A DNA stretch of 64,000 nucleotides from Bdellovibrionota bacterium (GTDB lineage: Bacteria > Bdellovibrionota > Bacteriovoracia > Bacteriovoracales > Bacteriovoracaceae), in NCBI GenBank assembly GCA_036336775.1, contig JAYZFM010000042.1, forward strand, positions 9,945-73,944, in the 5' to 3' direction. The translations under genes and the position numbers were made by a program. This document shows, one piece after another, positions 1 through 64,000 of the stretch. How positions within the stretch are numbered: position 1 is the first letter of the stretch; each line of letters starts with the position of its first letter. The notes beneath the pieces were generated by a model, which was given only the letters and a program-made list of their open reading frames with translations, was not told where the DNA came from and did no database searches.

Positions 1-145
1 AACTAAATAGGCTGAATGAGCTTTATCGCAAAAACAAAGATATCGTTTTTTTACCTTCCCATTGCGAAGAGGGAAGAGGCCTGTTCAAGTGAAAAAATCA
101 GTGTTGTTTCTTTACTACTTTTTTTTGGCAAAATTTCGGCTTTTT

Positions 146-1372
146 ATGTTTGAAACTTCTCCAAACTTCTATAAGAAGTTGCATCTTTGGCGAGTTGTCA
201 AAAAAGCAAAAAAATCATTTTATTATTACAAGAAGATTAAATCATTTGAAGATTTTGAAATCATAAATAAGAAAAAATATCTCGAAAATTTTAAAGAACT
301 GAATCAACTTGGGTTGAGCTATGATGCTTGTTTGAATCAAGCTTTGTCTCAAGAAGAGTCTCGAGATTTTGCTCCTTTAGATAAAGAATTAGTTATCGGC
401 TTATCATCTGGTACGTCAGGACAAAGGGGGGTCTTTATTGCTTCAGCAAACGAGCAAATGCTTTGGGTCGCTAATATATTTTCACATTTACCTTGGTTTT
501 CTTTGTTCAGAAAAAGTAAGATAGCTTTTTTTTTAAGGGCCAATAGTCCCGTTTATGAGAATGTGTCCAGGTCCAAAAGAATTCAATTTGAATATTTTGA
601 CTTAACAATAAAATTTAACGATTTGCTAGAAAAATTAAAAAAATTTGAACCCACCGTAATTGTGGCACCTCCTTATATTTTGAGCATGATCTTAGATGAC
701 ATGGAGGCAGGGAAGAGTAAATTTTCAAACTTAGAGATAATAGTATCAGTTGCTGATACTATAAGTGAAGATTTGAAGGGGCGTCTCCGCAAAGAATTCA
801 ACTGTCCTGTTCATGAAATTTATCAAGCAACAGAAGGATTCTTGGCAGCAACATGTCGCTATGAAAATCTTCATCTCAATGACGACGTATTACTCTTTGA
901 AGAAAAAATAATTGATGAGAAAACCAATCGCTGGACTCCGATAATCACGGATTATTATAGGCAATCTCAAGCAGTCATTAGGTTTGAATTGAATGATACT
1001 TTAGTAAGTTCTAATAAAGAATGTCCATGTGGCTCTAAAAGAAAGCACATTTTAAAAGTAGAAGGACGAAATGATGAGACTCTTTTAATTCAAGGTCAGC
1101 GCTTTTTTCCTGATTATTTACGTCATGCTGTTCAAAATAGCCTCAGGCACTCTATTGATTTTTGTATCGTTCACCAAGCTGAAAATGAAGTCATGGTAAA
1201 GTTTGAAGGAGAAAAGGATTTGGCTCTTGTTAATGAAGTTGCTAATAATTTGGAAAAACTTTTTCATAGCAAAGAAGTCTTTGGAGTTAATATAAAATTC
1301 GAATTTGGTTTCCAAAGAGAACTTTGGCAGAAAAGAAAAAGAGTCTTCGGTTTAGAGGTAGAAAATGCTTAA
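146..1372 (+). CDS. adenylate-forming enzyme, PaaK / coenzyme F390 synthetase-like
   Basis: From ORF 62..1372. Motifs GLSSGTSGQRGVF and YQATEG are typical of PaaK/F390-synthetase-type acyl-adenylate ligases. The first ATG at 146 (MFETSPNF) is preferred over TTG at 62, whose 28-aa extension is basic and low-complexity. The 3' end overlaps the next gene by 8 nt. Confidence 0.6.
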   Translation: MFETSPNFYKKLHLWRVVKKAKKSFYYYKKIKSFEDFEIINKKKYLENFKELNQLGLSYDACLNQALSQEESRDFAPLDKELVIGLSSGTSGQRGVFIASANEQMLWVANIFSHLPWFSLFRKSKIAFFLRANSPVYENVSRSKRIQFEYFDLTIKFNDLLEKLKKFEPTVIVAPPYILSMILDDMEAGKSKFSNLEIIVSVADTISEDLKGRLRKEFNCPVHEIYQATEGFLAATCRYENLHLNDDVLLFEEKIIDEKTNRWTPIITDYYRQSQAVIRFELNDTLVSSNKECPCGSKRKHILKVEGRNDETLLIQGQRFFPDYLRHAVQNSLRHSIDFCIVHQAENEVMVKFEGEKDLALVNEVANNLEKLFHSKEVFGVNIKFEFGFQRELWQKRKRVFGLEVENA

Positions 1373-2444
1373 GGCTAATTATTCTTCCGCAACAAGCGAT
1401 TTTGATAGAGAACTAAAAGATAGAGTTTCAAAATATCTTGATAATCTTGGAACCGATCACTATCGCACTCGTAGTCAGTTTATCTTATTCTACCTTTTGT
1501 TTAGCTTAATAGGTATTTATAGAAGCTTTTTTTATTTCGATTATGCATTTTGGCAGACAGTAATAGTGCTACTCGTACTCGGGGTCCACCTTATTATGGC
1601 GGGAACAAGTATTTTACATGAGTTAACACATCAAGATATTTTTAAAAACAAAATTCTTAATAAAGCTGTTCTCGCAGTCTTTGATTGTCTGCTTTGTTTT
1701 AGTACGATTCAATACAAGCTTCGTCACCTTAAAGTACATCATAGTCTAACCAATGTAGGGGAGTTTGATTATGATTTAGATACTAATGGAGTTATAAGGC
1801 TTTCACCGAGTTTTGCCAGACAATCTATTCATCGTTACCAAAAGATTTATGCTTTTCTTTTGTATCCAATAGGTATTGTGCATATTGCATGGATAGAAGA
1901 TTTTAAGCGCTTTTTTACTGCGTCGGTTGGAGTACAAAAACATGAGGCATGGAAGAAAGCAGATTGGATTTGGCTTTTTCTTTCTAAAGGGATTCACTTT
2001 ATTCTTTTTCTTTTTCTTCCTGCAAAGCATTTTGGATGGTCATCAGTTCTGGCATCCTATTTTTTTGTATTTTTTATTTGTGGGTTAGGCATTTCTCTTA
2101 TATTTCAAGTCTCTCATGTGAATTCCAAGATAATGTATTTCGATAAGACTCCTCAAGATGGAGTCCTTGATTTACCATTTAGTTGGTACAGTCATCAATT
2201 ACGAACGACAGCAAACTACGGGACCAAATCATTTATCACTTTATTGTTCACTGGTGGTGTTAATTTTCAAGTAGAACATCATATGTTCCCTAATCTTTCT
2301 TATTGGCATCTTCCGGCTATTAATAAAATCGTAAAAGAACTTAGTGTGAAGCATAATCATCCGTATTTTGAATTTTCAACTTGGTTCCGTGCCGTACAGG
2401 ATCATTATTTTACACTTGATAAATTAGGTGGAGATGACTCTTAG
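1365..2444 (+). CDS. membrane fatty-acid desaturase, front-end (Delta6-FADS-like) type without cytochrome b5 domain
   Basis: Three histidine boxes are present: HELTH, HLKVHH and QVEHH (in GGVNFQVEHHMFP). There are multiple TM segments and no HPGG b5 motif at the N-terminus. Confidence 0.85.
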   Translation: MLKANYSSATSDFDRELKDRVSKYLDNLGTDHYRTRSQFILFYLLFSLIGIYRSFFYFDYAFWQTVIVLLVLGVHLIMAGTSILHELTHQDIFKNKILNKAVLAVFDCLLCFSTIQYKLRHLKVHHSLTNVGEFDYDLDTNGVIRLSPSFARQSIHRYQKIYAFLLYPIGIVHIAWIEDFKRFFTASVGVQKHEAWKKADWIWLFLSKGIHFILFLFLPAKHFGWSSVLASYFFVFFICGLGISLIFQVSHVNSKIMYFDKTPQDGVLDLPFSWYSHQLRTTANYGTKSFITLLFTGGVNFQVEHHMFPNLSYWHLPAINKIVKELSVKHNHPYFEFSTWFRAVQDHYFTLDKLGGDDS

Positions 2445-4715
2445 TTTTGCCTTTTGATAGCTTAGTTTTCCTTTTTCAAGTGTAAACAGCATTGCTGGAA
2501 GGAAAAATAAATCAATTATTAAAGCTGCAATTAGAGTTGTACAAATTGCTAAGGCAAAGTTTTTGTTGGGGGTAAATGATCCAAGTCCAAACAATGAAAA
2601 TATGCTGACTAGAAGTAGAGTTGTCATCGAAAGTGTTTTTCCTGATTGCGACAGCGTTTCAGTAATACAGTGGTATAAGCTAAGTTGCTTTTTCTGTGCT
2701 TGTTTTAAGTTTGTCAAAAAGTAAATTGTATCATCAATGGCGATTCCCATACTAATACTAAAAATTAAGACACAGCCAATATCAAAGGGACGACCAGTTA
2801 AATAAATCGTTGCAGCACCAAAGCTCGGAGCCAGAATATTTGGTATTAGACTTAGGATACCGTACGTGAAGGACCTAAATACAATGGTCATAAATATAAA
2901 GGTTATGATCATAACTAAAATCATAGAACTGATAAAAGAAGTAATTATATATTTATCTAACTTAGCAATTAAAGGAAGGCTGCCCGTTATATTTCCAGTG
3001 AGGCGATGTTTATTTAAAAGTACTTGAATCTCCTTTCTTCCTTTTTGTATTTCTATGGAAGAACTTCTTTTCCAAAAAAGTGAGACTCTTAATTCTTTGT
3101 AGTCATGGGAGATTTCTTTGAAGAGAGAATTCTCAGGAGTGCGGTCCAATTCAATGAAAAGAAGAATCTGGGCAATAAGTTCTTTGTTTGAGGGGATATT
3201 GTTCTTTTTTGAGTCAGCTGTGTCTAAAAGTCGATAGAACTCTTTAATATTGGTTAGAATTGAGTTCGTTTTGGTCACACCTTTTAGTTTTTTCAAATCC
3301 TTCTGAAACTCGTTAACTCGATTTAAAAAGTCAGGGGATTTGATCCCATTTGCGTGTTCTGTTTTAAGAACTATATCTACAGTGTTTGTTCCACCTATCT
3401 TTTCATTAAATTGTTCAATCGCCGAACGAAACTCTGTTTTCTTCGAAAAATAGGTTTGAATATTGCTATTGGGTGTATTTTTCATCGCCAATAGGAAGAA
3501 CACTATACTTGTTGCAATTGTAACTAATGTGATTTTTACTGAATGTTTATAAAGGACCGATGTAACGCGCTCTCCATCCATGGGACTATTTGATTGATTC
3601 TTTTTTCTAATTGGATTTAATTTGATTAAAGGCAAAAGAAAGAAAACGCAATATAGCCAAGCTAAAACGACACCAATTGAGCAGATTAGTCCCATTTGAG
3701 CAATGGGAAACAAGTCTGCTGTGAGAAAGCTAATAAATCCAAAAGCAGTTGTAATAGTTGTTAGTCCCGTAGGAAAAATATTCTTTTTAATACTTTTGGC
3801 GAGAGCATTTTCTGACTGATTTTGGTAATAGCTAACAAAGTGAATAATATCGGATAAGCATATTGCGATAACAATCAAAGGTGCCATACCAGTTAATAGG
3901 TCTAGTTTAATGTGAAGATGTCCTTGAATTCCGATAGTTGCCACTAATGTCAAAAATATTGTCAAAAGAGAGAATAGAGTCGCACTTACACTTCTAAACC
4001 ATAGGAAAAGGATCGCACTTAAGCATATGAAGGCAAGAGGTAAAATGATACTAAAATCACTGATTGACTCTTTTTCAAAGGCATCTCCAACAGCTGCCGA
4101 ACCTGTAAGGGCGATTTTTAAACCGGGTCTTTTGTATTTGTTTAAAATAATTTGATTGAAGTCTTCAATAACCTTTTTGGCCATTTCTACTTCATGACCG
4201 GGTTTCGCTTTGATATTTGCATAGATTGCAACAGATCTTTTATCTGGCGAAATATAGAAGTCATTCAGTTGCTCATGCTGGTTAAAGCTATCTGATCTCT
4301 CTTCAAGATAACTATCACTCCAGTTTATCTCTTCATAATGTTCTATAAATGGGGTGGTTATTATTTCTTCAAATTTTGAATTAGCAATAGGTGTATTGGT
4401 AATTGATTTAGTCTGAGTAACATTTTTTAAAAGACCTAAGTCCTCTGTCATATCAAAAACAGACTTTAGATTTTTCTTAGTAAAGACTGATTCATTAAAG
4501 TCTAATAAGACTATCAAATAGGTATCAGAGCCATACTTTTTGGTAAAAGCATCAAACTCCTCAATCGCTTTATCCCCTTGGCGAAACCATGCCTTTTGGT
4601 CGTATTGTTTTTCAATCTTGCTAATCCCGCTTCCTAAAAAAATTGCAAAAAGGGCAGTAGTTGAGATCAGAAATTTTGGAAATTTCTCTATCGCTTTAAG
4701 TATGTAGTTTGTCAT
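2424..4715 (-). CDS. MMPL / RND-superfamily exporter
   Basis: From ORF 2424..4769. The start is moved to ATG 4715 (MTNYILKAIEKF) because the longer form overlaps the stop of the upstream gene. Two roughly 6-TM bundles are separated by large soluble loops. MMPL-like motifs ICLSDIIHFVSYY and GIAIDDTIYFL are present. Confidence 0.7.
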   Translation of the reverse strand: MTNYILKAIEKFPKFLISTTALFAIFLGSGISKIEKQYDQKAWFRQGDKAIEEFDAFTKKYGSDTYLIVLLDFNESVFTKKNLKSVFDMTEDLGLLKNVTQTKSITNTPIANSKFEEIITTPFIEHYEEINWSDSYLEERSDSFNQHEQLNDFYISPDKRSVAIYANIKAKPGHEVEMAKKVIEDFNQIILNKYKRPGLKIALTGSAAVGDAFEKESISDFSIILPLAFICLSAILFLWFRSVSATLFSLLTIFLTLVATIGIQGHLHIKLDLLTGMAPLIVIAICLSDIIHFVSYYQNQSENALAKSIKKNIFPTGLTTITTAFGFISFLTADLFPIAQMGLICSIGVVLAWLYCVFFLLPLIKLNPIRKKNQSNSPMDGERVTSVLYKHSVKITLVTIATSIVFFLLAMKNTPNSNIQTYFSKKTEFRSAIEQFNEKIGGTNTVDIVLKTEHANGIKSPDFLNRVNEFQKDLKKLKGVTKTNSILTNIKEFYRLLDTADSKKNNIPSNKELIAQILLFIELDRTPENSLFKEISHDYKELRVSLFWKRSSSIEIQKGRKEIQVLLNKHRLTGNITGSLPLIAKLDKYIITSFISSMILVMIITFIFMTIVFRSFTYGILSLIPNILAPSFGAATIYLTGRPFDIGCVLIFSISMGIAIDDTIYFLTNLKQAQKKQLSLYHCITETLSQSGKTLSMTTLLLVSIFSLFGLGSFTPNKNFALAICTTLIAALIIDLFFLPAMLFTLEKGKLSYQKAKLRVIST

Positions 4716-4726
4716 TTTCCTATTCT

Positions 4727-5125
4727 CTAAAAGGTGGCATGTTTCTCGCCGTATTTTGTCGGGACACAATTGTATGTATCGACACCGTCTTTATGATAGG
4801 CAGCGAGGTAGTAATTATCTGACAAAATTAGGTATTGATTTGTGTCTTTTGGATTTACTGCAAAAATTCCTTCTGTATTAGTTGTATCAATTAAGAATTT
4901 GGGAGTTTCTCTAAATGTTTGGTTTTGATATTTTACTTGATCAACAAAGTACATTTCATTCGACCAGTTAAGATCTCCTTCGAAGCTATTTCCGATCATA
5001 ATATATTTCTTAATTGAAGTATCAGACTCATTAGTACAATCAAAGCGTGGAGTATGTGTCTCTTGGGCCATGGCAATATTCAGTCCGAGGGAAAATGCGA
5101 ATACCAGATAAATTGATGCCTTCAT
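4727..5125 (-). CDS. small secreted protein, unknown function
   Basis: Signal peptide MKASIYLVFAFSLGLNIAMAQE. It lies 11 nt upstream of the MMPL gene on the same strand. Confidence 0.5.
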   Translation of the reverse strand: MKASIYLVFAFSLGLNIAMAQETHTPRFDCTNESDTSIKKYIMIGNSFEGDLNWSNEMYFVDQVKYQNQTFRETPKFLIDTTNTEGIFAVNPKDTNQYLILSDNYYLAAYHKDGVDTYNCVPTKYGEKHATF

Positions 5126-5347
5126 AAAACTCCTAAAAATTATGTAGGGAGCGTATCATAGCGATTGTGCACCGCAATATTTTTGGGCACTGATTGTAAT
5201 TTTTACAATATATTCTTACCTTTTAAGACCTTTTTGATCGTCTTTCTCATTTGTTAAGAGGGGACGCCGGAAATATTTGTTAGACTGGTTTTAGACCTAT
5301 TTAAGGATAAAATAGGAAATAGATATTTAATTAAAAATGGATTTTTA

Positions 5348-7729
5348 ATGCTCAAATTATGGTTAGGATTAGTATTGACCTTATTGCTCACAGGATGTGG
5401 GGATCTCTTCATGAAAAACTCAGAAGATGGGGAAGTGGAATTAGACCAATTCGCTACTTGTGAGTTAGATATCGATGCATTCAGCTATATTTTAGAAAAG
5501 AATATTAAGGGTGAAATCTTATGCCTTAAAGAACAACTTGATCTTTTCATGGATGTTATTCGAACCGATAAGCCAGGTTATGTTTCTAAGGCTGTTTTAA
5601 CTGATTTTTTGATTAATGGACCAGTAGAAGTAGAAGATGATGTCGTCGATATAGTTGAGAACATCTTTGAGCTGAGTTTTCTTATCTTAGGTACAGATCG
5701 AGAATATATAAAAAGAGAAGACGTATATTCACTTATTGATTTTCTTGTTTTCTTTAATGAGCATATTTGGCGTTCTTATAAGTTCTTTAATTCTGAAGAT
5801 GATATCAACTACTCCCGTCAGTTAAGAGAAAGGCAAATTATATTTGATGAGTTTGCTCTCATTGCCGGAAAAATTCGTGAAATCTATCGACCACAGCGTA
5901 ATGGGGTAGATGTGATCGATACTGAAAAGTTTATTTTTAAATTCTTTAAAAAAGAAGGTCAAACGCTAGAGAAGATAAGAAGTTTGATGTTTCTAAAAAG
6001 GCTCTTTCTTGGCGGTCAAATTTGGGAACTCAACCATCTTGAAATTAGTCGAGCTCTTGAAATCTTACCTTACCTTGCTCAAGTCGCTTTTGATGTTTCT
6101 AAAATTGAAAATTATAAATTTGAACAAGAGCAAGAAACCCTGATTAAAGTCTTCATGAAAGATATTGATATCGTCAAAGACACGATGTTTTATACAGAGG
6201 ACTCTTTTGAGTCTGTTTTTACTGTCTATGATGTGATCAATGCAGTTAAGACAATGATACCTGATTTAACAGACGATATTGATGTTGCAAAATATCCTAG
6301 AGAGATTATGCGAGTTAAAGAAATTTTCTTAGGTGCAGGCGGGGAGTTTTTTTCGTCTAAAGAGATTGCTACTTTTTTAAATCTCGGGTCTAGCATTCTA
6401 GATGAAGCGATTACTTTCTATCGGATTTATACATATTATCAAAATGAATTGGATGATACGAAACCAATTTCTCACGATTTTTCTGACTATCCAGTCACAA
6501 ACTCAAGAGAGCTTAGCTATAGAGAGAATTTTGCTCGGATTGTTAGTGGTTATAAGTTTGTGAAAGGAAATAGTATCTCTCCATACTTCACCCATGACTG
6601 GAGAAGAAACGCAAATGCTTATTTTCAAATTGGAGCGCTGGAGCGCCTGATTGGATATGTTTTCGATTTCTATGGAAGTAATAACCCCTCGGCTAGAGGC
6701 GGCTATGATATGACCCTAGATGAGACGGTCAATCTAATAAAAGATTTTAAATGGCTTCTTAGAGACTTTGGGATCATCGTCATTGGGAAGAAAGGTGGTG
6801 GAGAGATCCAAGGGGTTGCTGAAAATTTTGTATTGATGTCGACTCTTTTTCAATTTCAATCTGATGGATGCGGCGATAGTGTTTGTATGGAAGTTCCCGA
6901 GACAATGGAATTTCTTATTGGGATGTTGACGGCGCTTGAAATTAAAGACTTTTTTACAGATACGATGATGAGCCTATGTGCAACAGAATTAGATCAATAT
7001 AATAGAATTGCGCCTACTTGTTTTCGAGATAATTTTCTCAACGTACTTGAGACTTCAATTCCAAGTGATAAAGAGGGCAGGGCCATTTCTGATTTTATGC
7101 CACTTCTGCACAAATACATTAAAGAGTTAACGGCAGATATTGAGCCGAATGAGCCAATTACGAATTCACCAGATTATTTAAAATTTATTACTGAGACAGA
7201 AGCCTTCACTAGAAGTTGTATGTATTATGACGAAGCTGATACCGACGAAGTCTATTTAAAAAGTAACGATGCATTTGCGGTATTTGCGGGTCTTTTAAAT
7301 GTTGAATCCACTCTTTTAAGATTTGATATTAATGGCAATAATAAGCTCGATGGTGTTAATGGTTTTAATGAAGTCATGCATGCCTATTATAACGTCTACG
7401 AAGGAGCGATAAAGGCTCTTGTGGCTCCTGATGGTGGCTTTATGGAGAAGCTAGCTAAGCCAATCTTTAAGTATCTTATAAAAAATGGAACTGTTCCTGA
7501 GACCAATAGATTCAGCAGCATTTGGAAATTTGTTAAATTCCTATTGAAGAGAAATAAAGATGCGGATGCTTCAAGAACGACAGTTGCGACTATTTTAAAA
7601 ACTCTTGGAGAGCAATCAGAAACTGGAAAACTCTATCCTTTTAAGTGTGAGGAATGTCTGCGAGATCCAACAATAGAGTGTGTGCCAGAAGGAAATGACT
7701 GGGAACCAAGAAATACTTCAACTTATTGA
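5348..7729 (+). CDS. large lipoprotein, unknown function
   Basis: 793-aa ORF with lipobox LLLTGC at the N-terminus. I recognised no family motif. Confidence 0.6.
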   Translation: MLKLWLGLVLTLLLTGCGDLFMKNSEDGEVELDQFATCELDIDAFSYILEKNIKGEILCLKEQLDLFMDVIRTDKPGYVSKAVLTDFLINGPVEVEDDVVDIVENIFELSFLILGTDREYIKREDVYSLIDFLVFFNEHIWRSYKFFNSEDDINYSRQLRERQIIFDEFALIAGKIREIYRPQRNGVDVIDTEKFIFKFFKKEGQTLEKIRSLMFLKRLFLGGQIWELNHLEISRALEILPYLAQVAFDVSKIENYKFEQEQETLIKVFMKDIDIVKDTMFYTEDSFESVFTVYDVINAVKTMIPDLTDDIDVAKYPREIMRVKEIFLGAGGEFFSSKEIATFLNLGSSILDEAITFYRIYTYYQNELDDTKPISHDFSDYPVTNSRELSYRENFARIVSGYKFVKGNSISPYFTHDWRRNANAYFQIGALERLIGYVFDFYGSNNPSARGGYDMTLDETVNLIKDFKWLLRDFGIIVIGKKGGGEIQGVAENFVLMSTLFQFQSDGCGDSVCMEVPETMEFLIGMLTALEIKDFFTDTMMSLCATELDQYNRIAPTCFRDNFLNVLETSIPSDKEGRAISDFMPLLHKYIKELTADIEPNEPITNSPDYLKFITETEAFTRSCMYYDEADTDEVYLKSNDAFAVFAGLLNVESTLLRFDINGNNKLDGVNGFNEVMHAYYNVYEGAIKALVAPDGGFMEKLAKPIFKYLIKNGTVPETNRFSSIWKFVKFLLKRNKDADASRTTVATILKTLGEQSETGKLYPFKCEECLRDPTIECVPEGNDWEPRNTSTY

Positions 7730-8001
7730 TAACTAAAAGTCGGAGTGGAGTCATCACTTTTTTTGATCTCAGGAAGTGCTTCTTCAAAATATTTTTGAAG
7801 GCTCGCTGGGATCTGTAATGCTCTATACTTCTTACCGTTAGTAAGCCTGATCCAGTAACCATCAAGAACATCTCGATCATCTGTTGTCATTTTAATTGGT
7901 TTGATAGAAACGATCTGATCAAGATTGATAAGCATATTATGCTTCTCATGATTACGTTGAGCTTCATTGTAAGTAAGAATAGTAAACTTGTGAAAATTCA
8001 T
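7723..8001 (-). CDS. small cytoplasmic hypothetical protein
   Basis: 92-aa ORF without a signal peptide. A weak pattern (LINLDQIVSI ... IRLTNGKKY) is reminiscent of FlbD but is insufficient for a call. Confidence 0.4.
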   Translation of the reverse strand: MNFHKFTILTYNEAQRNHEKHNMLINLDQIVSIKPIKMTTDDRDVLDGYWIRLTNGKKYRALQIPASLQKYFEEALPEIKKSDDSTPTFSYQ

Positions 8002-8049
8002 GCTGCTAATTTATAAGTGTTTGAGAAAAGAGAGAAGAGATTTGAAATA

Positions 8050-8077
8050 TTTTCAGGCTGATCTAACAGCCTGAAAA
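8050..8077 (-). terminator. intrinsic terminator hairpin downstream of 8089..8736
   Basis: Perfect 11-bp stem ttttcaggctg / cagcctgaaaa with a 6-nt loop. The A/T-rich arms give U-tracts in either orientation. Confidence 0.55.
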
Positions 8078-8088
8078 TAGTTGTTTTT

Positions 8089-8736
8089 TTAATAACCTAG
8101 TTCTGAAGCGACCCGAGAAACAATTCCACCGATCCCATAGGGAACTGAGTAGGGACGATCATCGTTATAATTGTAGTCATGGCCAAAGCCCATTTTGTGA
8201 ACCCATTCGTGTGCTAAATTGGCAGCAACATCTTTTGAAGTCCATGATCTTTTACGATAAAACTTCGTATGAATCCAAATTCTCATCGTATCAGGTAGAG
8301 TGTAGCCTTTAACTTTGCTAAATGGATTCCAGCTTCTATATAAAGTCAGATCAAAATTCATTATATGGTCTGCCTCAGGCATTAAGACTTCTGCTCCAGT
8401 CATTAAATGGGCATAGATCTCTTCATTACTCATACCATTGTTGTCATTGAATCTTCTTTCTCCATTAAAGGAAAATCCATAAACAAGCTCTCTGAAGCGA
8501 CTTGAATTCATAACGGCTTTAAGAATCTCAACACCTTTATTCAGCTTTTTAATATCAGATGAGCTAGAGAAGTTTCTGGTATAAACATCAACTCCAAGTT
8601 CAGGAAATTGAGCTTTCTCTACGTGTTTAACATCCATAAACTTATAATGATTAAAATCATGATGACCAGAGGCCATTACTTGATAAGACATTAGGGCGGC
8701 AAAGGCACCTAATAAGAAATTCCTTTTCATAGACAC
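8089..8736 (-). CDS. secreted metzincin-like zinc metallopeptidase
   Basis: Signal peptide MSMKRNFLLGAFAALMSYQVMA. It carries the exact extended zinc-binding signature HExxHxxGxxH as HEWVHKMGFGH. Confidence 0.6.
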   Translation of the reverse strand: MSMKRNFLLGAFAALMSYQVMASGHHDFNHYKFMDVKHVEKAQFPELGVDVYTRNFSSSSDIKKLNKGVEILKAVMNSSRFRELVYGFSFNGERRFNDNNGMSNEEIYAHLMTGAEVLMPEADHIMNFDLTLYRSWNPFSKVKGYTLPDTMRIWIHTKFYRKRSWTSKDVAANLAHEWVHKMGFGHDYNYNDDRPYSVPYGIGGIVSRVASELGY

Positions 8737-8802
8737 TTCCTTAGTTTTTTGGTTTAACCTCGAATCGGTAAGTGGTTATTTTTTTTGAGGGTGCGTTAGA
8801 AC

Positions 8803-9375
8803 ATGGAAAAATTTTCTATAGGCGATGTGTCGAAATTGCCTAGTCCACAGGAGCGACGAAAAGCAGTATTAGAGCCAATGAAAGAGCAGTTCGCTCAAGG
8901 AATGAACTGCGCAAACTGTATCGGCCACTGCTGTACCTCCCTATATAATTCAATGCAAGTGACCCCGCTTGAGGCAATTGATCTCTATATATATCTAAAA
9001 AACGAGAACAGAATTAATGAGGATTTGGTTACCGCGCTCAAAGACTGTGTGAAAACATTTAGGTTAGATTATGTGATTAGTACTGGTCGTAATTCGACCT
9101 TTCGCCGCAGCTACACTTGTCCTTTCTATGAACCAGGAGCCAAGGGGTGCTCTATTGATCCTCAATTTAAACCTTACGGATGCCTGGCATTTAATCCTCT
9201 TAAAGTGGGGGTGAGTGAGTCTGGGAGTTGCACCTCTTATATTAAACTGCTTGAAAACCGAGAGTCTCAGTCGGAAGATGAAATTAATGAGAAACTTCAA
9301 GGTCAACTTGGGCTTCCTTGGCAAAAAGAAAGTCTACCTATCGCCCTTCTAAAGTTGATTGAATTGTTTGAGTAA
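8803..9375 (+). CDS. YkgJ-family (UPF0153) zinc/iron-chelating Cys-cluster protein
   Basis: CANCIGHCC motif near the N-terminus, plus further conserved Cys residues (YTCPFY, GCSID, YGCLAF). Confidence 0.55.
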   Translation: MEKFSIGDVSKLPSPQERRKAVLEPMKEQFAQGMNCANCIGHCCTSLYNSMQVTPLEAIDLYIYLKNENRINEDLVTALKDCVKTFRLDYVISTGRNSTFRRSYTCPFYEPGAKGCSIDPQFKPYGCLAFNPLKVGVSESGSCTSYIKLLENRESQSEDEINEKLQGQLGLPWQKESLPIALLKLIELFE

Positions 9376-9416
9376 AAAATTAATTTTTCCTTAGTGATTA
9401 GAATCTAAATTACCGA

Positions 9417-9422
9417 TATAAT
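9417..9422 (+). promoter_or_regulatory. candidate -10 box (TATAAT) upstream of glnN
   Basis: Exact tataat 34 nt upstream of the ATG at 9456. RBS aaggagag lies at 9443-9450. No convincing -35 element. Confidence 0.3.
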
Positions 9423-9455
9423 GTAAAAGTTCATATTAATCACAAGGAGAGTGAC

Positions 9456-11654
9456 ATGACCAAGGCGGTTAGAGCGCAAGCAATGTTGAATGCGTTTAAA
9501 ATTCCTACTAGAAAATTTAACGTGCCTGCTGATGTTAATGGTAATCCATTACGTGTAAGCGAGTACTATGGTGAAAATGTTTTTGATTATCTCAAGTCTG
9601 AGATTTTAACTAAGCAAGATAAGCAAGACATTACTGACGTTTTAGAAAGCAAAAAAGTGCTTTCAAAGGAAATGGCAGAAAAATTTGCAAATGCCGTTTT
9701 AAACTGGGCAACTAGTAAGGGAGCAACTCACTTCACTCACTGGTTTCAACCTTTAACAGGTTCTACTGCAGAAAAGCACGATGCATTTTTATCAATTGAA
9801 AATGGAAAGCCTATCGAAAAACTATCTGCTTCTCAATTGATTCAAGGTGAGCCAGATGCCTCTTCATTTCCTAACGGTGGATCAAGATCTACTTTTGAAG
9901 CCAGAGGTTATACTTCTTGGGACTTAACTTCTCCAATCTTTTTAAGAACTCATGAAAATGGTAAAACTCTAACGATACCTACTGCATTCGTTTCTTACCA
10001 TGGTGATGCTCTTGATACAAAAACACCAATGCTAAGATCATGTAGCCAGTTATCAAAAGCTGCTACTAAATTTCTAAACATTACAAGTGGATCAAATAGA
10101 AAAGAAGATGAGTTTAAAAAAGTTGAAGTAAGCTGTGGTTGTGAGCAAGAGTACTTCCTTGTTGATAAAGCTCTATATTTTGAAAGACCAGACCTTGTGA
10201 TGGGGGGAAGAACACTTTTTGGTGCTTCTACTTCAAGAAACCAACAATTAGAAGATCACTACTTTGGGACAATCCCTGAGAGAGTAATGTCTTATATGCA
10301 AGAAGTTGAGGTTGAACTTTATAGGTTAGGGATTCCGGCCAAAACAAGACATAACGAAGTTGCTCCGGGGCAATTTGAATTAGCACCTATCTTTGATAAA
10401 GCAAACGTAGCAGTTGATCAAAATCAAATGATTATGTCTGTTCTTCAAAGTGTAGCGACTAAACACGGAATGGTTTGTTTACTTCATGAAAAGCCGTTCG
10501 CAGGAATTAATGGTTCTGGAAAGCACTTAAACTGGTCTATCACAAATGATAAAGCAGGAAACCTTCTTGATCCTTCTGATACTCCACATACAAACTACAA
10601 GTTTTTAGCAACAATCTCGATTATTCTAGAGGCTTTAAATCGATACGGTGGGCATTTAAGAACCGCAATCGCTTCTCATTCAAATGATCACAGGCTAGGT
10701 GCAAACGAAGCTCCTCCTAGTATTATTTCGGCTTTCTTAGGTGATACGCTTACTAAGATTTTAGACGCTTATGGAGCAGGTGAGAAATACGCTGAAGAAG
10801 ATCCAGGATTTCTTGATCTAGGAGCTGAGCAATTGGCAAGACTTGTGAGAGATAATACGGATAGAAACAGAACTTCTCCATTTGCATTTACTGGAAATAA
10901 ATTCGAGTTCAGAGCTGTTGGTTCTTCTCAAAACGTGGGGATCCCACTTACGATTCTTAACTCTGCTGTTGCTGATGTTTTTAACGATGTGAATGTAAGG
11001 CTAGAGAAAGAAATTTCAGGTGGAAAGTCAGTTGATGATGCACTTATTGAATTAACTCGTGACCTTTATAATGGTGCTAAGCATGTTGTATTTAACGGTG
11101 ATGGTTACTCTCAGGAATGGCAAGATGAAGCCGCTAAAAGAGGACTACCAAATTTAAAGACTTCTGCTGATGCCTTAAAACTTATTGCAAATTCGGATGC
11201 AAATAATTTTTTAACGAAGCTTGGTGTTTATACTCCTGGTGAATTAAAGACTCGTTACAATGTAAGAGTTGAGAGATATTGCAAGCATCGTGAAATCGAA
11301 TTCAGAACTCTTATTAATATGATTCACAAAGATATCATTCCAGCAACTGTTCAGTATAAAGGAATGTTAGCTGCATCTATCGATGATCAAAAGGATTGTA
11401 AAATCGATCCAAAAGTAGATATGGCTGTTCTTGCGGGGATCAATGACAAGTTAAATGAACTTTATGATAAGACGATCAAACTTCAGGAAGGAACAGACAA
11501 ACTTGGTGAAGAAATTGAGGATGCAGAGAAAATTGCAAACGAACTTCTTCCACTTTCAGAAGAAATCGCAGAAGTGATCGGATACTTAGAAGAAAATGTT
11601 TCTGAGGATCTATGGCCACTTCCAACTTACTACGATCTACTATTCGTAAAATAA
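9456..11654 (+). CDS. glnN: glutamine synthetase type III
   Basis: 732 aa. The GSIII-type N-terminus is present (RVSEYYGENVFD), and catalytic-core motifs include HNEVAPGQFE and GSGKHLNWS. Confidence 0.9.
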   Translation: MTKAVRAQAMLNAFKIPTRKFNVPADVNGNPLRVSEYYGENVFDYLKSEILTKQDKQDITDVLESKKVLSKEMAEKFANAVLNWATSKGATHFTHWFQPLTGSTAEKHDAFLSIENGKPIEKLSASQLIQGEPDASSFPNGGSRSTFEARGYTSWDLTSPIFLRTHENGKTLTIPTAFVSYHGDALDTKTPMLRSCSQLSKAATKFLNITSGSNRKEDEFKKVEVSCGCEQEYFLVDKALYFERPDLVMGGRTLFGASTSRNQQLEDHYFGTIPERVMSYMQEVEVELYRLGIPAKTRHNEVAPGQFELAPIFDKANVAVDQNQMIMSVLQSVATKHGMVCLLHEKPFAGINGSGKHLNWSITNDKAGNLLDPSDTPHTNYKFLATISIILEALNRYGGHLRTAIASHSNDHRLGANEAPPSIISAFLGDTLTKILDAYGAGEKYAEEDPGFLDLGAEQLARLVRDNTDRNRTSPFAFTGNKFEFRAVGSSQNVGIPLTILNSAVADVFNDVNVRLEKEISGGKSVDDALIELTRDLYNGAKHVVFNGDGYSQEWQDEAAKRGLPNLKTSADALKLIANSDANNFLTKLGVYTPGELKTRYNVRVERYCKHREIEFRTLINMIHKDIIPATVQYKGMLAASIDDQKDCKIDPKVDMAVLAGINDKLNELYDKTIKLQEGTDKLGEEIEDAEKIANELLPLSEEIAEVIGYLEENVSEDLWPLPTYYDLLFVK

Positions 11655-11686
11655 ATGCTTGAAATTAGCTTATAGAGCATTGATTG

Positions 11687-11713
11687 GGCCGAAGTTTTCT
11701 TCGGCCTTTTTTT
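11687..11713 (+). terminator. rho-independent terminator of glnN
   Basis: Stem ggccgaag / cttcggcc with a tttt loop, followed by T7. Confidence 0.8.
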
Positions 11714-11797
11714 ATTCCAAGTAAACTTTACAGAGCAAATTGCCAATTTGGCACCATGAAATTATTTTCACCTCATTAAGAATCAAAGGGGAGAATA

Positions 11798-12703
11798 ATG
11801 AAAAAATTATTTGTAGCAGCTCTTTGCCTAACTTCGTTAAATCTATGGGCAGAGACAATCCAAACTGAAATTTTAGATATTGAAAAAGACGAGCAAGGTT
11901 ATGTTGTGTACGCAGCGGACGGGCAAGTTTATGAAGTAAGCTCAGAAGAAGAAGCTAAAAAAGCTATCACAGCAGCTGAAATGGGTGTTCAAGTTAAATT
12001 GGATCTTGGAAGCACTTACAACACTTCTGAAATTATCGAAGCAAGAAATCAAATCGTTGAAATTAGCTTAACATCTGAAGCTGTTGAAGGCAGTTCAACT
12101 CAAAAAGATAGAAGAAATAGATACTATTCTAGATACAATGCTGAGGATCTATTTAGCTCTTATATTTCTGATTTTGATACTGAATCTGAAGTGCAAACCT
12201 TATTTAACACTCTAAGAAATGATACTCATCCAAAGTCTCAGTGTTATAACCGTGCTCATGTTTGGTCATGGGAATTGCACAGAAACTACAATAACGGAAA
12301 AAGAGTTCAAACTGGAAAGATCTGGTTGTTCTTTACCAAAAAATACATCAAAGAATACAGATACAAGTGGTGGTTTCATATTGCTCCTTACTTAACTGTT
12401 AACAGTGATGTAAGAGTTATTGATAGATCATTCTCTTATTCTCCAGACACTGAAAGAGGATGGACTAACAGATTCATGCAAAATAGTGCAAAATGTCCTG
12501 AGGTAAGAAGATATACTGATTACTCTCAAAACCAGTGGGATGCTTACTGCTACGTAATCAAAACAAGTGTTTTCTACTGGCAACCATGGCAAATTGAAAG
12601 CCTAGAAAAAGGTGGACAGGTTCGTAACGAGTGGAATGACTGGGAAGTAAGAAAAGCGTACAAAAATGGGATTGGAAGAAGAGCAAGAGTTCCTTCACTA
12701 TAA
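11798..12703 (+). CDS. secreted protein-glutaminase-like (Cys-His-Asp deamidase fold) protein
   Basis: Signal peptide MKKLFVAALCLTSLNLWA. Motifs TLFNTLRND, QCYNRAH, WWFHIAP and RVIDRSF parallel SLFNQIKNQ, GCYARAH (Cys42), WSYHVAI (His83) and RIIDPSLF (Asp103) of Chryseobacterium protein-glutaminase, as I recall that sequence. Confidence 0.5.
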   Translation: MKKLFVAALCLTSLNLWAETIQTEILDIEKDEQGYVVYAADGQVYEVSSEEEAKKAITAAEMGVQVKLDLGSTYNTSEIIEARNQIVEISLTSEAVEGSSTQKDRRNRYYSRYNAEDLFSSYISDFDTESEVQTLFNTLRNDTHPKSQCYNRAHVWSWELHRNYNNGKRVQTGKIWLFFTKKYIKEYRYKWWFHIAPYLTVNSDVRVIDRSFSYSPDTERGWTNRFMQNSAKCPEVRRYTDYSQNQWDAYCYVIKTSVFYWQPWQIESLEKGGQVRNEWNDWEVRKAYKNGIGRRARVPSL

Positions 12704-12740
12704 TTCTAAAGACTCCGTTTGGAGCATATATAATATGGAA

Positions 12741-12767
12741 AAGGGGCAATTGGTTTGCCCCTTTTTT
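12741..12767 (+). terminator. rho-independent terminator
   Basis: Stem aaggggcaa / ttgcccctt with loop ttggt, running into a T-tract. Confidence 0.75.
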
Positions 12768-12789
12768 CGTTTTAGGCCATACTTTTGGT

Positions 12790-13377
12790 ATGAAAAAATT
12801 AGGCTTACTGTGCACTGCGTTTTTAATGGCTTCCTGTGGAGCAGACTCAACCTCTGGTGAGGGAACTGATGGAGTTGGGGCTTCTGAACATAGGGCCTTT
12901 GTTACCTCGGGAACTTATACTGGTGGTTTAGGTGGTGTGAGTGGAGCTGATTCAACCTGTAATTCAGCTGCAAGTGCGGCAGGCCTTAGCCGGACCTATA
13001 AGGCGATAATAGGCGATAGCTCGACCTCAGCAGATGATAGGCTAGCTTTTTCAGGCTCTATTTATATCGTCGATTCTAATGATGAAAAAACACTGGTTGC
13101 GGGATCTGGTAGTGATTTATGGAATACCAGTTCATCTGATCTGACTAACCAAATTAATATTGATGAAAACGGTGATACCGTAACCTCTGATGACTATGTG
13201 TGGACAGGAACCACATCTGAGGGTGGAGAGCAGACTTCTAATTGTAGTGATTGGTCTAGCTCATCTTCTGGTGTGAACGGATTTTACGGCAACCTCGATC
13301 TTATTGGCGAAGGCTGGGTCGAGTATGATTTTGGCAGTTGTGACCAGTCGTTTCATTTGTATTGTGTAAGTCAATAA
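12790..13377 (+). CDS. lipoprotein, DUF1554-like
   Basis: Lipobox LMASCG. Motif AFVTSGTYTGGLGGVSGADSTC, followed by VWTGTTSEGG...NCSDWSS, is the pattern I associate with DUF1554 lipoproteins of Leptospira. Confidence 0.5.
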   Translation: MKKLGLLCTAFLMASCGADSTSGEGTDGVGASEHRAFVTSGTYTGGLGGVSGADSTCNSAASAAGLSRTYKAIIGDSSTSADDRLAFSGSIYIVDSNDEKTLVAGSGSDLWNTSSSDLTNQINIDENGDTVTSDDYVWTGTTSEGGEQTSNCSDWSSSSSGVNGFYGNLDLIGEGWVEYDFGSCDQSFHLYCVSQ

Positions 13378-13551
13378 TCTCCCTAAAAAAAATACAATTT
13401 TTTTAAAAAAAGTCTTTTCAAACTTATTTACCTGCGTTACAAAGTTCGAGCTTTAGAATAAGGGGCCCTTGAAGGGAGCTCGAACTGGACTTGTATAAGA
13501 TCAAGTCTACAAGAATCGGCTTTTTTTGATGGTCTTAAATGGTTTTTTTAG

Positions 13552-13577
13552 GGGACGGCTTTTAGTCGTCCCTTTTT
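13552..13577 (+). terminator. terminator-like hairpin plus T-tract
   Basis: Stem gggacggct / agtcgtccc (one G-U pair) with a 3-nt loop, followed by ttttt. The orientation only fits the + strand. Confidence 0.5.
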
Positions 13578-13587
13578 ATTTTAAGGC

Positions 13588-14346
13588 CTAGTTTATCGGA
13601 TTGTAATTTCCGCTAATGACCTCAAAAGCCAAGTCTCTCAGTTTTGCACTATCATCATCAGCTTTTAAATCTTTTGCAAATTCAATTTGAACGAGAATTT
13701 CTTTTTGTTGGCAAATCTTCCATAAATGGGGAGCAAAATCCATATCACCATACCAACAAACCAGGTCTCGATTAGATAGGCTTAAAGGCTCACCGTTAAT
13801 TGCGGCGTAATTTATAGTCACCGGCACAACTTGAGTTTGCGTATTTACTGCCGCTTGAAAAAGTGAGCGCTTAAAATGAAGAACTTGTTCGCCATTGGTA
13901 CTTGTGGCTTCAGGAAACACGATGACATTGAGACCTGCGCTCAGGGCTTCTTCAATATCTTTTATTTCATTTTTAATTTTCTTTTTATTTCTTCTCTCAA
14001 CAAAAAGGCAGCCTGCAAGAGTCGTAATTTGACCAAGAACAGGAGTGTTTTTCATTTCTATACTAGTAACAAAAGAACTTGGAACTTGAGAACTCAAGAG
14101 CATAATGTCCATATAAGATAAATGGTTGCTCACGATGAGTTTGTGGGAATACATTTTGTCGGCAAGATTTGATTCAATTTTGGCATTTACGATATTTAAT
14201 ACGATCTTAGAGTATATTGAAACAATCTTGTTTAGAACTTTCCTCGTTTTTTGAGGCGAAATGGCAAAAAATATCAGCCCTGGAAGTGTAATAATAAAAT
14301 AGCTTGAGATTAAACAGATTATTGCTATAAATTTAATGGTACCCAT
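13588..14346 (-). CDS. 1-acyl-sn-glycerol-3-phosphate / lysolipid acyltransferase (PlsC family)
   Basis: N-terminal TM segment. HX4D motif NHLSYMD and block FPEATSTNG. Confidence 0.8.
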   Translation of the reverse strand: MGTIKFIAIICLISSYFIITLPGLIFFAISPQKTRKVLNKIVSIYSKIVLNIVNAKIESNLADKMYSHKLIVSNHLSYMDIMLLSSQVPSSFVTSIEMKNTPVLGQITTLAGCLFVERRNKKKIKNEIKDIEEALSAGLNVIVFPEATSTNGEQVLHFKRSLFQAAVNTQTQVVPVTINYAAINGEPLSLSNRDLVCWYGDMDFAPHLWKICQQKEILVQIEFAKDLKADDDSAKLRDLAFEVISGNYNPIN

Positions 14347-15484
14347 ATCTTTCTCGCTTATTTAAATCCAGCAGAAAATTTGCAAAGGCCTGGGCCCTAG
14401 AGTTTAGGGAGTTAATTTCAATATACTCATCAACCCGATGCAAATTTCCACCCACGGCTCCACAGCCATCGAGAGCGATTAAATCCTCATGATAGAAATG
14501 ATTTACATCTGCTGCTCCTCCACAATGGTAGAGCTTTGGAGCACCATTTTCAAGCTTTTCAATATGCTTGATATAGTTATTAATCATTTCGTTATTGTCC
14601 TTTGTTTTCATCGGAGGACAAAAGTCTTCTATATCAATCTGATAACGAGATTTTGCAGCTGTGTTTGAGCAGGGATGAAAATGACTTTGAAGATCTTCTT
14701 CTAACATTTCTTGAATAAGCTTGAGTCCTTCTAGGCATTGAAAGCGAGTATCGATTTTTGCCACAGCTGTTTCAGCGATAGTGTTATATGAATGCCCTGC
14801 TGTAAGTTCTCCAATATTAAAAGTAACAAGTGGATTATCTATGAGCTTGGCATTCATCGCTACCAAGACCTGACAAAGATCTTGGGCCGCATTGATATGA
14901 CCTTTATGCGCTCGACCTGCATGGAACGACTTTCCTTGCACAGTGATTTTAATCCATTTGTTACCGTTTCTCGATTTGATTAGACCACCATCTTCAAGAG
15001 AAGGTTCGAATCCAAACGCATATTGAGAATTAAGACCTAGAAGTTTGAAGCTTTCATGAAGTCCGGGAGAGCCAATCTCTTCTGTAGGAGAGTTTACAAA
15101 TTGCAAACGTAATCGATTCGTCCCACAATTTTCTAAATATATCTTTACAGCTTTAAGAGCGACAACGACACCAGCTTTATTGTCAGCAATCCCTGCGCCA
15201 TAGGCTCTCGTTCCATCGATTCTAAAATGACTTTTACTTGCCGGAATAACAGTGTCAGCATGAGAGATCAGAGTTAAAACGGGACCTCTATCCCCAATAT
15301 TCCCAATGAAAAGAGGAGCTCCCTCACTCTGAGAAACAAGCTCAACATGAAAGCCTAACTGATCAAGGAAATCTTTTAATAGGTATTGGACATGCCTTAC
15401 CCCTTGCTGAAAACGAGATTGAGAGTCAGTATCGACCAACTCTCGTAGAAGTTCTAGATCAGAATTAGTTTGCTGTAGATTCAT
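14333..15484 (-). CDS. M20-family metallopeptidase / amidohydrolase (ArgE/DapE/CPG2-like)
   Basis: Motifs ISHADTV, GAGIADNKAG and PTEEIGSPG. The 3' end overlaps the next gene by 14 nt. Confidence 0.75.
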   Translation of the reverse strand: MNLQQTNSDLELLRELVDTDSQSRFQQGVRHVQYLLKDFLDQLGFHVELVSQSEGAPLFIGNIGDRGPVLTLISHADTVIPASKSHFRIDGTRAYGAGIADNKAGVVVALKAVKIYLENCGTNRLRLQFVNSPTEEIGSPGLHESFKLLGLNSQYAFGFEPSLEDGGLIKSRNGNKWIKITVQGKSFHAGRAHKGHINAAQDLCQVLVAMNAKLIDNPLVTFNIGELTAGHSYNTIAETAVAKIDTRFQCLEGLKLIQEMLEEDLQSHFHPCSNTAAKSRYQIDIEDFCPPMKTKDNNEMINNYIKHIEKLENGAPKLYHCGGAADVNHFYHEDLIALDGCGAVGGNLHRVDEYIEINSLNSRAQAFANFLLDLNKRERYGYH

Positions 15485-16292
15485 TTAAATCCGAACCGAT
15501 ATGAGCTGTATCAAAACTTGATAGTTTAGTTTTAAATTTTCTTAGACTGGAACTGAATACATATTTTGGTAAGGTAAGAAGAGAAACTCGTCCAACTTGT
15601 AAGACCTCATCTCCGCGTTCAAAATTGAGAATATTTTTATAATAGTCAGTGAGTTCCGGGTTTCGATGGTAGTACTTGGCATCGGATTCAGATTTTTCGA
15701 AAACGGAATCTGAAACACTTCCTTCAAACACAAATGTTTTGCAGTTAAAATTTGCATCATAGTTAACGGCCATTGCGGCCCTGTGACTTTGGGAAATTCC
15801 TTGAGCAATTTTTAAGTGCTGTGCTGATGGAGCTTTGTTATTAAAAGGGGAAGGGTAGATATCTTCAAAGTATAGAGCGACATTTCCTAAACTTGATAAT
15901 ACACAAGCACAATTGGACACCCAGACTCCATTTATTGGAGATTCCATAAGAAGATATTTCACCAATAATTTATTCATTAATTTATGAGTTAGTTTTTTCC
16001 CGCGCGCGATAGGATCAACACAGGTTAGTCCTAGGTGAAGAACTGAACCAATAGCATCGATATCTAGGACAAGCGAGGAGCAAAACCCAACAAGCACACC
16101 TTTAGAGTTTCTCGCTGTACAAATTATTGCCCTTTGAAATTCATCTCTTTTTCCAGTGAGAGTTTGATAGTAGGGAACTTCGTCAAAACATTTTGAACTT
16201 ACATTTCGAAGCTCATCGGTTAGAGTTGAAAGTTCCTCCTTACTCATGTAGATTCCAGGATAAACTAAAACATCATACTTAAAACCTTGCAT
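15465..16292 (-). CDS. hypothetical protein, possible GNAT-fold acyltransferase
   Basis: 275 aa. The segment VDPIARGKKLTHKLM resembles GNAT motif A (R/Q-x-x-G-x-G/A). It overlaps the downstream M20 gene by 20 nt. Confidence 0.4.
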   Translation of the reverse strand: MQGFKYDVLVYPGIYMSKEELSTLTDELRNVSSKCFDEVPYYQTLTGKRDEFQRAIICTARNSKGVLVGFCSSLVLDIDAIGSVLHLGLTCVDPIARGKKLTHKLMNKLLVKYLLMESPINGVWVSNCACVLSSLGNVALYFEDIYPSPFNNKAPSAQHLKIAQGISQSHRAAMAVNYDANFNCKTFVFEGSVSDSVFEKSESDAKYYHRNPELTDYYKNILNFERGDEVLQVGRVSLLTLPKYVFSSSLRKFKTKLSSFDTAHIGSDLNESTAN

Positions 16293-16375
16293 ACAATCTC
16301 CTTGTCATTAAGATTGTATGCCTGTGATATGAATAATGTCTGTTAAACTACGTCCTGATTTCTGTCAGGGAAAAG

Positions 16376-17269
16376 TTAAGAAATAGTCAATGTCTTGTAT
16401 TTGAATTCGCCGGCCATATGAAGATGCTTTCTATCGGTACTAATAACTTTAATCCCATAAGTATTTGGCTTGTGAGACTCTGAAATATACAGGTCAATCT
16501 CCGAGCCTAGATAGACTGGTTTGATAAAACGAATATCAATCTCATTGAGTGAAAAACCTTGGTTTTGAAGCTTTTCAAATACCATCGCAAAAAGTCCAAA
16601 GCCGTGCATAATAGATCCTTTAAGGCCCATTAATTTTGCAACTGACTTAGAGAGGTGGATTGGGTTTACGTCGCCTGAAAGGTATGCGTAGCTTTTTGCA
16701 TCTTCTTTAGTAATCATTAGCCTTTCAATAAAGCTAAGTTTTGAAGTATCAATTTGCTGGTGAGCTGCAGCCTTTTTTAAAACAGATTTGGTGTCTTTCA
16801 AAATAACCGCGTAGATCTCAGCGATTAAAGCAGTTGGATCATGGTGAGTTCCTGTGGTTAAGCGTTGACTCACACGATATTTTTTTTCCATATTTTGGAT
16901 TTGATAGATTTCAGCCTTGGAGTTCAACCCAGAATTTCTGGTGATAGGAGAGTTAATAATCATCTTAACACCTTGGTTAAGAACTTTATGCAAAGGAAGG
17001 TTGAGTGATCTTCCCATTTCAAAAAGCTGTGGATAAGTCCAAAGTGGAAAGAGGTGAGGAGCTATTGCGCCTTGATATTTTTCTTCACAACCAAGCCACT
17101 GATGATAACGTTCAACAATCGTACTATTAGGAATGACATTGCTATATTCGCTACGAAGTAGGTGCTCTTTTATTTCTTCATTGCCAGACTTCAGGGCATT
17201 TAACAAAATACTGGCCACTACATTTAACATAGGACCTTGGTGTCTCAATAATGAAATATCTGCGTGCAT
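16376..17269 (-). CDS. MaoC-like (R)-hydratase / dehydratase, double hot-dog
   Basis: C-terminal motif YAYLSGDVNPIHL. The 297-aa size fits a double hot-dog fold. Confidence 0.7.
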   Translation of the reverse strand: MHADISLLRHQGPMLNVVASILLNALKSGNEEIKEHLLRSEYSNVIPNSTIVERYHQWLGCEEKYQGAIAPHLFPLWTYPQLFEMGRSLNLPLHKVLNQGVKMIINSPITRNSGLNSKAEIYQIQNMEKKYRVSQRLTTGTHHDPTALIAEIYAVILKDTKSVLKKAAAHQQIDTSKLSFIERLMITKEDAKSYAYLSGDVNPIHLSKSVAKLMGLKGSIMHGFGLFAMVFEKLQNQGFSLNEIDIRFIKPVYLGSEIDLYISESHKPNTYGIKVISTDRKHLHMAGEFKYKTLTIS

Positions 17270-17459
17270 ACTCGTCTCTCCCTGCGCCTAGCTTAGGCAA
17301 TAAATCCCAACTAATTAAGTTAGATTCTGGTTAGTATTTTGTCAGTTAAGAACAACTTACACGTAGAATCAGTCGGAGTCCTTAACTTCCGTTAAATGAG
17401 TACTCTTATAATTTGCTGAATTTATTGAATATTTAAAACTTAGGGGGTAGCCTTTCCTT

Positions 17460-18428
17460 ATGAAAATTATATCTTTGTTACTCTTAGTCGTGGCGTGTTC
17501 CCACCAACCAAAAACAGTTATTGCTCATAGAGGAGCCTCTGGATATTTACCTGAGCATACCTTAGAGTCTGCTTCTATGGCCCATAGTTTTGGAGTGGAT
17601 TTTATCGAGCCAGATGTTGTTATAACTAAAGATGATAAAGCAGTTTTACTACATAATATCCACCTGGATCAAACCACAGATGTGGCAGTAAAATTTCCAA
17701 AAAGAAAACGTAAAGATGGACGCTATTATGTTGTCGATTTTACTCTTAAAGAAATTAAGTCTTTAAATGTCTACGATTCAATTGATCCTGCAACCGGCAA
17801 GCTAAGTTACCCTCCAAGGTTTCCCTATAAAACAGCAAAATTTGAAGTACCCACACTCCAAGAATTTATCGAGCTGGTGCAAGGTTTAAATAAAACACGT
17901 GGAAAAAATATTGGAATTTATCCAGAATTGAAAATGCCAGAATTTCATACAAAAAATGGAAAAGATATCGCTAAGCTAGTGCTGCCGATTTTGGAGAGAT
18001 ATGGCTACAATAGTGCAGATGCAAATATTTATTTACAATGCTTCTATCCCCCAACTCTAAAGAGACTTAAAACTGAATTAGGGGCCAAGATGAAGCTTGT
18101 TGCCTTAATCGCAGAAAATGATTGGGCGGAAAGTTCGGCGGATTATAATTACTATAAAACTGAAGCCGGTGTCGCAGAACTATCTCAATACGTCGATGGT
18201 TACGGTCCTTGGATTAATCAGCTTATGACAAAAGAGGGAAAGGATACTGGGCTTGTGGCGATTGCACACAAATACGGTTTGAAAGTTCATCCCTATACCC
18301 ACAGAACTGATATGATACCTTCAGTGTTTAAAACGGAAGAAGAATTTTTTGACTTCTTTTTTGGTGAATTGAATATCGATGGAATTTTTTCCGATTTCAG
18401 TGATAGGGCGATGAAATACGCGAAGTAG
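17460..18428 (+). CDS. glpQ: glycerophosphodiester phosphodiesterase (lipoprotein)
   Basis: Lipobox LLVVAC, then IAHRGASGYLPEHTLES and EPDVV GDPD-family motifs. Confidence 0.85.
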   Translation: MKIISLLLLVVACSHQPKTVIAHRGASGYLPEHTLESASMAHSFGVDFIEPDVVITKDDKAVLLHNIHLDQTTDVAVKFPKRKRKDGRYYVVDFTLKEIKSLNVYDSIDPATGKLSYPPRFPYKTAKFEVPTLQEFIELVQGLNKTRGKNIGIYPELKMPEFHTKNGKDIAKLVLPILERYGYNSADANIYLQCFYPPTLKRLKTELGAKMKLVALIAENDWAESSADYNYYKTEAGVAELSQYVDGYGPWINQLMTKEGKDTGLVAIAHKYGLKVHPYTHRTDMIPSVFKTEEEFFDFFFGELNIDGIFSDFSDRAMKYAK

Positions 18429-18490
18429 TTAGCGTGGTTTCCTATTAGTCTATTAAGGTTAATCTGACTACAGATTTCTGGATTCTGAAA

Positions 18491-18670
18491 TCAGACTTTC
18501 CGAACCAGTCCGTAAACTAGTGCCCCTAAATGATCATATTTTTCTGCTAGATTCTTATTTTGAACTATTTTGATAAGCGTTTGAGTTTCTCTTAGTGATC
18601 CCATAGCAATACTGTAAAAGCGCTTTTGATCTTTCGGCGATTGCCTGCCACTGCCCTCCGTTATGCGAGA
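18491..18670 (-). pseudogene. fragment of a four-helix-bundle (23S rRNA IVS / Avd-like) protein gene
   Basis: Manual translation of the minus strand gives ITEGSGRQSPKDQKRFYSIAMGSLRETQTLIKIVQNKNLAEKYDHLGALVYGLVRKV*. It has no start codon and an in-frame stop immediately upstream. It matches the C-terminal two thirds of this family. Confidence 0.5.
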
Positions 18671-18932
18671 TCAATTACTTCGAGCTTCTAGTAGTGTCGC
18701 GCTCAATCTAGCCGAAGGAAATGCGCGAAGAACACCTAAGGACAGGCTTAGAATGTTCAATATCGCACTATCGAGCCTTCGCGAGGTACAAATGATCTGC
18801 AATCTCGAAGACTTAAATCTATTGGAAAAGCAGGCTGATAAAGTTGGAGCGATGATTTATGTACTAAACCGGAACTTAACCGATGCTGTAACTGAAACTG
18901 AAACTGTAGCTGAATATAGAATATCTGATTGA
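18663..18932 (+). CDS. four-helix-bundle (23S rRNA IVS / Avd-like) protein, N-terminally truncated
   Basis: DQLLRASSSVALNLAEGNARRTPKDRLRMFNIALSSLREVQ matches the family core. About 40 N-terminal residues (helix 1) are missing. It abuts the inverted fragment at 18491..18670. Confidence 0.55.
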   Translation: MRDQLLRASSSVALNLAEGNARRTPKDRLRMFNIALSSLREVQMICNLEDLNLLEKQADKVGAMIYVLNRNLTDAVTETETVAEYRISD

Positions 18933-19068
18933 GTTTTTTCATCTTGAAGCCGTCCAAACTTTATTCACTTACTTAATTTACTGTACAAAAACTGAACAAT
19001 TTATCGTATTTTTAGGCCAGTTCTTTGGCATCATTATTGAAGCTTCACATATATAATGTGGAGCTTTT

Positions 19069-19407
19069 ATGATGAGACGTCTGTTTTTAATGTGTTGTTT
19101 TTCAGTTTTTGCAGCTATTGCATCTGACAATATTTATATCCAAGGAAAGTCAGCCAATTATCTCTATCAAAAAAATATTTCAACTGATGAGTCAGAGACA
19201 CAATGTTTTATAGCGACTATGGAAGATTGGAGTCATGCCTATGAATGCCGTCTTTCAATAGAAACTGCAAGCCAAGTCGGAGATATTGTCCGTATAACCG
19301 GACCTTCTGCTGAAGAATTGATGTCTATGAAGCACGACGCAGGCGCTCCTGTAAAATGTGATATGGCCAATAGATCTTGTGATCTTAATGGAAAAGGCTC
19401 TTTCTAA
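19069..19407 (+). CDS. small secreted Cys-containing protein
   Basis: Signal peptide MMRRLFLMCCFSVFAAIA. Confidence 0.5.
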   Translation: MMRRLFLMCCFSVFAAIASDNIYIQGKSANYLYQKNISTDESETQCFIATMEDWSHAYECRLSIETASQVGDIVRITGPSAEELMSMKHDAGAPVKCDMANRSCDLNGKGSF

Positions 19408-19523
19408 TTTTGCCTACTTCTTAAGGCAGTGTTTTTATAAAAAATTACCGAAATCAAGAACTTAGCGTTCGAAATTAAGTTTTCTTTGTTAGTCATGACA
19501 TAATAGTTTCTAAGGAGAGTTTT

Positions 19524-19943
19524 ATGATGACTCAAGAGACTTATCAATTTACGGTTGGCAGTTCACAAAATTGTGAAGTAATGATTAGTAGTCCCACCGT
19601 AAGTCGCGCACACCTCAAAGTTTATTTCGCGGGTGATAGCATCTTAGTTGAAGATTTAAACTCTAGTAATGGGACTTTCGTTCTTCATGATGGCGAATTC
19701 AAGAGAATTAAAAGCGCAAAGATAAAGCCTGAGACTAAAATCAGACTTGGAAGTGGTTTAGATGCCCTCGAAGTAAAAGATATTATCGGGCTTTATGAAT
19801 CAGCTCGTGAAAAAAGTAAAAACGATATTATAAAAAGGATAAAAACTGGTGGTTTAAAAAGATGTTTTGATTGTGGTACTGTTTTAAGTAAAGAAAAAAT
19901 ACATTGTGAATGTTGTGGTGCCATTTTTGAAGAAGCTTCTTAG
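19524..19943 (+). CDS. FHA-domain protein with C-terminal zinc ribbon
   Basis: RBS aaggagag upstream. FHA core VGSSQNCEVMISSPTVSRAHLKVYF...LNSSNGTFV. C-terminal Cys pattern CFDCG-x10-CECCG. Confidence 0.75.
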   Translation: MMTQETYQFTVGSSQNCEVMISSPTVSRAHLKVYFAGDSILVEDLNSSNGTFVLHDGEFKRIKSAKIKPETKIRLGSGLDALEVKDIIGLYESAREKSKNDIIKRIKTGGLKRCFDCGTVLSKEKIHCECCGAIFEEAS

Positions 19944-20688
19944 TTCTAAAGAAACATTTTTTACATTATTCGTTTGTTCTATCGGCGTTTTAGTCGTCAA
20001 TTTGTTTTTTACATTTACACCTGCATTCTGGTCGATAATGTTTATCGGGAAGAAGCATATTTTAGGTGGAATCACCTTTCAGGATGTCATGTGGGCCATA
20101 TTTTTTCTAGGGCTCATGCAAATCTATTATCGAAAACGAGATATTGCAAAACTCGATCTTTATAGTACAAAAAACTATCTTCCCAAAGACTTTGAAACGA
20201 TTATTGGCGAGCAAGAACTAACTGAAGTCATAAGAAACGTGCGAGAAGATTCCAAGGATAGCATGGGAATTCTCCCGTATATGATCTTGCAAATAGCCCT
20301 TCAATTTAGAAAGAATAATTCGAGATCGATAACCTCAGATTTTCTTTCGAAACAATTGGAGCTTTTTCTTCATTCTGTTGAGCTTCGATACAACCAATTA
20401 AAATATATTATTTGGCTTATTCCATCACTGGGATTTATGGGAACAGTATATGGTATTGGACTCGCTGTATCCCAGTTAGGCGAGGGCTCTCTTGAAGACC
20501 CTGAACTATTAACTAAGATGGCGGGAAGTCTTGGGGTGGCATTTAATACCACTTTGCTCGCATTAGTTTTATCAGTGATCCTTCAGTTTTTTACTCAGCA
20601 CTTCGAAGCGCAGGAAGAAAGCTTAATCAATAAATTCGGGAAATATATCTTAGATAATTTAATAAATAAACTAGTGGAAAAATCATGA
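19906..20688 (+). CDS. MotA/TolQ/ExbB-family proton-channel protein
   Basis: Core motif PSLGFMGTVYGIGLAV ... LGVAFNTTLLALVLSVILQFF. The start is uncertain: GTG at 19906, or nearby GTG/TTG codons. It overlaps the FHA gene. Confidence 0.65.
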   Translation: MNVVVPFLKKLLSSKETFFTLFVCSIGVLVVNLFFTFTPAFWSIMFIGKKHILGGITFQDVMWAIFFLGLMQIYYRKRDIAKLDLYSTKNYLPKDFETIIGEQELTEVIRNVREDSKDSMGILPYMILQIALQFRKNNSRSITSDFLSKQLELFLHSVELRYNQLKYIIWLIPSLGFMGTVYGIGLAVSQLGEGSLEDPELLTKMAGSLGVAFNTTLLALVLSVILQFFTQHFEAQEESLINKFGKYILDNLINKLVEKS

Positions 20689-21593
20689 GGGCGCGAAAGT
20701 CGAGAGAGGTAAATATATTTTCTGCTTCGGTCGTTGATCTATTCGCTTCAGGGCTTGGAGTCTTTCTTATTGTGGCGATCATAGCTTTGGCCAATCAAAA
20801 AAAAGAAACCTCGCGTGCGCTTGAAGGTGGTCAAACAGGAACAATTATTAAAACGCCTGAGAATAGCAAGCTTGTTGGGAAAGAACAGAATTTTGCCAAT
20901 AGCGATGCTCCCCTTATTTCTTCTCTTGAATCAAAAATAGAAAAATTGGAAGCTTCTGTAGACCTGAAAACAAAAGAAAATTTAAGTCTAAGAAAAAAAA
21001 TAGCAACCAATTCAGATTCTGAAGATAAAACTGATTATGAATTTCTATTGGCCGCTGCTGAAAAAGAAAAAAAAGAATTGGCCAAAAAAGTTTCAGAACT
21101 AGAAGCGAAATTAGAACAAAAAGAACTAGAAAAAATGGAAATTAAAAGGGAACTAACTTATAAGCAGGACGCCAGAAAAGGGGAGCAAGGGGTCGCTAAT
21201 AACTTTGATAACTTTCAGATCGGTTCACGTTTTAAACTTCAGAATGTTCACTTTTATCCTGGAACAGAAAAAGCAATAGAGCCTTATTCAAGTCGTGAAG
21301 TGGAAGATCTCGCTTTGTTCTTAAAGAAAAATCCAGCTGTTTCAATCGAAATTTCAGGTCATATATATGAAACTAAAAAGGCCATAGAAGCAGGCAAGGC
21401 TGATGATGAATTTAATTTATCAGGAAGAAGGGCACAGTACGTTTGTCAGAAGCTAGAGGAGTTTGGAGTAAATCCAAAAAGATTGAGGTGCCTAGGTTAT
21501 GGCGCAACAAGACCTCTATACTTAACAGATGACCAGTATTCTGAGGAAGCCCAATTGAATAGAAGAGTTGAAGTTGAAATCCTTACCAAATAA
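20685..21593 (+). CDS. MotB/OmpA-like protein: TM with conserved Asp, long coiled coil, C-terminal OmpA peptidoglycan-binding domain
   Basis: N-terminal segment EVNIFSASVVDLFASGLGVFLIV. An E/K-rich coiled coil of about 150 aa. OmpA_C motifs ISGHIY, NLSGRRAQYV, GYGATRP and NRRVEVEIL. There is a 4-nt start/stop overlap with the MotA-like gene. Confidence 0.75.
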   Translation: MRARKSREVNIFSASVVDLFASGLGVFLIVAIIALANQKKETSRALEGGQTGTIIKTPENSKLVGKEQNFANSDAPLISSLESKIEKLEASVDLKTKENLSLRKKIATNSDSEDKTDYEFLLAAAEKEKKELAKKVSELEAKLEQKELEKMEIKRELTYKQDARKGEQGVANNFDNFQIGSRFKLQNVHFYPGTEKAIEPYSSREVEDLALFLKKNPAVSIEISGHIYETKKAIEAGKADDEFNLSGRRAQYVCQKLEEFGVNPKRLRCLGYGATRPLYLTDDQYSEEAQLNRRVEVEILTK

Positions 21594-22161
21594 TCTTCTC
21601 CCATTTTCAGGCGAAGCATATCTTATAAAATCCTTTTTTAGTGGACAAGAATCCTTCAATCTTTTGAATAAGATTAAGTCTACTGTTAAGTGGCGAGACG
21701 ACAAAATAACTATGTTTGGAAAGACCTATCCTCAAGCGAGAAAAGTTGCTTTTTATGGCGATGAAAATATTGAATACACTTATTCTCGTATAAAAATGAG
21801 GACACGCTTTTGGACTGATGAATTGAAATCACTTAATCATAGGTTGAAGCTTGATTATGATTTAATATTTAACACCGCTCTCGTAAACTACTATCGCGAT
21901 GGAAGGGATCATATGTCCTGGCATAGGGATGATGAACCTGAGTTAGGAATAAACCCGTCGATTGCTTCTATCAGTTTTGGAGCTAGTCGTGATTTCTTTT
22001 TCCGTCACGATGAAGGTGAAAAAGTAAAATTAACTCTTGAAAATGGAGATCTTCTTCTTATGCTTGGAGAAACTCAGCACCATTGGAAACATGCTTTACC
22101 TAAAAGGCTAAAAATAAATGAACCTCGTATGAATATAACGTTTAGAAGGATCTTTGAGTGA
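21568..22161 (+). CDS. alkB: Fe(II)/2-oxoglutarate-dependent dioxygenase AlkB
   Basis: NYYRDGRDHMSWHRDDE (HxD ligands), HHWKHALP and NITFR. The TTG start overlaps the upstream gene by 26 nt. Confidence 0.8.
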   Translation: MKLKSLPNNLLPFSGEAYLIKSFFSGQESFNLLNKIKSTVKWRDDKITMFGKTYPQARKVAFYGDENIEYTYSRIKMRTRFWTDELKSLNHRLKLDYDLIFNTALVNYYRDGRDHMSWHRDDEPELGINPSIASISFGASRDFFFRHDEGEKVKLTLENGDLLLMLGETQHHWKHALPKRLKINEPRMNITFRRIFE

Positions 22162-23155
22162 CGGCGTCGACATCAACTTCGAGGGCACATTTAAAATGAC
22201 CCTGTGGGCATTCTTTTTTTCCATGTAACCCGCAAGGCATACAATCTAATCTTTCTCTTTGCACGAGAAGTGAGTCGTCAGCAAGCGGGTAATATCCAAA
22301 GTCAGGGACAGTTGAGCAAAAAATAGCAGTAGTTTTTGCATTTACACTGCTTGCAAGATGAAGAGGGGCGGAGTCATTCACAAAAACTCTTTTAGCTCCC
22401 GCCATAAGATAGGCTGAATCAAGTAGGTTAAGTTTTCCGGCAAGGTTAGTTACATCAGTGCTAATTCCATCCAAATAGGCTTTGTCATCTGGACCACCGA
22501 TGAGAATGATTTCTCCGTGTGGTTTAAGTTTTTGTATGAGTTCTTTCCATTTTGATTCGTGCCACTGCTTGGTGTACCAGACACTTGAAGGGGCCAGAAC
22601 ATAATAGGGAGAATTAAGACCTAAATCCTGAATCTTATTTTTTTCTGTATCTGAAAAATATAGTTTAGGGCGTAACGATTTGTCAGAGGGGATACTCTCA
22701 TTAGTTATTGCCGTCAGTAGCTGATGGTTTCTTTGTACTTCGTGAAAGAATCCTAATTCACCTTGATCTTGAGCGGGGTGAGGTATTTTATGATGAACTT
22801 GGTGGCTGAACAAAAATGCTAATGGATTGGAATGAAATCCCACTCTAAGTTTAGCGCCTGAGAGTCCACATAAAAGACCCGCATTAAAAAATCTTTGTAT
22901 ATTTAGCACGAGGTCATATTTATTTTTTCGTACTTGAAATAAAAGACTGATTAAATTTTTAAATTTTCCTTTGGATTTATCCCAAATGAGGACTTCATTT
23001 AAATGAGGATTATGCTTGAGAAGGCTCTCATTGCCTTTTCGAAGTAGAAAATCTATTTTCGCTTCTGGATAGCTTGCCCTAACACTTTCTATAAGTCCTG
23101 TGGCCAGAATTACATCACCTATGAAAGCGGTTTGGATAATTAAGACTCGTTTCAT
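22142..23155 (-). CDS. glycosyltransferase family 9 (LPS heptosyltransferase, WaaF/RfaF-like)
   Basis: N-terminus MKRVLIIQTAFIGDVILATGLIE and C-terminal VNDSAPLHLASS. 337 aa. Confidence 0.8.
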   Translation of the reverse strand: MKRVLIIQTAFIGDVILATGLIESVRASYPEAKIDFLLRKGNESLLKHNPHLNEVLIWDKSKGKFKNLISLLFQVRKNKYDLVLNIQRFFNAGLLCGLSGAKLRVGFHSNPLAFLFSHQVHHKIPHPAQDQGELGFFHEVQRNHQLLTAITNESIPSDKSLRPKLYFSDTEKNKIQDLGLNSPYYVLAPSSVWYTKQWHESKWKELIQKLKPHGEIILIGGPDDKAYLDGISTDVTNLAGKLNLLDSAYLMAGAKRVFVNDSAPLHLASSVNAKTTAIFCSTVPDFGYYPLADDSLLVQRERLDCMPCGLHGKKECPQGHFKCALEVDVDAVTQRSF

Positions 23156-23934
23156 TTTTTTAAGTCAGTATCAAACTTCTCGCCAGCTTGCATTCTATAA
23201 ACCTTCACATTTCGGATGAAGACATTCCATGCACCCATACAAGAAATAATAAAGCCGGCCTTACCATCGAGAAAGCCACGATTTAAGATATAGCGCTTTA
23301 AGAAAGCAAAAAATGGTTTAATCAATAAGTGGTAACTTGTAACTTTTTTAATTTTATTTACACGATCAAGAGCTGCCCAAGTCGTGTAACGCATACCTTT
23401 TAGCAAGTGAGGCTCCAATCCTTTTCCCGCATAAGTGTCATGTTTTAGTCTGTTTTTTAGCCGACCAACTTCTCCATCTGCAAGGACTTCAGCGTGAACA
23501 TGCTTATCTTCGTAGCGACATTTACTTTTTCTAAAGAGCCTGATGACGGCATCACCTTTCCAAACATTATTGACGGTCTGATCCATAAAATAATTATCAC
23601 GTCTAATCCAATAGGCTACCTCTTTTGGGTTTGAGGCAACGATGGATTGGATTTCATCGATCAATTTAGGATTTGTCCTTTCGTCAGCATCTAACAGAAA
23701 GATCCAGTCATGTTGAGCCTGAGGGATAGTCCAATTTTTCTGGGCGGCAGAATGCTCATACTCGTGTTGCAATAATTTTACCTGCGGATATTTTTTTATG
23801 ATTTCCAAAGTATTATCTGTAGAGAAAGAGTCTACGACGATGATTTCATCGGCAAATAAACAAGACTCAATAGCTCCAGCAATATTGAACTCTTCGTTAA
23901 AACAAGGAATTATGGCTGATATTTTTTCTGACAT
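23152..23934 (-). CDS. glycosyltransferase family 2 (LPS core type)
   Basis: ISAIIPCFNEE, VVDSFSTDNT and DxD-like LLDADE. It overlaps the GT9 gene by 4 nt. Confidence 0.8.
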   Translation of the reverse strand: MSEKISAIIPCFNEEFNIAGAIESCLFADEIIVVDSFSTDNTLEIIKKYPQVKLLQHEYEHSAAQKNWTIPQAQHDWIFLLDADERTNPKLIDEIQSIVASNPKEVAYWIRRDNYFMDQTVNNVWKGDAVIRLFRKSKCRYEDKHVHAEVLADGEVGRLKNRLKHDTYAGKGLEPHLLKGMRYTTWAALDRVNKIKKVTSYHLLIKPFFAFLKRYILNRGFLDGKAGFIISCMGAWNVFIRNVKVYRMQAGEKFDTDLKK

Positions 23935-24082
23935 AGCTGCATTATAGATTTGCTTGATGCGTCAAGTAAAGTGTTTGATTTTATTGCTACCTGAGCAAAT
24001 TCAAGTAAAATATTAGTGTGTCAAATTAAAGCATTTTGGACCAGCTTCGAAAGCGGGTGGTAAATTTCAAATGTAGGAAATT

Positions 24083-24170
24083 TGGTGCTCGGGGCGGGAC
24101 TTGAACCCGCACAGCTAAATTAGCCGAGGGATTTTAAATCCCTTGTGTCTACCAATTCCACCACCCGAGC
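24083..24170 (-). tRNA. tRNA-Leu (anticodon UAA), CCA encoded
   Basis: The minus strand reads GCTCGGG-TG-GTGGAATTGGTAGACAC-A-AGGGA-TTTAAAA-TCCCT-long variable arm-GCGGGTTCAAGTCCCGC-CCCGAGC-A-CCA. It folds as a cloverleaf with a 7-bp acceptor stem and a type-II variable arm. Confidence 0.9.
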
Positions 24171-24219
24171 CTAAACGAGGTTGATAGAATGAATGAAATG
24201 ATAAGGATAGTCAATAAAA

Positions 24220-25737
24220 ATGAGTAAGATTTCAAAACTAATTCTCAGTATTTTATTTCTCAGCGCATGCTCTAGTGTGGAAAGCATTAAAGAGTCAGTT
24301 GATGATCTTGTGCCTCTAGATCTTTCTGAAAAAGAGAAAGCGGTATTCGGGAATAAGGATTATGCGGACGCCTTGGTGTCCAAAGTCGTACCTAAATGGT
24401 TTGAGGTGGATGACCGGTTCAAATTGACTTCTAGTATGGGGGAGAAACCGGCTCATTTGTTTTATGATGTTCAGCCAGATTTAAATGCAGAAAATTATAA
24501 ATTAAATTTTGTAATCACCACACCTGAAGGGAGCGACAAGTTATACAATATTGATATGCTCTCTGGTCAGCATTATGTTGATAAAATACTTTGCGAGCAA
24601 AAAGATATTTTTGGAAAATGGGATGATTCGATTTATAAACCGCCTTTTACTTCTGGCATTGTTCCCCGGATGCTAGATCAATTGGGTACTCCTCAAAAAA
24701 TCATTGTGTTTGGCGATGGTGAATATTTCTCCAAGCATTATCAGGATAACTTTTTTGATGCTCGAGTAATTGGTGGTTATATTGAAAAAGTCTGTCAGAT
24801 AGGCACATGTCCAAAGCTCACTGATTATAATTCTAGGATCGTCGTTGTCGCAGTTCAAAGTGGTAGTGATGACTATAAAGAGGTAAGGGGAATTGAAGAT
24901 CTGCGTACGAAAGTTAATTGGCCGGAAGTAAAAGCATTTATCGAGAATGGTTTCGGAAAAAATTACGTGGCCGGTAAATTTTATCCAAGCTATCGAATGG
25001 GTCCTGAACTTTCAGCACTACAAACTGTTTCTAGTCTAAAGAGCAGATCGATTCTTTTGACCAATAAGCGACTCAATCAGATGAGGAGTTCTTGTTATAA
25101 ACTATATGATTACGTCTGGGAGGCAGTTGCCAAGCCATCAGATGTTGAGAAAAAATTGGCAGCAGCAAAATCTTTAAAGGAGCGGCGAGACATAATTCGA
25201 GGATCTAATAAGGAGTCGAGAAGATTCTTTTACGAACGCTTTAAAAATGCCTTTGTGAAGTTTGGTGATGAATATAATGTTTGTTCAAAATTTGTTTATC
25301 CAACAAATATTTTCACTAATCCTGAGAGGCATTGGTTTATGGCTCACTATGCGGCTGTGCATTTGTTGAATGACTTGGGATATAGCTTTGATTGTAACCG
25401 CTCTCTTTGGGTGAAGAATCCTATTTTAACAGACGGGACAAAGGCAATTAAAAGAAATAAAGAATTTGCTAAGTGTAATGCTAGGCAAGTCGATCTTGCT
25501 TTTGAACAGTCCATAAATTACTTGAATAACCTAAGGTTTAAGAACTATCCTACTTATCGATATATTGATTATGATAGAGGGTCCATCGGAACGCATAATA
25601 AGTTGTATTCCTGGGTTTACCAAGAAAATAAAAAACTTCAATGCTATGGGAAGCAAGAAGATCTGGTAGAGAAAGTTCCAACTTTTCCAGAAGATATTAA
25701 ATGGCGTAGAAGGGCCACAATTCTAAGAACAAAATAG
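24220..25737 (+). CDS. lipoprotein, unknown function
   Basis: Lipobox LFLSACSS. 505 aa. It lies only 6 nt upstream of the NuoB-like gene. Confidence 0.6.
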   Translation: MSKISKLILSILFLSACSSVESIKESVDDLVPLDLSEKEKAVFGNKDYADALVSKVVPKWFEVDDRFKLTSSMGEKPAHLFYDVQPDLNAENYKLNFVITTPEGSDKLYNIDMLSGQHYVDKILCEQKDIFGKWDDSIYKPPFTSGIVPRMLDQLGTPQKIIVFGDGEYFSKHYQDNFFDARVIGGYIEKVCQIGTCPKLTDYNSRIVVVAVQSGSDDYKEVRGIEDLRTKVNWPEVKAFIENGFGKNYVAGKFYPSYRMGPELSALQTVSSLKSRSILLTNKRLNQMRSSCYKLYDYVWEAVAKPSDVEKKLAAAKSLKERRDIIRGSNKESRRFFYERFKNAFVKFGDEYNVCSKFVYPTNIFTNPERHWFMAHYAAVHLLNDLGYSFDCNRSLWVKNPILTDGTKAIKRNKEFAKCNARQVDLAFEQSINYLNNLRFKNYPTYRYIDYDRGSIGTHNKLYSWVYQENKKLQCYGKQEDLVEKVPTFPEDIKWRRRATILRTK

Positions 25738-25743
25738 AGAATT

Positions 25744-26187
25744 ATGAGTTTAACTAATTTTATTGAAAATATACATTTATCTAGCCAAGAAAAAATTGGC
25801 AATCTTTCAGTTCCTATAAGTATTTGGGGAAATGGAGCAGCTGATGCTATACAAAGTAGTTATGATTATTTTGAGTATGAACAGAGCTTCAATGGTATAT
25901 GGGAGAGCGAATATCAACCTGCAAAAATTATTTTGATTGTTGGTCCAATTAATACTGTCCAGTTAAATGAAATTAAGGACAGGTTACAAAGTTTAGAAAA
26001 GCAGAAGCCTTTTGTCGTTTATGCTGAAGGTCTTTTACCTAAAAGAGTATTAAATAATGCCAAGGGAGTTGTAAAAGACATCCGAAATCATATTAGAGTT
26101 GATCTTGAGTATCAGAAACATCCTATTCAATTGAAGGAACTTATTTCAGGTGTTTTTGATTTAATGAAGGGTAGAGATGAAAAGTAA
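25744..26187 (+). CDS. degenerate NuoB-like (complex I / hydrogenase small-subunit-like) protein lacking Fe-S cysteines
   Basis: Its segments are collinear with canonical NuoB, but every cluster Cys is replaced. GNGAADAIQ replaces GLSCCxxEM. KIILIVGPINTVQLNEIKDRLQSLEKQKPFVVYAEG replaces ADLMVVAGT..KWVISMGACANSGG. RVDLEYQKHP replaces VDVYIPGCPP. Confidence 0.45.
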   Translation: MSLTNFIENIHLSSQEKIGNLSVPISIWGNGAADAIQSSYDYFEYEQSFNGIWESEYQPAKIILIVGPINTVQLNEIKDRLQSLEKQKPFVVYAEGLLPKRVLNNAKGVVKDIRNHIRVDLEYQKHPIQLKELISGVFDLMKGRDEK

Positions 26188-27679
26188 TCTTAATTTAATT
26201 CACGAACTATCTGGATATAAAACCTATCAATGTGAGTTCAATCAATTCAACTCTTTTGTTTTCAGCTTAGGAAGTGATAATAATTATATCTGGCTTTTAG
26301 GAATTCATTGTCTTGACCAAAATTCACAGTTAACAAAGCTTCGCTATTACTTTTTTGATTTTGAAGAGAAAGATCAATTTTGTGTGGAAGTTGAAATTCC
26401 AAGTGGAGAAAAACTTTATTCAATATCGCACCTTTGGAAAAATGCTAGCTTCTATGAAAGGCAGTTGATTCAGCAAACAGGACTGACTCTTAAAAAAGAT
26501 TATAGATTTAAAGAGCCTGTAAAAGATGATAGGGACTATCTTGATCTGCAAACAGTTGAGTTTCCTAGTAACTTGAAAAAGAACACTCATTTACTTGATC
26601 TTAGAATGGATAAGAATAAAGTGGCAAAAGCTAATTTCAGAAAAGGGCTCTTCCATATTGGACTTGAAGATATTTTGTCAGGGCTTGATTGGAATTTGTC
26701 GTTTCAAACTTTAGAGAACTACTTTCCTAAAAGAGGATTGTTGTGGAGTTTTTTGATTAGTAGAGGGATAGAATTAAAGGAAAATATTGAGATCCCTGAT
26801 AGGGCCAAAGCTATTCGAATGGTGACGTTTGAACTCAATCGAATTCTAGATCATCTATTATACTTTGATCAAGTGGCGGTAGATTTCAAAAGTGCAGTCC
26901 TGATTGACTTTACTCGACTGTGGATTAAAAAATTTCAGTCGCTAATGATATCTTATTCAGGCAACGAGTTTGGTTTAAATCTAATCCGACCAGGAGGGAC
27001 GACACTCGATTTAAGCCAAGCATGGAGTTCACGCATGATTGATGAACTTTCTATGCTTGAAAAACATCTGGTTGCCTTAATAAAAGATTATCTTTTAACA
27101 TTTAAGTTCAACGAGAACGCTCTAAATTTTAGTCTCGTTGAAAAAGAAGATGTCATAAAGTGGGGATTGACCGGACCTGTTGCTAGAAGTGTTGGAGTTA
27201 ATTTAGATCTAAGAAAAAGAGATCCATTCTATTTCTATCAAGATGTAGAATTTGATATTCCTATGGGAGTTCAAGGGACTCTCTATGATTTGTTTTTGGT
27301 TAAAATCGAAGAAATTTTACAATCAAGTCGAATTATTGTTCAGGTCCTAGATAATTTACCAACAGGAAATTTTATTAGTCCAGACTTACCCACTGATTTC
27401 CTACATAATCTAGATCAAGTTGATGAGCAAAATTATAAAAAAAGTGTTGAGAACTATTTAAACTTCTCGTCACTTAACGCTACAGCTTTTATTGAAAGCC
27501 CTCGTGGAGTTATTGGGGTGGACCTAATTAAATCTGATGAGAAGCAATTGGTAAGGCTACTTGGAAGCCATTTTGCTGAACCATCATATTTAGAACGTTT
27601 CTTAGAGAACAAAGACATCATGAATGTTTTTCCTCTATGGACTTCAATGGATATCGATTTGAGAGAAGTGGAGCGATAA
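26177..27679 (+). CDS. degenerate NuoC-NuoD fusion-like protein
   Basis: NuoC-like WKNASFYERQLIQQTGL. NuoD-like GLFHIGLEDIL (vs GYLHRGxEKL), NRILDHLLY, IESPRGVIGVDL (vs EAPRGE.G), and a C-terminal MDIDLREVER (vs D.V.GE.DR). No NiFe Cys motifs. It overlaps the upstream gene by 11 nt. Confidence 0.6.
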   Translation: MKSNLNLIHELSGYKTYQCEFNQFNSFVFSLGSDNNYIWLLGIHCLDQNSQLTKLRYYFFDFEEKDQFCVEVEIPSGEKLYSISHLWKNASFYERQLIQQTGLTLKKDYRFKEPVKDDRDYLDLQTVEFPSNLKKNTHLLDLRMDKNKVAKANFRKGLFHIGLEDILSGLDWNLSFQTLENYFPKRGLLWSFLISRGIELKENIEIPDRAKAIRMVTFELNRILDHLLYFDQVAVDFKSAVLIDFTRLWIKKFQSLMISYSGNEFGLNLIRPGGTTLDLSQAWSSRMIDELSMLEKHLVALIKDYLLTFKFNENALNFSLVEKEDVIKWGLTGPVARSVGVNLDLRKRDPFYFYQDVEFDIPMGVQGTLYDLFLVKIEEILQSSRIIVQVLDNLPTGNFISPDLPTDFLHNLDQVDEQNYKKSVENYLNFSSLNATAFIESPRGVIGVDLIKSDEKQLVRLLGSHFAEPSYLERFLENKDIMNVFPLWTSMDIDLREVER

Positions 27680-27680
27680 G

Positions 27681-28118
27681 ATGATAGTAAACCTAAAAGA
27701 TTCAACTCGTTTTAATCCTTTTCGTTTTGTTTTCTCATCGGCTCACGTGTTCTATATCGGTTGGCGCACTAGAGTTGAAGCCGGTAAAATCAATCAAGAT
27801 TCGTTGAAGTTAAAAAAACACTTCACTCATAAATATCCTACGCTAAAAAATGATCAATTAGGAAATAGCCTTTGTATCAGTTGTGAAATTTGCAGTGAAA
27901 TTTGCCCAACTAAAGCAATTGAAATAAAAAAACCGAATATGGTTAACTTTCCGAACACTCTTAAAACGGGTGAGACTCCCCAAAAGTTTTATCTAGATAC
28001 TTCTCATTGTACTCGATGTAACTTATGCGCCATCGCTTGTCCGACTGATGCAATCGAACTAACTGGAGATTATAGCCAATTAATTCGTGTTAACTTAGTT
28101 GAACGAGCTATGAGTTAA
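27681..28118 (+). CDS. NuoI-like 2x[4Fe-4S] ferredoxin subunit
   Basis: Two intact motifs, CISCEICSEICP and CTRCNLCAIACP, with NuoI-type spacing and flanks (KAIEI..., DAIELTGDY). The start is 1 nt after the stop of the upstream gene. Confidence 0.75.
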   Translation: MIVNLKDSTRFNPFRFVFSSAHVFYIGWRTRVEAGKINQDSLKLKKHFTHKYPTLKNDQLGNSLCISCEICSEICPTKAIEIKKPNMVNFPNTLKTGETPQKFYLDTSHCTRCNLCAIACPTDAIELTGDYSQLIRVNLVERAMS

Positions 28119-28773
28119 ATATATCGGCTCTTGTCAGCGTGATTCTTCTTAATTTTGATAATTCTTCAAGATAGGTGTCTCGGTCTATTTCTACGCCACC
28201 AAAACTCTCGATAATTGGGGTAACCATTTGTGTATCTAGAAAGGGAATATTCTGAGCTTTTAATTTTTCCATGACAGAATAAACGCATAATTTTGAGGCA
28301 TTAGATTCTGTATGAAACATTGACTCACCACTAATGATCCCACCGAAACAAACTCCATACAGACCACCTACAATTTGATCTCCATTGTAGATACCAACGC
28401 AGTAGGCTTTACCAGCTTCAAAAAGTCTAGTGTATCCGTTGATGATTTCTTGGGTTATCCAAGTCCCTGCTTCGTGTTTTCTTTTTGTGAGAGCACAATT
28501 ATCAATGACTGCTTTGAAATCAAAATTAAATTTGATTTCGTACTTATGTTTTTTCAAAAAACGTTCAAATGATCTAGAGTAATGAACTTCATCAGTATAA
28601 AGAACACCTCTTGGGTCTGGAGAAAACCAAGTCAAAGGTGAAGTTTTCGAAATGGGCCAAGGAAAGATTCCATTTAAGTAGGCTTCTGTAAGTGTATCGA
28701 CTGAAAGGTCTCCACCAATTGCTAGGAGCCCCTCAGGCGATGCTTCATGAGCTGGGGGAAACCTTATTGCCAT
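28108..28773 (-). CDS. aat: leucyl/phenylalanyl-tRNA--protein transferase
   Basis: PEGLLAIGGDLSVDTLTEAYLNGIFPW, WFSPDPRGVL and GESMFH motifs. Confidence 0.85.
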   Translation of the reverse strand: MAIRFPPAHEASPEGLLAIGGDLSVDTLTEAYLNGIFPWPISKTSPLTWFSPDPRGVLYTDEVHYSRSFERFLKKHKYEIKFNFDFKAVIDNCALTKRKHEAGTWITQEIINGYTRLFEAGKAYCVGIYNGDQIVGGLYGVCFGGIISGESMFHTESNASKLCVYSVMEKLKAQNIPFLDTQMVTPIIESFGGVEIDRDTYLEELSKLRRITLTRADIFNS

Positions 28774-29746
28774 CTAAATTATCTCCGGGTAATAAACATT
28801 CTTCATAATCTGTTTTAAAACTTGCTAAGGAATTTTGTTTGTATTTCTCAATAAAATCTTTGATGACGAGGTATTCAAACGAAACGATATCCGAGTTCAG
28901 TTTGTGATACATACCTGCAATATGGGATGTTTTATTTAAATTTGATATTTGTCCGGCAAAACCTGGTTCGAAAGGCTCTTTCTTGAATACATCTAAAAAA
29001 GCACGAGACTTCGGATTTTTTTGGAGAAATTGTAAAAGCGCTTCCTCATCAACAATTTCCCCTCTGGCCGGGTTAATGACTAAGCAATCAGCTGCGACTT
29101 GAGATATTTTTTCGCTATCTAAAAATCTATGACTAGTATTATTCAAACTAGCAGCGATGATGACGATATTAGCACCTTTGATTATCTCATTATTCCAATC
29201 GTTGATAACAGGGTAGGGAATATGCTGAAGGTCTTTAAATGGATCATAAACTTGCAGCTTAGGACAAAGCGGGTAAAGGGAGCTGGCCACAATTTTTCCA
29301 ATAGTGCCGTGACCAATGATCACAACTTTTTGATCCCTTAAAAGCTTTCTAGGGAAGTTTCTATCAGTCTGCCAGTGATGATGATTGGGTATCATTGAAA
29401 AATGTTGAAAGATACTGGCAAGAGTATACTCTGCAACTGCATTCGCGCTGATTGGATTGCCAACAATAATAGGAAAGTCCACAGACTTCCTGAATTCTTC
29501 TGATATATTATCGTGACCCGAATTTGGATGAACTAACAGCACCGTTTCCTGAAGAATACGACGCGGAATGAGTTCTGTATTAGTATGGGTATTGGTTAAT
29601 AAAATCAATTTACTTCCAGCCGCATATTGCTGAAGAGTTTGAATATATTCGACGTCAGAAATATCTTCTAAGATCTTTTTTTCGTTAGCGAGATACTTAG
29701 AGTCTTGATAAGATGACGCATGTGTTCGATAAACTTGGAACTTCAT
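28745..29746 (-). CDS. D-isomer-specific 2-hydroxyacid dehydrogenase family protein
   Basis: Rossmann motif VVIIGHGTIGK, plus NPARGEIVDE and a downstream HIAG. 333 aa. Confidence 0.7.
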   Translation of the reverse strand: MKFQVYRTHASSYQDSKYLANEKKILEDISDVEYIQTLQQYAAGSKLILLTNTHTNTELIPRRILQETVLLVHPNSGHDNISEEFRKSVDFPIIVGNPISANAVAEYTLASIFQHFSMIPNHHHWQTDRNFPRKLLRDQKVVIIGHGTIGKIVASSLYPLCPKLQVYDPFKDLQHIPYPVINDWNNEIIKGANIVIIAASLNNTSHRFLDSEKISQVAADCLVINPARGEIVDEEALLQFLQKNPKSRAFLDVFKKEPFEPGFAGQISNLNKTSHIAGMYHKLNSDIVSFEYLVIKDFIEKYKQNSLASFKTDYEECLLPGDNLDGNKVSPSS

Positions 29747-29831
29747 GTTAGAATTTTAGACCATAACTACCTGCTAGACTAGCGAAAATGGGGTAAAGGG
29801 TGTAGTATCCAGCCCAAAACGAAGGAAATTT

Positions 29832-30614
29832 ATGATAAATATCAAATCGGCCCGTGAAATCGAAATAATGAAGCAATCTTGTCAACTAGCGGCGAAGACT
29901 TTGAACTTCATTGAAGATAAAATTGAGATCGGAATGACCACTGAGGACGTGAATGCAATATGTCACAAGTATATCGTCGACAATGGCGCTTATCCCTCGC
30001 CACTAAATTATCATGGTTTCCCGAAGTCAGTTTGTACCTCACTTAATGAAGTTATCTGTCATGGAATTCCAAGTAAAAAGGATAAATTGAAAGATGGTGA
30101 CATCCTCAATGTTGATGTGACGACTTTCTATAAAAACTTTCACGGTGATACAAATAGAACTTATTTTGTGGGAGAGGTTTCTCCTGAGATCAAAAAGCTA
30201 GTAAAAGTAACTTACGATTGTATGATGGCCGGAATTAATGTTTGTAAGCCAGGTGCGAGACTTGGTGATATTGGAGCGGTCATTGAAGAGATGGCACATG
30301 ACAATGGCTATACTGTTGTTCATGAATACTGTGGTCATGGAATCGGTAGAGAGTTTCATGAGGAGCCACAAATTCTTCACTATGGTACTCGTGGAGCAGG
30401 TGCTGAAATGAAGCCTGGTATGACTTTTACTATCGAGCCGATGATTAATTTAGGAAAGAGACATTGTAAGCTTATGAAGGATGGATGGACTGTTATCACT
30501 AAAGATAAAAAACCTTCGGCACAGTTCGAACATACAATTTTAATTACAGAGTCAGGGTATGAAATTCTAACTCTTGATCCTGAAAAACCGTATCAGCCGA
30601 CTTTTGATGTATGA
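29832..30614 (+). CDS. map: type I methionine aminopeptidase
   Basis: VICHGIP, NVDVT, GDTNRT, YCGHGIG, FTIEPM and QFEHT metal-ligand blocks. Confidence 0.95.
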   Translation: MINIKSAREIEIMKQSCQLAAKTLNFIEDKIEIGMTTEDVNAICHKYIVDNGAYPSPLNYHGFPKSVCTSLNEVICHGIPSKKDKLKDGDILNVDVTTFYKNFHGDTNRTYFVGEVSPEIKKLVKVTYDCMMAGINVCKPGARLGDIGAVIEEMAHDNGYTVVHEYCGHGIGREFHEEPQILHYGTRGAGAEMKPGMTFTIEPMINLGKRHCKLMKDGWTVITKDKKPSAQFEHTILITESGYEILTLDPEKPYQPTFDV

Positions 30615-31282
30615 GACATATCGTTCAAGGCATTGAGTTTGATATCACTCTCGATTCCAAAAACTGCCTTTATGAACTTAAGAGTAGTCATAGTCTAGCG
30701 CAAGCTTATTGCGAGAGCTTACTCAATCTTGAAATCGATCAGGCAATTTCCAAACTATATGAAACGATCGAAAGCAACTCCTATACTGTCGGTTGGAAAC
30801 TTTTAATCGCACTCAAATCTGCTCGAGGAGATAAACGTCTTTTTTACGAAAATCCAAAGCGAGATCAAATCATTTGTCGTTGCCAAGGTTATTCATTGTC
30901 AGATTTGTATAAACTTGAGGGGCAGCTTGATCTAAAAACACTCATGAGAGAAACCTCTGTAGGAATGGTATGTGCCAGTTGCAGACCAGAGCTCAATTCA
31001 GTTATAGGTAAACTTGATGATGAGAAAATGCTATATAAAGGAATTTCCTATCATCAATGGCGTGAAAAAATTGAGAATTCTTTGGGAGAGTACAAAGAGT
31101 ACGCCGGTATCGATTTAAATTCCTTCGTCGCAAGATTTGAGATTGTCGATTTTCCAAAAATCAAAATCTATTCGAATGATAGTGATTTTGTTCAAGATGA
31201 AAAAAACTCAGTTCGACTTGGGAATTACTTTTCTATGAAGCTTGAAACCCCGGTGAGTGTCGATTTAGCAATCTCTATTTAA
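30611..31282 (+). CDS. hypothetical protein with BFD-like [2Fe-2S]-binding motif
   Basis: ICRCQGYSLSDL ... VGMVCASCRPEL gives a CxC...CxxC pattern like BFD/NifU-type domains. ATGA overlap with map. Confidence 0.4.
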   Translation: MRHIVQGIEFDITLDSKNCLYELKSSHSLAQAYCESLLNLEIDQAISKLYETIESNSYTVGWKLLIALKSARGDKRLFYENPKRDQIICRCQGYSLSDLYKLEGQLDLKTLMRETSVGMVCASCRPELNSVIGKLDDEKMLYKGISYHQWREKIENSLGEYKEYAGIDLNSFVARFEIVDFPKIKIYSNDSDFVQDEKNSVRLGNYFSMKLETPVSVDLAISI

Positions 31283-31819
31283 TCTGTTCGACAGAATTTT
31301 ATCAAAAATCACATCGATGTTTTTGAGCTCTTTTACAAGTCTAGAGTAGTTAACGTTAGTTTCGAAATGCTGAGTTTTTAAGTAAAAGTCTTTTAGCTGA
31401 GGGATATTTTTTTCTAAGCAGCCTGCCTTTGTTTGGGCTGCTTGCATCGAACCAATAAACTCAACAAACATATGCAGAGAGTTCTTTGAGATATTTTCAT
31501 TCGTCGTTGCCTCAAGTCCTGGTCGTACTTTTGAGCCTCGATCAATGACTTTGTCTCCTAAGGTTAGAAATAGGCGCAGTAGGTGAAAGCTTGAGAACTT
31601 TTCTTGGCAGATTTCTTCTAGGTAGGGCGATTTGAAAATTATATCGTCTGGGAACATAACCATATAGGAAATCATACTGCTATTGAGTTGATAGAAGGCG
31701 CCACCGATTTTTTGCTCGTGAATATATTTTTCTTCTTGACCTAGACACTTGAGTAGTTTGCTCTGGCTTGCAAAACTTAACTGGCTGATAAATAAAAGTG
31801 CAAAACAAAAAAATTTCAT
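31265..31819 (-). CDS. secreted hypothetical protein
   Basis: Signal peptide MKFFCFALLFISQLSFA. Confidence 0.5.
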   Translation of the reverse strand: MKFFCFALLFISQLSFASQSKLLKCLGQEEKYIHEQKIGGAFYQLNSSMISYMVMFPDDIIFKSPYLEEICQEKFSSFHLLRLFLTLGDKVIDRGSKVRPGLEATTNENISKNSLHMFVEFIGSMQAAQTKAGCLEKNIPQLKDFYLKTQHFETNVNYSRLVKELKNIDVIFDKILSNRLNRDC

Positions 31820-31901
31820 ATATTTATTATATCGACCGATTAATGTAATGTCCTGAATTTATTTGTTAAATCATTGTCTGGTCAAAAAGGAGTATGGCAA
31901 T

Positions 31902-32651
31902 TTGAAAGAGATGACGTTAACCGATCATTTATATGAACTACGCACACGTGTTATTTGGATGGCGGGCATCTTATTTATTGCCTTTGGTATTTGTTATCAT
32001 TTTGGAGTTGAGTTTCAAAATGCTTTATTAGCACCTCTGAAGAATGCTCTTGGGGACTCAGGGCAAATAATGTTCACGGGGATTTTAGACAAAGTTCTCA
32101 CTCAGTTTCAGTTAGCTTTTTGGTCGGCACTTATTACTTCGTCACCTTTTTGGTTTACGCAGATATGGCTCTTTATAAAGCCAGGCCTTTACGAAAACGA
32201 AGTGAAGATCATACGTCCCTTTGTGCTTTTAAGCTTTATACTTTTTGCCTGTGGAGTGGCCTTTGGTTATTTCATTGTGTTTCCATTCACATTCGAGACT
32301 TTGTTGAAGTTTGGTGTGAATGAGATTGAGGCCATGATTAGCCTTAAAGAGTACGTCATACTGACTAGTAAGATTCTCGTCTTTTTGGGTGTTCTATTTC
32401 AATTACCTAATATTATTTTAATCCTAGGTTTCATGGGAATAGTAGATAGTAAAAAGCTAATTTCTATTTCACGCTATGTCGTGACAGCTTTTGCAGTTGT
32501 CTCTGCTATGTTGACTCCGCCAGACCCAATCACCATGATGGCCTTGTGGGTGCCATTAGTACTTCTGTACTTTCTTGGGGTGCTCCTGGTATTTCTGATT
32601 GTTGATCCATGGAAAAAGAGTAAAAGCAAGGACTTAGAACTCGCGGAATAA
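31902..32651 (+). CDS. tatC: twin-arginine translocase subunit TatC
   Basis: LTDHLYELRTRVIW followed by six TM segments. TTG at 31902 lies 9 nt after AAGGAG (31887-31892). ATG at 31911 is an alternative start. The ORF track begins at 31863. Confidence 0.85.
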   Translation: MKEMTLTDHLYELRTRVIWMAGILFIAFGICYHFGVEFQNALLAPLKNALGDSGQIMFTGILDKVLTQFQLAFWSALITSSPFWFTQIWLFIKPGLYENEVKIIRPFVLLSFILFACGVAFGYFIVFPFTFETLLKFGVNEIEAMISLKEYVILTSKILVFLGVLFQLPNIILILGFMGIVDSKKLISISRYVVTAFAVVSAMLTPPDPITMMALWVPLVLLYFLGVLLVFLIVDPWKKSKSKDLELAE

Positions 32652-32706
32652 CTAGATCATATTTAAGTCTATGACTCATTTTACCGAAAAGTAGAGTGAG
32701 GTTCGT

Positions 32707-33405
32707 ATGATATTAGACTTTCAAAATGTTTCTTACCAAATACCTAATGGCGATCTGATTTATGATAATCTGAATTTCAAATTATTTGATAATGAGTTCT
32801 ATGGTGTTCTAGGTAAAAATGGTTCTGGAAAATCAACGCTAATTGAAATGATTATGGGGATGAGGAAGCTAAGTCAGGGTAAAATCTTGGTTTTTGGAGA
32901 AGATCCAACAATCGGTGATCGTACCCAAAAAAGCCGCATCTTTACAGTGACTCACGATATGATGATTCCCGGATTTATCAAGGTGAGGGACCTATTAGAT
33001 TATTACGCACATTTTTATCCTAATTATTCTAAGGAAATCGAAGCTCAGGCATTAGAGGTTTTAGAGATAGTAGACAATAAAAAATTTGGGGCACTTTCTA
33101 CAGGTCAAAAGGTTAAAGCGCTTTTATGTGCAGCTTTTGCGGCCAAGGCAGAGTTGTATCTTTTTGATGAAGTGACCGCTGTTCTTGATCCCAAGTCTCG
33201 CAGAAACTTTTTTAAATTTTTAAATAAATTTCGAGTTTATCACTCATGCTCTATGCTACTCGCAACCAATATTGCAGAGGATTTAGAGAAGAGTGTTGAT
33301 AAAGTTATTTTTATTGATGACGGACATAGAATCCTGATCAAGGATGTCGAAGTTCTAGATAAGCTTTTCGATGATGAGTTAGATCGTGAACAGGAGAGTG
33401 CGTGA
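32707..33405 (+). CDS. ABC transporter ATP-binding protein
   Basis: Walker A GKNGSGKST, signature LSTGQKVK, Walker B LYLFDEVTAVLD. Confidence 0.85.
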   Translation: MILDFQNVSYQIPNGDLIYDNLNFKLFDNEFYGVLGKNGSGKSTLIEMIMGMRKLSQGKILVFGEDPTIGDRTQKSRIFTVTHDMMIPGFIKVRDLLDYYAHFYPNYSKEIEAQALEVLEIVDNKKFGALSTGQKVKALLCAAFAAKAELYLFDEVTAVLDPKSRRNFFKFLNKFRVYHSCSMLLATNIAEDLEKSVDKVIFIDDGHRILIKDVEVLDKLFDDELDREQESA

Positions 33406-34790
33406 GTAATTTTCTTCACCTTGTAAAATACAACCTCATCTTTCAAAAAACGAGAATCGCTTTTCTTTCCGTGTTTGTTGTCTTTATGGTTTTTGTCGTG
33501 GATTACTTTATGGATACAAGACAAGAATTCGGAGAGGCGATCATGCAGTATTCGTCTTATGTTTTATTTGTTTTATTCACAGGTAAGATGAATGCTAAAA
33601 ACTCACAGATGTTTGATATAAAACATTTATTGGCGATGCCTCTAACCAAAAAAGAAATTATTTTTTCTAAATCAGTTGCAGATATAGTGCAGATATCTCC
33701 GGTATGCATTTCTTTTCTTTGGGGATTTCACATTAAGTTTCCGGACTATCATCTTCCGATGGTTATTGTGATCTTTATCCTGCTTATGACTGTCATGAAT
33801 ATTATTGCATTCAGTAAACGAATCGATTTCTTTAGGATGCAACATTCAAAATCTCATTTCAGAAATATGTTTTTATTTGCTCATAAATATTTAGAGCTGA
33901 TGATTGTCATATTGTTTGTCGCGATAGCGGTCGGGCTTGTTCTTGCGGTATTCGGAAAGAACAATCTTATGATGGAGTACAGTTTCGCTGTTCTGTTAAT
34001 TGTAGCAATTTTTATGTCTACCATGAATGCACTGAAGATGCTGAAAGACGAAACACTCTCTTATTTTTTATACAAAAGAGACATCTTTAGAATTGGTTGG
34101 AAATTAGTTCTTCTTATTGGGCCAGGAATGATGTTTCACTGGGCCTATAAAGGAAAATTACAAGACAACGGTTTTGTAAACGTTCCTGACTCCCTTGCAG
34201 AACCTCTTCAAAAGATTTCGAATATTGAAAGTCAGCGTTTTATGCTTTCTATCCTAACTAAAGACGAAGATTATTTGAAAAACTATTTGAATGAAAAGAA
34301 ACCAATTCCTTGGGATACTGAGGTGAGGGGAATGTATCCGGTTCATGCAGCTGTTTTTGGAAACCAGCTAGAGCTACTCTCTGAGATGATAAAGCTTAGA
34401 CCCGAGGTAGTTAATAAGCCAGGAGCAGAGATGAATTCTACTCCATTATTTGTGGCGATGAAGCAATGTCATATTGAGGCAGCGGATCTTTTAATTCAAG
34501 CTGGTGCCAAAGTTGATCATAAAAATAAGGACGGCGAAACAGCTCTTATGTATGCAGCAAAGTTTGGGTGTGCTGGTGGTGTGATGCAGATGATAGATGC
34601 CGGAGCCAACCCGTTTTTAAAGAATAAGAAAAACGTTTCAGCTTACGCTTTAATTGAATCGAAAAAGAATGGAGTATTTGATTATCTTGTGAGAAAAGAA
34701 GTTCTGCCAGCGCAAGAACCACTGGCAAAACGTTCATTAGCTTCTGAAAAATCTAAGCGTCCTGAAGCGCCAAAAGTACCTCACGAGTAA
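33402..34790 (+). CDS. polytopic membrane protein (ABC-2-like permease partner) fused to C-terminal ankyrin repeats
   Basis: 4-nt overlap with the ATPase gene. About 6 TM segments in the first 250 aa. The C-terminus carries at least 3 ANK repeats (STPLFVAMKQCHIEAADLLIQAGAKVDHKNKDGETALMYAAKFGCAGGVMQMIDAGANP). Confidence 0.75.
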   Translation: MSNFLHLVKYNLIFQKTRIAFLSVFVVFMVFVVDYFMDTRQEFGEAIMQYSSYVLFVLFTGKMNAKNSQMFDIKHLLAMPLTKKEIIFSKSVADIVQISPVCISFLWGFHIKFPDYHLPMVIVIFILLMTVMNIIAFSKRIDFFRMQHSKSHFRNMFLFAHKYLELMIVILFVAIAVGLVLAVFGKNNLMMEYSFAVLLIVAIFMSTMNALKMLKDETLSYFLYKRDIFRIGWKLVLLIGPGMMFHWAYKGKLQDNGFVNVPDSLAEPLQKISNIESQRFMLSILTKDEDYLKNYLNEKKPIPWDTEVRGMYPVHAAVFGNQLELLSEMIKLRPEVVNKPGAEMNSTPLFVAMKQCHIEAADLLIQAGAKVDHKNKDGETALMYAAKFGCAGGVMQMIDAGANPFLKNKKNVSAYALIESKKNGVFDYLVRKEVLPAQEPLAKRSLASEKSKRPEAPKVPHE

Positions 34791-35637
34791 CTTTGGCAGC
34801 AAAGGCTTCTGATATACCTGAAGGGTCTAATTTAGGAGCAAGCTCAACAACATCTGCACCAACAAAGTTTTTACCTTTTAATATTTTCATTAGGCGCATA
34901 AATCCGTGAAAATCTTCACCACCAGCTTCAGGAGTTCCTGTTCCCGGTAAATAAGCCGGGTCGAAAAAATCCAAATCAAGTGTGAGATAAATTGGTCTTG
35001 CATCATCAAGTGTACTTAATCTTTCAATGCATTCATTCAGACTCTTCGCTTGAGTGTTATGTTTTTCCATAAACTCGAATTCTTCTTTGAGTCCAGAACG
35101 AATTCCGTACTGGAGAAGACCATTTTTTTCGTCCATATGATCCCAAACTCGTCTAATGATCGAAGCATGGGAATATCTTTCATCAAGATAGCCGTCACGA
35201 AGATCAGTGTGAGCATCAAGATGAATGACAAATAGGTCTTCATAATTATCGAGGTACAGTCTAATTGGACCATAGCTGATTGAATGCTCGCCACCTAAGG
35301 TAAGGAATTTGATATTATCTTCTTTAAGCTTTAAATCTTTAGTTAACTCATGGAAGTAATCATTTGTTTTTTTCCATTGGCTTGGGTAGATCGGAAGATT
35401 CTGACAATCAAGAACTTTGTAGTCAGTTAGCTCGCGATCAAGATAGGGGGAATAAGTCTCTATTCCAAATGAACCGTCGCGAGTTCCATCGGGACCAAAT
35501 CTGGCGCCGGGGCGATAAGACGTCGTACCATCGAAACAAAAACCAATGATATGAGTGGCGTTTGCTTCGATTGAGTCAGATAGAGTTGTTCCTAAAAAAG
35601 GTCGTGAAGTTTCAAGTTCTTCAATTTTTTTGATCAT
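34753..35637 (-). CDS. speB: agmatinase
   Basis: Ureohydrolase motifs GGEHSIS, HLDAHTDL and LTLDLDFFDP. It lies downstream of speE with a 4-nt overlap. Confidence 0.85.
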   Translation of the reverse strand: MIKKIEELETSRPFLGTTLSDSIEANATHIIGFCFDGTTSYRPGARFGPDGTRDGSFGIETYSPYLDRELTDYKVLDCQNLPIYPSQWKKTNDYFHELTKDLKLKEDNIKFLTLGGEHSISYGPIRLYLDNYEDLFVIHLDAHTDLRDGYLDERYSHASIIRRVWDHMDEKNGLLQYGIRSGLKEEFEFMEKHNTQAKSLNECIERLSTLDDARPIYLTLDLDFFDPAYLPGTGTPEAGGEDFHGFMRLMKILKGKNFVGADVVELAPKLDPSGISEAFAAKVTREVLLALQDA

Positions 35638-36488
35638 AAACCAGTCATTTTCTTGTGAAAATTACTAAGAGAAAATGCTCCTTTGTGCCAGTCTAAATTA
35701 TACCACTTCAGATTTCTACTAACTGCATCCATATGATTTCTTTTTGCAGGTTTAATATCTGTTGGTTTAAAACGCTTTGATGAAAATCCAAAGGTCCAAA
35801 ATACACCAGGGTAGATACACATAGGTGCATTAAAAGATTGAACAACAGGGAAGGCTTTTTGCATATTACGGTAAATCTTTTTGATTCCGTACTCGTCATA
35901 AAAAGGGTTTTCTGTTTGATTCATCATGATCCCATCTTCTGTAAGGGCGTCATAAACATCTTGATAAAAACTTTGAGTAAACAAACCTGATGCAAAATCT
36001 TCAGGATCAGTTGAGTCGATGATAATAACATCGTAAAAGTTCTTTTTCGTTTTAATGAATGCCATTCCGTCTTCTGGAAGAATATTAACTCTCTTGTCAT
36101 CAAGACCCGAAGTACAATCAGGAAAATACTCTTTTGAGACTTCGATAACTCTTTCATCTATTTCTACCAGGTCAATCTGCTCAATATCTTGGTGCTTAAC
36201 AAACTCTCTAACGACACCACCATCACCACCACCGATGATAAGAACTTTCTTACATGATCTTGAAACGGCATAAGGAATATGGGCCATAACTTCGTGGTAA
36301 ACAAATTCGTCAATATCGGCCACCATCGTTTTACCATCAAGTAGAAGTAACTTGCCAATGGCTTCAGTTTCTACCACATCGATCTTTTGAAATTTTGATT
36401 GTTCGCTGTGTAAAACCTTGCGGATTTTCCATCCCATTTTCACTTTGCCGAAATAGGATTTCTCCTCAAACCAATTGTCATTTATCAT
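35634..36488 (-). CDS. speE: spermidine synthase
   Basis: SKFQKIDV, VLIIGGGDGGVVRE and IIIDSTDP motifs. Confidence 0.9.
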   Translation of the reverse strand: MINDNWFEEKSYFGKVKMGWKIRKVLHSEQSKFQKIDVVETEAIGKLLLLDGKTMVADIDEFVYHEVMAHIPYAVSRSCKKVLIIGGGDGGVVREFVKHQDIEQIDLVEIDERVIEVSKEYFPDCTSGLDDKRVNILPEDGMAFIKTKKNFYDVIIIDSTDPEDFASGLFTQSFYQDVYDALTEDGIMMNQTENPFYDEYGIKKIYRNMQKAFPVVQSFNAPMCIYPGVFWTFGFSSKRFKPTDIKPAKRNHMDAVSRNLKWYNLDWHKGAFSLSNFHKKMTGL

Positions 36489-36601
36489 AATTCACCTCTT
36501 TACTTTTTTTTACCCTGTTTGGTGCAAATTTTGAACTCAAAGTGGTCAAAAAAAAGCGAATATGAGATAATTATTGCGATTTGCGTTAGAAAGGAGACGG
36601 T

Positions 36602-37588
36602 ATGTACATCGTAACAGGTGGTGCAGGATTTATTGGTTCAGTTATTATTAAGGCCCTTAATGATAGGGGAATAGAAAATATTTTAGTCGTAGACCGCTTA
36701 GAAAAGGATTCGAAGTGGATGAATCTAAGAGGAATAAAATTTCAAGAGTACCTGCATGCAGATGAATTTATTCAACCTGATATGCTTAATCAAATTTTTG
36801 ATGAGGGCATCACTCAAGTTTATCATATGGGTGCATGTTCAAGCACAACTGAAACAGACGTTGATTACCTCATGAAAAATAATGTTGAGTTCTCCAAGAT
36901 TGTTTTTAGTTACTGCGCAGGTTACGACGTACCAATTTGTTATGCTTCTTCTGCTGCAACATACGGAGCCGGAGAACATGGCTACGACGATACTGAAGTT
37001 GAAAAACTCCAGCCTTTAAATCCTTATGGTTGGTCAAAGCAGTTGATGGATGAGTGGGCACTTCAACAAGATAAAGTTCCAACTAAATGGTATGGAGTGA
37101 AGTTTTTTAATGTTTATGGACCGAACGAATATCATAAAGGTTCCATGCGCTCAGTTGTCGTTCAAGCACACAAACAGATTAAAGATACTGGAAAAATGAA
37201 ACTATTTAAGTCTTATCATCCAGATTATAAAGATGGTGAGCAGCTTAGAGATTTTGTTTATGTTAAAGATGTTGTTCAGGCGATGGTTAGGCTGATGTTT
37301 GAAGATCATCAAGGTCCAAGTGGACTTTATAATTTAGGAACAGGACAGGCGAGAAGTTTTAAAGACTTGGTTCTGGCAACATTTGCAGCGCTCGATAAGA
37401 GTGAAGCTATTGAGTATATCGATATGCCGGATCACTTAAAGGATCAATACCAATATTATACTCAGGCCAATATGAATAAACTCGCTCAGGCATTTTCTGA
37501 TTTTAAATTCCATTCTCTAGAAGAAGGAGTTAAGGATTATGTTCAGAACTACTTAGAAAAACCAAATCAATTTGAGAGATCTCGCTAA
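36602..37588 (+). CDS. hldD: ADP-L-glycero-D-manno-heptose 6-epimerase
   Basis: MYIVTGGAGFIGS, catalytic YGWSK (YxxxK), and an extended-SDR length of 328 aa. Confidence 0.8.
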   Translation: MYIVTGGAGFIGSVIIKALNDRGIENILVVDRLEKDSKWMNLRGIKFQEYLHADEFIQPDMLNQIFDEGITQVYHMGACSSTTETDVDYLMKNNVEFSKIVFSYCAGYDVPICYASSAATYGAGEHGYDDTEVEKLQPLNPYGWSKQLMDEWALQQDKVPTKWYGVKFFNVYGPNEYHKGSMRSVVVQAHKQIKDTGKMKLFKSYHPDYKDGEQLRDFVYVKDVVQAMVRLMFEDHQGPSGLYNLGTGQARSFKDLVLATFAALDKSEAIEYIDMPDHLKDQYQYYTQANMNKLAQAFSDFKFHSLEEGVKDYVQNYLEKPNQFERSR

Positions 37589-38013
37589 TGGCAGACTTTA
37601 AAGGCGGCGTGAAAGAAGCCGCCAAAATGTTAATGGGGTTAAGTGGGAGTGCTAGGTCTAAACTCTTAGAGGAGATTCGTAAAAAAGATCCCAGTATGGC
37701 CAAGCAGATTGAGTCGAGCCTTATTTCTATGGACGACCTTAAGTACCTGACACCGGGAATGTTGGTGGCACTTCTTCGCGAAGTGAATCTTGAAAAGTTT
37801 GGATTGGCTCTAAGGACTGTCGATCAAAATATCGTGGAAAAAATTTTAGGCCAAGTTTCAACTGGTATTAGGCTAGACATTGAAGATGGATTGAAAGGAA
37901 AACCTCGCGCGGTAAGCGAAGTTGAAGCTGCTCAAAATGAAATTCTCGATATTTTAAAAAAGAAAGTAGAGCAGGGACATATCGTAATTGATCCCGAGGA
38001 AAAATTAGTTTAA
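37588..38013 (+). CDS. standalone FliG C-terminal-domain-like protein
   Basis: LTPGMLVALLREVNLEKFGLALRTVDQNIVEKILGQVSTGIRLDIEDGL...VSEVEAAQNEILDILKKKVEQGHIVI matches the FliG_C consensus (L..v....La.AL......v.ekil..mS.r....l.edl......v.eveeAq..I......L.e.G.I.i). It is only 141 aa, with no FliG N-terminal or middle domain. Confidence 0.6.
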   Translation: MADFKGGVKEAAKMLMGLSGSARSKLLEEIRKKDPSMAKQIESSLISMDDLKYLTPGMLVALLREVNLEKFGLALRTVDQNIVEKILGQVSTGIRLDIEDGLKGKPRAVSEVEAAQNEILDILKKKVEQGHIVIDPEEKLV

Positions 38014-38910
38014 ATGTTTTTTACTCATCCTATTCAATATGATCAGCCGGTTTACAGACCTCCTTCGGAGTGGCGATCTCTTTTGATTCAAGTGACCATT
38101 GGTTGTTCAAATAATATGTGTACCTATTGCGATATGTATCGCTCTAAAAAATATCGAGTGCGAGAACTTCCAGATATCATCGCGGAACTTGAAACATGTG
38201 CTCGGTCAAACTTGAATCCCTCTAAAATATTTCTTTGTGATGGAGATGCTCTAGGAGCTCCCATGGAAACTTTGGTTCCGGTGCTAGAGGCGATCAATCG
38301 TTTGTTTCCAAAAGTCGAGCGAGTAGGGATATATGCCACGGCTGAAAATATCCTCAATAAAACACCTGAGGAGCTTAGACTTTTATCTTCTTTAAAGTTA
38401 AATATTGCCTACCTCGGCCTTGAGTCAGGTGATGATAAAATTCTGCATATGGTAGTTAAAGGAAATACTGCTAAGGAGATGACGGAAGCTTCGCTTAAAA
38501 TTAAGGCCAATGGATTTAAACTTTCTACTATTGCAATGCTTGGAATTGGAGGAAAGAAGTTTTCAGCCAACCATATAGAGAATACCGCTAAGATTTTAAG
38601 TGAAACTAACCCTGAGTACTTCTCATTTCTCACGACATTTGCTGTTCCAGGCACACCCTATCATAGAATGGTGGAGAGAGGTTCAATTGAGCCTTTGACT
38701 TCGAAAGAGTTATTAATTGAGATGCGTGAAATATTGGCGAAGGCTAGCTTTGATCTAAATCCAGTATTATTTCGTGCTAACCATGTCTCAAATGCTCGCC
38801 CGATTGGAGGAGAGCTGCCCAGAGATAAGGACATGATCTTGGCAGAGCTTGATGAGTGGATTCGCCAGACTCCTGAAGGTGTTTATCCAAAAATGCCTGC
38901 TTCTATGTAG
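38014..38910 (+). CDS. radical SAM protein
   Basis: Cys triad in VTIGCSNNMCTYCDMY. The TIM-barrel-sized protein begins directly after the stop of the upstream gene. Confidence 0.7.
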   Translation: MFFTHPIQYDQPVYRPPSEWRSLLIQVTIGCSNNMCTYCDMYRSKKYRVRELPDIIAELETCARSNLNPSKIFLCDGDALGAPMETLVPVLEAINRLFPKVERVGIYATAENILNKTPEELRLLSSLKLNIAYLGLESGDDKILHMVVKGNTAKEMTEASLKIKANGFKLSTIAMLGIGGKKFSANHIENTAKILSETNPEYFSFLTTFAVPGTPYHRMVERGSIEPLTSKELLIEMREILAKASFDLNPVLFRANHVSNARPIGGELPRDKDMILAELDEWIRQTPEGVYPKMPASM

Positions 38911-38981
38911 TGAACAAAATACACCATGTAAATTTCGGCCCTAAGTCCCCATAAAGTGCAGAATTCTGCTATATTTCAGAA

Positions 38982-39908
38982 ATGCTTAAGGTCCTATTTG
39001 TTCTAATTGTTTCTATTACTAATTTATCCGCAAAGGAAATTAACCTATCGGCATTTAAAGATAGTGAAATGGGAATCGGAGATCGAGTGATCTCGTTCTT
39101 TAAATCTAGCTATGTTAAATCTTATAAGACCCAGCACCTCACTTATGAAATTCATTTAGACTCTAATTTTAAGGATGCAGAAACTCTCGTTCGCGATTTA
39201 GAAAAGCTATCTCGAGCGAAAATAACTTACCCAAAGAAAACAAAGCATATCAATTTGTCTCCTGTTGTTAATTTTTTATATCCAGCAATAAACCTAAACT
39301 CAGCACCGATGCTGAACTCTTATAACTGCCATAACACAAGCTTGGTCACACAGGGCTTTCTTAAGCGCCAGAGCTATACCTCGGAAGAAGAAATCCGATT
39401 TTATATGGATAACTTTTGTGAGAGGGTAAGTCGCCCTTCGGCTAATACCATTGGTATTTACTATCACCCAATTCTCTCGCACTCCTTTACTGTCATCTCA
39501 AAGAATTTTGTTTTTGAGAAGCCAAGCAATAGCATAGATAAGCCTTATCGATTTTTAAAACTAGGTTCAGGTAATGGTTTTGACTACTATCAATGTAACG
39601 CAGAGGAGTATCAAAAACTCAATTGTCCTGAGCTATCACAAAAAGGGAACCGTTTAGAACAGCTGGATAAATACTTCTCAAAACTTGCCAATGATTTATC
39701 TGAATCAACCAGTAGATCACAAGAGGCGAAGAAGTTAGATAATTTGCAAAAAGAGCTTATTACATCTTTTCATGAAACTAGTGAATGCCAATTGCTACGC
39801 GACTCTTATCTGGAGCGAATCTACTCCCTTAAGTCATTTTATGATGATTTACAGGCCGGAGGTATTTACGGTCGTGGAAGTTATGATAGCTTTCAAGGAA
39901 AAATCTAA
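38982..39908 (+). CDS. secreted hypothetical protein
   Basis: Signal peptide MLKVLFVLIVSITNLSA. Confidence 0.5.
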   Translation: MLKVLFVLIVSITNLSAKEINLSAFKDSEMGIGDRVISFFKSSYVKSYKTQHLTYEIHLDSNFKDAETLVRDLEKLSRAKITYPKKTKHINLSPVVNFLYPAINLNSAPMLNSYNCHNTSLVTQGFLKRQSYTSEEEIRFYMDNFCERVSRPSANTIGIYYHPILSHSFTVISKNFVFEKPSNSIDKPYRFLKLGSGNGFDYYQCNAEEYQKLNCPELSQKGNRLEQLDKYFSKLANDLSESTSRSQEAKKLDNLQKELITSFHETSECQLLRDSYLERIYSLKSFYDDLQAGGIYGRGSYDSFQGKI

Positions 39909-39930
39909 CTTTTAAAAACCGGGGAAAGTT

Positions 39931-41115
39931 TTATTCAGCCGTCTCATACTCGATGATGATTTTTTTGTCGACATCCCTCATAATAGGTAAGTCTTCATCA
40001 GGTATAATTGTTATTTGAAAATTTTCATCATCATTATCCTCAATATTAACTTGAAAAAGTCCGTTATAACGAATTTTCTCTTCTGACTCTGAGTCCTGAG
40101 TATAAAGCTTGATTGATTTTACGAGCTCTTGAATATCTTGAGTGCTCTCTTCGAATTGTATCTCTGAAACACGATCAATAATTTCCTTATCTGTACACGG
40201 ATTCACATCTCCTCCAGGAAGCGTAAATACTTCTGCGGGCACGATGACCCAGCCTTCTTGAGCGATGGTATTAGGATGAGGACGAGATACCCCACACAAA
40301 CTCGAGTTCGCTCTTCCTTCTATTTTCTTTCTCCAAAAAAATTGGAGCGCTATCTTTTGTCTAGGGCCTTGAAAGTAGTTAATTTTCAAATCGAGCGGAA
40401 GATTAGGGGCTATTGAGACATGGGGGGACTCAGAGTTCTGAGGCTTTCCACACAGAAACTTTGGGGCATGCTCTCTGCTGGAGTCTATATAAGTGATATA
40501 ATCTTCTGCCCCAGAAGGTTTGAGGTGTAGTTTTGACCCGTCATCGGAAAGAATGGCAAACTCATATTCACCCGCTAGAGATTGATCTTCAATTTTTATA
40601 ATAGATTCTAAGTTCACATTAAAAAATTCAAAAAGAGGCTCATTATTGACCTGTAGAACTTGGCCTTCTTGAGTTGAAAAACCTTCTAAGAAACTTCGTT
40701 CAGGAATATCAACATTGGATAGAAATAGCTTAGTATCATCTAATCCATAAGAGTATGTAGGATCGAGATAATTATTGAGATTTGACTGTATATTCCTTCG
40801 GTTGGAGTCAGCAGGAAGATCCTCTAGTTCTTTAATTAGGCGAAGATCACCTTTTAAACCGTTTGATTCACCCAAGCTGGGAGCATCACTACCAAGAGGC
40901 TCGCAAATGGTCTTTTTAAGTGATGAATAATTTCTCTCTATCGTTTTAGAGATTTTATCCGATTGATTATCGTCATCTTGGTTCGCATCGCTCTCTTCTT
41001 CTGAATGAACTTGTCCTTCAACTGCTGCCATTTGAGTCCAGTCTGAATCAGCTTGATCAGGACGACATCCTGTGAGGCATAGAATTAACGTGAGAGTTGG
41101 AGCTAGTCGTTTCAT
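39931..41115 (-). CDS. lipoprotein with possible PA14-like domain
   Basis: Lipobox LCLTGC. The segments GLKGDLRLI ... AGEYEFAILSDDGSKLHLK resemble the PA14 pattern (G.Y.F...sDDG..L.i). Confidence 0.4.
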   Translation of the reverse strand: MKRLAPTLTLILCLTGCRPDQADSDWTQMAAVEGQVHSEEESDANQDDDNQSDKISKTIERNYSSLKKTICEPLGSDAPSLGESNGLKGDLRLIKELEDLPADSNRRNIQSNLNNYLDPTYSYGLDDTKLFLSNVDIPERSFLEGFSTQEGQVLQVNNEPLFEFFNVNLESIIKIEDQSLAGEYEFAILSDDGSKLHLKPSGAEDYITYIDSSREHAPKFLCGKPQNSESPHVSIAPNLPLDLKINYFQGPRQKIALQFFWRKKIEGRANSSLCGVSRPHPNTIAQEGWVIVPAEVFTLPGGDVNPCTDKEIIDRVSEIQFEESTQDIQELVKSIKLYTQDSESEEKIRYNGLFQVNIEDNDDENFQITIIPDEDLPIMRDVDKKIIIEYETAE

Positions 41116-41361
41116 AAACTTATTATCGCCATTAAATTATATGAGCTTAATCGTTTTTCCCGTGTGCTCTCTATATTCAGTAGGTTAGCCAAAATAAAGG
41201 GCCAATTTCGAGAAAAAGACCGGCAACGAAATCGGGCAGTTTTATCAATCTAAGGAAAACTGACTAATGTTTAAACAGCATTATATTTTATACAGTACAC
41301 CAGCAAAATTTCAGTCATTTAAAACCTCTTGAATTGGCATCAAGCTTGCTCATTAGAACAT

Positions 41362-43617
41362 ATGAGAAAGCTATTTTATTTGATGTTGATTAGTTACCTA
41401 GTGGTTGCATGTTCTGCACCCGAGAAAGATTCTAAGCCTAAAAAACTAGATACGAGTTTTTTAGAATTAGGTGAGCTAGGTGAGATAAAAAAAAATAGTC
41501 AAATCAATCCGAGTGATAAAGTGATCGTTTTAGATGAAGATCAAAATATTACCATTTTAAATGATGGAAAGATCACGATCGAAAATTTTGATGCCAGTAC
41601 CCTTGAAGCAGACTCTGTCATCGTTGGAAATTCAAAAGATAAATACCTTTTTAAGGCGGTAGCGGTTCAAGGCGATGAAGTGGAGATCAAAAGTACTGAC
41701 TTAACTAGCATTTCTGAAGAAGACTCAGCTTTTAGTTTCGACGTTTCCCCTGAGGTTCAATTTGAGAATGATGACCTCACTATAGATAAAGTTTCAAGTT
41801 CCACCGACACTCAGTCTTTAAATGCAAGTGACGATGAACCGGTGAAGTTTAAAGGAAATGAGGTTCTTTTTTCGAATTTCAACGTTCTAAGCATTTCTGG
41901 TGATGTATCTCAAGGTCTTAAAGGACGTAATTTTACTGAAAAATCCATAGCGTTTTCTGGAGGAGTCGAAGGAAATGTTTCTGTAGATATAACCTCAGGT
42001 TTTGTTAAATTTCTTCCAACTTTTAGAGGTGATTATAAATTTAGTGGAGGCAAAGTCTCTAAGCTCTATAATCAATTTGATTCCTTAGTTAAATATAAAT
42101 TCGTAGTTAAAGTTAAAAATGATGGAAAGGTAAGTGGTAGCTTTGGGCGAAGTCTTTTTAAAGATTTGAAATTCCCTGTCACTATTCCTGGAGCAGTACC
42201 AGTATACCTAGAGTTTGTGATCAAGCTTCCTGTCGGAATTAAATTTTCTCTGGCAGATGCTTCGGAGACAACTTTTACTTTTGCAGGTGAGTATGCGCTT
42301 AAAGCCCATATGAATTATGATAATGAAAATGGAATGAATTTTGATCGTAAGATGTCGTCGCTGGCCAAACAAAAAGATGTTAAAACAAATAGAGACAGTG
42401 GTGTCTTTCAAGCGGAGTTATTTTTTGAACCTAAAATTCAAACTAAGATATACCGTCTACTCGGGCCATACGCTTACCTGAATGCTTCTGTTATGGCAGA
42501 TGTACTACTTCCATTGGCGGCTAATCGCGATGATCTCTACGCCAATCTATCAGGAGGAGTGGGAATTACTTTTTCAGACCCAATCTTTGAAAAAGATATA
42601 CTCAATTTAAAAAGTCCAAGTCTATTTAATATTTCCAAAGGCTATGATGTTATTGGGCCCATTAAAAAGAAATGGAAATGGGTTGATGAGTTTGCTCTTA
42701 ATAACTCAACGATGCATATTTCAAGTCTTGAGCAGGGTAGTGCAGCTCTAAAGATTAGACCAAGTTCTCTAAGTGAATTTGGAAAAGTGCATATTACTAA
42801 ACACCCTAAAAATGGACTACTAATTCCACACCAGAATTTTTCGACTAATGGAATTATGAATTATTACCCTTTTAAAGAGTATTATGATGGAGAAGATAGT
42901 TTTAAAATTTCTTTTCAAGAAGGACGAGCTCATTCGGATGAAATCGAAATCAAACTTGTCATTGATCAAAGTATTGTAGACGATATTAGTGAAGGGTTTA
43001 GTTTAACTAGTTCAACGTTGAGTTCTGTGGGTAAGTTTTTTGATTCCGAAGTATCAGGTCTTCAAACTTGGTCTGTACCTCGGTCGAGTTTTTCTCATTA
43101 CCGTAGGGCACAGTGTAAAACAAATTCTTGTCACGCCTCTGACCTACCTATCGTCGAGGGAATAACTCGTCGTGATCCAGAGCGTACTCTTAGCGAGAAA
43201 AAGCTTCAGGCACTGCGCCTATTTGGAAAGAATATTGATAGAATAGAGAAGGTAATGATGGCTAAGCAGAATCTTTGGTTCTCAGGCAATTCTTTAGGTA
43301 AGGTCTTAGAAGTTGAAGAATTGCCAACAAACTGTCATCTTAATTATTTAAATTGCTTTTCGAGTCTTTCTATACAAGAGGCTCGAGGTGAAATTGTGCT
43401 AGAAAATAATGGAATCTATACTTTCGAAAGTGCTGTGGAAGAAGCGAGTGCTCTAGAGATTAGAGATAATATCGTCGAGATCGAAACTAACTACAATAGC
43501 ATACTTGTATATGACTTCTCACCGGATAAAATTCATTTAAATCCGGTTTTTCAGTATGATAGAAATTATAGAATTCTAATGAAAACTGAGGAGTGGAAAG
43601 AGGAAGAAGAGGACTAA
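41362..43617 (+). CDS. large lipoprotein, unknown function
   Basis: From ORF 41329..43617. ATG at 41362 gives MRKLFYLMLISYLVVACS (lipobox). Confidence 0.6.
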   Translation: MRKLFYLMLISYLVVACSAPEKDSKPKKLDTSFLELGELGEIKKNSQINPSDKVIVLDEDQNITILNDGKITIENFDASTLEADSVIVGNSKDKYLFKAVAVQGDEVEIKSTDLTSISEEDSAFSFDVSPEVQFENDDLTIDKVSSSTDTQSLNASDDEPVKFKGNEVLFSNFNVLSISGDVSQGLKGRNFTEKSIAFSGGVEGNVSVDITSGFVKFLPTFRGDYKFSGGKVSKLYNQFDSLVKYKFVVKVKNDGKVSGSFGRSLFKDLKFPVTIPGAVPVYLEFVIKLPVGIKFSLADASETTFTFAGEYALKAHMNYDNENGMNFDRKMSSLAKQKDVKTNRDSGVFQAELFFEPKIQTKIYRLLGPYAYLNASVMADVLLPLAANRDDLYANLSGGVGITFSDPIFEKDILNLKSPSLFNISKGYDVIGPIKKKWKWVDEFALNNSTMHISSLEQGSAALKIRPSSLSEFGKVHITKHPKNGLLIPHQNFSTNGIMNYYPFKEYYDGEDSFKISFQEGRAHSDEIEIKLVIDQSIVDDISEGFSLTSSTLSSVGKFFDSEVSGLQTWSVPRSSFSHYRRAQCKTNSCHASDLPIVEGITRRDPERTLSEKKLQALRLFGKNIDRIEKVMMAKQNLWFSGNSLGKVLEVEELPTNCHLNYLNCFSSLSIQEARGEIVLENNGIYTFESAVEEASALEIRDNIVEIETNYNSILVYDFSPDKIHLNPVFQYDRNYRILMKTEEWKEEEED

Positions 43618-43961
43618 TCTTTAATATTAGTCCATGCGCCACCGTTGACCACATTCTTATAGCCTGAAGCCTCGAGAAGTTTTACCGCTTGCCCTGATCT
43701 ATTTCCTGAGCGGCAAAAAACTATGATAGGTCTCGTTTTATCGAGTTTAATTAAGTTTTGCTCGAGTCTATCCAGCGGAATATTAATCATTTTATCGGAG
43801 TGAGCTTCTTCATACTCAGCTACCGTGCGGACATCCAGAAGCTGAGGGTTTTGTCCTATTACAGCTTCAATATTTTTTGAGTATTTACCATTGGCGTATA
43901 GTTTGAAAGCCACAAGGCCCAAGACGACGGCAAAAGCTACAATGAAGTTTTGATTAAACAT
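43614..43961 (-). CDS. membrane-anchored rhodanese-domain sulfurtransferase
   Basis: N-terminal TM segment. VRTVAEYEEAH and active-site loop CRSGNRSG. Confidence 0.8.
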   Translation of the reverse strand: MFNQNFIVAFAVVLGLVAFKLYANGKYSKNIEAVIGQNPQLLDVRTVAEYEEAHSDKMINIPLDRLEQNLIKLDKTRPIIVFCRSGNRSGQAVKLLEASGYKNVVNGGAWTNIKD

Positions 43962-44018
43962 ATATGCTCCCTGTCCTCTTATTATAAGAGGACTCAGGAG
44001 TATGAACTTTGATTATGA

Positions 44019-45053
44019 TCAATATTTACTAATTAGAGTAGGTAGAGCTTCAAATTCTAAGTATTCAAAATCATTGTATTTTTTAACATCATAACAACCG
44101 CTTTGAATATTTTCCGTTTGCTCTAGGATAATTTTGAGGATCTGTGCCACTTCCAGTGGGTTAGACATGGCAAGAGCATGTTTTCCACCTCTGACAAAGA
44201 AGCATGCCGTATCTGTCTTGGTATCAACATGAGCCTTGAGAAGATTTAGCTGACCTTTTTGTAGGGACTCTTTTTCGCCTTCAGCTAGGATGAAAAAACG
44301 TTTTGTAGTCGTTCCGTCTGGGTTTTCTAGTTCTAGTTTTTCTAGTGACCTCGAAGAACTAAGGTAGCCTTCCATAAAATCATCTTTTCTATCTTCTTTT
44401 AATTTGTAACTTTCAATATAGCTTTTCACGACTGGATTCCAGGCCAAACGATAAGCTTGATCCATGGCAGATCTAATGACATAGGTGCGCATTGGATTAA
44501 ACATATTCGCAAACTCAAGGCTCGTTTGGTAGGTGGCCAGATTTGGATTGGCATCTTTTACAGTAGTAAATGGTGAAATATCTACGATGATATCAAAGTT
44601 TTTAAGCGCACGTGAAATGGAACTACTAAAAGAAAGAGTGACAGGAATTGTTTCCAGTCCAAACTCTCTTTTTATTTCCGAGGCCATAAAATTAACTTCA
44701 AACGCGTAGTCTTCTACAGTGAAGTCCTTTGATCTAAAATAAGGTTTCACACCATCTTTTAGACCGTTAACTGCGATAGGATGAGTGCTGAAGTTCATGG
44801 CCACAAAAGCTATATTGTTTTGTTGCAATACTCCTAGGATATTGTCAGACCTTAGGTATCCACGGTTCACACCAGGGAGTAAAAGTAGCACTGGTTTATC
44901 ATATCCCTGTGGCACAAATGAATGCTTTAGAACAACTCTTTGTTCAATCGGTTCAGACCTTCCCGTTTCAGGTAGTTGAACATACTCAACCTGTGCAAAA
45001 GCCAAGTTGAGTGAAAGGTCGAGTGAAAGAATGAGGAAAGTGATCAATTTCAT
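44019..45053 (-). CDS. secreted hypothetical protein
   Basis: Signal peptide MKLITFLILSLDLSLNLAFA. No catalytic motif recognised. Confidence 0.5.
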   Translation of the reverse strand: MKLITFLILSLDLSLNLAFAQVEYVQLPETGRSEPIEQRVVLKHSFVPQGYDKPVLLLLPGVNRGYLRSDNILGVLQQNNIAFVAMNFSTHPIAVNGLKDGVKPYFRSKDFTVEDYAFEVNFMASEIKREFGLETIPVTLSFSSSISRALKNFDIIVDISPFTTVKDANPNLATYQTSLEFANMFNPMRTYVIRSAMDQAYRLAWNPVVKSYIESYKLKEDRKDDFMEGYLSSSRSLEKLELENPDGTTTKRFFILAEGEKESLQKGQLNLLKAHVDTKTDTACFFVRGGKHALAMSNPLEVAQILKIILEQTENIQSGCYDVKKYNDFEYLEFEALPTLISKY

Positions 45054-45074
45054 TTTAGGCCCTTTAAGCTTTGA

Positions 45075-45398
45075 TTATGGAAAACTAAGTTTTTGTCCTT
45101 CTTTAACAGCTAGAAGCTCAAGCTCGCTTCCTTCAATCAAGAAGATGACATTTTTGATTTCTACTAGCTCTCTATAAGCCTTGGTCGTACATACAGAACT
45201 AAGAGTCGCGTAGTTTGAGTTATGATAAGGAAGACAGCGTACGTTTACTTGTTGAATTAAATATCTTTGGCCTGTACTTTGAGCAACCATTTGCTCTAAA
45301 GTTGATTTTTGGTTTGCCGTTAGAAGAATAGTTTTTGCCTCGTAAGCAAAAGCAGAGTTAAGAGATAAAAGTGTAAGTAGAATAGTGATGATTTTCAT
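45075..45398 (-). CDS. small secreted hypothetical protein
   Basis: Signal peptide MKIITILLTLLSLNSAFA. Confidence 0.5.
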   Translation of the reverse strand: MKIITILLTLLSLNSAFAYEAKTILLTANQKSTLEQMVAQSTGQRYLIQQVNVRCLPYHNSNYATLSSVCTTKAYRELVEIKNVIFLIEGSELELLAVKEGQKLSFP

Positions 45399-46318
45399 TA
45401 TAATTCCTTAGTTAAAAGTTTAAGTAGGTATTTAGGGTAGTTAATACTTCTTTTATTAATAAAGCCGCCGCTTTTTTCAGTTGAGCCAGCTGGCCAGTTG
45501 TGACCAAGTCCAGTGTTTTGGATAAGTGACACTCTTAGTTTTCCTGCGTGATAATATTCTGTAAGCTCGCCTGAAAGGTTCGTTCCCTCAAGGTGGGAAA
45601 GATCAGAAGTTCTTTTATCTTCAGCTTCAACACGAGCTGCAAATGCCTCTGCATTTTTAGTATTGTATTTCGTATCTACAAGATAATCGTTAGAGCCATA
45701 AATAATACTTACAATATCAATTTGTGAGTGGCTCTCAATAAGTTTTGAATTAAGCTTGTTGCAGTTACTAAGTATGTCTTCGATAGAGATACGAGCTCTT
45801 GATATATCACTTGACCCTGTTCCTACGCTTGGTCCAGCATTAGAGCCGACAAGAGAAAAGACATCTGGAGCAATACAACCCATAACTAAACTCATTCCTG
45901 CCCCTGAGCTAAGGCCACTGATACCAACACGATCATTATCTACTGCGTAGCTGTTTGAGAGATGCTTTGTTAGGCTAATAAGATAACCACTAAGACCTTC
46001 TACTCTTGAGTGATCGAGACCATAGTAATCCCAGCAACCAAATATAACGCCACCATTTGGAACTTCAGGAATTGCAATAATGGTGTTGTATTCATCAGAG
46101 GCATCATCCCAGTTTCCAGCTTCTTTTAAAGTCGTAGCTTTTTGAGCACAACCATGAAGATTGATCATCAAGGCATGTTTTTTTGCTGGGTCATAGTTTT
46201 GAGGGAGCCTAAGGTGAATTTTGGTCGTTAGTTCCGAATTAGAGAATTCGATTTCGCTCCACTCTGCTAGAGCTGAAAATGACAAGATTAAATTTAATGC
46301 AAATACGGTGAGCTTCAT
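45398..46318 (-). CDS. secreted esterase, PHB-depolymerase family
   Basis: Signal peptide. LHGCAQKA, FGCWDYYG and nucleophile elbow GISGLSSGAGMS. Confidence 0.65.
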   Translation of the reverse strand: MKLTVFALNLILSFSALAEWSEIEFSNSELTTKIHLRLPQNYDPAKKHALMINLHGCAQKATTLKEAGNWDDASDEYNTIIAIPEVPNGGVIFGCWDYYGLDHSRVEGLSGYLISLTKHLSNSYAVDNDRVGISGLSSGAGMSLVMGCIAPDVFSLVGSNAGPSVGTGSSDISRARISIEDILSNCNKLNSKLIESHSQIDIVSIIYGSNDYLVDTKYNTKNAEAFAARVEAEDKRTSDLSHLEGTNLSGELTEYYHAGKLRVSLIQNTGLGHNWPAGSTEKSGGFINKRSINYPKYLLKLLTKEL

Positions 46319-46509
46319 ATGATTCTTCCTTTTTTGTACGCGCGTACTATTAAATAAAAAACACTATCTGTATACTTAATTTATAAGTATCCGAAATAGC
46401 GTCTAGGAGCTCAGATGCACCAGTCGCAAAACGCACTTTTGACATTATGGCACCGAGTCTAAAGGTCGGCTTTAGTTTTTAACTCGTTGATTTTATATGA
46501 ATTGCCATT

Positions 46510-46525
46510 TGGCACGGCTGTTGCA
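46510..46525 (+). promoter_or_regulatory. candidate sigma-54 (-24/-12) promoter
   Basis: TGGCAC-GGCTG-TTGCA is an exact match to the TGGCAC-N5-TTGCW consensus. It lies about 120 nt upstream of the DksA/TraR-type gene. Confidence 0.55.
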
Positions 46526-46541
46526 CTAAGGTAGGCAAGCA

Positions 46542-46580
46542 AGATCAGATAGGAAGTTTGATCTTGAAAGATCGATAGGA
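46542..46580 (+). repeat. direct repeat AGATC(A)GATAGGA x2 in the leader
   Basis: agatcagatagga at 46542-46554 and agatcgatagga at 46569-46580. The first copy sits inside hairpin aagatca/tgatctt (46541-46565). Confidence 0.5.
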
Positions 46581-46645
46581 TGTTGATCGTAAAAGAAATG
46601 CCATCAGGATGATTTTAACCCTCTCAGACTTCAAAGGAGTTTAGG

Positions 46646-47116
46646 ATGAACCAGCTTAACCGTCAAAAATTCATGAACATGTTCAACGACATGCTTAATG
46701 ACCGAGGTGGCAACCACTCACTTAATCAATTTGCAACAGATGTTAAAGGTGATGAAGTGGACTTTGCAACTCAGCAAAAAGAGCAAGCACTCGGCCAGAG
46801 ACTTGATCAGAGAAATGTTTTATTCCTAAGGAAAGTTGAGCAAGCAAAACAAAAAATTCTAGAAGGTACATTTGGTCTATGTGAAGACTGTGGTTGTGAA
46901 ATAAACCAGAGAAGATTACTTGCAAGACCAACAGCAACTCTTTGCATAGATTGCCAAGAAGATAAAGAAAGATCAGAGTCAGTTCTGATTGGTAAAAGAA
47001 GAGATTTAAAAGGTAAAAAATTCGACGAGGCCGATCCTGAGTCTCACTTAAGAGCTGAACCAAAATTTAGCAATGTGCGAGATATTGGGTTCGAAAGCGT
47101 AGTCGGAGATATGTAG
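46646..47116 (+). CDS. DksA/TraR-family C4 zinc-finger regulator
   Basis: Coiled-coil N-terminal half, then CEDCGCEI-x17-CIDCQ. Confidence 0.75.
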   Translation: MNQLNRQKFMNMFNDMLNDRGGNHSLNQFATDVKGDEVDFATQQKEQALGQRLDQRNVLFLRKVEQAKQKILEGTFGLCEDCGCEINQRRLLARPTATLCIDCQEDKERSESVLIGKRRDLKGKKFDEADPESHLRAEPKFSNVRDIGFESVVGDM

Positions 47117-47138
47117 TTTTTTTCCCCTGTGTTGTTTG

Positions 47139-47168
47139 AAAGCCTGTGGATGGTCCACAGGCTTTTTT
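47139..47168. terminator. bidirectional intrinsic terminator between the dksA-like gene and htpG
   Basis: Stem aaagcctgtgg / ccacaggcttt with a 5-nt loop, and T6 on the + side. Confidence 0.75.
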
Positions 47169-47177
47169 ATGTTTTAA

Positions 47178-49100
47178 TTATAGAGCTAAATTTGAAAGCT
47201 CACTCATAAGATCTTGTGAGCGCATGACAAAATCTTTTCTTCCATTCTCATCAAGTCCCTCTCCTGAGATGGCTGCAAGGTCTTGGATATGATGGGCAAG
47301 TTTATCAGCAAGATCTTTTTTGTTCTCTGATAACTTAAGCGTATTTTGTACAAGTACATGCGATGGGTTTACTACCAACGTCTTTTTTGTCGGCATATTA
47401 AAATTTGCATTCCCCATCTGACGAGTCATATTTGCAAAACGCTTCATTTGCTCATCAACTTTAAAGTAAGCTGCCGTTTTAGAATTTTTAAAGTTTCTTA
47501 CTTCAACTTCCATTTGAGAAGGCTCTTTCTCATCTTTTTCACCTACTAAAAAGCTAGTGAATAGATCTTTAACTTTCACATCATCAGCAGAAGCAGCTTG
47601 AGTTTCAAGAATTTCTTCAATCGCATTATCTACTAATTGATACTTAATAGCGTTATCACCTTGCGCTTGCATTTCTGTGTGTTGCATGAAGTGAGGATCA
47701 ATATAAGAGTCAGTTGAAATAGCGTGAATTCCTTCTTCTAATAACTGCGCTCTAAGACTTGAGTCACTGATATTTTCTTCAAAATAAATTACTTTGCCTT
47801 TCATCTTTTCTTTATAAGACTCAGGAACTTGCTCAGAGTACTCATTTAATGTGACAAGTTTATTTTCAGAGTTCTTAAAAAGAACCTTATCTCGCATATA
47901 CTCATCAAATTTAGGGTCACTTACTACACCGTACTTAACGAAAAGCCCGATATCTTCCCAAGCATTGTCGTATCTCTCTCTTTCATTTTTAAAAAGCTTT
48001 TTTAGTGATTCAGAAACCTTCTTAACGATATAGTTTGAAATCTTTTTAATATTCGGATCACCCTGAAGAGCTGATCTTGAAACATTAAGTGGTATATCTG
48101 TAGAATCAATAGCACCTTTAAGAAGTCCTAAGAACTCAGGGATAACATCTTTAACATTATCACTTACAAAAACCTGCTTAGAGTAAAGTTTGATATTAGT
48201 ATCATTCACTGGCTTTGAAGGATTCAATTTTGGAAAGTATAAAATCCCTTGAAGTGTAAAAGGATGATCAACATTTAGGTGTAACCAAAAAAGTGGCTCT
48301 TGGTCCATCGGGTATAATTTCTTATAGAAACTTTTATAATCTTCATCAGTTAAAGTTGACGGATCTTTTTTCCAAAGAGGAGTAGTATCGTTGATGATGT
48401 CATTATCAGGAAGAGGTTTTTTATCTTCTTCTTTTTCTGCTTTCGCGTTTTCAGCTGTTACTCTCGCAATCTCATTTAGGTCTTTTAGATAAATTGAATA
48501 AGGCATGAAATCGCAGTAGCGAGTAAGTGTTTCTCTCGTTTTCCAAGTGTTTAAGAAATCAGCACTTTCTTCATTGATATAAAGAGTGATCTCAGTTCCT
48601 ACATCTTCTTTGTCTGAAGTTTCAAAACTGTATTCAGTATCACCTTCACAAATCCATTTCGCAGGTTTGGCACCTTCATTCATTGAAAGAGATTCGACTT
48701 CAACTTTGCTAGCAACCATGAAAGCAGAATAGAAACCTAAACCAAATTTTCCGATGATATCATTTTTCTCCTCACCAGAATCTTTCATTTTTTGAACGAA
48801 TTCCTCAGCTCCAGAAAATGCTAGTTGAGCGATATATTTTTCAATCTCTTCTTCATTCATTCCAAGACCATTATCTTTAAAAGTAATTGTCTTAGCTTCT
48901 TGATCTATTAGAACTTCAACTTTTCCAGTTGGAGTTTCTTGGCCGTTAGCGCGAGCCAATGTGTGTCTCTTTGTGATGGCATCACAAGCATTTGAAACAA
49001 GCTCTCTCACAAAAATATCATGCTCTGAATAAAGCCATTTTTTGATGATCGGGAAGATATCAGTGGTGTTAACCGAAATTGTACCAGTACGGGCAGTCAT
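47178..49100 (-). CDS. htpG: molecular chaperone HtpG (Hsp90)
   Basis: GHKL ATPase motifs FVRELVSNACDA and GKFGLGFYSAFMV. 640 aa. Confidence 0.95.
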   Translation of the reverse strand: MTARTGTISVNTTDIFPIIKKWLYSEHDIFVRELVSNACDAITKRHTLARANGQETPTGKVEVLIDQEAKTITFKDNGLGMNEEEIEKYIAQLAFSGAEEFVQKMKDSGEEKNDIIGKFGLGFYSAFMVASKVEVESLSMNEGAKPAKWICEGDTEYSFETSDKEDVGTEITLYINEESADFLNTWKTRETLTRYCDFMPYSIYLKDLNEIARVTAENAKAEKEEDKKPLPDNDIINDTTPLWKKDPSTLTDEDYKSFYKKLYPMDQEPLFWLHLNVDHPFTLQGILYFPKLNPSKPVNDTNIKLYSKQVFVSDNVKDVIPEFLGLLKGAIDSTDIPLNVSRSALQGDPNIKKISNYIVKKVSESLKKLFKNERERYDNAWEDIGLFVKYGVVSDPKFDEYMRDKVLFKNSENKLVTLNEYSEQVPESYKEKMKGKVIYFEENISDSSLRAQLLEEGIHAISTDSYIDPHFMQHTEMQAQGDNAIKYQLVDNAIEEILETQAASADDVKVKDLFTSFLVGEKDEKEPSQMEVEVRNFKNSKTAAYFKVDEQMKRFANMTRQMGNANFNMPTKKTLVVNPSHVLVQNTLKLSENKKDLADKLAHHIQDLAAISGEGLDENGRKDFVMRSQDLMSELSNLAL

Positions 49101-49138
49101 GCTTACTCCTTGAATTTCTTACATTTTTATAGACAAAA

Positions 49139-49159
49139 ACAATATGGTGGCCATATTGT
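49139..49159. promoter_or_regulatory. perfect 9-3-9 inverted repeat (candidate operator)
   Basis: ACAATATGG-TGG-CCATATTGT lies in the htpG / asparaginase-like divergent intergenic region. Confidence 0.5.
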
Positions 49160-49170
49160 TAGAGTCAAGT
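49142..49170 (-). promoter_or_regulatory. candidate sigma-32-type heat-shock promoter of htpG
   Basis: The minus strand reads CTTGAC-N14-CCACCATAT, against the consensus CTTGAAA-N13-15-CCCCATnT. It lies about 40 nt upstream of the htpG ATG, with RBS aaggag in between. Confidence 0.35.
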
Positions 49171-49186
49171 AGGAGACCTCGAAAAA

Positions 49187-49708
49187 ATGCAAAAAAACCA
49201 ATGGCGCAGGGTGCATATCATCACAACTGGTGGCACGATCGAAAAAACTTATGATGAGCAAGATGGGACACTTTTTAACCGTGAAACCATCATCCATAAA
49301 CGTTTGAATCAAAAGATCAGGCTCCCGTATACTGAGCTCAAAGTAAGTGCGCTTATGGCCAAGGATTCTCTTGATATGAATCAATCTGATAGAGAGGTTA
49401 TCCGAGATAAAATTCAAGAACTCCTACCTGATGGTCATCCGATCGTTATTCTTCACGGTACCGATACCATGCAACACACCGCTGAATTAGTGGCCGAAAC
49501 TATAAAAGATCCTAAAGTAGCGATTGTATTTACTGGAGCGATGAAACCACTGGGTTTTGAAGACTCAGATGCTCTTCAAAATGTGACGGAAGCACTCATG
49601 GCCTGCCAGATCATCGATTCCGGGACCTTTATTTGCTTTCATAATAGGTTATATACGGTGCCGGGAGTGCGAAAAAATCGCGAGAAAGGAACTTTTGAGC
49701 AGTTTTAA
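49187..49708 (+). CDS. asparaginase N-terminal-domain protein (half-size)
   Basis: ITTGGTIEK (Thr nucleophile) and LHGTDTM motifs. Only 173 aa, so no C-terminal domain. Confidence 0.6.
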   Translation: MQKNQWRRVHIITTGGTIEKTYDEQDGTLFNRETIIHKRLNQKIRLPYTELKVSALMAKDSLDMNQSDREVIRDKIQELLPDGHPIVILHGTDTMQHTAELVAETIKDPKVAIVFTGAMKPLGFEDSDALQNVTEALMACQIIDSGTFICFHNRLYTVPGVRKNREKGTFEQF

Positions 49709-49785
49709 ACTGTTACTTTTCTAACACCTCTCTCAATTTTATTCATAGCTATTATTATATTTCAATGACTTGGCATTATATCTCT

Positions 49786-49801
49786 TGGCATTGCTCTTGC
49801 T
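49786..49801 (+). promoter_or_regulatory. candidate sigma-54 (-24/-12) promoter
   Basis: TGGCAT-TGCTC-TTGCT has GG-N10-GC spacing. It lies 30 nt upstream of the ATG at 49832, with RBS gaggagag between them. Confidence 0.45.
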
Positions 49802-49831
49802 CTATTAAGGTAAAATATAGAGGAGAGAGAA

Positions 49832-50419
49832 ATGAAAAATTTAATTTGTTCGGCCTTACTTTTATTTATAGTATCAAGTCTGCGTGCTGAGAGCGTGAAA
49901 GTACAAATTTCTAAAGACGTCGTGAGGAAAAATCAATATAGGCTAAGTGGTGTAACCTTTAATGCCAACTCAAATGAAATAAAAGAAAGGATGTTGAAAC
50001 AGCTTGGTGAAGGATACAGCTTTACCGAAGAGTCAGGGACTGTATTTGTTAGCTTTTACTGGGGACCTGAAGTTAAAGGTGAAATTAATGGTGATAGAAT
50101 TATTGGTATGGAAGTTGGCGAAATCATCGGAAACGCTAAAGTAGAAAATAAGGAGTGTATTCTAGAACTCCAGGCCCATAAGTCTGGAGATCCGGAAGTG
50201 GGGGTATTTTTAGGTATAAAAGGATATAAAGTACTGGGTGCTGTCTCTCGTGAAGCTGGAAAGAAATGTCTACCGGAGCTTATTCGTAAACTTTCGTTTA
50301 TGGGAAATATACAAATGAAAGGCGATTTATTAATGGAAGAAACCGTTTCTTATACTTATGAAAAAGCTAGCGATTTAATGGGTAAAGGCAGCCCTGTAAA
50401 TGAAGTAACAGTTGAATAA
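49832..50419 (+). CDS. secreted hypothetical protein
   Basis: Signal peptide MKNLICSALLLFIVSSLRA. Confidence 0.55.
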   Translation: MKNLICSALLLFIVSSLRAESVKVQISKDVVRKNQYRLSGVTFNANSNEIKERMLKQLGEGYSFTEESGTVFVSFYWGPEVKGEINGDRIIGMEVGEIIGNAKVENKECILELQAHKSGDPEVGVFLGIKGYKVLGAVSREAGKKCLPELIRKLSFMGNIQMKGDLLMEETVSYTYEKASDLMGKGSPVNEVTVE

Positions 50420-50506
50420 TCAATAAAACTCGGAGCTAGGGGGTCTTCCTAGCTCTGTATATTCTATACATCTTATTTTCAAATCAAAATTCTTGGGTAG
50501 ATTGCA

Positions 50507-51730
50507 GTGATGTTTAAATTGTCACTATTATCCCTATTCATTTTTTGTACTCAGGTGATGGCCAAGCCATTTTCATTTGTGCCTTACGCTCCGAGTGCAA
50601 CGAGCTTTAATGGCGTCAGTTTTCCACGGAATGCGGCCATCTCTTATCGTGGGGTAGAACCTAAGCTTTACTCATTTGAAGATGCTATGGCGGCGATTTT
50701 CGGTGATAGCACTCGCAATATAGAATCAATGATGATGAGTGCAATCAAACTTCGTTTGATGGGTAAACTCGATGATGATGAAAATAGCTATTTAAAATAT
50801 AAAACTAGAGGTGATTGGTGGAGACGTGACCTCAACGATAAAAAAATTGAGGACGTGATTGAAGATACAATCAATAAAAACGGTGGGTATCTAAGTGAAG
50901 ATCGCGCTGTTGCTTTGGCCAAGGACCTAATTAATCAAGCCTATTTCCATCAGAAAAAATTAGATCAAACAGGGGATAGCTATCGAACGATCACAGAAAG
51001 AGTCATTGATTATGAATCAGTGAACTACTCTGATTTTCCTCGAGATGTTGTATTTACAGCCTTTTATCAGCGTACCGCTAGTATCTATGGTGCAGGGATA
51101 TTAGTACTTCAAGAAGATAAGTCTCATCCTAGAGCACTTGATTTAACCTTCTGGAACTATGTCATTAATGGTGAATGGAAAGGTGGCGCGGATGCAGGAG
51201 AGTTTATTTTTCCTGGTTATGTCGACGCCAGCGAAGTCGTTGGATACGAGCTGCATACACGAGGAAACTATCCTGATAAAACTCAAGGTGGTGTGCGAAT
51301 TGCTGAGTATGGAGTACAAAAAGAAGAGCCTATTGCTATCGCAGCCTATAAGCATGTCTATCAAGGCGAGACATATATCCTTATTTTTGATGGTAATGAC
51401 AAAGACGGCGACGCCCGACAATGCCTGCGTAAAGGGCGTGATCATAAATACTATTTTTGCTACCGCAATTCAGACGTACAGTCATACAATCCAGTGCCAA
51501 AACTATCTGATATCGAAGCCAACTTGATGGGAGTGATAAAACTTTGTGTCGATCCTCAGACCTGTTCAAGACCGGACGGGGTATTTAAGCAGTTTACCTA
51601 TTTTTCTAAGCGAGATCTTCCTTATCTTGATCAGCACGGAAATGGACTAGGGCATGGAGATATCGCTGCTAAGATTAAAAATTTTAAGCTGGGCGGAAAA
51701 TCAGCGGTTTATTTCAAGGCCATACCCTAA
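50507..51730 (+). CDS. secreted hypothetical protein
   Basis: Signal peptide MMFKLSLLSLFIFCTQVMA. Confidence 0.55.
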   Translation: MMFKLSLLSLFIFCTQVMAKPFSFVPYAPSATSFNGVSFPRNAAISYRGVEPKLYSFEDAMAAIFGDSTRNIESMMMSAIKLRLMGKLDDDENSYLKYKTRGDWWRRDLNDKKIEDVIEDTINKNGGYLSEDRAVALAKDLINQAYFHQKKLDQTGDSYRTITERVIDYESVNYSDFPRDVVFTAFYQRTASIYGAGILVLQEDKSHPRALDLTFWNYVINGEWKGGADAGEFIFPGYVDASEVVGYELHTRGNYPDKTQGGVRIAEYGVQKEEPIAIAAYKHVYQGETYILIFDGNDKDGDARQCLRKGRDHKYYFCYRNSDVQSYNPVPKLSDIEANLMGVIKLCVDPQTCSRPDGVFKQFTYFSKRDLPYLDQHGNGLGHGDIAAKIKNFKLGGKSAVYFKAIP

Positions 51731-51795
51731 GTTTTACAGAGATTATTGCAATTTTTTCTCAAAATGGTATTTAGCGTCAAAATTAAGGATTTTGT

Positions 51796-53688
51796 ATGCG
51801 AATAATGCCATTTCTTCTCTTTTTGAGTTTCATATCAGCTAGTGAGGCGAAGCTTAAAATTGCCATAGATTTTGAAGGGGTCCTAGCAAAAAGAGTTCCC
51901 ATTAGATCTCTTAACAACTATCCGGCAAATGATATCGTTAAAGGAAATAATGTTCATATGTATATTCGCCCTGAGACGGCAGATGTTTTAGGAAAAATAT
52001 TAGATAGCGATGAAATCGAGTTGGTGATTGTTAACTCTGATCATCGAATTGATAATCCAGATATCGAAGATTTTATTTCTAACTTCAAAATTAATTCAAA
52101 GTCTTTAAAAGACTTTCCTGTTTCTGTGTATAAAGTGGCAGACCTAGATAAAGGGATCGATCTCTCAAAAATTGAATCAAATCTTTCAAAAATAATCTAT
52201 TTAAAAGATAGCAGTGATAAAGTTCAAATGACTTCTATTGCTAACACTATGACGGTAGGTCCTTTTGATTTTGCTTTTAAAGATTTTAAATCACATGAGT
52301 ATGTGAGAAAGCAAATTGGTTCTAAATTCCCTAATTCCTTTGTTAAAAATCAGCATGAATTTGATCTGAGTCAAAATCGTTGGAGGTTAACTCATAAGTC
52401 ACTGCTGGAAATTTATAAGGAATACCTTCGCGGAAAATCGATTAGAAGTCTTGGAGTAGATAAAATTCAATTTGACCATAACGATTTGAACCAAGCTCCT
52501 AACGAAAGCTTTGCAGTTATTTATAAATGGGATCAAAAAGGCGATGAGTTTGTTTGCTCTCGAGAAAGTCGTGATACCGGAGAAATCTTTTCCGAAGGAG
52601 AGGCAGAGCTTTGTTATGGAAATGAGCAAAAGAATTATTTAAAACTTGCTGATCAAATATCTCAGGAACTTATTGAAGTTAATAAATGTATGGATATTGT
52701 TGTCCCTAAGGTCGCGGACGCTAAGGACCTAAATAAACGCTTAAAAGAATTTTTAGCTGATGTAAAATCCGAGGCCAGTACTCTTGCAGATCCAAGCTAT
52801 ACCGTCTCGGCACTGGTGCGAAATTACAAAGCAGATATGCAAGATATTTTGGATCAATGTAAAAACATCGCTGATGCCAAGGGGATAGCTTTTAGTAATG
52901 ACCATTACTTTCAAAAACTTCTTCGGAAGCCTTATCATCAAATAACACTTGATGAGCTTCTTACACTTTGGTTTCCGCAAGATAGAAAAAAATTAAAAAG
53001 AAATTACTTCGATCACTGCGGAAGAAAAAATGGTAATCCTCACGAGGTGAGAAATAATTATGTAATCGAATCTTGTGCTCCCGATACTCTTTATCGCTGG
53101 AGTGATGATCTATACCTAGGGCTAATGAAAGCTGCGATGCCAGATGGTGGTAATTGGGCGCAAAGACCGAGTGGTGGGCGAACGATATATACTTTTTTAA
53201 GCCCTGCTGTGACTCATGGTTATGGACCTATTGCATTTCGTTTTAAGATTAAACCAGGTGTTAAATTTACCACGACTTCTCAGCATCATTCTAGCTGTGG
53301 TAGCTGGAACCAGACTTCTGCTGATACCGAGATTTATTATAACAATTGGGGTGGGTTGGATGTTGATATCTGTAGTCCTGCCGGAGTGGTTGAGTCTTGG
53401 AGTTATAACACCCGTGAACTTTATGATGAAATCGTTAAAGATTGGCAGTGGAATCAAAGATACTCTCACTCGCAGTCCCTTGTTTATTGGCATGCTCATT
53501 TAAATGAAGATTTGTCTGGTAGAATTGATGGTCATCAATTTGGTGCCGAGGTCATGAGGTCACGCCTGTATGGAATTGCAAAAGCTATTCTCTCTGGTGA
53601 TGGAGGAGTATTTACCCCAAGTGGAGAGGCTATTAAAAAAGATCGTCATTATAAAACAGGTAAAGCCTATTACGCTAATGAAGAATAA
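51796..53688 (+). CDS. secreted hypothetical protein with a C-terminal domain shared with 57243..59495
   Basis: Signal peptide MRIMPFLLFLSFISASEA. The C-terminal motifs LYRWSDD, GRTIYTFLSPAVTHGYGPIAFRFKI and VVESWS parallel the N-terminus of the 750-aa protein. Confidence 0.55.
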   Translation: MRIMPFLLFLSFISASEAKLKIAIDFEGVLAKRVPIRSLNNYPANDIVKGNNVHMYIRPETADVLGKILDSDEIELVIVNSDHRIDNPDIEDFISNFKINSKSLKDFPVSVYKVADLDKGIDLSKIESNLSKIIYLKDSSDKVQMTSIANTMTVGPFDFAFKDFKSHEYVRKQIGSKFPNSFVKNQHEFDLSQNRWRLTHKSLLEIYKEYLRGKSIRSLGVDKIQFDHNDLNQAPNESFAVIYKWDQKGDEFVCSRESRDTGEIFSEGEAELCYGNEQKNYLKLADQISQELIEVNKCMDIVVPKVADAKDLNKRLKEFLADVKSEASTLADPSYTVSALVRNYKADMQDILDQCKNIADAKGIAFSNDHYFQKLLRKPYHQITLDELLTLWFPQDRKKLKRNYFDHCGRKNGNPHEVRNNYVIESCAPDTLYRWSDDLYLGLMKAAMPDGGNWAQRPSGGRTIYTFLSPAVTHGYGPIAFRFKIKPGVKFTTTSQHHSSCGSWNQTSADTEIYYNNWGGLDVDICSPAGVVESWSYNTRELYDEIVKDWQWNQRYSHSQSLVYWHAHLNEDLSGRIDGHQFGAEVMRSRLYGIAKAILSGDGGVFTPSGEAIKKDRHYKTGKAYYANEE

Positions 53689-53700
53689 TTTGGAGAAATT

Positions 53701-53952
53701 ATGAAAAGAATTTTAGTCTTAAGTTTGATGATGAGTGCAATAAAGGCGATGGCCGTGAGTTCTACCTGTTTAGAACCTGCTGGGCAATACACAGACAAGG
53801 AAATGGTGCTAGATCAATTCGTTCGTGGCAATGGTAATCCTAATTGGGGAGACTGGTGTTATGATAGTGGTTATGAGGCGCAAGAAGTGGCCAGCTGTAA
53901 CCAAGAGTTAGATGCCTGGGACAACTGGCTCGAATGTTCTGATTACTTATAA
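53701..53952 (+). CDS. small secreted Cys-containing protein
   Basis: Signal peptide MKRILVLSLMMSAIKAMA. It lies 12 nt after the upstream gene. Confidence 0.5.
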   Translation: MKRILVLSLMMSAIKAMAVSSTCLEPAGQYTDKEMVLDQFVRGNGNPNWGDWCYDSGYEAQEVASCNQELDAWDNWLECSDYL

Positions 53953-53953
53953 T

Positions 53954-54196
53954 CTATTTTTTTTCAGTATGAGGTCCTTCACAGTCATGGGTTTTTCCCT
54001 CTGATTGGTGATGGTGATGACCATCATGCTCATAGTCTGTGTGGTCTCCGTGCTTTTCAGCTTTGTGGCCACAGTCAGCTTTGTGAGTATGCTCGTGTTT
54101 TTCATGATTCTTGTGAGCATGTTCCTGAGTTTTTGATTCCTCTGCAAAAAGGCTAAATGAAGCCATCAAAAGAAGACTTAATCCAATTGATTTCAT
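53954..54196 (-). CDS. secreted histidine-rich (putative metal-binding) protein
   Basis: Signal peptide MKSIGLSLLLMASFSLFA. The 62-aa mature region contains 16 His (including HHHH) and 2 Cys. Confidence 0.65.
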   Translation of the reverse strand: MKSIGLSLLLMASFSLFAEESKTQEHAHKNHEKHEHTHKADCGHKAEKHGDHTDYEHDGHHHHQSEGKTHDCEGPHTEKK

Positions 54197-54354
54197 TTTG
54201 TTCTCCGTTTTTGTTTGTAATATCAGTATTTTATCATGGTTTTGATTTCTGTCTAAATTTTTGACACCAAGGTTGTTATTTCAATTGAGCTAACTTTCCT
54301 CGCCAATTTTTGATAGCTTTATTTTATTTGAAAGATGCTTAAAAAGGACGGTTT

Positions 54355-54750
54355 ATGAAAAGACTACTCATGCTAACTATTGCAATGACTACACTTAATG
54401 TGATGGCGGAAATTCCTGCCGATACCCACCTTGGTTGTCAACTCTACACTGGAGAGCCATTAGTTTTTAAAGACCTTACTAAGTTTAGTATTTCAAAAAA
54501 ACATGAAGATGGAACCCGAACTCTAGAGGCATACTCTGCAGAAACTGAAGATGGTTCGTCACTCTTTGGAGAGTGTTCAGATGATTTTGAAACAGGCGGA
54601 CTAACATGCTCTTATACCAGCTCAAAAGGCAAGGAACTTACTGTCACTTTAGATGACTTAAGAACGAATGAAATTGAAGGGGTCGTTATTTACGATAGAT
54701 TGATGTTTGATCCTGAGCACGAAGTAAGTTGTAATCTTTTAACCTTTTAG
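54355..54750 (+). CDS. small secreted hypothetical protein
   Basis: Signal peptide MKRLLMLTIAMTTLNVMA. Confidence 0.5.
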   Translation: MKRLLMLTIAMTTLNVMAEIPADTHLGCQLYTGEPLVFKDLTKFSISKKHEDGTRTLEAYSAETEDGSSLFGECSDDFETGGLTCSYTSSKGKELTVTLDDLRTNEIEGVVIYDRLMFDPEHEVSCNLLTF

Positions 54751-54759
54751 GATTTTAAA

Positions 54760-56550
54760 ATGAAAAATACCAAACTGAACCTCTTAGTTTTACTTGCCGT
54801 TGCAAGTTCTCAGGCATACTCAACGGAAGCCTTAATTGAGGATGTTGTTGTTCCTGAAGAAGTGGTAGCGCCAGTTGAAATCGTAGAGCCTAGCTTTGAT
54901 AGAATCAATTTAGACGAGGCAGGGAAGTTTCAATTCATTAATAATAGAAATTTTATCAAACATAATATGGTAGAGTTTGAAGGTGTTGAGTACAACTTTT
55001 CGAACTTATCTAGTTTGGCCTATTCTCCTGTTGAGGATCTCTATTACGGAGTCATCGACAGAACGGATCATCAAGATGAAACATCTGCGCAAATTTTTAA
55101 ATTTAAAATAAATACGAAAGTAGAAGGTTATAAAAAATCTTATGATGTGGAAATCAAGGCAGCGATGAGCCTTAAGGATGCTCAAGGACAAGAGCTAGGT
55201 TTTCTTGATGTGGAAGCAGTTGAGATAGACAAAAACGGAGACATTCTAATTGTTGCCGAGTCTACTTCTAATCCGACGATTGGTTATACAGATTCAAGTA
55301 AAATTATCCGCTTTGATAAAGAGGCTAAGATTATCTCTGTTGAATCAATTGCCGAGAGTATTGAGAATAAAACTCTCATTCATAACCCTAATAATATTCC
55401 TGAGCCAGGAGATTTAGAGCTACTAGATCTACCTCGTAGACCTAGAAAACCAGCATATCCTAGGTATCACTCTAAGGTTCCTCAAGCGAGCACTCCTGAA
55501 TACAATGAGCCTGAGTTTCAAACTCCAGCTAACTTAGTCAAAGTGCCTAAAGAAGAGTATGAGATTGATGCTGGCGATTGGATCGCCCAGAAAGTATATA
55601 ATATCTTTATTGGCTGGTGGAAAGGCTGGGTAGATTATAGAACTTTAACCAATCATGGCGATATTGAACGCGCGAAAAAAATAAACGCAGATATTATGGC
55701 CCAAGCGAAAATTGACCATGCTGCAGACATTAGAAATGCCAAGGTTGCACATCAAAACGAAGTTGCCACTTGGAAAGTTGAGCGTGAGAAATATCTTGCT
55801 TGGGAAGAAGAAAATATTAAGCCGATCGATATAAAGCATGATCAAGATATGCAGGCCTATAATAAAGAATTCAATACTATTTCGGCAAAAAATAGTTTGA
55901 TTGAAAACGCCTGGCGTGAAGCAAATAGAAAGTGGAATGCTCTTGAAAGAAGACATTATGGGCAAGACGACGCAAATCTTGGAGTTGAATCCTTAGCGAT
56001 CGAACCAGAAACAGAAAGAGTTATCACAGTTACAGAAGGTGCCCTCTCTCAAGATAATGAAGAATTTCTTCGTGTGATAGTGCATGAAGCTGGAAATACC
56101 ACTCAGTACGCTTATGAACTTTCTCATGAGAAATCAGTTGTTTCTGATATCCATGCCCTAGGTAATGGTAAAGTATTAGTGTTAGAAAAGCGTTTTGATT
56201 CAAGAGCGAGAAAGGTTTTTGCTGATCTTTTTATGATTGATATTAACCATTCAGTAGCTCTACGAGATGATAATACTTGGAAAGGTGATTATTCTGAGAT
56301 CGCGGTTAAAAAAGTTAAACTTTTAAATTTAAATTCAGTAGATGAACACCTTACTTATTCAAAAAGTGAGAAGAACTCGACTAGGGGAGCGACCCAGATT
56401 GATAACCTAGAAGGTTTAACTATTGGACCGGTTCTAGAAGATGGAAAAAGACTTATGGTGATTGCAAGTGATGCCAATAGACAGTTGCGTACGAATCAAA
56501 TCACACAGTTTCTTTTCTTTGCTGTCGATGCGAGTGTTTTCGAGGAATAA
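54760..56550 (+). CDS. secreted phytase-like esterase (PF13449-like) propeller protein with a large insertion
   Basis: Signal peptide. LSSLAYSPVEDLYYGVIDR near the N-terminus and IDNLEGLTIGPVLEDGKRLMVIASDANRQ near the C-terminus. A Pro-rich plus coiled-coil insert lies between them. It is a paralogue of 61442..63958. Confidence 0.5.
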   Translation: MKNTKLNLLVLLAVASSQAYSTEALIEDVVVPEEVVAPVEIVEPSFDRINLDEAGKFQFINNRNFIKHNMVEFEGVEYNFSNLSSLAYSPVEDLYYGVIDRTDHQDETSAQIFKFKINTKVEGYKKSYDVEIKAAMSLKDAQGQELGFLDVEAVEIDKNGDILIVAESTSNPTIGYTDSSKIIRFDKEAKIISVESIAESIENKTLIHNPNNIPEPGDLELLDLPRRPRKPAYPRYHSKVPQASTPEYNEPEFQTPANLVKVPKEEYEIDAGDWIAQKVYNIFIGWWKGWVDYRTLTNHGDIERAKKINADIMAQAKIDHAADIRNAKVAHQNEVATWKVEREKYLAWEEENIKPIDIKHDQDMQAYNKEFNTISAKNSLIENAWREANRKWNALERRHYGQDDANLGVESLAIEPETERVITVTEGALSQDNEEFLRVIVHEAGNTTQYAYELSHEKSVVSDIHALGNGKVLVLEKRFDSRARKVFADLFMIDINHSVALRDDNTWKGDYSEIAVKKVKLLNLNSVDEHLTYSKSEKNSTRGATQIDNLEGLTIGPVLEDGKRLMVIASDANRQLRTNQITQFLFFAVDASVFEE

Positions 56551-56554
56551 GAGT

Positions 56555-57238
56555 ATGAAGAGAATTTCCTTAGTTGGTTTGCTACTTGTTATGAGTTCAA
56601 TGAGTCATGCGGGGGCACCCAAAATAATGACAGAGGGCATTTCTTCTGAAGAAATAAAATTATCAAAAGCTAGTAAGCTTGCTCCAAGAGGGAGCGCAAC
56701 TATAACGGATTCTGGAAAGCTTAAAAACCAAAATATCAAAGCGATTATTCATGCTGCTACTGGTAGCATGAATCGCTCTGGTAAAAGTTTCGATCCTTCG
56801 TTAGAAAGTGTAGAGCTTTCGGTAAAGAACTCAGTCAAACTCGCTCAAAAAAATAGCTTCACTTCAATTGCAGTGCCTTTTTTAGGAAGCGGAATTTTTA
56901 TTTCCCGTATCGGGACAACAAAAAAGAAATTAGCTGCAACTATTATTCAGGCCATGAGTGATGCGGCAAATGACATCAAGCCGGTATTTGTCGCCTATGG
57001 TGATTCAGACTATGAACTGGTAAAAGCTGTTAAGGCAAGATTAAACACTTCGAAGGTATCAATTGTTAAAGGCTCTATCACGGATTATAGCGTACATAAT
57101 GCGGCGGTGATTGTGAATGCCGCGAATACTGAATTGGTATTTGGTGGTGGCCTTTCAGGTGTTATCGCTCGGGCCACCGGTGCTTCTGATGAAATTGATA
57201 AGGAGAACAAAGCTATTTTACAAAGCTTTGCTCCCTAA
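56555..57238 (+). CDS. secreted macrodomain protein with circularly permuted motif order
   Basis: From ORF 56462..57238, with the start moved to ATG 56555 (MKRISLVGLLLVMSSMSHA). Macro motifs appear in the order IKAIIHAATG, SIAVPFLGSGIF, then the C-terminal IVKGSITDYSVHNAAVIVNAANTELVFGGGLSGVIARATG. Confidence 0.75.
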   Translation: MKRISLVGLLLVMSSMSHAGAPKIMTEGISSEEIKLSKASKLAPRGSATITDSGKLKNQNIKAIIHAATGSMNRSGKSFDPSLESVELSVKNSVKLAQKNSFTSIAVPFLGSGIFISRIGTTKKKLAATIIQAMSDAANDIKPVFVAYGDSDYELVKAVKARLNTSKVSIVKGSITDYSVHNAAVIVNAANTELVFGGGLSGVIARATGASDEIDKENKAILQSFAP

Positions 57239-57242
57239 GTTT

Positions 57243-59495
57243 TTATAGTTTACAGCCTGCAGCTTTCTCGTTTGAAACAATTTTATCGATTAGCGCCTTT
57301 TGAGCAGGAGCTACAATCTTTTTAAGGTCTCTATCAAATTTGTCTAACACAACTGCAACCCCACAAAGATCTGACTGAGTTCTATTTCGTCCTGCATTTT
57401 GGATATGGCGGTTATAAACAAAGTTTCTCCAGTCATTCTTTTCTTGATTTGCAATTTGAAACTCATTTGTCTGCATGTACTGGTCGAAATCATTAGAAGT
57501 CAGGCTATCAAGTACGATTTGTAATAGAACTTTTGCACCATTATTTCTTTGTTTAACGGCTTTAAATATAAGTGCGTGGATAAAAGAACCATCAATTGCT
57601 GTCTCGACCATCTCTTCTAATTGAGCGTCAAAGTTTGCATCTCCACTACCATAATGATCAACATACTTATCAGTAGGGTGAACATCATACATAAGTCCGT
57701 CTAGTTCACTAAAAAATGAGGCATTTTGTAAAAGAGCGTAACCGTAAGATTTAAGTAATGTTTTATCCATATTAAAATATAGGTATAAGAAAGTCGCTTC
57801 AGCCTCTTGTTTTGCTGCCAATCTTCCCGCATCGTCATTTGCTGACTCATGCATTTTGAAGTAGTACTCAAAAAATGCTGATAGAGTTAGTCTAAAAGTG
57901 TTAGTGCTTGGATTAAGCGCATGATTTCTTTCTTCGATTGAACGATTGAAAAGTAGGCTAAAATAATGCTCAGTTGTAATCATTGAAGGAAGTTTAGTTT
58001 TTCCAGCAGTAAAATCACCTAGCATCTGATAGGTTGGAACTTTATTCATTGGAAGCTCTAGCGCTTTGATAAGCCCTGCGTACTTTGGAAAATCTGCTAC
58101 AGGGATAGCTGCTTTTATATGATCTACTACTTGCCCCACGGCCATTGGATCTAGTCCCTGAAAGTGAGATTTTGCTCGGTTGTGAAGAACTCTAACTGTT
58201 GCTGGAGTAATAGCTAATAATTGATTGTTGAGCTTTGGATCATATAAAGACATGACAAACGCTGGGGAGTTAATCAAGTAGTTCTCGATCGTCTCATCGA
58301 TATAAGGTGCAATAATTAAAGATTCGTGTTGTGCTTGAACGTATTTATTAAAGACTTTTAGCATTTCCAGTTTATTTTGATTAGAAAGCTTAGAGTAAGT
58401 CAGCATGTCCGGGAGATTTGAAAATAGGGTCGAGATAATCGTCGCATTTTTAAAATCGTATGAGTTTAGCGAGCTAAAAATATTCTGAGACTTAAAGATT
58501 GCGATCCAAGCTTTAGAGATGTCTTTCGCTGAAAGTGTTCCATTTGAATATTTATCAAGAGCGATAAGAGAACTAATAACGTTGGTTTTTTCAAGTTTTT
58601 TGTCTTTAAGATTCTCTAGAGCTTGGTCTGCAAAGATAGCTTCCATCTTTGGATCACCAGAAACAACCGTATCGTAATCATTGAATTCTAATTGATTATC
58701 TTTAAGCGCTCTTAGAAGCTGCTCTTTATAAAGTTTAGTTCTAAATTTATCAGTTAAATCTGCGCCGTTATATTTTACCATTCTTGCGAGGACACTCATT
58801 GGTGGTATCTTTGCCACTTCAGTTGGGTCTTTTAAGATATCCATTAAGTTCATTCTAGCCTTATGATTGATAAAGACTAGCTCTCCTAAACGTTTTCTTT
58901 CTGCAAAGATCGCTGTGAGCGTATTGTCTGCATGAGTTTGGAACGCTTGATCTGAAATTGATTTATTTAAATTGAGATCGGATTCTAATTGTTGAGAGTT
59001 GGCACTCCATTGAGCGATCGCCTGTGGGTCTCTGATAACATACCACGCGTAATTTCCAACACCACCTCCGCTATAGAATTTAATATCCCAAGGTCTAGCA
59101 TCACATTGAGCCTGAGTCGGGTAGTAGCTACCATCATGACCGCAATACTTTTGGCCAGTGGTATCGTCTAAAAGGACAATATCATCAACTAAGTCAATTC
59201 TAAGAACTCTATCACCATAATTATAACTTCCTGTCGGAGACTTTGCACAGTAGAGACCTGGTCCGGCCATTGCTCCTTTAGAAGTACCTGGAGTGGTATA
59301 GAAAGTGATGTCGCCATTATTTTGCTGAGCGTACTGATATTTATGAGTAAGATACCCCGGTCCCTTTTCATCAAGCCAATGATAACAATGGCTAATAGGG
59401 ATATGTGGAGAGTTTTTGGTGTTTTGATCGGCAGCTAAAGCTCTGTAAGCAAATAGGGCGAGTAAACCTATTATGATCCCATTTGAGTATTTCAT
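57243..59495 (-). CDS. large secreted hypothetical protein
   Basis: Signal peptide MKYSNGIIIGLLALFAYRALA. The N-terminal domain of about 130 aa carries CYHWLDE, GPGLYCAKSPTGSYNYGDRVLRIDL and AIAQWS. Confidence 0.6.
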   Translation of the reverse strand: MKYSNGIIIGLLALFAYRALAADQNTKNSPHIPISHCYHWLDEKGPGYLTHKYQYAQQNNGDITFYTTPGTSKGAMAGPGLYCAKSPTGSYNYGDRVLRIDLVDDIVLLDDTTGQKYCGHDGSYYPTQAQCDARPWDIKFYSGGGVGNYAWYVIRDPQAIAQWSANSQQLESDLNLNKSISDQAFQTHADNTLTAIFAERKRLGELVFINHKARMNLMDILKDPTEVAKIPPMSVLARMVKYNGADLTDKFRTKLYKEQLLRALKDNQLEFNDYDTVVSGDPKMEAIFADQALENLKDKKLEKTNVISSLIALDKYSNGTLSAKDISKAWIAIFKSQNIFSSLNSYDFKNATIISTLFSNLPDMLTYSKLSNQNKLEMLKVFNKYVQAQHESLIIAPYIDETIENYLINSPAFVMSLYDPKLNNQLLAITPATVRVLHNRAKSHFQGLDPMAVGQVVDHIKAAIPVADFPKYAGLIKALELPMNKVPTYQMLGDFTAGKTKLPSMITTEHYFSLLFNRSIEERNHALNPSTNTFRLTLSAFFEYYFKMHESANDDAGRLAAKQEAEATFLYLYFNMDKTLLKSYGYALLQNASFFSELDGLMYDVHPTDKYVDHYGSGDANFDAQLEEMVETAIDGSFIHALIFKAVKQRNNGAKVLLQIVLDSLTSNDFDQYMQTNEFQIANQEKNDWRNFVYNRHIQNAGRNRTQSDLCGVAVVLDKFDRDLKKIVAPAQKALIDKIVSNEKAAGCKL

Positions 59496-59504
59496 CTGTT
59501 CCCC

Positions 59505-61442
59505 TTAATCATCATAACCATAGCGATATCCCATTAGATAGGAAGTATCACTATGAACGCGAATGATGATGTTCTTTACATTATTTATGTTGTTGTATGT
59601 TGTAATTACGCCTTGAGGTGAAACATTTTCACGATTAATAAGCTGAATTTGCTTACCAGAATTTGTTTCAACAAAAATAGAAATCTTTGATCCCCCAAGA
59701 GATCCAATTCCACCGTCACGGTTTCTAACGCCATCTGGTTTGGTATCGCCAATGGCAAGGTCAATCGCACGTACGTTTCTTCCATGAGTTGGAATGACTA
59801 GCTTGTGAGCACCTCTCCCTCTTTGTGAAAGTACAAATGCGCCCGGAAATTTTCCACCATAACGGCTTCCTCCACCGCCATACACGCGACCTTGCATGGT
59901 GATTGGGTCCCCAAGAGATGTACGGTTATAAGTGTAGCTATGCTCCTCATAATGATCAGCAAGAGGTGGAACTAATTTTATTTGCACACCCGCTATATAA
60001 ACTGGGTCATCACCAAGAACTTCTAGTTTAATTAGATTTCCCTTTAGCAGAGAAGACTCTTTTTTATCTGTTGCGATTGAGTGGTGTCCCTTGAGTGGCC
60101 ATTCATAAAGGTTATCAAACTCAGGAGATTTTTTGATTTCAGCAAATTTGGACCTTTTATCACTGCTGACATGTCCACCCCAGCCGCGCCAAGCATTGTT
60201 ATAGCTGTGATTTACTGAATGCACTTGCACTGAAGTGTATGCAGGCCAGTCATCATAGGTTTTAACACCTGTTGCTGGGTTGTAGCTCATACTCCCTCTC
60301 TGATCACGAGGATTTTGTCTATGGGCAAGAATAATACTTGAGATGGCCTTAGAGTCTACATGATCTGGCAGTACTAGATATACTGTTTGATTTGGGAGAA
60401 GTCTTAATTCTTTTGAAAAATCAAATGCTACTTCTAATTCCGCATTAAGAGTAGGTTGATAATAAACTTCTTGGATATCTTGGACTAAGTACTTATGGTC
60501 TTTTTTTATAATTTCATTTACAGCATCAAATTTAGGATCAGTATTTAAAAGATGTGAGGCGATGGCGGTTTGGCGAACTGGTACTAAAGGAATATAGCTA
60601 TCTGTGGCAGCACTATCGTATAGCTTAATTTCATTAAATAAATCTGTGATATCAGACTTCGTTTTGATTGGGAAGTTTGCCGCAATTTTCGCCATATCTA
60701 TATTATCAGCTTTTTTAGACAGAATTCCTGCGAGGGATAATTGGTTAATAGAAATGGAAGCTTGGGTCGCGCAATCAAAAAATTGCATATCTTGATTGCA
60801 AACGGCACCAAGTTTATGTTTCAACGCAATAATCGATTTTCCTACGGCATGCAGGGAGTATTTCTTTTCATTGTGAAATAAACTGCCTATCGCACTTGCC
60901 GGTAGGAGTCCGTAGTATTTAATCTCTCCACTTTTTAATTGATAGGCATCAGGATTAGGGTTCATGAAGGCCACAATTTCATCATGACTATTAAGGCTGG
61001 TATCTGCTGAAAAAATTTCATCACGATCAGCTTTAGTCTCAAGAAAATCTTCAAGGTTATTTTGACTATGAAGTTCTTTTAAAAAGTCTTGGTAAAATGC
61101 AATTGCCTGAGCTTTGGCATCAACAGTATCCGGAATGTCTTTTATGCTTTTGATATTGTCGTAAATTCCCCTGTCTTTTAAAACACTTCTATACTCAGAG
61201 TAGAGGTTGGAATCAGTATTATCATCTTTTATTTTATCAACCATTGCAGCTGCAAACTTGGACTCAATATAGATTTCTCTTTGATTTAACACTGCATCTA
61301 CAAAAGCATTAACGGGATCAGCGTACTGAGAGATCTCTACGAAATGAGGTGTTCCTACAGAGGGAGCACCTAGTATTTGACCAGGCGCTTGTCCTGCAAG
61401 CGCGCTAGTTGAAAGTAAAAGGCCAAGAATTGCGGATTTCAT
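59505..61442 (-). CDS. large secreted hypothetical protein
   Basis: Signal peptide MKSAILGLLLSTSALAG. The C-terminal part is Gly-rich. It lies 9 nt upstream of the next gene. Confidence 0.6.
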   Translation of the reverse strand: MKSAILGLLLSTSALAGQAPGQILGAPSVGTPHFVEISQYADPVNAFVDAVLNQREIYIESKFAAAMVDKIKDDNTDSNLYSEYRSVLKDRGIYDNIKSIKDIPDTVDAKAQAIAFYQDFLKELHSQNNLEDFLETKADRDEIFSADTSLNSHDEIVAFMNPNPDAYQLKSGEIKYYGLLPASAIGSLFHNEKKYSLHAVGKSIIALKHKLGAVCNQDMQFFDCATQASISINQLSLAGILSKKADNIDMAKIAANFPIKTKSDITDLFNEIKLYDSAATDSYIPLVPVRQTAIASHLLNTDPKFDAVNEIIKKDHKYLVQDIQEVYYQPTLNAELEVAFDFSKELRLLPNQTVYLVLPDHVDSKAISSIILAHRQNPRDQRGSMSYNPATGVKTYDDWPAYTSVQVHSVNHSYNNAWRGWGGHVSSDKRSKFAEIKKSPEFDNLYEWPLKGHHSIATDKKESSLLKGNLIKLEVLGDDPVYIAGVQIKLVPPLADHYEEHSYTYNRTSLGDPITMQGRVYGGGGSRYGGKFPGAFVLSQRGRGAHKLVIPTHGRNVRAIDLAIGDTKPDGVRNRDGGIGSLGGSKISIFVETNSGKQIQLINRENVSPQGVITTYNNINNVKNIIIRVHSDTSYLMGYRYGYDD

Positions 61443-63958
61443 TACAGCTTTTCTCCGTCCTCGATAAGTTTGTCGATTTTCACTTCAAAAAGCATGATCA
61501 TTGATCTTTGACCGGTACTAAAATTATTGTCTGCTGTCAGAACAAGAGATTGTTTACCATTGGGAAGAACCGGCCCTAATGCCATACCTTCAAGGTTATC
61601 TAATCTTCTAAACCCTGGAGACATTTGGTTTTTGATGTCATCCAGATCTAGGATTAATTTCTTTTCAGTATTTTTAGCATTTTCAATCTTATCATCGCTC
61701 ATACCAAGCATATTTTCTGCATTAGCAAGGTTCACTAGAAAAATTCTTGAAGTAAGTCGTCTAGCACTATTATCCCAACTTCTCTCTAAAGTAAGTAGGA
61801 TATGTTCATTAAGTGCAAGAACTTCTACTAAACCATTATCTGGTTCATCCTCTAACTCGTAGAAATATTGTCCTTGTTCTACAAATTTCCCGCCCACAGA
61901 TTGGTACTTAACAAGTCTTACTCTATCAACGGTCTTTTTACTTCCGCGAAAAAAGCTTTTGGTAAAGCGCTGGTCTTGTTGAAGAGCCGCTTCGTTTCCA
62001 GTGAAAAGAAATTGTTTATCCGGAGTTAGAGAAAGAGACTCAAAACTCTTATTATTTTGTAATCCTGACTGATAGTAGCTATAAGTACATTTTTCTTGAA
62101 CTGGTTTCACTGGTTGAGCATCCGCTACGATAGCACCTTGCTGAGCTCCTCCTTGTTGAGGTCCGCCTTGCTGAGGAGTACCCTGCTGTCCTCGGCTTGA
62201 TCTTGAGCTTCTACCACTTCTTATCGGTTTACATTTTTTCTCAGTAATCGTTCTTGGTCTGAAGGCGATATCGATAGGGATAGTATCAATCTCTTTTCCC
62301 TTTGCCGAAAATCTAGTTAAAAAGTCACTTCCTCCGAGGTCATCCATTTCAGAAGAAACGATCATATCTCCGTTGGCTAGAAAATCAAAACCTTCAGGGT
62401 CCATATTAAAGCGAGTCGCATTGCCTGATCTTCTGTGACTCCCACTACCTCTATTAGTTTGAGGCTTAGACTTATCAAACTTAATCATCTTGTCTTCAGT
62501 AATTTTTAATTCGCCTTCTTTATCAAAAGAGTAGTTGTATACATAAATTCGAGGATCCCCGTTAAACCCTCTATCATCACTTAGAAGGTAAGCTTTTTTC
62601 GTTTCCTCATTAAATCTTAAAGCCGAAAGACCTCCCACTCGAATATTTCCGTTTTTGAAATTGGTTTCCGAGTGAATATTGTAATCACGGTAAAGCCTTA
62701 GGTAAGAATTATATTTTGAGTGTTTTTGGTATTTTAAATCACCCTTACAGTCATTAAATACATAATAGAAAGCATTTGCATCAGACTGATTGATACGTCC
62801 TCGGACATGTTTGTTTTTCTCATCTAGCTCATTTTGTCTTAATCCAAAATAGTCTAATAGACCCGAGTTAAGTCCAGACTTTACACAAGTCACGTATTCT
62901 GGGTTTCTTAGGTTTTGCGAGGTGGATACACTAGTACATAATTGATATGCGGTGCTTTTCTGAATTCCATATTCTACAGTGGTTTCTGCACATTTTCTAA
63001 AGCCCCAGCTATTGATATGATCAAGTTTGTCTTGGTACTCAGTACAGAAATTAAGAACTTTTTCCATCCCGAGAGCTTCTTTATTATCTTTAACACAATC
63101 TTGAAATTCTGGTTTGTAGAAGATCACTCTAAAATCCATCTCAAGACATTTGTCTTGCATAAGCTCAATCCCATATTCTGGCGCATTTTGCTCGACACAG
63201 CCTTTAGTGTACTCACTATTTAAATCGGTGCAAAGTTTGAACGCGGCCATTGGATCAGCCTTATGAGCTAACATACTTTCCATACAGCCTGAGAATTCAT
63301 CAGCAGCAACCTTCTGTTTTACGTTATAGTCGTTACACTCAGTCCAAGCGTCTTGGGAGCGAACATATTTTCGAGCATCATTCCAACATTGGACCTTGTC
63401 TTGGCCATTAAAATTGGTACAAATATTGATTTTATCATAATCACTAAGACCTTGAGACGGAGATAGCTGCTTAATACATTTGTCAAAAGCATAAGTGGAA
63501 ACTTCTTTTCCAGAATTAGGATCAAGACAGATTCTTGGACTAAGAGTTTGACTGATACCTTCGATCTTATCTACACATCTTGGTACTTCATTCGAAGTAA
63601 GGTAGGTGTTCTTCCAACCCTCAGCACAATCTCCCGCAATGCCAGAGTCATATTTTTTATAAGGCTTTACTTTTTCTAGACACTGAAAGTAGTCGTCCCA
63701 TTTAACATAATTGATTTCTCTAGAATTCCAACCCGTTCTTTTACAAACCCAGTCATCATTTTCATAGCCGGCAGCTTTGAATTTTTTCTCACACATATTT
63801 AATTTAGGTGCTGGCGCTACATATGGTTGTTGTGAAGGGCAAAGATAGAGAGGTCCTGTATAGGACTGACTAACTCTATTTCCATTTTGGTCACAATCGT
63901 ATTTAGCATAGGCACTAGTAGTTACAAATAATAGCATTAAAACATTTGTTAGTTTCAT
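61442..63958 (-). CDS. large secreted protein: Cys-rich helical repeats plus a split phytase-like esterase domain
   Basis: Signal peptide MKLTNVLMLLFVTTSAYA. The N-terminal 400 aa or so are repeated Cys-containing modules. GGLSALRFNEETKKAYLLSDDRG and LDNLEGMALGPVLPNGKQSLVLTADNNF are separated by a low-complexity stretch, RSSRSSRGQQGTPQQGGPQQGGAQQGA. Confidence 0.55.
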   Translation of the reverse strand: MKLTNVLMLLFVTTSAYAKYDCDQNGNRVSQSYTGPLYLCPSQQPYVAPAPKLNMCEKKFKAAGYENDDWVCKRTGWNSREINYVKWDDYFQCLEKVKPYKKYDSGIAGDCAEGWKNTYLTSNEVPRCVDKIEGISQTLSPRICLDPNSGKEVSTYAFDKCIKQLSPSQGLSDYDKINICTNFNGQDKVQCWNDARKYVRSQDAWTECNDYNVKQKVAADEFSGCMESMLAHKADPMAAFKLCTDLNSEYTKGCVEQNAPEYGIELMQDKCLEMDFRVIFYKPEFQDCVKDNKEALGMEKVLNFCTEYQDKLDHINSWGFRKCAETTVEYGIQKSTAYQLCTSVSTSQNLRNPEYVTCVKSGLNSGLLDYFGLRQNELDEKNKHVRGRINQSDANAFYYVFNDCKGDLKYQKHSKYNSYLRLYRDYNIHSETNFKNGNIRVGGLSALRFNEETKKAYLLSDDRGFNGDPRIYVYNYSFDKEGELKITEDKMIKFDKSKPQTNRGSGSHRRSGNATRFNMDPEGFDFLANGDMIVSSEMDDLGGSDFLTRFSAKGKEIDTIPIDIAFRPRTITEKKCKPIRSGRSSRSSRGQQGTPQQGGPQQGGAQQGAIVADAQPVKPVQEKCTYSYYQSGLQNNKSFESLSLTPDKQFLFTGNEAALQQDQRFTKSFFRGSKKTVDRVRLVKYQSVGGKFVEQGQYFYELEDEPDNGLVEVLALNEHILLTLERSWDNSARRLTSRIFLVNLANAENMLGMSDDKIENAKNTEKKLILDLDDIKNQMSPGFRRLDNLEGMALGPVLPNGKQSLVLTADNNFSTGQRSMIMLFEVKIDKLIEDGEKL

Positions 63959-64000
63959 TTAAAGCTCACTGTTAAGTTTTGTAGGTATAAATCATCGCTT

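Follow-up and report, generated by a model that had tools for sequence, protein, structure and literature searches.

Three coupled genes on the + strand occupy positions 19524–21593 of the window, the whole 64-kb stretch of DNA analysed in this study, and encode, in order, an FHA/Zn-ribbon protein, an A subunit and a B subunit; all three open reading frames (ORFs) put forward in the original prediction are present at these coordinates. Together with their immediate flanks they comprise the following features.

19410..19429, + strand: terminator-like hairpin just 3′ of an upstream 112-aa ORF (consensus scan only, weak evidence)
19524..19943, + strand: small, cytoplasmic FHA/Zn-ribbon protein of 139 aa (Pfam FHA, PF00498, 3.4e-13)
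19551..19751, + strand: FHA domain, residues 10–76, retaining G12, R28, H30, S47, G50 and T51, with Ser13 in place of the canonical Arg after G12
19863..19916, + strand: C-terminal Zn ribbon, C114-x2-C117-x10-C128-x-C130-C131, read from the sequence
19906..20688, + strand: A subunit of the MotA/ExbB/TolQ superfamily, 260 aa from GTG 19906, probably 253 aa from TTG 19927
20419..20565, + strand: ion-path helices of A, TM3 IPSLGFMGTVYGIG (residues 172–185) and TM4 AFNTTLLAL (residues 212–220)
20685..21593, + strand: B subunit of 302 aa, with an N-terminal membrane helix, linker, helical stalk and OmpA/MotB-like wall-binding domain
20718..20789, + strand: membrane helix of B, residues 12–35, FSASVVDLFASGLGVFLIVAIIAL, with the Asp18 codon at 20736–20738
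20907..21176, + strand: periplasmic stalk of B, residues 75–164, two helices (AF2 model, pLDDT 76 overall)
21222..21587, + strand: OmpA/MotB-type peptidoglycan-binding domain of B, residues 180–301 (Pfam OmpA, 4e-12)
21568..22161, + strand: AlkB-like 2OG-Fe(II) oxygenase overlapping the end of B (Pfam 2OG-FeII_Oxy_2, 2e-34)

The predicted 38-nt overlap between the FHA and A genes holds only if A begins at its first possible start, GTG 19906; an 80%-identical A homologue (P0002) begins at the equivalent of TTG 19927 (MKKFL...), which would give a 17-nt overlap, as found in the related locus L002. The A and B genes overlap by exactly the predicted 4 nt (ATGA). An overlap of 26 nt between B and the AlkB-like gene, also predicted, is correct for the longest ORF but becomes 20 nt with the start called in L001. 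A strong AAGGAG sits 5–6 nt before the ATG of the FHA gene, and the hairpin at 19410..19429 is the likely upstream limit of the transcription unit, with no + strand terminator-like site detected by the consensus scan within 19524–22161. The AlkB-like gene, probably co-transcribed with B, follows it in the window, L001 and L002, is missing at that position in L008 and L009, and is outside the conserved unit.

Genes for GDPD, MaoC, an acyltransferase, GT9, GT2 and nuo surround the triad, and, as the original prediction had it, no flagellar, Tol-Pal (tolA, tolB, pal), TonB (tonB) or gliding genes adjoin it in the window; flagellar genes are also lacking within about 6 kb of the triad and in the syntenic loci. 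The order of the three genes is kept in L002, L008 and L009 at 47–80% identity, which points to more than chance. Vertical inheritance of the triad is suggested by a uniform GC content of about 37% and by synteny: in four Bacteriovoracales loci the triad belongs to a core region, flanked by genes for GDPD and for LPS glycosyltransferases. The host of the triad is a predatory marine bacterium.

Architecture of the three proteins

As predicted, A is a protein of about 260 aa of the MotA/TolQ/ExbB type that contains the motifs originally quoted and matches Pfam MotA_ExbB (PF01618) at E = 1.3e-11 (44.8 bits, cut-off 22.9). No NCBIfam model matched it at E ≤ 0.1, the TolQ, ExbB and MotA equivalogs included, and one of its relatives matched NCBIfam exbB2 only, at 4e-4 and 20 bits versus 135. 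In a Foldseek search of the PDB, the AF2 model of A (pLDDT 87) retrieved ExbB, TolQ and ZorA at the top, then MotA and PomA; all named matches are A subunits of 5:2 motors (probability 0.96–1.00, TM-score 0.33–0.57), at modest E-values of 1e-3 to 1e-2. Sequence similarity of the A family to TolQ and MotA of solved structure is marginal (E about 0.1), and the TM3 and TM4 motifs of A align with the transmembrane motifs of both. Across 79 family members, P173, G176, F177, G179 and G183 of TM3 are invariant, and T180 and T216 are each present in 78. The family profile recovers 206 clusters at E ≤ 1e-30 and only 3,760 at E ≤ 1e-3 among 1.84 billion proteins, and thus describes a narrow clade and not the whole superfamily. 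The A subunit of the window aligns end to end with this clade (34–79% identity, 37 invariant columns) and matches the clade Hidden Markov Model (HMM) at 1.8e-90, a value that is partly circular because the HMM was seeded with this same protein.

The N-terminal membrane helix of B carries the predicted Asp (Asp18), which falls in FSASVVDLFASGLG; in an alignment of 88 B proteins collected from the loci, this Asp (D18), S15, A21, G25 and F27 each reach at least 90% conservation. This Asp-bearing helix is near letter-identical across phyla, and the B subunit of the window has the clade signature S-A-[LIV]-D-L-F-A-S-x-x-G-x-F at its N-terminus. A coiled coil of about 150 aa, which the original prediction placed beyond the membrane helix, gives way in the AF2 model to a low-confidence, probably disordered linker (residues 48–74, roughly 27 aa) and two helices (residues 75–108 and 115–164, about 85 aa). 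The C-terminal domain, correctly assigned to OmpA, is modelled as an alpha/beta fold with pLDDT above 85, and its best solved match is the Helicobacter pylori MotB C-domain (5.5e-8). Matches of B to NCBIfam MotB, MotD and MotS are below threshold (MotB PRK08457, 48 bits against a cut-off of 250). Domains, fold and ion-path residues therefore fit the non-canonical, stator-like pair that had been proposed, with no match to a canonical equivalog.

The FHA/Zn-ribbon protein is 53–81% identical to 26 aligned Bacteriovoracales relatives of 137–154 aa. Both of its predicted parts are there: the FHA domain, recognized by Pfam, and a CxxC-x10-CxCC ribbon, all five cysteines of which are invariant across the 27 sequences. 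Its relatives in the PDB are FHA domains, the best being the ZnF-FHA protein ArnA (5a8i, 2e-11), in which the Zn finger precedes the FHA domain instead of following it. The window's FHA domain has S27, R28, H30 and N49-G50-T51, position 49 being variable among Bacteriovoracales sequences. At the position of the phosphothreonine-contacting Arg, after the conserved Gly, the 27 Bacteriovoracales sequences have Ser in 18, Arg in 4, Lys in 4 and Ala in 1, as against Arg in 39 of 42 sequences of the wider family, whose FHA proteins bear an R-[RN]-[ND]-P-x-T-G-E-I motif in place of the Zn ribbon.

Gating by phosphothreonine signalling through the FHA protein had been part of the original prediction, along with a search for a cognate Ser/Thr kinase. 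That search came back empty: clade-derived HMMs run at cut-offs as loose as E ≤ 10 detected neither a kinase nor a PP2C in the 64-kb window, which also has no second FHA. Neither enzyme is encoded within 9 kb in L008 and L009 or in the gene set of the 16.8-kb locus L002. Given the empty window and an Arg kept in only 4 of 27 sequences, phospho-gating of the motor is doubtful in Bacteriovoracales, and, to judge from these sequences, the FHA domain is probably a phospho-independent or relaxed docking module in this order.

A widespread family with signalling genes nearby

The operon is not the orphan it was first taken for. Relatives of its A subunit occur in at least 591 species genomes from many phyla, among them Latescibacterota, Gemmatimonadota and Acidobacteriota, and the triad of the window is a reduced Bacteriovoracales version of a large unnamed family. 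We surveyed the gene neighbourhoods of 80 loci of this clade, counting FHA genes in 70 and B and kinase/PP2C genes in the 49 with full flanks; neighbours were mostly labelled with home-made HMMs on raw ORFs, with Pfam checks for L004, L006, L025 and pooled sets. Conservation of the neighbourhood, which the original prediction had proposed to check, extends well beyond the order of the Bacteriovoracales triad: a small FHA gene lies directly upstream of A in 47/70 loci from several phyla (median gap about 2 nt, the two genes often overlapping or abutting), and a B gene with the near-identical motif SALDLFASALGAF lies within 9 kb of A in 46 of the 49 loci. Ser/Thr kinase or PP2C genes are found within the same distance in 43/49, and A, B, FHA, kinase and PP2C are the only widely recurring genes. 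For the whole family, a link to phosphothreonine signalling is thus well supported. The FHA protein is not obligatory for the motor, since 23 of the 70 loci have no FHA gene directly upstream and some Gemmatimonadota have neither FHA nor kinase.

B usually ends in a periplasmic VWA domain, and OmpA is limited to Bacteriovoracales; among the 88 B proteins, a VWA domain was detected in 41 and OmpA in 3. A full-size example, L025, contains genes for FHA, A, a protein that is probably a divergent FHA (unmatched in Pfam, weakly similar to NCBIfam FhaB), PP2C, two trypsin-TM-FHA proteins, B and a kinase; this kinase, the one examined, has PG_binding and FGE-sulfatase domains. Literature searches found no description of the clade or of its FHA-linked motor architecture, in keeping with the original prediction, which was aware of no such system.

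A proposed motor and its alternatives

MotAB, ExbBD, TolQR, AglRQS, GldLM and ZorAB make up a small set of 5:2 motors, each powering another envelope process. We consider it likely that the triad is a non-flagellar, wall-anchored ion motor of the 5:2 type, served by its own cytoplasmic adaptor, the FHA/Zn-ribbon protein. Five ExbB/TolQ-like copies of A would form an inner-membrane ring around two N-terminal helices of B. H+ or Na+ would pass by way of Asp18 of B and the conserved TM3 and TM4 Thr residues of A, and this ion flow would be converted into movement, presumably rotation, of A relative to B. The OmpA/MotB-like domain would fix B to peptidoglycan, beyond the flexible linker and the roughly 85-residue helical stalk. 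Judged by gene coupling and by analogy with GltG of Myxococcus, the FHA/Zn-ribbon protein, translationally coupled to A, would most likely bind the A ring from the cytoplasm and could either gate the ring or couple its movement to a cytoplasmic target. In the wider family, the same core of A, B and small FHA protein is embedded in a signalling cluster of Ser/Thr kinase, PP2C and FHA proteins. Domain inventories hint that the output is force transduction or sensing linked to the envelope: B has OmpA or VWA, the L025 kinase has peptidoglycan-binding domains, and proteases of the HtrA/DegS type occur as fusions with FHA.

The closest comparison for the fold of A is with ExbB–ExbD and TolQ–TolR, 5:2 proton-driven motors assigned to a ‘generic ion transporter’ clade (PMC12505986). 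A retains the P-x-x-G-x-x-G-T-V-x-G pattern of TM3 and the Thr of TM4, the one N-terminal helix of B bears an Asp of the essential type, and the A and B genes are likewise adjacent and coupled. However, A has an extra N-terminal membrane helix, which predicts a MotA/ZorA-like four-helix layout, and fits no TolQ or ExbB equivalog; a TonB, TolA, TolB or Pal partner is lacking; where ExbD and TolR have a small periplasmic domain, B has a long stalk and OmpA, or VWA in relatives; and there is a dedicated upstream FHA gene, with relatives set among kinase and PP2C genes. The triad resembles MotAB and PomAB in the OmpA/MotB-type C-terminal domain of B and in the four predicted membrane helices of A, with a cytoplasmic domain between TM2 and TM3. 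It differs from them in that MotA and PomA are structurally farther from A (TM-score 0.33–0.40), MotA and MotB models give no match and one far under its cut-off, respectively, flagellar genes are not nearby, and the linker and stalk of B span roughly 115 residues in place of a short plug and linker.

A and B might instead form a gated ion channel or static scaffold for Ser/Thr phospho-signalling, with B a mere wall anchor and no rotation, which we regard as unlikely. Signalling proteins do dominate the neighbourhoods, which have no recurring load such as a TonB/TolA-like protein or rotor, and the FHA, VWA, kinase and phosphatase proteins of Sulfolobus (ArnA/ArnB) and Deinococcus are purely regulatory. 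The domain inventory of these modules (ArnA/ArnB with ArnC/ArnD and PP2A; DRA0331–0334) is that of the wider family, but they are soluble regulators without a MotA/ExbB-type motor, whereas the VWA domain of the family is fused to the periplasmic end of B and would thus lie on the opposite side of the membrane from the FHA protein. Against a channel or scaffold, the residues for 5:2 ion coupling (the Asp of B, the Pro, Gly and Thr of TM3 and the Thr of TM4) are very strongly conserved, the fold of A matches motor subunits over its full length, and all characterised members of the superfamily couple ion flow to movement (PMC9389320).

There is a small chance that the triad is a Zorya-like anti-phage or conflict system, in which a MotAB-like envelope sensor signals invasion to cytoplasmic effectors. 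ZorA–ZorB is itself a non-flagellar MotAB-like pair with a peptidoglycan-binding B subunit that signals to cytoplasmic partners, and it shows weak HMM and Foldseek similarity to the pair described here: PADLOC matches A to ZorA and B to ZorB, and ZorA (8vvn) is among the top Foldseek matches of A. Relatives of the triad are found amid proteases, CHAT, VWA and kinases, reminiscent of conflict systems, and the L025 kinase matches the PD-T4-6 and mad6 kinase models at the domain level. The PADLOC matches, however, span only TM3–TM4 or the OmpA domain at E of 1e-6 to 1e-4 (for A, residues 165–241 at 7e-6), and, apart from generic similarity to proteases, kinases or coiled coils, the rest of the full system matches no defence model. 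With 260 aa, A lacks the long, cytoplasmic ZorA tail, the long coiled element of the triad being periplasmic and on B; ZorC, ZorD and ZorE are absent; and the Bacteriovoracales triad occupies a stable syntenic core of uniform GC, not a variable defence island.

The only described case we found of an FHA domain predicted on the cytoplasmic face of a TolQR-like motor, with a Zn ribbon controlling its partners, is the AglRQS machinery of Myxococcus, in which GltG is predicted to dock on AglR5QS through its FHA domain; this domain and the Zn ribbon of GltJ link the motor to the MglA polarity system (PMC11761067). That GltG and GltJ thereby act as cytoplasmic adaptors, together with the predatory habit of the host and a weak match (1e-8) of one relative's small FHA protein to the GltG model, could make the triad a divergent Agl–Glt-type gliding or focal-adhesion machinery of Bdellovibrionota, an identity we think very improbable. 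The GltG match reflects generic FHA similarity (34 versus 650 bits, far under the cut-off), A has no NCBIfam match, and no glt or agl genes adjoin the triad, which also lacks other Glt components. AglQ and AglS have no OmpA domain, unlike B, and the FHA and Zn-ribbon domains, there part of large TonB-like transmembrane proteins, are here joined in one free 139-aa protein. The family spans many phyla, and the recurring neighbours in the loci examined are kinase, PP2C and FHA, not glt or agl.

That the pair is simply the organism's canonical TolQR, ExbBD or flagellar MotAB, with the FHA gene an unrelated neighbour, is scarcely tenable: the Pfam MotA_ExbB and OmpA matches, the sub-threshold similarity of B to MotB, MotD and MotS with a MotB C-domain as best solved match, and the ExbB and TolQ Foldseek matches of A would all be expected of it, but it is largely refuted by the absent equivalog matches of both subunits, the narrow A profile, the lack of tolA, tolB, pal, tonB and flagellar genes near the triad, and an FHA linkage kept across phyla.

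Implications for 5:2 motors

Beyond a wall-anchored motor with an FHA/Zn-ribbon adaptor, we tentatively entertain a broader possibility, that the triad is the minimal form of a widespread and hitherto unrecognised class of 5:2 motors with a built-in connection to Ser/Thr phospho-signalling of the eukaryote-like kind. Complete systems would monitor the state of the envelope through the VWA domain of B, HtrA-like protease–FHA fusions and kinases with envelope-facing domains; the kinase and PP2C would control the binding of FHA adaptors to the motor on its cytoplasmic side, and a single trans-envelope device would thus combine proton-motive force with phosphorylation. In Bacteriovoracales, OmpA would have taken the place of VWA and a Zn ribbon that of the tail motif of the FHA protein, and phospho-control would have been dropped.

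If true, these proposals would add a further branch of 5:2 ion motors, present in at least about 600 species genomes of many phyla, and with two features for which the other motors offer no described counterpart: a dedicated FHA adaptor and systematic genetic coupling to Ser/Thr kinases and PP2C, mostly with a periplasmic VWA domain on the stator. The family would offer a concrete case for phosphorylation control of a machine driven by proton-motive force, and a working context for hundreds of genes whose sole annotation is ‘MotA/TolQ/ExbB family’, ‘OmpA family’ or ‘FHA domain protein’. For structural studies, the three-gene Bacteriovoracales triad is the simplest handle.

Gene organization of the triad

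The triad occupies positions 19524–21593 of the window and is read on the forward strand, with an FHA/Zn-ribbon gene followed by genes for an A subunit (MotA/ExbB/TolQ-type) and a B subunit. The features of the region are as follows.

19410–19429, terminator-like hairpin 3′ of the gene upstream of the triad
19524–19943, +, FHA/Zn-ribbon protein (ORF 1), 139 aa; FHA domain at residues 10–76 (Pfam PF00498, 3.4e-13)
19906–20688, +, A subunit (ORF 2), 260 aa; Pfam MotA_ExbB, 1.3e-11
20685–21593, +, B subunit (ORF 3), 302 aa; N-terminal MRARKSREVNIFSASVVDLFASGLGVFLIVAIIAL, a membrane helix with Asp18; C-terminal OmpA domain (Pfam, 4.3e-12)
21568–22161, AlkB-like 2OG-Fe(II) oxygenase, overlapping the 3′ end of the B gene

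A good Shine–Dalgarno sequence (AAGGAG) lies 5′ of the ATG of the FHA gene. A promoter scan was uninformative (8 sites versus 9.8 expected). The A and B genes share an exact 4-nt ATGA overlap, as originally noted. The 38-nt overlap noted between the FHA and A genes holds for the longest open reading frame, but the true value is probably 17 nt, because the start of an 80%-identical homologue corresponds to TTG 19927 and locus L002 has an overlap of 17 nt. GC content is uniform across the window at ~37%, and the neighbours of the triad (GDPD, MaoC-like, acyltransferase, heptosyltransferase (GT9), GT2 and nuo genes) include no flagellar, Tol–Pal, Ton or gliding genes.

The nearest named relatives are Halobacteriovoraceae and Bacteriovoracaceae metagenome-assembled genomes (MAGs) of the order Bacteriovoracales (Bdellovibrionota), and four loci share a syntenic core running from GDPD through the triad and GT9–GT2 to nuo. 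We considered the AlkB-like gene as a fourth component and rejected it: it follows the triad in the window, L001 and L002 only, and is missing at that position in L008 and L009, two Bacteriovoracales loci with an OmpA-type B in which synteny is otherwise kept. Its product gives a strong domain-level match to the PADLOC model ‘CARF_2OG’ (3e-42), confined to the 2OG part. Between the GDPD gene and the triad, an 89-aa open reading frame (18663–18932) matches PF05635 (‘23S rRNA-intervening sequence protein’, 4e-13) over profile positions 32–91 of 106 only and may be an N-terminally truncated copy; an unrelated 243-aa gene fills this interval in the syntenic L002. The MAG GCA_002713145.1 (isolate SAT1401) contains two syntenic copies of the GDPD–triad–GT9–GT2 region, L002 (PAVS01000001.1) and L009 (PAVS01000024.1), whose A proteins are 80% and 60% identical to that of the window; this looks like a bin mixing two related genomes and not a duplication.

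The motor subunits compared with canonical systems

No NCBIfam model, and hence no TolQ, ExbB or MotA equivalog, matched the A subunit of the window, and PADLOC, NCBIfam and Pfam hold no specific model for A, for the N-terminal module of B or for the whole assembly. Since a sequence search of solved structures with the A-family profile reached TolQ and MotA at E ~0.1 only, a comparison of folds was needed. An AlphaFold2 model of A built from a 19-sequence alignment (pLDDT 87) has as its structural neighbours in the PDB the A subunits of ion-driven A5B2 (5:2) motors, ExbB first, TolQ and ZorA next, and MotA and PomA more distantly (TM-score 0.33–0.57). Two motifs, I-P-S-L-G-F-x-G-T-V-x-G-I in TM3 and A-F-x-T-T-L-L-A-L in TM4, are nearly invariant among 79 family members; the ion path of MotA, ExbB and TolQ runs along these helices, beside the Asp of the B subunit.

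Searched against 1.84 billion representative proteins, the A profile matched 206 clusters at E ≤ 1e-30 and 2,079 at E ≤ 1e-10, yet only 3,760 at E ≤ 1e-3, and by these scores the clade is sizeable yet sharply set off from the bulk of the superfamily. The original reading of a non-canonical pair stands, as equivalog models and gene neighbours gave no match to TolQR, ExbBD or MotAB; we reject these identities given the lack of equivalog matches, the lack of partner genes and a clade that is narrow and distinct. Zorya or another catalogued defence system is likewise rejected, the window triad and a full-size relative both giving only weak, partial PADLOC matches.

Across phyla, the N-terminus of B is conserved at almost every residue (R-x-R-E-[IV]-N-[IV]-F-S-[MIL]-S-A-L-D-L-F-A-S-A-L-G-A-F-I-L-I), and a coiled coil and a variable C-terminal domain follow it. 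For the B subunit of the window, whose best match among solved structures is the C-terminal domain of Helicobacter pylori MotB (5.5e-8), the AlphaFold2 model (pLDDT 76) comprises a helix at residues 12–47, a low-confidence and probably disordered stretch at 48–74, helices at 75–108 and 115–164, and an alpha/beta domain at 180–301. In this model, the coiled coil originally put at about 150 aa therefore becomes ~85 helical residues plus a linker.

Signalling neighbourhoods and the reduced form in Bacteriovoracales

In a scan of one genome per species, relatives of A were found in at least 591 genomes, most of them MAG-derived, and the label ‘orphan’ that the triad had been given has to be dropped. 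The matches listed include Alpha-, Beta- and Gammaproteobacteria, Latescibacterota, Gemmatimonadota, Acidobacteriota, Verrucomicrobiota, Rhodothermales, Desulfovibrio and Bdellovibrionota. Locus counts are lower bounds drawn from the best 80 of the first 600 pattern matches; in these 80 loci, open reading frames were called raw and labelled using HMMs seeded with Pfam-verified proteins, and neighbour labels were rechecked with Pfam on locus L025 and on pooled sets.

Linkage to FHA genes is conserved among these loci: of the 70 with enough flank, 47 have a small FHA gene (~90–200 aa) immediately 5′ of A and in the same orientation, with a median gap of ~2 nt and frequent overlaps, and 23 have none at that position. 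Of the 49 loci with full flanks, 46 have a B-type gene no further than 9 kb away and 43 have a Ser/Thr kinase or PP2C phosphatase within that distance. When all neighbours in the best 80 loci were clustered in search of a motor load, the only families recurring in more than 9 loci were A, B, FHA, kinase and PP2C. Larger FHA proteins of these clusters combine an N-terminal trypsin/HtrA/DegS-like peptidase, a membrane helix and a C-terminal FHA domain in 37 of 65 cases (VWA occurs in 7 and M4 peptidase in 4); they often form tandem pairs (for example, L025 12694–15897), the peptidase being predicted as periplasmic and the FHA domain as cytoplasmic. L025 offers a full example, with a small FHA gene, A, what is probably a divergent FHA protein (unmatched in Pfam and weakly matched by NCBIfam FhaB, 3.8e-7), PP2C, two protease–TM–FHA proteins, B and a kinase of 1,227 aa that carries PG_binding and FGE-sulfatase domains. 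Locus L055 belongs to Thiomicrospira microaerophila ASL8-2, which is in culture and has the full system.

Among 88 B proteins from the best 80 loci, the C-terminal domain is VWA in 41 and OmpA in 3, the rest being unassigned. The VWA domain should be periplasmic, as it is C-terminal to an N-in membrane helix; this placement draws on charge distribution and on analogy with MotB, ExbD and TolR. Two B paralogues are present in many loci, arranged as a tandem or on either side of an additional FHA gene (for example, L004 5541–6470 and 6467–7405; L010, L011, L012 and L021), which suggests a heterodimeric B axle like that of AglQ/AglS. Gemmatimonadota loci L066, L068, L072 and L073 contain only A and a convergent B of ~335 aa, with FHA, kinase and PP2C absent within 9 kb in L072 and L073 (full flanks) and within the shorter flanks of L066 and L068; on gene content, they represent a second kind of minimal family version.

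Several features set the Bacteriovoracales form apart. Within the best 80 loci, OmpA-type B proteins occur in L008 and L009 only, and full-length relatives of the window's B amount to ~62 clusters (41–97% identity; named ones all Bacteriovoracaceae), below which scores fall abruptly to matches of ~40% of the query in the OmpA region only. OmpA-type B thus appears restricted to this lineage. Signalling genes are missing: no kinase, PP2C, VWA or second FHA was found across the 64-kb window even at E ≤ 10, no kinase or PP2C within 9 kb in L008 and L009, and none of the genes called in L002 (16.8 kb) encodes a signalling enzyme.

The FHA protein has changed as well. Most small FHA proteins upstream of A (L010–L086, for example L025 9597–9998) end in a conserved R-[RN]-[ND]-P-x-T-G-E-I tail, which may be a degenerate knuckle docking on the motor; Bacteriovoracales have instead a Zn ribbon with five invariant Cys, in the window C114-x2-C117-x10-C128-x-C130-C131. 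Three other loci (L063, L064 and L067) carry a C-x-C-G...C-x-x-C-G element at the tail position. In FHA domains, the Arg following a conserved Gly touches the phosphothreonine phosphate. Of 42 small FHA proteins from the wider family, 39 have Arg at this position; in 27 Bacteriovoracales sequences it is Ser in 18, Arg in 4, Lys in 4 and Ala in 1, the window having Ser13.

The A subunit of the window also departs from residues conserved elsewhere in the family (for example, E72 to Q, R125 to Y and C248 to I). Its residue 98 (nt 20197–20199), cytoplasmic and just past TM2, is the Thr of a Y-L-P-E-D-x-x-T-[VIM]-L motif. This Thr occurs in 59 of 79 members; the position is Val in 14 of 79, including P0002, a homologue 80% identical to the window's A. 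As a possible phospho-acceptor site in full systems, Thr98 is suggestive only.

Taken together, the OmpA-type B, the lack of nearby enzymes, the altered FHA tail, the relaxed Arg, the divergent A and the core synteny argue that the triad is a vertically inherited, pared-down derivative, in which wall anchoring is predicted to have taken the place of the VWA domain. The proposed gating by phosphothreonine signalling through the FHA protein fits the family-wide association with kinases and PP2C, but is doubtful for the window itself, with Ser13 replacing Arg and no kinase or PP2C in 64 kb; phospho-control in this lineage appears relaxed or lost.

Proposed mechanism and relation to known modules

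Domain content, fold, conserved ion-path residues and B-subunit Asp, tight gene coupling and a family-wide association with phospho-signalling are established. We propose that A and B would assemble as A5B2, with ion flow moving A around B, and that a flexible linker plus a stalk of ~13 nm (~85 helical residues at an assumed 0.15 nm each) would hold B to peptidoglycan. On the cytoplasmic side, the FHA/Zn-ribbon protein could bind A and serve as an adaptor for coupling or gating; the only precedent found for such binding is the FHA domain of GltG, predicted to dock on the AglR5QS motor of Myxococcus (PMC11761067). In the same AglRQS system, the Zn-ribbon domain of GltJ governs partner recruitment (PMC11761067).

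Among solved structures, the nearest in sequence to the FHA/Zn-ribbon protein is Sulfolobus ArnA, a Zn-finger–FHA protein that works with a vWA protein, ArnB, with two kinases, ArnC and ArnD, and with the PP2A phosphatase (PMC10117864). A bacterial vWA–kinase–FHA–PP2C operon is described in Deinococcus (bioRxiv 10.64898/2026.01.23.701218). By analogy with these modules, the wider family looks like an FHA–vWA–kinase–phosphatase signalling module joined to a 5:2 motor, but differs from both in that its VWA domain is expected to be periplasmic. Our literature search found no other work than that on Agl–Glt tying FHA, PP2C or kinases to MotA/ExbB/TolQ, a provisional result given its thin coverage of subscription journals. 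Kaur et al. 2020 (PMC7159879) make no mention of MotA, TolQ or ExbB. A published classification sets flagellar stators apart from a mixed group of ‘generic ion transporters’, whose functions are in many cases unknown; it does not bring up FHA proteins and, in the passages covered, lists no FHA- or kinase-linked group (PMC12505986). The 5:2 motor principle is the known part of this family, and its accessory parts and regulatory context are the new part. Its output may be envelope sensing or force transduction, as its envelope-facing domains suggest.

Follow-up and report, generated by a model that had tools for sequence, protein, structure and literature searches.

Four adjacent genes within the analysed stretch of DNA (64 kb, referred to here as the window) encode a lipoprotein, X, together with homologues of the complex I subunits NuoB, NuoCD and NuoI (B', CD' and I'), from which both the ligands of the terminal Fe-S cluster N2 and the quinone-site His and Tyr residues have been lost. 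The reading we favor, with a probability of roughly one half, is that a complex I encoded in split form gave rise to a membrane complex without quinone-reducing activity, and that these proteins are its degenerate hydrophilic cap. We found no published description of an N2-less module of this kind.

The four genes are tightly spaced and all lie on the plus strand. X (505 aa, positions 24220..25737) is the first gene of the operon, and it is followed after a 6-nt gap by the NuoB (PSST) homologue B' (147 aa, 25744..26187), by the fused NuoC-NuoD (30-kDa plus 49-kDa) protein CD' (500 aa, 26177..27679), which overlaps B' by 11 nt, and, after a single nucleotide, by I' (145 aa, 27681..28118), a NuoI (TYKY)-like 2x[4Fe-4S] ferredoxin subunit. 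A tRNA-Leu(UAA) gene on the minus strand (24083..24170), located with ARAGORN, forms the upstream boundary. tblastn detected no homologue of NuoA, E, F, G, H, J, K, L, M or N anywhere in the 64-kb window, where membrane subunit genes are absent within 24 kb upstream and 36 kb downstream of the operon, and Pfam revealed no respiratory genes among the 30 other large ORFs. A sequence-only reading of the same DNA had described four close-packed plus-strand genes with no membrane subunits and no NuoE/F/G nearby, and a NuoB'/NuoCD'/NuoI set without N2 that shares its operon with a lipoprotein gene; this layout is confirmed here, and the module is real.

B' contains no cysteine and therefore has no ligands for cluster N2. 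Even though it matched no family in Pfam or NCBIfam, its homology to NuoB is genuine, as judged by profile comparison: a profile of window-type B' aligned with canonical NuoB of related loci with an hhalign probability of 95.8% (E = 6.7e-9), and 22 of its 25 weak matches among solved structures were NuoB, PSST, NdhK or MbhJ. In this alignment, YAEGLLP of B' falls on GACAASGGP and QKHPI falls on PGCPP, in line with the ligand replacements proposed earlier, and the positions of the E. coli ligands C129 and C158 are occupied by L and H. A third proposed replacement, GLSCC by GNGAA, falls outside the confidently aligned stretch and is plausible but unproven, which is immaterial because B' has no Cys. 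Intermediate forms of NuoB exist, such as that of locus L049 (GSGSS / GSEA / PGSPP).

CD' matched both Pfam Complex1_49kDa (PF00346, E = 8e-37) and Complex1_30kDa (PF00329, E = 1.4e-5, above the curated cut-off), in agreement with the NuoC-like and NuoD-like parts assigned to it before. The sequence-only reading had staked its homologies for the 147-aa and 500-aa proteins on profile searches, and these support NuoB and NuoCD homology. Against NCBIfam NuoD, CD' scored 165 bits (cut-off, 360). The best solved structure was 8ba0_D (E = 6.5e-30), and complex I 49-kDa subunits were the top matches, with Mbh and formate hydrogenlyase (FHL) far behind. The quinone-site signature is gone: in the beta1-beta2 loop, GPxHPxxHG (with His38) is replaced by EFPSNLKKNTHLL, and the Tyr87 equivalent is Phe (ENYF). 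This loss had not been remarked before; attention had been drawn to the lack of NiFe cysteines, which is true but uninformative, being normal for any NuoD, whereas the quinone-site residues are the informative losses. I', as had been noted, retains both clusters and its likeness to NuoI: two intact CxxCxxCxxxC motifs (8 Cys), a match to NuoI TIGR01971 (E = 9e-17, 60.8 bits; cut-off, 113) and, as the best single-domain solved structure, T. thermophilus Nqo9 (2fug_9, E = 6.4e-9, residues 44-132).

Comparison of 88 loci with the window places these losses in a graded series. Synteny joins all locus types at one orthologous site across Bacteriovoracales, tRNA-Leu(-) / X-B-CD-(E-F-G)-I / aat(-); the tRNA-Leu, which also immediately precedes X in loci of types a, c and e, is a synteny marker with no functional part in the module. 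Type a (22 loci) has the gene order X-B-CD-E-F-G-I, a full, canonical-looking peripheral arm with the four N2 Cys, GPSHPATHG (His38), RLNY (Tyr87) and VDLGA (Asp139). NuoEFG are lost in type c (11 loci), the N2 ligands and the quinone-site His/Tyr are also lost in type d (16 sources, i.e., 15 loci and the window), and both NuoI cluster motifs are lost too in type e (36 loci). Since the type e scaffold persists without any Fe-S site, electron transfer is not what selection maintains. NuoA, NuoH, NuoJ and NuoK were not found in or adjoining the X operon of any locus, and as this includes the catalytic-looking type a, a separate membrane arm is required, at least ancestrally. In a neighbour-joining tree, which is rough and in which long branches may skew the inferred sequence of losses, all X-linked CD proteins fall together as against E. 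coli, Thermus and actinobacterial-like NuoD. The order-wide series of losses was not part of the sequence-only reading.

X carries a signal peptide and a lipobox, L-S-A-C(17), and is a lineage-specific extracytoplasmic (periplasmic) lipoprotein; it matched nothing in Pfam or NCBIfam. The lipobox with C17 and eight further Cys, which probably form four disulfides, are invariant in 48 homologues. X, always the leading gene of its operon, was detected upstream in 79 of the 89 sources that the 88 loci and the window make up. In an AlphaFold2 model (pLDDT 89.8), residues ~55-265 adopt the beta-barrel fold of family I soluble inorganic pyrophosphatase (Foldseek E = 5.6e-10; target-normalised TM-score 0.74-0.79), the sole solved-structure family matched by the X profile (8 of 8 matches). 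X differs from these enzymes in being an exported lipoprotein with probable disulfides and a fused domain of ~240 aa, and in having L/T/K in place of the catalytic Asp triad; other catalytic residues are altered too, and the pyrophosphatase-like domain is catalytically dead. The fused alpha/beta domain (residues ~266-505, pLDDT 89.5) had no structural match below E = 1. The pyrophosphatase-like fold is another feature that had gone unremarked.

Supernumerary complex I subunits are taxon-restricted, are encoded alongside the core subunits or bind to them, and sometimes have an enzyme-derived fold; reported cases are Nqo15 and Nqo16 of T. thermophilus and three extra subunits in Paracoccus denitrificans. 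As a putative extra subunit, X resembles them in its taxonomic restriction and enzyme-derived fold, but the bacterial examples known to us reside in the cytoplasm or the membrane, and none is a periplasmic lipoprotein. X is translationally close-coupled to B' by the short gap between them, and with X periplasmic and B'-CD'-I' cytoplasmic, the two could be functionally joined only via a membrane complex. X might also merely share the transcript and not bind the other products, which counts against the cap.

The four genes are one operon, vertically inherited in Bacteriovoracales. We propose that it originally specified X and, with the membrane arm encoded elsewhere, the entire peripheral (hydrophilic) arm of a split respiratory complex I. 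The lineage of the window (marine, Halobacteriovoraceae-like) has lost: the NADH-oxidising N-module, NuoEFG; cluster N2 in NuoB; and the quinone-ligating His/Tyr in NuoD. With these gone, the canonical route is closed to both NADH:quinone and ferredoxin:quinone oxidoreduction. In the absence of N2, the final NuoI cluster presumably lies beyond the usual ~14 Å limit of physiological tunnelling to the quinone site, an estimate that we take from published complex I geometry. What is kept is the B'-CD'-I' scaffold with its two NuoI clusters, plus X. The scaffold may dock on NuoH/NuoA of an orphan nuoAHJKLMN arm as a structural or regulatory cap, so that the antiporter-like arm would operate or be gated with no quinone chemistry involved, in the manner of an Mrp antiporter; X may reside on the periplasmic face of the membrane arm as an accessory or assembly subunit, and the two NuoI clusters that remain may have a structural role or act as a redox sensor. 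All Bdellovibrionota are reported to carry an orphan nuoAHJKLMN at a common site, with a "split arrangement" in Bdellovibrio-and-like organisms (PMC13147790), and Bacteriovorax marinus SJ has nuoA (PMC3526173); from these papers on related strains, the organism of the window would be expected to carry nuoAHJKLMN. B. marinus also has Na+-NQR (PMC4014512), so that NADH:quinone activity is covered there by another enzyme.

The sequence-only reading had described a soluble, free-standing complex. In such a case, B'-CD'-I' would be free in the cytoplasm, independent of a membrane arm, and would have a new role, such as that of a ferredoxin-like redox sensor or an electron carrier via its NuoI clusters. 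The absence of membrane subunit genes around the operon, the loss of the quinone site and N2, which link the module to membrane-bound quinone, and the retention of the NuoI clusters in type d are consistent with this notion. However, type a, with its canonical arm, shares the split layout, so that missing adjacent membrane genes are the ancestral arrangement and not diagnostic of solubility. Moreover, the conserved operon partner is periplasmic, membrane-arm genes are reported in related genomes (PMC13147790, PMC3526173), and sister type e retains the scaffold without any Fe-S motif, which argues against a redox carrier. A soluble complex is thus unsupported as first stated, and we regard it as unlikely.

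B'-CD'-I', together with X, might instead be an assembly scaffold or placeholder and no stable set of subunits, transiently binding membrane-arm intermediates or chaperoning them for a separate, fully functional complex I. Catalytic sites would be dispensable in this role, and in one type e locus (L093) a complete canonical nuoD-E-F-G-H-I-J-K-L-M-N operon lies immediately upstream of the X operon, and NuoM/N lie upstream in nine loci. In type e genomes the degenerate module is thus a paralogue-like extra set, an arrangement equally compatible with the cap and with an assembly factor or some other role. However, the two gene sets in L093 are parted by an opposite-strand ORF and a tRNA and are therefore separate transcription units, no canonical nuo operon was seen near the operon of the window, and type a shows that the operon originally specified a genuine catalytic arm and no chaperone. 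We know of no precedent for full-length pseudo-subunits as bacterial assembly factors, and consider this role quite unlikely.

Strict retention of both NuoI cluster motifs in most type d loci would also suit residual redox chemistry on the membrane arm, in which electrons pass from ferredoxin through the I' clusters to a non-quinone acceptor and still drive ion translocation; complex-I-like enzymes that lack NuoEFG and draw on other donors occur widely (PMC12361115). However, N2 and the His38/Tyr87 equivalents are missing, no candidate acceptor site was identified, and the clusters are missing altogether from the related type e lineage, making this improbable.

All four genes are under strong purifying selection: against a 95-96% identical relative, dN/dS was 0.012 for X, 0.020 for B', 0.029 for I' and 0.055 for CD' (dS 0.21-0.31), and the ORFs are intact and keep a constant length across dozens of lineages that share 25-50% identity; in CD', 29 columns are invariant. 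Of the earlier alternatives, "relic or repurposed", only the second stands; a non-functional, decaying leftover of a complex I operon would account for the loss of all catalytic signatures from B' and CD', but is effectively refuted by this constraint.

The cap reading can be set beside known systems. The module shares homologous subunits in the same order (B, C-D, I) with the Q-module of complex I (E. coli NuoB-CD-I; T. thermophilus Nqo6/5/4/9), as well as the C-D fusion of E. coli and both NuoI clusters, and CD' is closer to 49-kDa subunits than to hydrogenase large subunits. It differs in lacking the N2 ligands, the His38 loop and Tyr87, in NCBIfam scores far below equivalog cut-offs, and in having no adjacent NuoA/NuoH, with a lipoprotein gene in the place of nuoA. 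The 11-subunit NDH-1 of cyanobacteria and chloroplasts, Fpo and the "C-I-like" class (PMC12361115) also lack NuoE, NuoF and NuoG, and split gene arrangements are common among such N-module-less enzymes (PMC12361115), but they keep N2 and the quinone site and are still oxidoreductases. Ehr, Mbx and Mbs retain "catalytic" subunits after losing catalytic-site ligands (PMC6349859), and the module likewise retains subunits of the complex I/group 4 hydrogenase type minus such ligands. Ehr genes, however, are kin of group 4 hydrogenases and cluster with Mrp-like membrane subunits, whereas the module lies apart from membrane genes, next to a lipoprotein, and descends from a true complex I arm, represented by type a with NuoEFG and quinone-site residues. 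Given that all stages of the loss are represented in relatives at one genomic site, the operon of this predatory marine bacterium is a repurposed part of complex I and not junk.

The operon consists of four forward-strand open reading frames (ORFs), those of the lipoprotein X (24220-25737, 505 aa), the NuoB homologue B' (25744-26187, 147 aa), the fused NuoC-NuoD protein CD' (26177-27679, 500 aa) and the NuoI-like protein I' (27681-28118, 145 aa). X and B' are separated by a 6-nt gap, B' and CD' overlap by 11 nt, and CD' and I' are 1 nt apart. A tRNA-Leu(UAA) gene on the reverse strand (24083-24170) lies directly upstream of X, and aat, the leucyl/phenylalanyl-tRNA-protein transferase gene, is convergent with the 3' end of the operon. 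The window has a G+C content of ~37%, and a MAG, "Bacteriovoracaceae bacterium YZ12D_3.8", shares ~95-96% DNA identity with it over the four genes. The opposite-strand tRNA-Leu(UAA) gene adjoins the 5' side of X in every locus type (the window, L005, L024, L029, L050, L052, L063, L064 and L090), and longest-ORF calls of X read through it, producing spurious N-terminal peptides ("RLCQLK", "PISPPGQEDD", "ARLELARLE") that are a trap for gene callers. The apparently conserved "RLCQLK" and "PISPPG" at the X N-termini were rejected as a protein motif, as they represent antisense translation of the tRNA gene. An 83-aa ORF antisense to the 3' end of CD' (27454-27705, reverse strand) is very probably spurious.

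The sequence-only reading had described B', CD' and I' as Nuo homologues and every N2 ligand of B' as replaced. This was correct, and profile searches upheld the homology both for the 147-aa B' (hhalign) and for the 500-aa CD' (Pfam and solved structures). Searched directly, the window B' had no hit in Pfam or NCBIfam; window-type B' sequences, taken together as a profile, aligned with canonical NuoB from orthologous loci at an hhalign probability of 95.8% (E = 6.7e-9), pairing YAEGLLP with GACAASGGP and QKHPI with PGCPP. When solved structures were searched with the window-type profile, 22 of 25 weak matches were NuoB, PSST, NdhK or MbhJ, and the B' orthologues in L005-L007 do match PF01058 (Oxidored_q6). 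CD' matched Complex1_49kDa (PF00346; E = 8.3e-37, 127 bits against a cut-off of 24) and, at residues 35-105, Complex1_30kDa (PF00329; 26.1 bits against 22.5, E = 1.4e-5), while remaining below the NuoD equivalog cut-offs of NCBIfam NF004739 and TIGR01962 (165 bits vs 360 and 143 bits vs 459, respectively). I' matched the NuoI model TIGR01971 at E = 9e-17 with 60.8 bits, under the cut-off of 113, and it aligns with the solved structure of Thermus Nqo9 over residues 44-132. All three proteins are predicted to be cytoplasmic, with no signal peptide apparent when their N-termini are read. A Tat-exported hydrogenase-like module, brought to mind by a nearby tatC gene, was rejected as the N-termini of B and B' carry no recognizable twin-arginine signal; tatC belongs to a conserved housekeeping synteny block.

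The catalytic sites of this module have largely been lost. Four cysteines of NuoB (CC...C...C; C63, C64, C129 and C158 in E. coli) ligate the terminal Fe-S cluster N2, and B' contains none, the third and fourth ligand positions being L and H. In CD', the beta1-beta2 loop GPxHPxxHG that bears the quinone-site His38 of T. thermophilus is absent, and the Tyr87 position is occupied by Phe; this numbering follows a Thermus Nqo4 sequence in which H38, Y87 and D139 fell at their expected positions, and the same picture was obtained with E. coli NuoB and with the NuoB and NuoD of L008. The NuoD part of CD' has no cysteine, all three of the protein's cysteines lying in the NuoC-like part, and thus it has no N- or C-terminal CxxC ligands of the group 4 [NiFe] hydrogenases. 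I' retains two CxxCxxCxxxC(P) [4Fe-4S] motifs with eight cysteines.

Homology links the module to the Q-module of complex I, but the catalytic features that define the latter, the N2 ligands and His38/Tyr87, are missing from it. A group 4 hydrogenase or an Ehr complex was rejected as its nearest kin, since the solved structures closest to CD' are complex I 49-kDa subunits (8ba0_D, E = 6.5e-30), whereas hydrogenase-type structures match much more weakly (MbhL, 5e-16; HycE, 2.5e-8). Such an origin is also contradicted by orthologous loci (type a, below) with NuoEFG and the quinone-site residues. The "C-I-like" enzymes without an N-module (PMC12361115) likewise lack NuoEFG, but they keep N2, which is lost here. 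Ehr complexes (PMC6349859) are similarly ligand-less relatives; the window module, however, derives from complex I proper and has no clustered antiporter-like genes. The open-access literature yielded no earlier account of X or of a NuoB module lacking N2.

X matched no Pfam family, PF00719 included, and no NCBIfam family. Its N-terminus, MSKISKLILSILFLSAC, comprises a signal peptide followed by a lipobox (criterion [LVI][ASTG][GAS]C), and a lipobox was found in all locus types. Nine cysteines, that of the lipobox and eight others, are invariant across 48 homologues, which fits an exported, disulfide-bonded lipoprotein. In the AlphaFold2 model of X (pLDDT 89.8), residues ~55-265 are predicted to adopt the fold of family I inorganic pyrophosphatases (Foldseek E = 5.6e-10, target-normalised TM-score 0.74-0.79), and all eight solved structures matched by the X sequence profile are pyrophosphatases. 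X shares this fold with the enzymes, but in the profile alignment with 6mt1 the catalytic Asp triad (DxDxxD) is replaced by L, T and K and the first Glu by T. As the three catalytic Asp are lost, the N-terminal domain is a pseudo-enzyme. Residues ~262-505, modelled separately (pLDDT 89.5), gave no match to a solved structure with Foldseek. The family is small, with 95 proteins recovered by a word-indexed search and 285 clusters at E <= 0.001 among 1.84 billion representative proteins; it is uncharacterised and restricted to this lineage.

A search with CD' yielded about 33 relatives, and a scan of one genome per species raised this to 187, nearly all from Bacteriovoracales. X, B, CD and I, together with canonical Nuo proteins, were mapped on 88 loci and on the window; in 79 of the 89 sources, X is the gene immediately upstream. 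Wherever the flanks are long enough, loci of every type have tRNA-Leu upstream and aat downstream, indicating that they are all orthologous. The types were assigned by simple rules on longest-ORF calls. Type a (22 loci) has the order X-B-CD-E-F-G-I; its NuoB is ~53% identical to canonical NuoB and carries all four N2 cysteines, and its NuoD keeps GPSHPATHG (His38), RLNY (Tyr87) and VDLGA (Asp139). In type b (3 loci), the F- and G-like genes are divergent. Type c (11 loci) is X-B-CD-I with N2 intact and His38 often lost. In type d (15 loci plus the window), B' is without N2 ligands, the beta1-beta2 loop can no longer be recognised and Phe stands in place of Tyr87; of the 15 sources with an identified I, 13 retain the two NuoI motifs. 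In type e (36 loci), B'' is ~130 aa long (hhalign to NuoB, 95.5%), Tyr87 has given way to an aliphatic residue, and neither NuoI cluster motif remains. Intermediates exist: the NuoB homologues of L049 and L087 read GSGSS, GSEA and PGSPP or PGDPP. In a neighbour-joining tree, the X-linked CD proteins all formed one group apart from E. coli, Thermus and a further canonical NuoD, and the separate places of type d, type e and L049 in this rough tree suggest that N2 was lost at least three times.

Several other features of these loci were observed. A third architecture, X-B-CD-F'-G'-I without NuoE, occurs in L020, L028 and L034. Its F- and G-like genes share only ~25% identity with NuoF and NuoG, and its quinone loop has lost the His (HPAIQG); such loci may have a different electron-input module. 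A few genes downstream of the operon, following the methionine aminopeptidase gene, a protein of ~220-270 aa is encoded (30611-31282, forward strand); it is also present in L005, L006, L093 and several locus types, and its relatives carry a BFD-like [2Fe-2S] domain (PF04324). Upstream, a cluster of FHA-domain, MotA/ExbB-like and OmpA/MotB-like genes (19524-21593, forward strand) is conserved in type d (L001-L004 and L009-L014). A fatty-acid desaturase gene (PF00487) directly follows I in some type e loci (L090, L091), and a desaturase homologue is also found at the far left of the window (1365-2444), probably by coincidence. Two large window proteins (54760-56550, forward; 61442-63958, reverse) have phytase-like domains (PF13449), and other ORFs of 600-840 aa nearby (51796-53688, 57243-59495 and 59505-61442) have no Pfam family. 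Two MAG bins may be mixed: PAVS01 carries two type d loci (L010 and L014, both with full flanking synteny) and CANFNN01 a type a and a type e locus (L041 and L069). Two strains sharing a bin seem likelier than a true duplication, and per-genome copy counts from MAGs are therefore unsafe.

Between the window and L009, which are ~95-96% identical in DNA, dS was 0.21-0.31 and dN/dS was 0.012 for X, 0.020 for B', 0.055 for CD' and 0.029 for I'. The module had been proposed to be either a relic or repurposed; the ratios of 0.012-0.055 across the four genes indicate strong selection, and they refute a relic or pseudogene, which is practically excluded, leaving the N2-less, repurposed scaffold as the part of that proposal that stands.

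The window contains no gene for a membrane subunit, as judged by tblastn with NuoA/E/F/G/H/J/K of a canonical operon and all 13 E. coli Nuo proteins, CD' and I' being the only matches. It has no Mrp-like or NuoL/M/N gene, and no respiratory gene was recognized by Pfam among its 30 other large ORFs; an ordinary nuo operon with adjacent membrane genes was thus rejected. NuoE, NuoF and NuoG are also absent from the window, though present in type a. No related locus showed a match to NuoA, NuoH, NuoJ or NuoK within the X operon or next to it, and as this includes the fully catalytic-looking type a, a separately encoded membrane arm is implied, at least ancestrally. Orphan nuoAHJKLMN genes have been reported at one and the same site in all Bdellovibrionota studied, with nuo described as "split" in Bdellovibrio-and-like organisms (PMC13147790); that Peredibacter genome paper describes the membrane cluster, and the X operon as a candidate partner is absent from its account. 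In addition, a list of genes conserved in Bacteriovorax marinus SJ includes nuoA (PMC3526173). This marine species also has Na+-NQR (PMC4014512), with which the NADH:quinone activity of complex I would be dispensable.

NuoM and NuoN are encoded just upstream of X in nine type e loci. They were rejected as the orphan arm, since extending L093 upstream by 10 kb revealed a complete canonical nuoD-E-F-G-H-I-J-K-L-M-N operon, and their proximity to X is no direct evidence for such a link. This operon, with an unfused NuoD, lies within positions 1-11476 of L093 (B. stolpii MAG CAMCYI01), and similar ones occur in L018, L024, L026, L029, L031, L041, L043, L063, L064 and L090. In many type e genomes, about 0.5-2.3 kb separate its end from the X operon downstream, and a conserved 87-aa ORF follows it, so that a working complex I and an Fe-S-free pseudo-Q-module are neighbours. 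A NuoN homologue search was saturated by close Bacteriovoracaceae relatives (>= 64% identity), with type d genomes beyond its reach.

We consider it about an even bet (probability roughly 0.5) that B'-CD'-I' is a hydrophilic cap, now degenerate, on a membrane arm derived from complex I at which quinone is no longer reduced; that it docks there, that its role is non-redox and where X sits are deduced. As X would be periplasmic and B', CD' and I' cytoplasmic, a membrane complex coupling the two compartments is indicated. A wider form of this reading is more tentative: an order-wide, redox-dead complex I whose arm is still docked with an X subunit and which acts as a non-redox ion translocator or gate. 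FMN and the N-module would have been lost first, then N2 and the quinone ligands, and then every Fe-S cluster, while the arm would have kept its seat on an antiporter-like membrane arm that is itself conserved, joined by a periplasmic pseudo-pyrophosphatase lipoprotein as a new subunit. That the module is truly soluble and repurposed, as the sequence-only reading had it ("soluble, free-standing"), is unlikely. Solubility was based on the absence of membrane genes nearby; the locus formerly encoded a peripheral arm that worked, and such genes were missing from it already in its ancestral state, so that their absence lends the claim no support. An assembly scaffold for canonical complex I is rather less probable still; the adjacent nuo operons of type e genomes would provide a client, and the window itself holds no such operon. 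A residual ferredoxin-linked redox function, for which the clusters of I' might speak, is improbable. As type e dispenses even with the Fe-S clusters, the selected function is probably structural or regulatory rather than electron transfer.

How quinone chemistry in the Q-module drives distant antiporter-like pumps is a central open question of complex I. A scaffold kept under strong selection without N2 and the quinone ligands, and in its sisters without any Fe-S cluster, is a natural dissection of structural from catalytic parts, and as the intermediate stages all lie at one orthologous locus, ancestral-state and structure comparisons are directly feasible. The label "NADH dehydrogenase subunit D" in these genomes should not be taken to imply NADH:quinone activity. 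The X operon is also a candidate partner for the "orphan" nuoAHJKLMN clusters described from Bdellovibrionota and, if the wider reading is true, an entire order of predators would naturally possess a redox-dead complex I that translocates ions, or gates their passage, by non-redox means.

Follow-up and report, generated by a model that had tools for sequence, protein, structure and literature searches.

ADP-ribosylation, generally treated as intracellular chemistry, is read and erased mainly by macrodomains. In macrodomains of the viral and PARP14 types without the catalytic aspartate, the conserved asparagine and the glycine-rich loop are enough for hydrolytic activity. Circularly permuted macrodomains with crystal structures have been described from Dictyostelium APL and from plants (Gunn et al. 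2016, PMC5087659; PDB 5LW0). This APL type, which includes Dictyostelium APL, the rice protein Q10MW4 (PDB 5LW0) and Arabidopsis, is the sole permuted macrodomain that we found described; the fold is kept, the canonical termini are linked internally, and ADP-ribose binding is retained. Bacterial macrodomains that leave their producer include the translocated Legionella effectors MavL (PMC10951314) and Larg1, the latter paired with the ADP-ribosyltransferase (ART) Lart1/Ceg3 (PMC9191684). As far as these sources describe them, the Legionella effectors reverse ADP-ribosylation, sometimes paired with an ART of the same bacterium, whereas their delivery relies on the Dot/Icm type IV system and not on a Sec signal peptide, their chain order is canonical and their targets belong to a eukaryotic host.

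The window analysed here, a stretch of 64,000 nucleotides, comes from a predator lineage of the Bacteriovoracaceae type. On its plus strand, at 56555..57238, it encodes a 227-aa pre-protein composed of a signal peptide and a circularly permuted macrodomain. A Shine-Dalgarno-like GAGGA (56542..56546, plus strand), read from the sequence, lies 8 nt upstream of the ATG at 56555, which follows the stop codon of the upstream gene (56548-56550) by 4 nt; the gene's own stop codon occupies 57236-57238. Comparison with the 96%-identical copy at locus L001, from the same species, revealed 18 synonymous and 9 non-synonymous codon differences, indicating that the gene is under purifying selection. We consider the most probable reading (about 0.75) to be that its product is a Sec-exported, permuted, MacroD/YmdB-like macrodomain, from a bacterial family founded by one permutation event, which binds and probably processes an ADP-ribose-type ligand. 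The permuted chain of this single-domain protein would have its new termini between helix alpha2 and strand beta4 and its old termini bridged by a linker that is short and variable (about aa 156-168), while retaining the three-dimensional fold and both ligand loops (NAAN...FGGG and GxGIF). The permutation event, independent of that behind the eukaryotic APL-type macrodomain, would have founded a discrete bacterial family, maintained vertically, which acquired signal peptides within Bdellovibrionota. Exported to the predator periplasm, and possibly on to the prey, the protein would there bind an ADP-ribose-containing ligand and probably remove or process it, for example by de-mono-ADP-ribosylation or hydrolysis of an ADP-ribose ester. 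The chemistry would be substrate-assisted and carried by Asn191 and the glycine loop, as in macrodomains without the MacroD aspartate, with the invariant Ser201 at the aspartate position.

The Pfam Macro profile (PF01661) matches the protein with E=2.8e-15 and 56.7 bits, the cut-off being 22, and is split over two stretches. In a phmmer comparison with E. coli YmdB (1SPV/5CB3), residues 166-210 align with YmdB 3-44 and residues 41-155 with YmdB 58-166. These swapped blocks bear out the preliminary description, which had read the macrodomain motifs in the order 2-3-4-1. The linear order of the secondary-structure elements is accordingly non-canonical, running from beta4 to alpha5 and then through beta2-beta3-alpha1-alpha2. 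When the sequence was re-ordered as 164-227 followed by 26-163, the Pfam match became a single stretch covering positions 1-108 of the 118 in the profile at 58 bits, and the re-ordered sequence also aligned with Oceanobacillus MacroD in one stretch (4-195 to 32-197). Given that canonical re-ordering restores one full-length Macro match and that the order recurs in related proteins, the protein is, as had been proposed, a genuine circular permutation and not a truncation, and it is no product of misassembly.

Residues 42-163 (56678..57043, plus strand) correspond to the canonical C-terminal two-thirds, aligned with YmdB 58-166, and contain, according to the model, beta4, beta5, alpha3, beta6 with loop 2 (G111-S-G-I-F115), alpha4, beta7 and alpha5. 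Residues 166-225 (57050..57229, plus strand) align with YmdB 3-44 and provide the canonical N-terminal third, with beta2 (GSITD), beta3 (VIVNAAN), loop 1 (F196-GGG-L-S201), alpha1 and alpha2. Residues 164-165 (57044..57049, plus strand) form the centre of the linker between the canonical C- and N-termini. This linker is variable: four of the nine substitutions relative to L001 fall within aa 156-164, and L021 and P0023 carry long insertions at this point. The N-terminal segment (EEIKLSKAS) had been equated with the segment that normally follows motif 1, an assignment that we do not retain; it is variable in the family, and that segment is best accounted for by the C-terminal helix 211-225, which is conserved across the family with the pattern I-D/N-x-E-A-x-x-x-I. 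As it is this helix that comes after motif 1 in the canonical order, the cut is placed behind it, immediately ahead of LAPRGSATIT.

AF2 run without templates returned a confident model (pLDDT 93.4, pTM 0.89) with the element order beta4-beta5-alpha3-beta6-alpha4-beta7-alpha5-beta2-beta3-alpha1-alpha2. All 15 Foldseek matches in the PDB at E<=0.001 are structures with a macrodomain or with a scaffold derived from one, among them TTHA0132, YmdB, macroH2A and its SPX fusion carriers, and designed serine hydrolases, so that the predicted structure does form a macro fold, three-layered (alpha/beta/alpha) around a mixed sheet. Matches to macrodomains reached a probability of 1.00, a target-normalised TM of 0.55-0.59 and an rmsd of 2.3-2.6 A over about 115 columns, as is expected of a sequential aligner on a permuted target. 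That the protein belongs to a permuted macrodomain family is, in our judgement, close to certain.

The topology had been called novel, a description that stands for the site of the cut and not for permutation as such, given the macrodomains of Dictyostelium APL and plants (PMC5087659). With the native-order profile, rice 5LW0 matches from beta6 to alpha1 only (profile 116-225 to chain 39-151), whereas with the profile re-ordered as 83-227 followed by 40-82 it is colinear across the termini of the bacterial protein (20-181 to chain 35-196). Judged from these profile coordinates, beta4-beta5 follow alpha1-alpha2 in 5LW0 as in canonical macrodomains, with new termini in the beta5/alpha3/beta6 region, while those of the bacterial protein lie between alpha2 and beta4. 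The bacterial break point is thus, by alignment, different from the APL-type one, and the bacterial permutation therefore looks independent. 5LW0 was absent from the best 50 Foldseek matches. Unlike the bacterial protein, APL-type macrodomains are eukaryotic, nuclear, PAR-binding and embedded in multi-domain DNA-repair proteins. The bacterial clade would be the second case in which the macro fold was circularly permuted in nature, independently of the first, and its new permutation site is informative about which connections the fold tolerates and may be of use in the engineering of macrodomain sensors.

A word-index search retrieved 58 relatives, and the database search for the same permuted architecture that had been called for found it in about 156 protein clusters (50% identity), with representatives at E<=1e-30. 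Among the best 150 of the 156 representatives, 146 align with the permuted profile as a single colinear stretch, and the four exceptions include two tandem-copy proteins (P0101 with 3 copies and P0102 with 2). The protein therefore belongs to a real, conserved bacterial family that is permuted at a new site. The clusters are concentrated in Bdellovibrionota, and the 43 genomic loci carrying the gene derive mostly from Bacteriovoracaceae, Halobacteriovoraceae, Bdellovibrio and Oligoflexia. Family members are fused to NUDIX, ADP-ribosylglycohydrolase, alpha/beta-hydrolase and deubiquitinase (UCH) domains, which ties the family to ADP-ribose biology. No NCBIfam model is dedicated to it; all NCBIfam matches were split over two stretches and far below the cut-offs.

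The best matches in both sequence and structure are macrodomains of the MacroD/YmdB type (YmdB 1SPV/5CB3, Oceanobacillus MacroD, Af1521, Thermus TTHA0132 and PARP14 macro 1), with which the protein shares NAAN, the glycine-rich loop 1, the loop 2 aromatic residue (F115, equivalent to YmdB Y126) and the alpha/beta/alpha fold. It differs from them in its permuted order, in a 3-residue insertion with a near-invariant H181, in an invariant E193, in its signal peptide, as MacroD/YmdB-type proteins are cytoplasmic, and in having S174, S201 and A205 in place of YmdB D11, D35 and H39. Across 52 family sequences, N188, N191, E193, G197, G199, S201 and F115 are invariant and G198 nearly so (51/52). The MacroD motif N-x6-GG[VLI]-D is hence incomplete: N191 and G197-199 are present, and the position of the catalytic aspartate (YmdB D35) is occupied by S201, a serine in 52/52 members. 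The MacroD histidine (YmdB H39) is replaced by Ala or Gly throughout the family. The canonical adenine-contact aspartate (YmdB D11, at the end of beta2, GDIT) aligns with S174, which is Ser in 44/52 and Asp in 7/52 members, and D177, three residues further on, is conserved in 43/52. In loop 2, compared with the MacroD pattern G-[VIA]-[YF]-G, G113-I114-F115 are conserved and the trailing glycine gives way to Leu, Ala or Ile. To go by these residues, the ligand or the chemistry may differ from that of MacroD. Coronavirus Mac1, alphavirus nsP3 macro and PARP14 macro 1 resemble the protein in having the conserved asparagine and glycine loop together with a residue that is not acidic where YmdB has D35; these hydrolases without the aspartate are weaker matches and, unlike the bacterial protein, are canonical in order and cytoplasmic.

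An ADP-ribose-type ligand is likely. Catalysis is an even bet: because the MacroD acidic residues are serines (S174, S201), we infer a hydrolase activity and do not assert it. The alternative that fares best is an exported, non-catalytic reader or sponge, which would sequester or sense an ADP-ribose-derived nucleotide, such as free ADP-ribose, a deaminated form of it or a prey signalling nucleotide, with no hydrolysis. Besides the two serines and the loss of H39, it draws on the established fact that many macrodomains, including APL and macroH2A1.1, are pure binders, and on a secreted adenosine-deaminase-like gene located directly after the macrodomain gene in three loci (L044, L045 and L048). 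Against it, Asn191 and the glycine-rich loop are invariant, a combination that is enough for hydrolysis in the viral and PARP14-type proteins, and the family invariants E193, H181 and S201 surround the distal-ribose loop in what looks like an active site. We regard a pure binder as possible, with perhaps half the weight of our preferred reading or less, in which the ligand is also processed.

Upstream of the gene and co-directional with it are a 131-aa gene with a signal-peptide-like N-terminus and no family match (54355..54750, plus strand), whose homologue lies beside the macrodomain gene only in L001, and a 596-aa gene with a signal peptide and a Phytase-like domain (PF13449, E=1.5e-34; 54760..56550, plus strand), whose adjacency is likewise kept only in L001. 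The three genes had been presented as a secreted run; their common direction, gaps of 9 and 4 nt and signal-peptide-like starts agree with this, but the arrangement is conserved only within the same species (L001), and the conserved neighbours are located downstream on the other strand. A conserved operon of the macrodomain gene and the two upstream genes was thus rejected, as the adjacency is found only in the near-identical L001. Promoter and terminator scanning of 53.6-57.8 kb gave nothing exceeding shuffled expectation. A Pfam scan of 96 flanking ORFs in the 43 loci detected no recurrent ART, sirtuin or NADase neighbour and nothing recurrent beyond clade-specific synteny, and no ART, sirtuin or NADase was present among the 25 of 63 families listed by a family scan of the 51 other ORFs in the window.

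The conserved convergent neighbour, p750 (57243..59495, minus strand), encodes a secreted 750-aa protein whose mobile N-terminal domain (aa 25-290) gives weak ART-like structural matches. It is followed in the conserved block by genes for a secreted 645-aa protein (59505..61442, minus strand), with homologues after p750 in L003 and L006 and similar-size genes at the same position in L044, L046 and L048, and for a secreted, Phytase-like 838-aa protein (PF13449, E=1.5e-52; 61442..63958, minus strand). Phytase-like genes also end the block in L044 and L046, and homologues of the 838-aa gene occur in L002, L003 and L006. A p750-family gene adjoins the macrodomain gene in L003, L006, L021 and L046 and is one gene off in L002, L044, L045 and L048. 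A proposed paralogy between the p750 N-terminal domain and the product of p630 (51796-53688) was discarded after an HMM search that gave no match.

These neighbours suggest a refinement of the main reading more than an alternative to it, namely that the macrodomain is the eraser or immunity partner of p750. The p750 N-terminal domain would be an ART or NADase of the H-Y-[D/E] type delivered to prey, and the macrodomain would undo or restrain its effects within the envelope of the producer itself, as in Lart1/Larg1 or DarT/DarG. In its favour, p750-family genes lie at or near the macrodomain gene in the window, in L001 and in the loci just listed, and in L021 the latter sits inside a same-strand array of genes with the p750 N-terminal domain, with overlapping boundaries. 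The domain is modular, its AF2 model has a pLDDT of 90, and its best BFVD matches are phage PARP-catalytic, PolyVal-ART and ART models (E=3.9e-3 with probability 0.98, then 0.088, 0.13 and 0.17), although these alignments have an rmsd of 8-11 A. Its invariant residues, taken from sequence only, are H36/H39, G78-x-G80-x-Y82, D105 and D137, and other p750 loci adjoin an adenosine-deaminase gene or a PnuC NMN-transporter gene. Several observations argue against such a partnership. Foldseek against the PDB was not significant (best E=1, a pertussis-like toxin A subunit being among the insignificant matches), and a sequence-level ART assignment was rejected, as 41 members gave no Pfam match even at E<=1 and no PDB sequence match. 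Moreover, the genes are convergent and not operonic in most loci, no macrodomain gene was found near any of four further p750-family loci (L049-L052), and the macrodomain family is present without p750 in other phyla. We therefore hold the partnership to be unlikely. Somewhat less likely still is a broader extracytoplasmic NAD+/ADP-ribose system in Bdellovibrionota, in which the macrodomain would be the eraser and the p750 N-terminal domain a writer or NAD+ cleaver from a hitherto unrecognised, highly divergent ART-like family, joined in some genomes by the secreted adenosine deaminase. It would ADP-ribosylate components of the prey or harvest its NAD+, with the products processed outside the predator cytoplasm and the serines S174 and S201 reflecting a non-canonical ligand or linkage. 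The linkage to p750, a large, unannotated secreted family with ART-like structural hints, does offer a testable route to the substrate.

The signal peptide, as originally noted, occupies aa 1-19 (56555..56611, plus strand; MKR / ISLVGLLLVM / SSMSHA), with predicted Sec/SPase-I cleavage before G20. The call was made by eye, and the N-terminus is classically tripartite, with a basic n-region, an h-region within the 7-15 residues expected and small residues at -3/-1 (S-H-A|G); aa 1-20 have a low pLDDT (61) in the AF2 model. Hydrophobic N-termini of equivalent type occur in most Bdellovibrionota homologues, including multi-domain members. Signal peptides are absent from members in Flavobacteriia, Cytophagia, Rhodobacterales, Geminicoccaceae and Acidobacteriota, and because many members in other phyla lack one, the permutation is not linked to export. 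Their absence there would also fit a cytoplasmic protein whose hydrophobic N-terminus is not functional as a signal peptide or serves as a membrane anchor. We find this improbable, since the n-, h- and c-regions are canonical, the h-region of about 10-12 residues is too short for a stable transmembrane helix, equivalent signals persist across Bdellovibrionota orthologues at 40-56% identity although the signal sequence itself is not conserved, and all nine genes adjacent to the macrodomain gene carry similar, signal-peptide-like N-termini. Export by Sec is therefore probable, and the periplasm or a site beyond it would be the destination. To our knowledge, neither NAD+ nor ADP-ribosylated substrates are known from the periplasm of bacteria, which tells against the main reading. 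Our search for literature on secreted or periplasmic macrodomains and on Bdellovibrio macrodomains, whose incomplete coverage does not prove absence, found no relevant paper. For the processing of ADP-ribose outside the cytoplasm, be it in the periplasm, in the prey compartment or in the medium, the clade provides a concrete candidate.

An artefact (misassembly, frameshift or a pseudogene fusing two macrodomain fragments, for which a mis-cut of tandem arrays like those of P0101 and P0102 is conceivable in principle) or membership of the APL type carries negligible weight, given the same single-domain order in about 156 clusters from independent assemblies (NCBI, JGI, ENA and Logan), the intact ORF with its Shine-Dalgarno sequence under purifying selection, the confident AF2 model and the cut site differing from that of 5LW0. 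We also considered whether the AP at both ends (N-terminal ...KLAP|RGSA and C-terminal ...SFAP, as two copies of alpha2) is a relic of tandem duplication; this was rejected, as the N-terminal segment is variable over 52 members and only the closest relatives show the resemblance. In public databases the family is annotated as 'O-acetyl-ADP-ribose deacetylase (regulator of RNase III)', a name that gives no hint of the permuted chain or of the missing MacroD acidic residues.

The macro gene is read on the forward strand from an ATG at 56555 to a stop at 57236–57238 and encodes 227 aa. The upstream gene stops 4 nt before this ATG, and a GAGGA motif read from the sequence lies 8 nt before it. A mechanical ORF list takes the ORF back to a TTG at 56462; this longer form would run into the upstream gene and place the signal peptide internally, which makes the start at 56555 used in the preliminary description the sensible one. 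The product matched Pfam Macro in two stretches (E=2.8e-15, 56.7 bits, cut-off 22). Residues 166–210 aligned with residues 3–44 of Escherichia coli YmdB (VQGDIT...VNAAN...GGGGVDGAIHRAAG) and residues 41–155 with YmdB 58–166; the two blocks stand in reversed order, so that the motifs are swapped in just the way first described. When the sequence was re-ordered as 164–227 plus 26–163, a single stretch was obtained against Pfam Macro (profile 1–108 of 118) and against Oceanobacillus MacroD (residues 4–195 with 32–197). The blocks aligned with YmdB are separated by 33 residues in the re-ordered sequence and by 14 in YmdB itself. At the sequence level, the protein is thus a clean circular permutation, as had been proposed. 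The accompanying claim that its N-terminus corresponds to the segment following motif 1 did not hold: the helix canonically found after motif 1 is kept at the C-terminus (aa 211–225), with the family-conserved pattern I-[DN]-x-E-A-x-x-x-I, and the 'EEIKLSKAS' helix forms an extension at the N-terminus that is variable.

An assembly rearrangement was raised earlier as a possible source of the apparent permutation, but the same architecture recurs in the databases. A word index returned 58 homologues, about 50 of them colinear with the query at 38–56% identity. An exhaustive profile search covering 1.84 billion representatives gave 156 at E<=1e-30 against the permuted profile and, among the 150 best of these, 146 matched it in a single colinear stretch; two of the other four are tandem-copy proteins. 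Residues P44, G46, H66, P108, F115, H181, N188, N191, E193, F196, G197–199 and S201 are invariant or nearly so in the family. Comparison with a 96%-identical copy from a Bacteriovoracaceae MAG shows 18 synonymous and 9 non-synonymous codon differences, the latter in the signal peptide, at the surface and in the 156–164 linker. The permuted order is thus a family trait and not an artefact. NCBIfam holds no model for the family, which source annotation labels generically as O-acetyl-ADP-ribose deacetylase. Two members, each with a signal peptide, carry three (P0101, 884 aa) or two (P0102, 513 aa) tandem permuted macrodomains, and such arrays provide a substrate for permutation, or its reversal, via duplication and truncation.

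The structure prediction suggested earlier gave a confident model (AlphaFold2 with a 52-sequence family alignment and without templates; mean pLDDT 93.4, pTM 0.89), with low scores in the signal peptide only. After a short N-terminal helix, the predicted order is beta4 (47–52), beta5 (63–68), alpha3 (83–99), beta6 (104–108), alpha4 (123–137), beta7 (142–147), alpha5 (150–163), beta2 (169–172), beta3 (185–190), alpha1 (199–208) and alpha2 (211–225). Each of the 15 Foldseek PDB matches at E<=0.001 has a macrodomain or a scaffold derived from one: TTHA0132, YmdB, designed serine hydrolases and macroH2A, the last also as a carrier for crystallising SPX domains. Probability was 1.00, and the next match was PARP14 macro 1 (E=2.6e-3). 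The alignments span only about 115 columns (2.3–2.6 Å, target-normalised TM 0.55–0.59), as expected of a sequential aligner on a permuted target.

The only paper on permuted macrodomains retrieved by full-text search (Gunn et al. 2016, PMC5087659) describes a circularly permuted macrodomain in Dictyostelium APL, Arabidopsis and rice Q10MW4, with crystal structures, a complex with ADP-ribose and binding of PAR. The novel topology proposed in the preliminary description therefore holds only in part: circular permutation of this fold is known, but the cut site differs. Against the native-order profile, the rice structure 5LW0 aligned from beta6 to alpha1 only (profile 116–225 with chain 39–151); against a profile rebuilt through the termini of the macro protein (83–227 plus 40–82), it aligned in a single stretch (20–181 with chain 35–196). 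Beta4–beta5 therefore follow alpha1–alpha2 in the eukaryotic type, as in canonical macrodomains, and its termini have moved to the beta5/alpha3/beta6 region, whereas those of the macro protein lie between alpha2 and beta4. The differing break points argue for independent permutation events. In the searchable literature, we found no description of the cut site, bacterial distribution or signal peptide of this family. The macro protein is real, conserved and predicted to be exported, and belongs to a clade of bacterial macrodomains permuted at a new site.

Ligand-site residues were mapped through the YmdB alignment and counted in 52 family sequences. The counterparts of YmdB N22 and N25 (N188, N191) and of Y126 (F115) are invariant, as are G197 and G199 of the Gly loop F196-G197-G198-G199, with F196 and G198 in 51 of 52. 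The MacroD catalytic residues are altered: D35, the catalytic Asp, is replaced by an invariant Ser (S201) and H39 by Ala or Gly (A205). The adenine-contacting D11 corresponds to S174 (Ser in 44, Asp in 7 of 52), three residues ahead of a conserved D177. Macrodomains lacking the Asp (coronavirus Mac1, alphavirus nsP3, PARP14 macro 1) still hydrolyse mono-ADP-ribose by means of their Asn and Gly loop, so that a hydrolase activity is plausible here without being implied. The probability of binding to a ligand of the ADP-ribose type is put at about 0.8, and the odds of putative catalysis are considered even. Domain fusions, among them those with NUDIX (P0183) and with ADP-ribosylglycohydrolase (P0210, E=4e-56), link the family to ADP-ribose biology, and an ADP-ribose-related function is inferred for the macro protein. 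An alpha/beta-hydrolase (PF00561/PF12697) recurs N-terminal to the permuted domain (P0105, P0115, P0128, P0130, P0131, P0144, P0177 and L018 4870–6636), in many cases behind a signal peptide, and may form with it an exported two-step esterase/ADP-ribose module. P0163, apparently from an Oligoflexia MAG, combines RCC1, macro and UCH deubiquitinase domains. It starts with the N-myristoylation-like motif MGN[KG]xxS, as do P0032, P0048, P0050 and P0118, which have coiled-coil N-terminal regions; these eukaryote-like effector architectures suggest that some lineages direct the reversal of ADP-ribosylation at a host.

Genome matches were mainly to Bacteriovoracaceae, Halobacteriovoraceae, Bdellovibrio and Oligoflexia, with others in Lacinutrix, Psychroserpens, Cyclobacterium, Saprospiraceae, Roseovarius/Roseobacter, Geminicoccaceae, Acidobacteriota and Planctomycetota. 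Of 148 full-length sequences, at least 72 have a signal peptide predicted by a strict hydrophobicity rule, and about 15 more resemble such cases by eye. Nearly all Bdellovibrionota members open with a basic n-region followed by a hydrophobic h-region, and in most members from other phyla the chain begins only a few residues ahead of the domain, without a signal. This points to export as something added in particular lineages to a domain that was already permuted, rather than a correlate of permutation.

The secreted three-gene run described earlier holds in this window, where a 131-aa protein with no assigned function and a 596-aa Phytase-like protein, both with predicted signal peptides, are encoded upstream in the same direction with spacings of 9 and 4 nt; the pair adjoins the macro gene only within the same species. 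The block recurring in other Bacteriovoracaceae and Halobacteriovoraceae lies downstream and convergent, on the reverse strand: p750 (57243–59495), p645 (59505–61442) and an 838-aa Phytase-like protein (61442–63958), all with predicted signal peptides. At three loci, a secreted adenosine/AMP-deaminase-like gene directly follows the macro gene, ahead of p750 (L044 8742–10199, L045 3828–5285, L048 8631–10079; signal peptides in the translated L044 and L048 copies), and another adjoins a p750-family gene (L050 9202–10632); the four products have 476–485 aa. These neighbours hint at extracytoplasmic adenine-nucleotide processing. In a Bdellovibrio MAG (L021), a signal-peptide macro gene is embedded between genes for the p750 N-terminal domain, all on one strand and with gene ends that overlap. 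Ankyrin-repeat proteins are encoded beside the permuted macro gene at two Bdellovibrionota loci (L046 6634–7857, L040 1827–4682).

The 750-aa p750 family matches neither Pfam nor NCBIfam models. The N-terminal domain of p750 (aa 25–290) is a mobile module found at the N-termini of 666–1309-aa proteins at about 38–53% identity, with invariant H36, C37, H39, W40, G78, G80, Y82, C83, D105 and D137 (including GxGxY82), and has no match in Pfam or PDB sequences. With its confident AF2 model (pLDDT 90), a PDB structure search gave nothing significant (best E=1); among predicted viral structures, the top matches were phage PARP-catalytic, PolyVal-ART and ART proteins (best E=3.9e-3, probability 0.98). 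These indications are mixed, and the domain may represent a novel and divergent family of the ADP-ribosyltransferase or NADase-like kind. Of four further p750-family loci looked up, none had a macro gene nearby; one had the adjacent adenosine-deaminase gene of L050, and in one (L051) a PnuC-type NMN/nicotinamide-riboside transporter gene (6329–6895), another NAD-related neighbour, lies immediately upstream of the p750-family gene. The pairing of p750 as a candidate ART-like writer with a macro eraser is unlikely on balance, a lead and not a finding.

In the window, at least 10 consecutive ORFs between 49832 and 63958 have signal-peptide-like N-termini, most without a family match (starts at 49832, 50510, 51796, 53701, 53954(-), 54355, 54760, 56555, 57243(-), 59505(-) and 61442(-)). 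The region looks like a secretome island beside housekeeping genes (TatC, Hsp90, GS-III). Within it, 53954–54196 on the reverse strand encodes an extremely His-rich secreted protein of 80 aa with Cys pairs (HAHKNHEKHEHTHKADCGHKAEKHGDHTDYEHDGHHHHQSEG...), probably a periplasmic metal-binding peptide.
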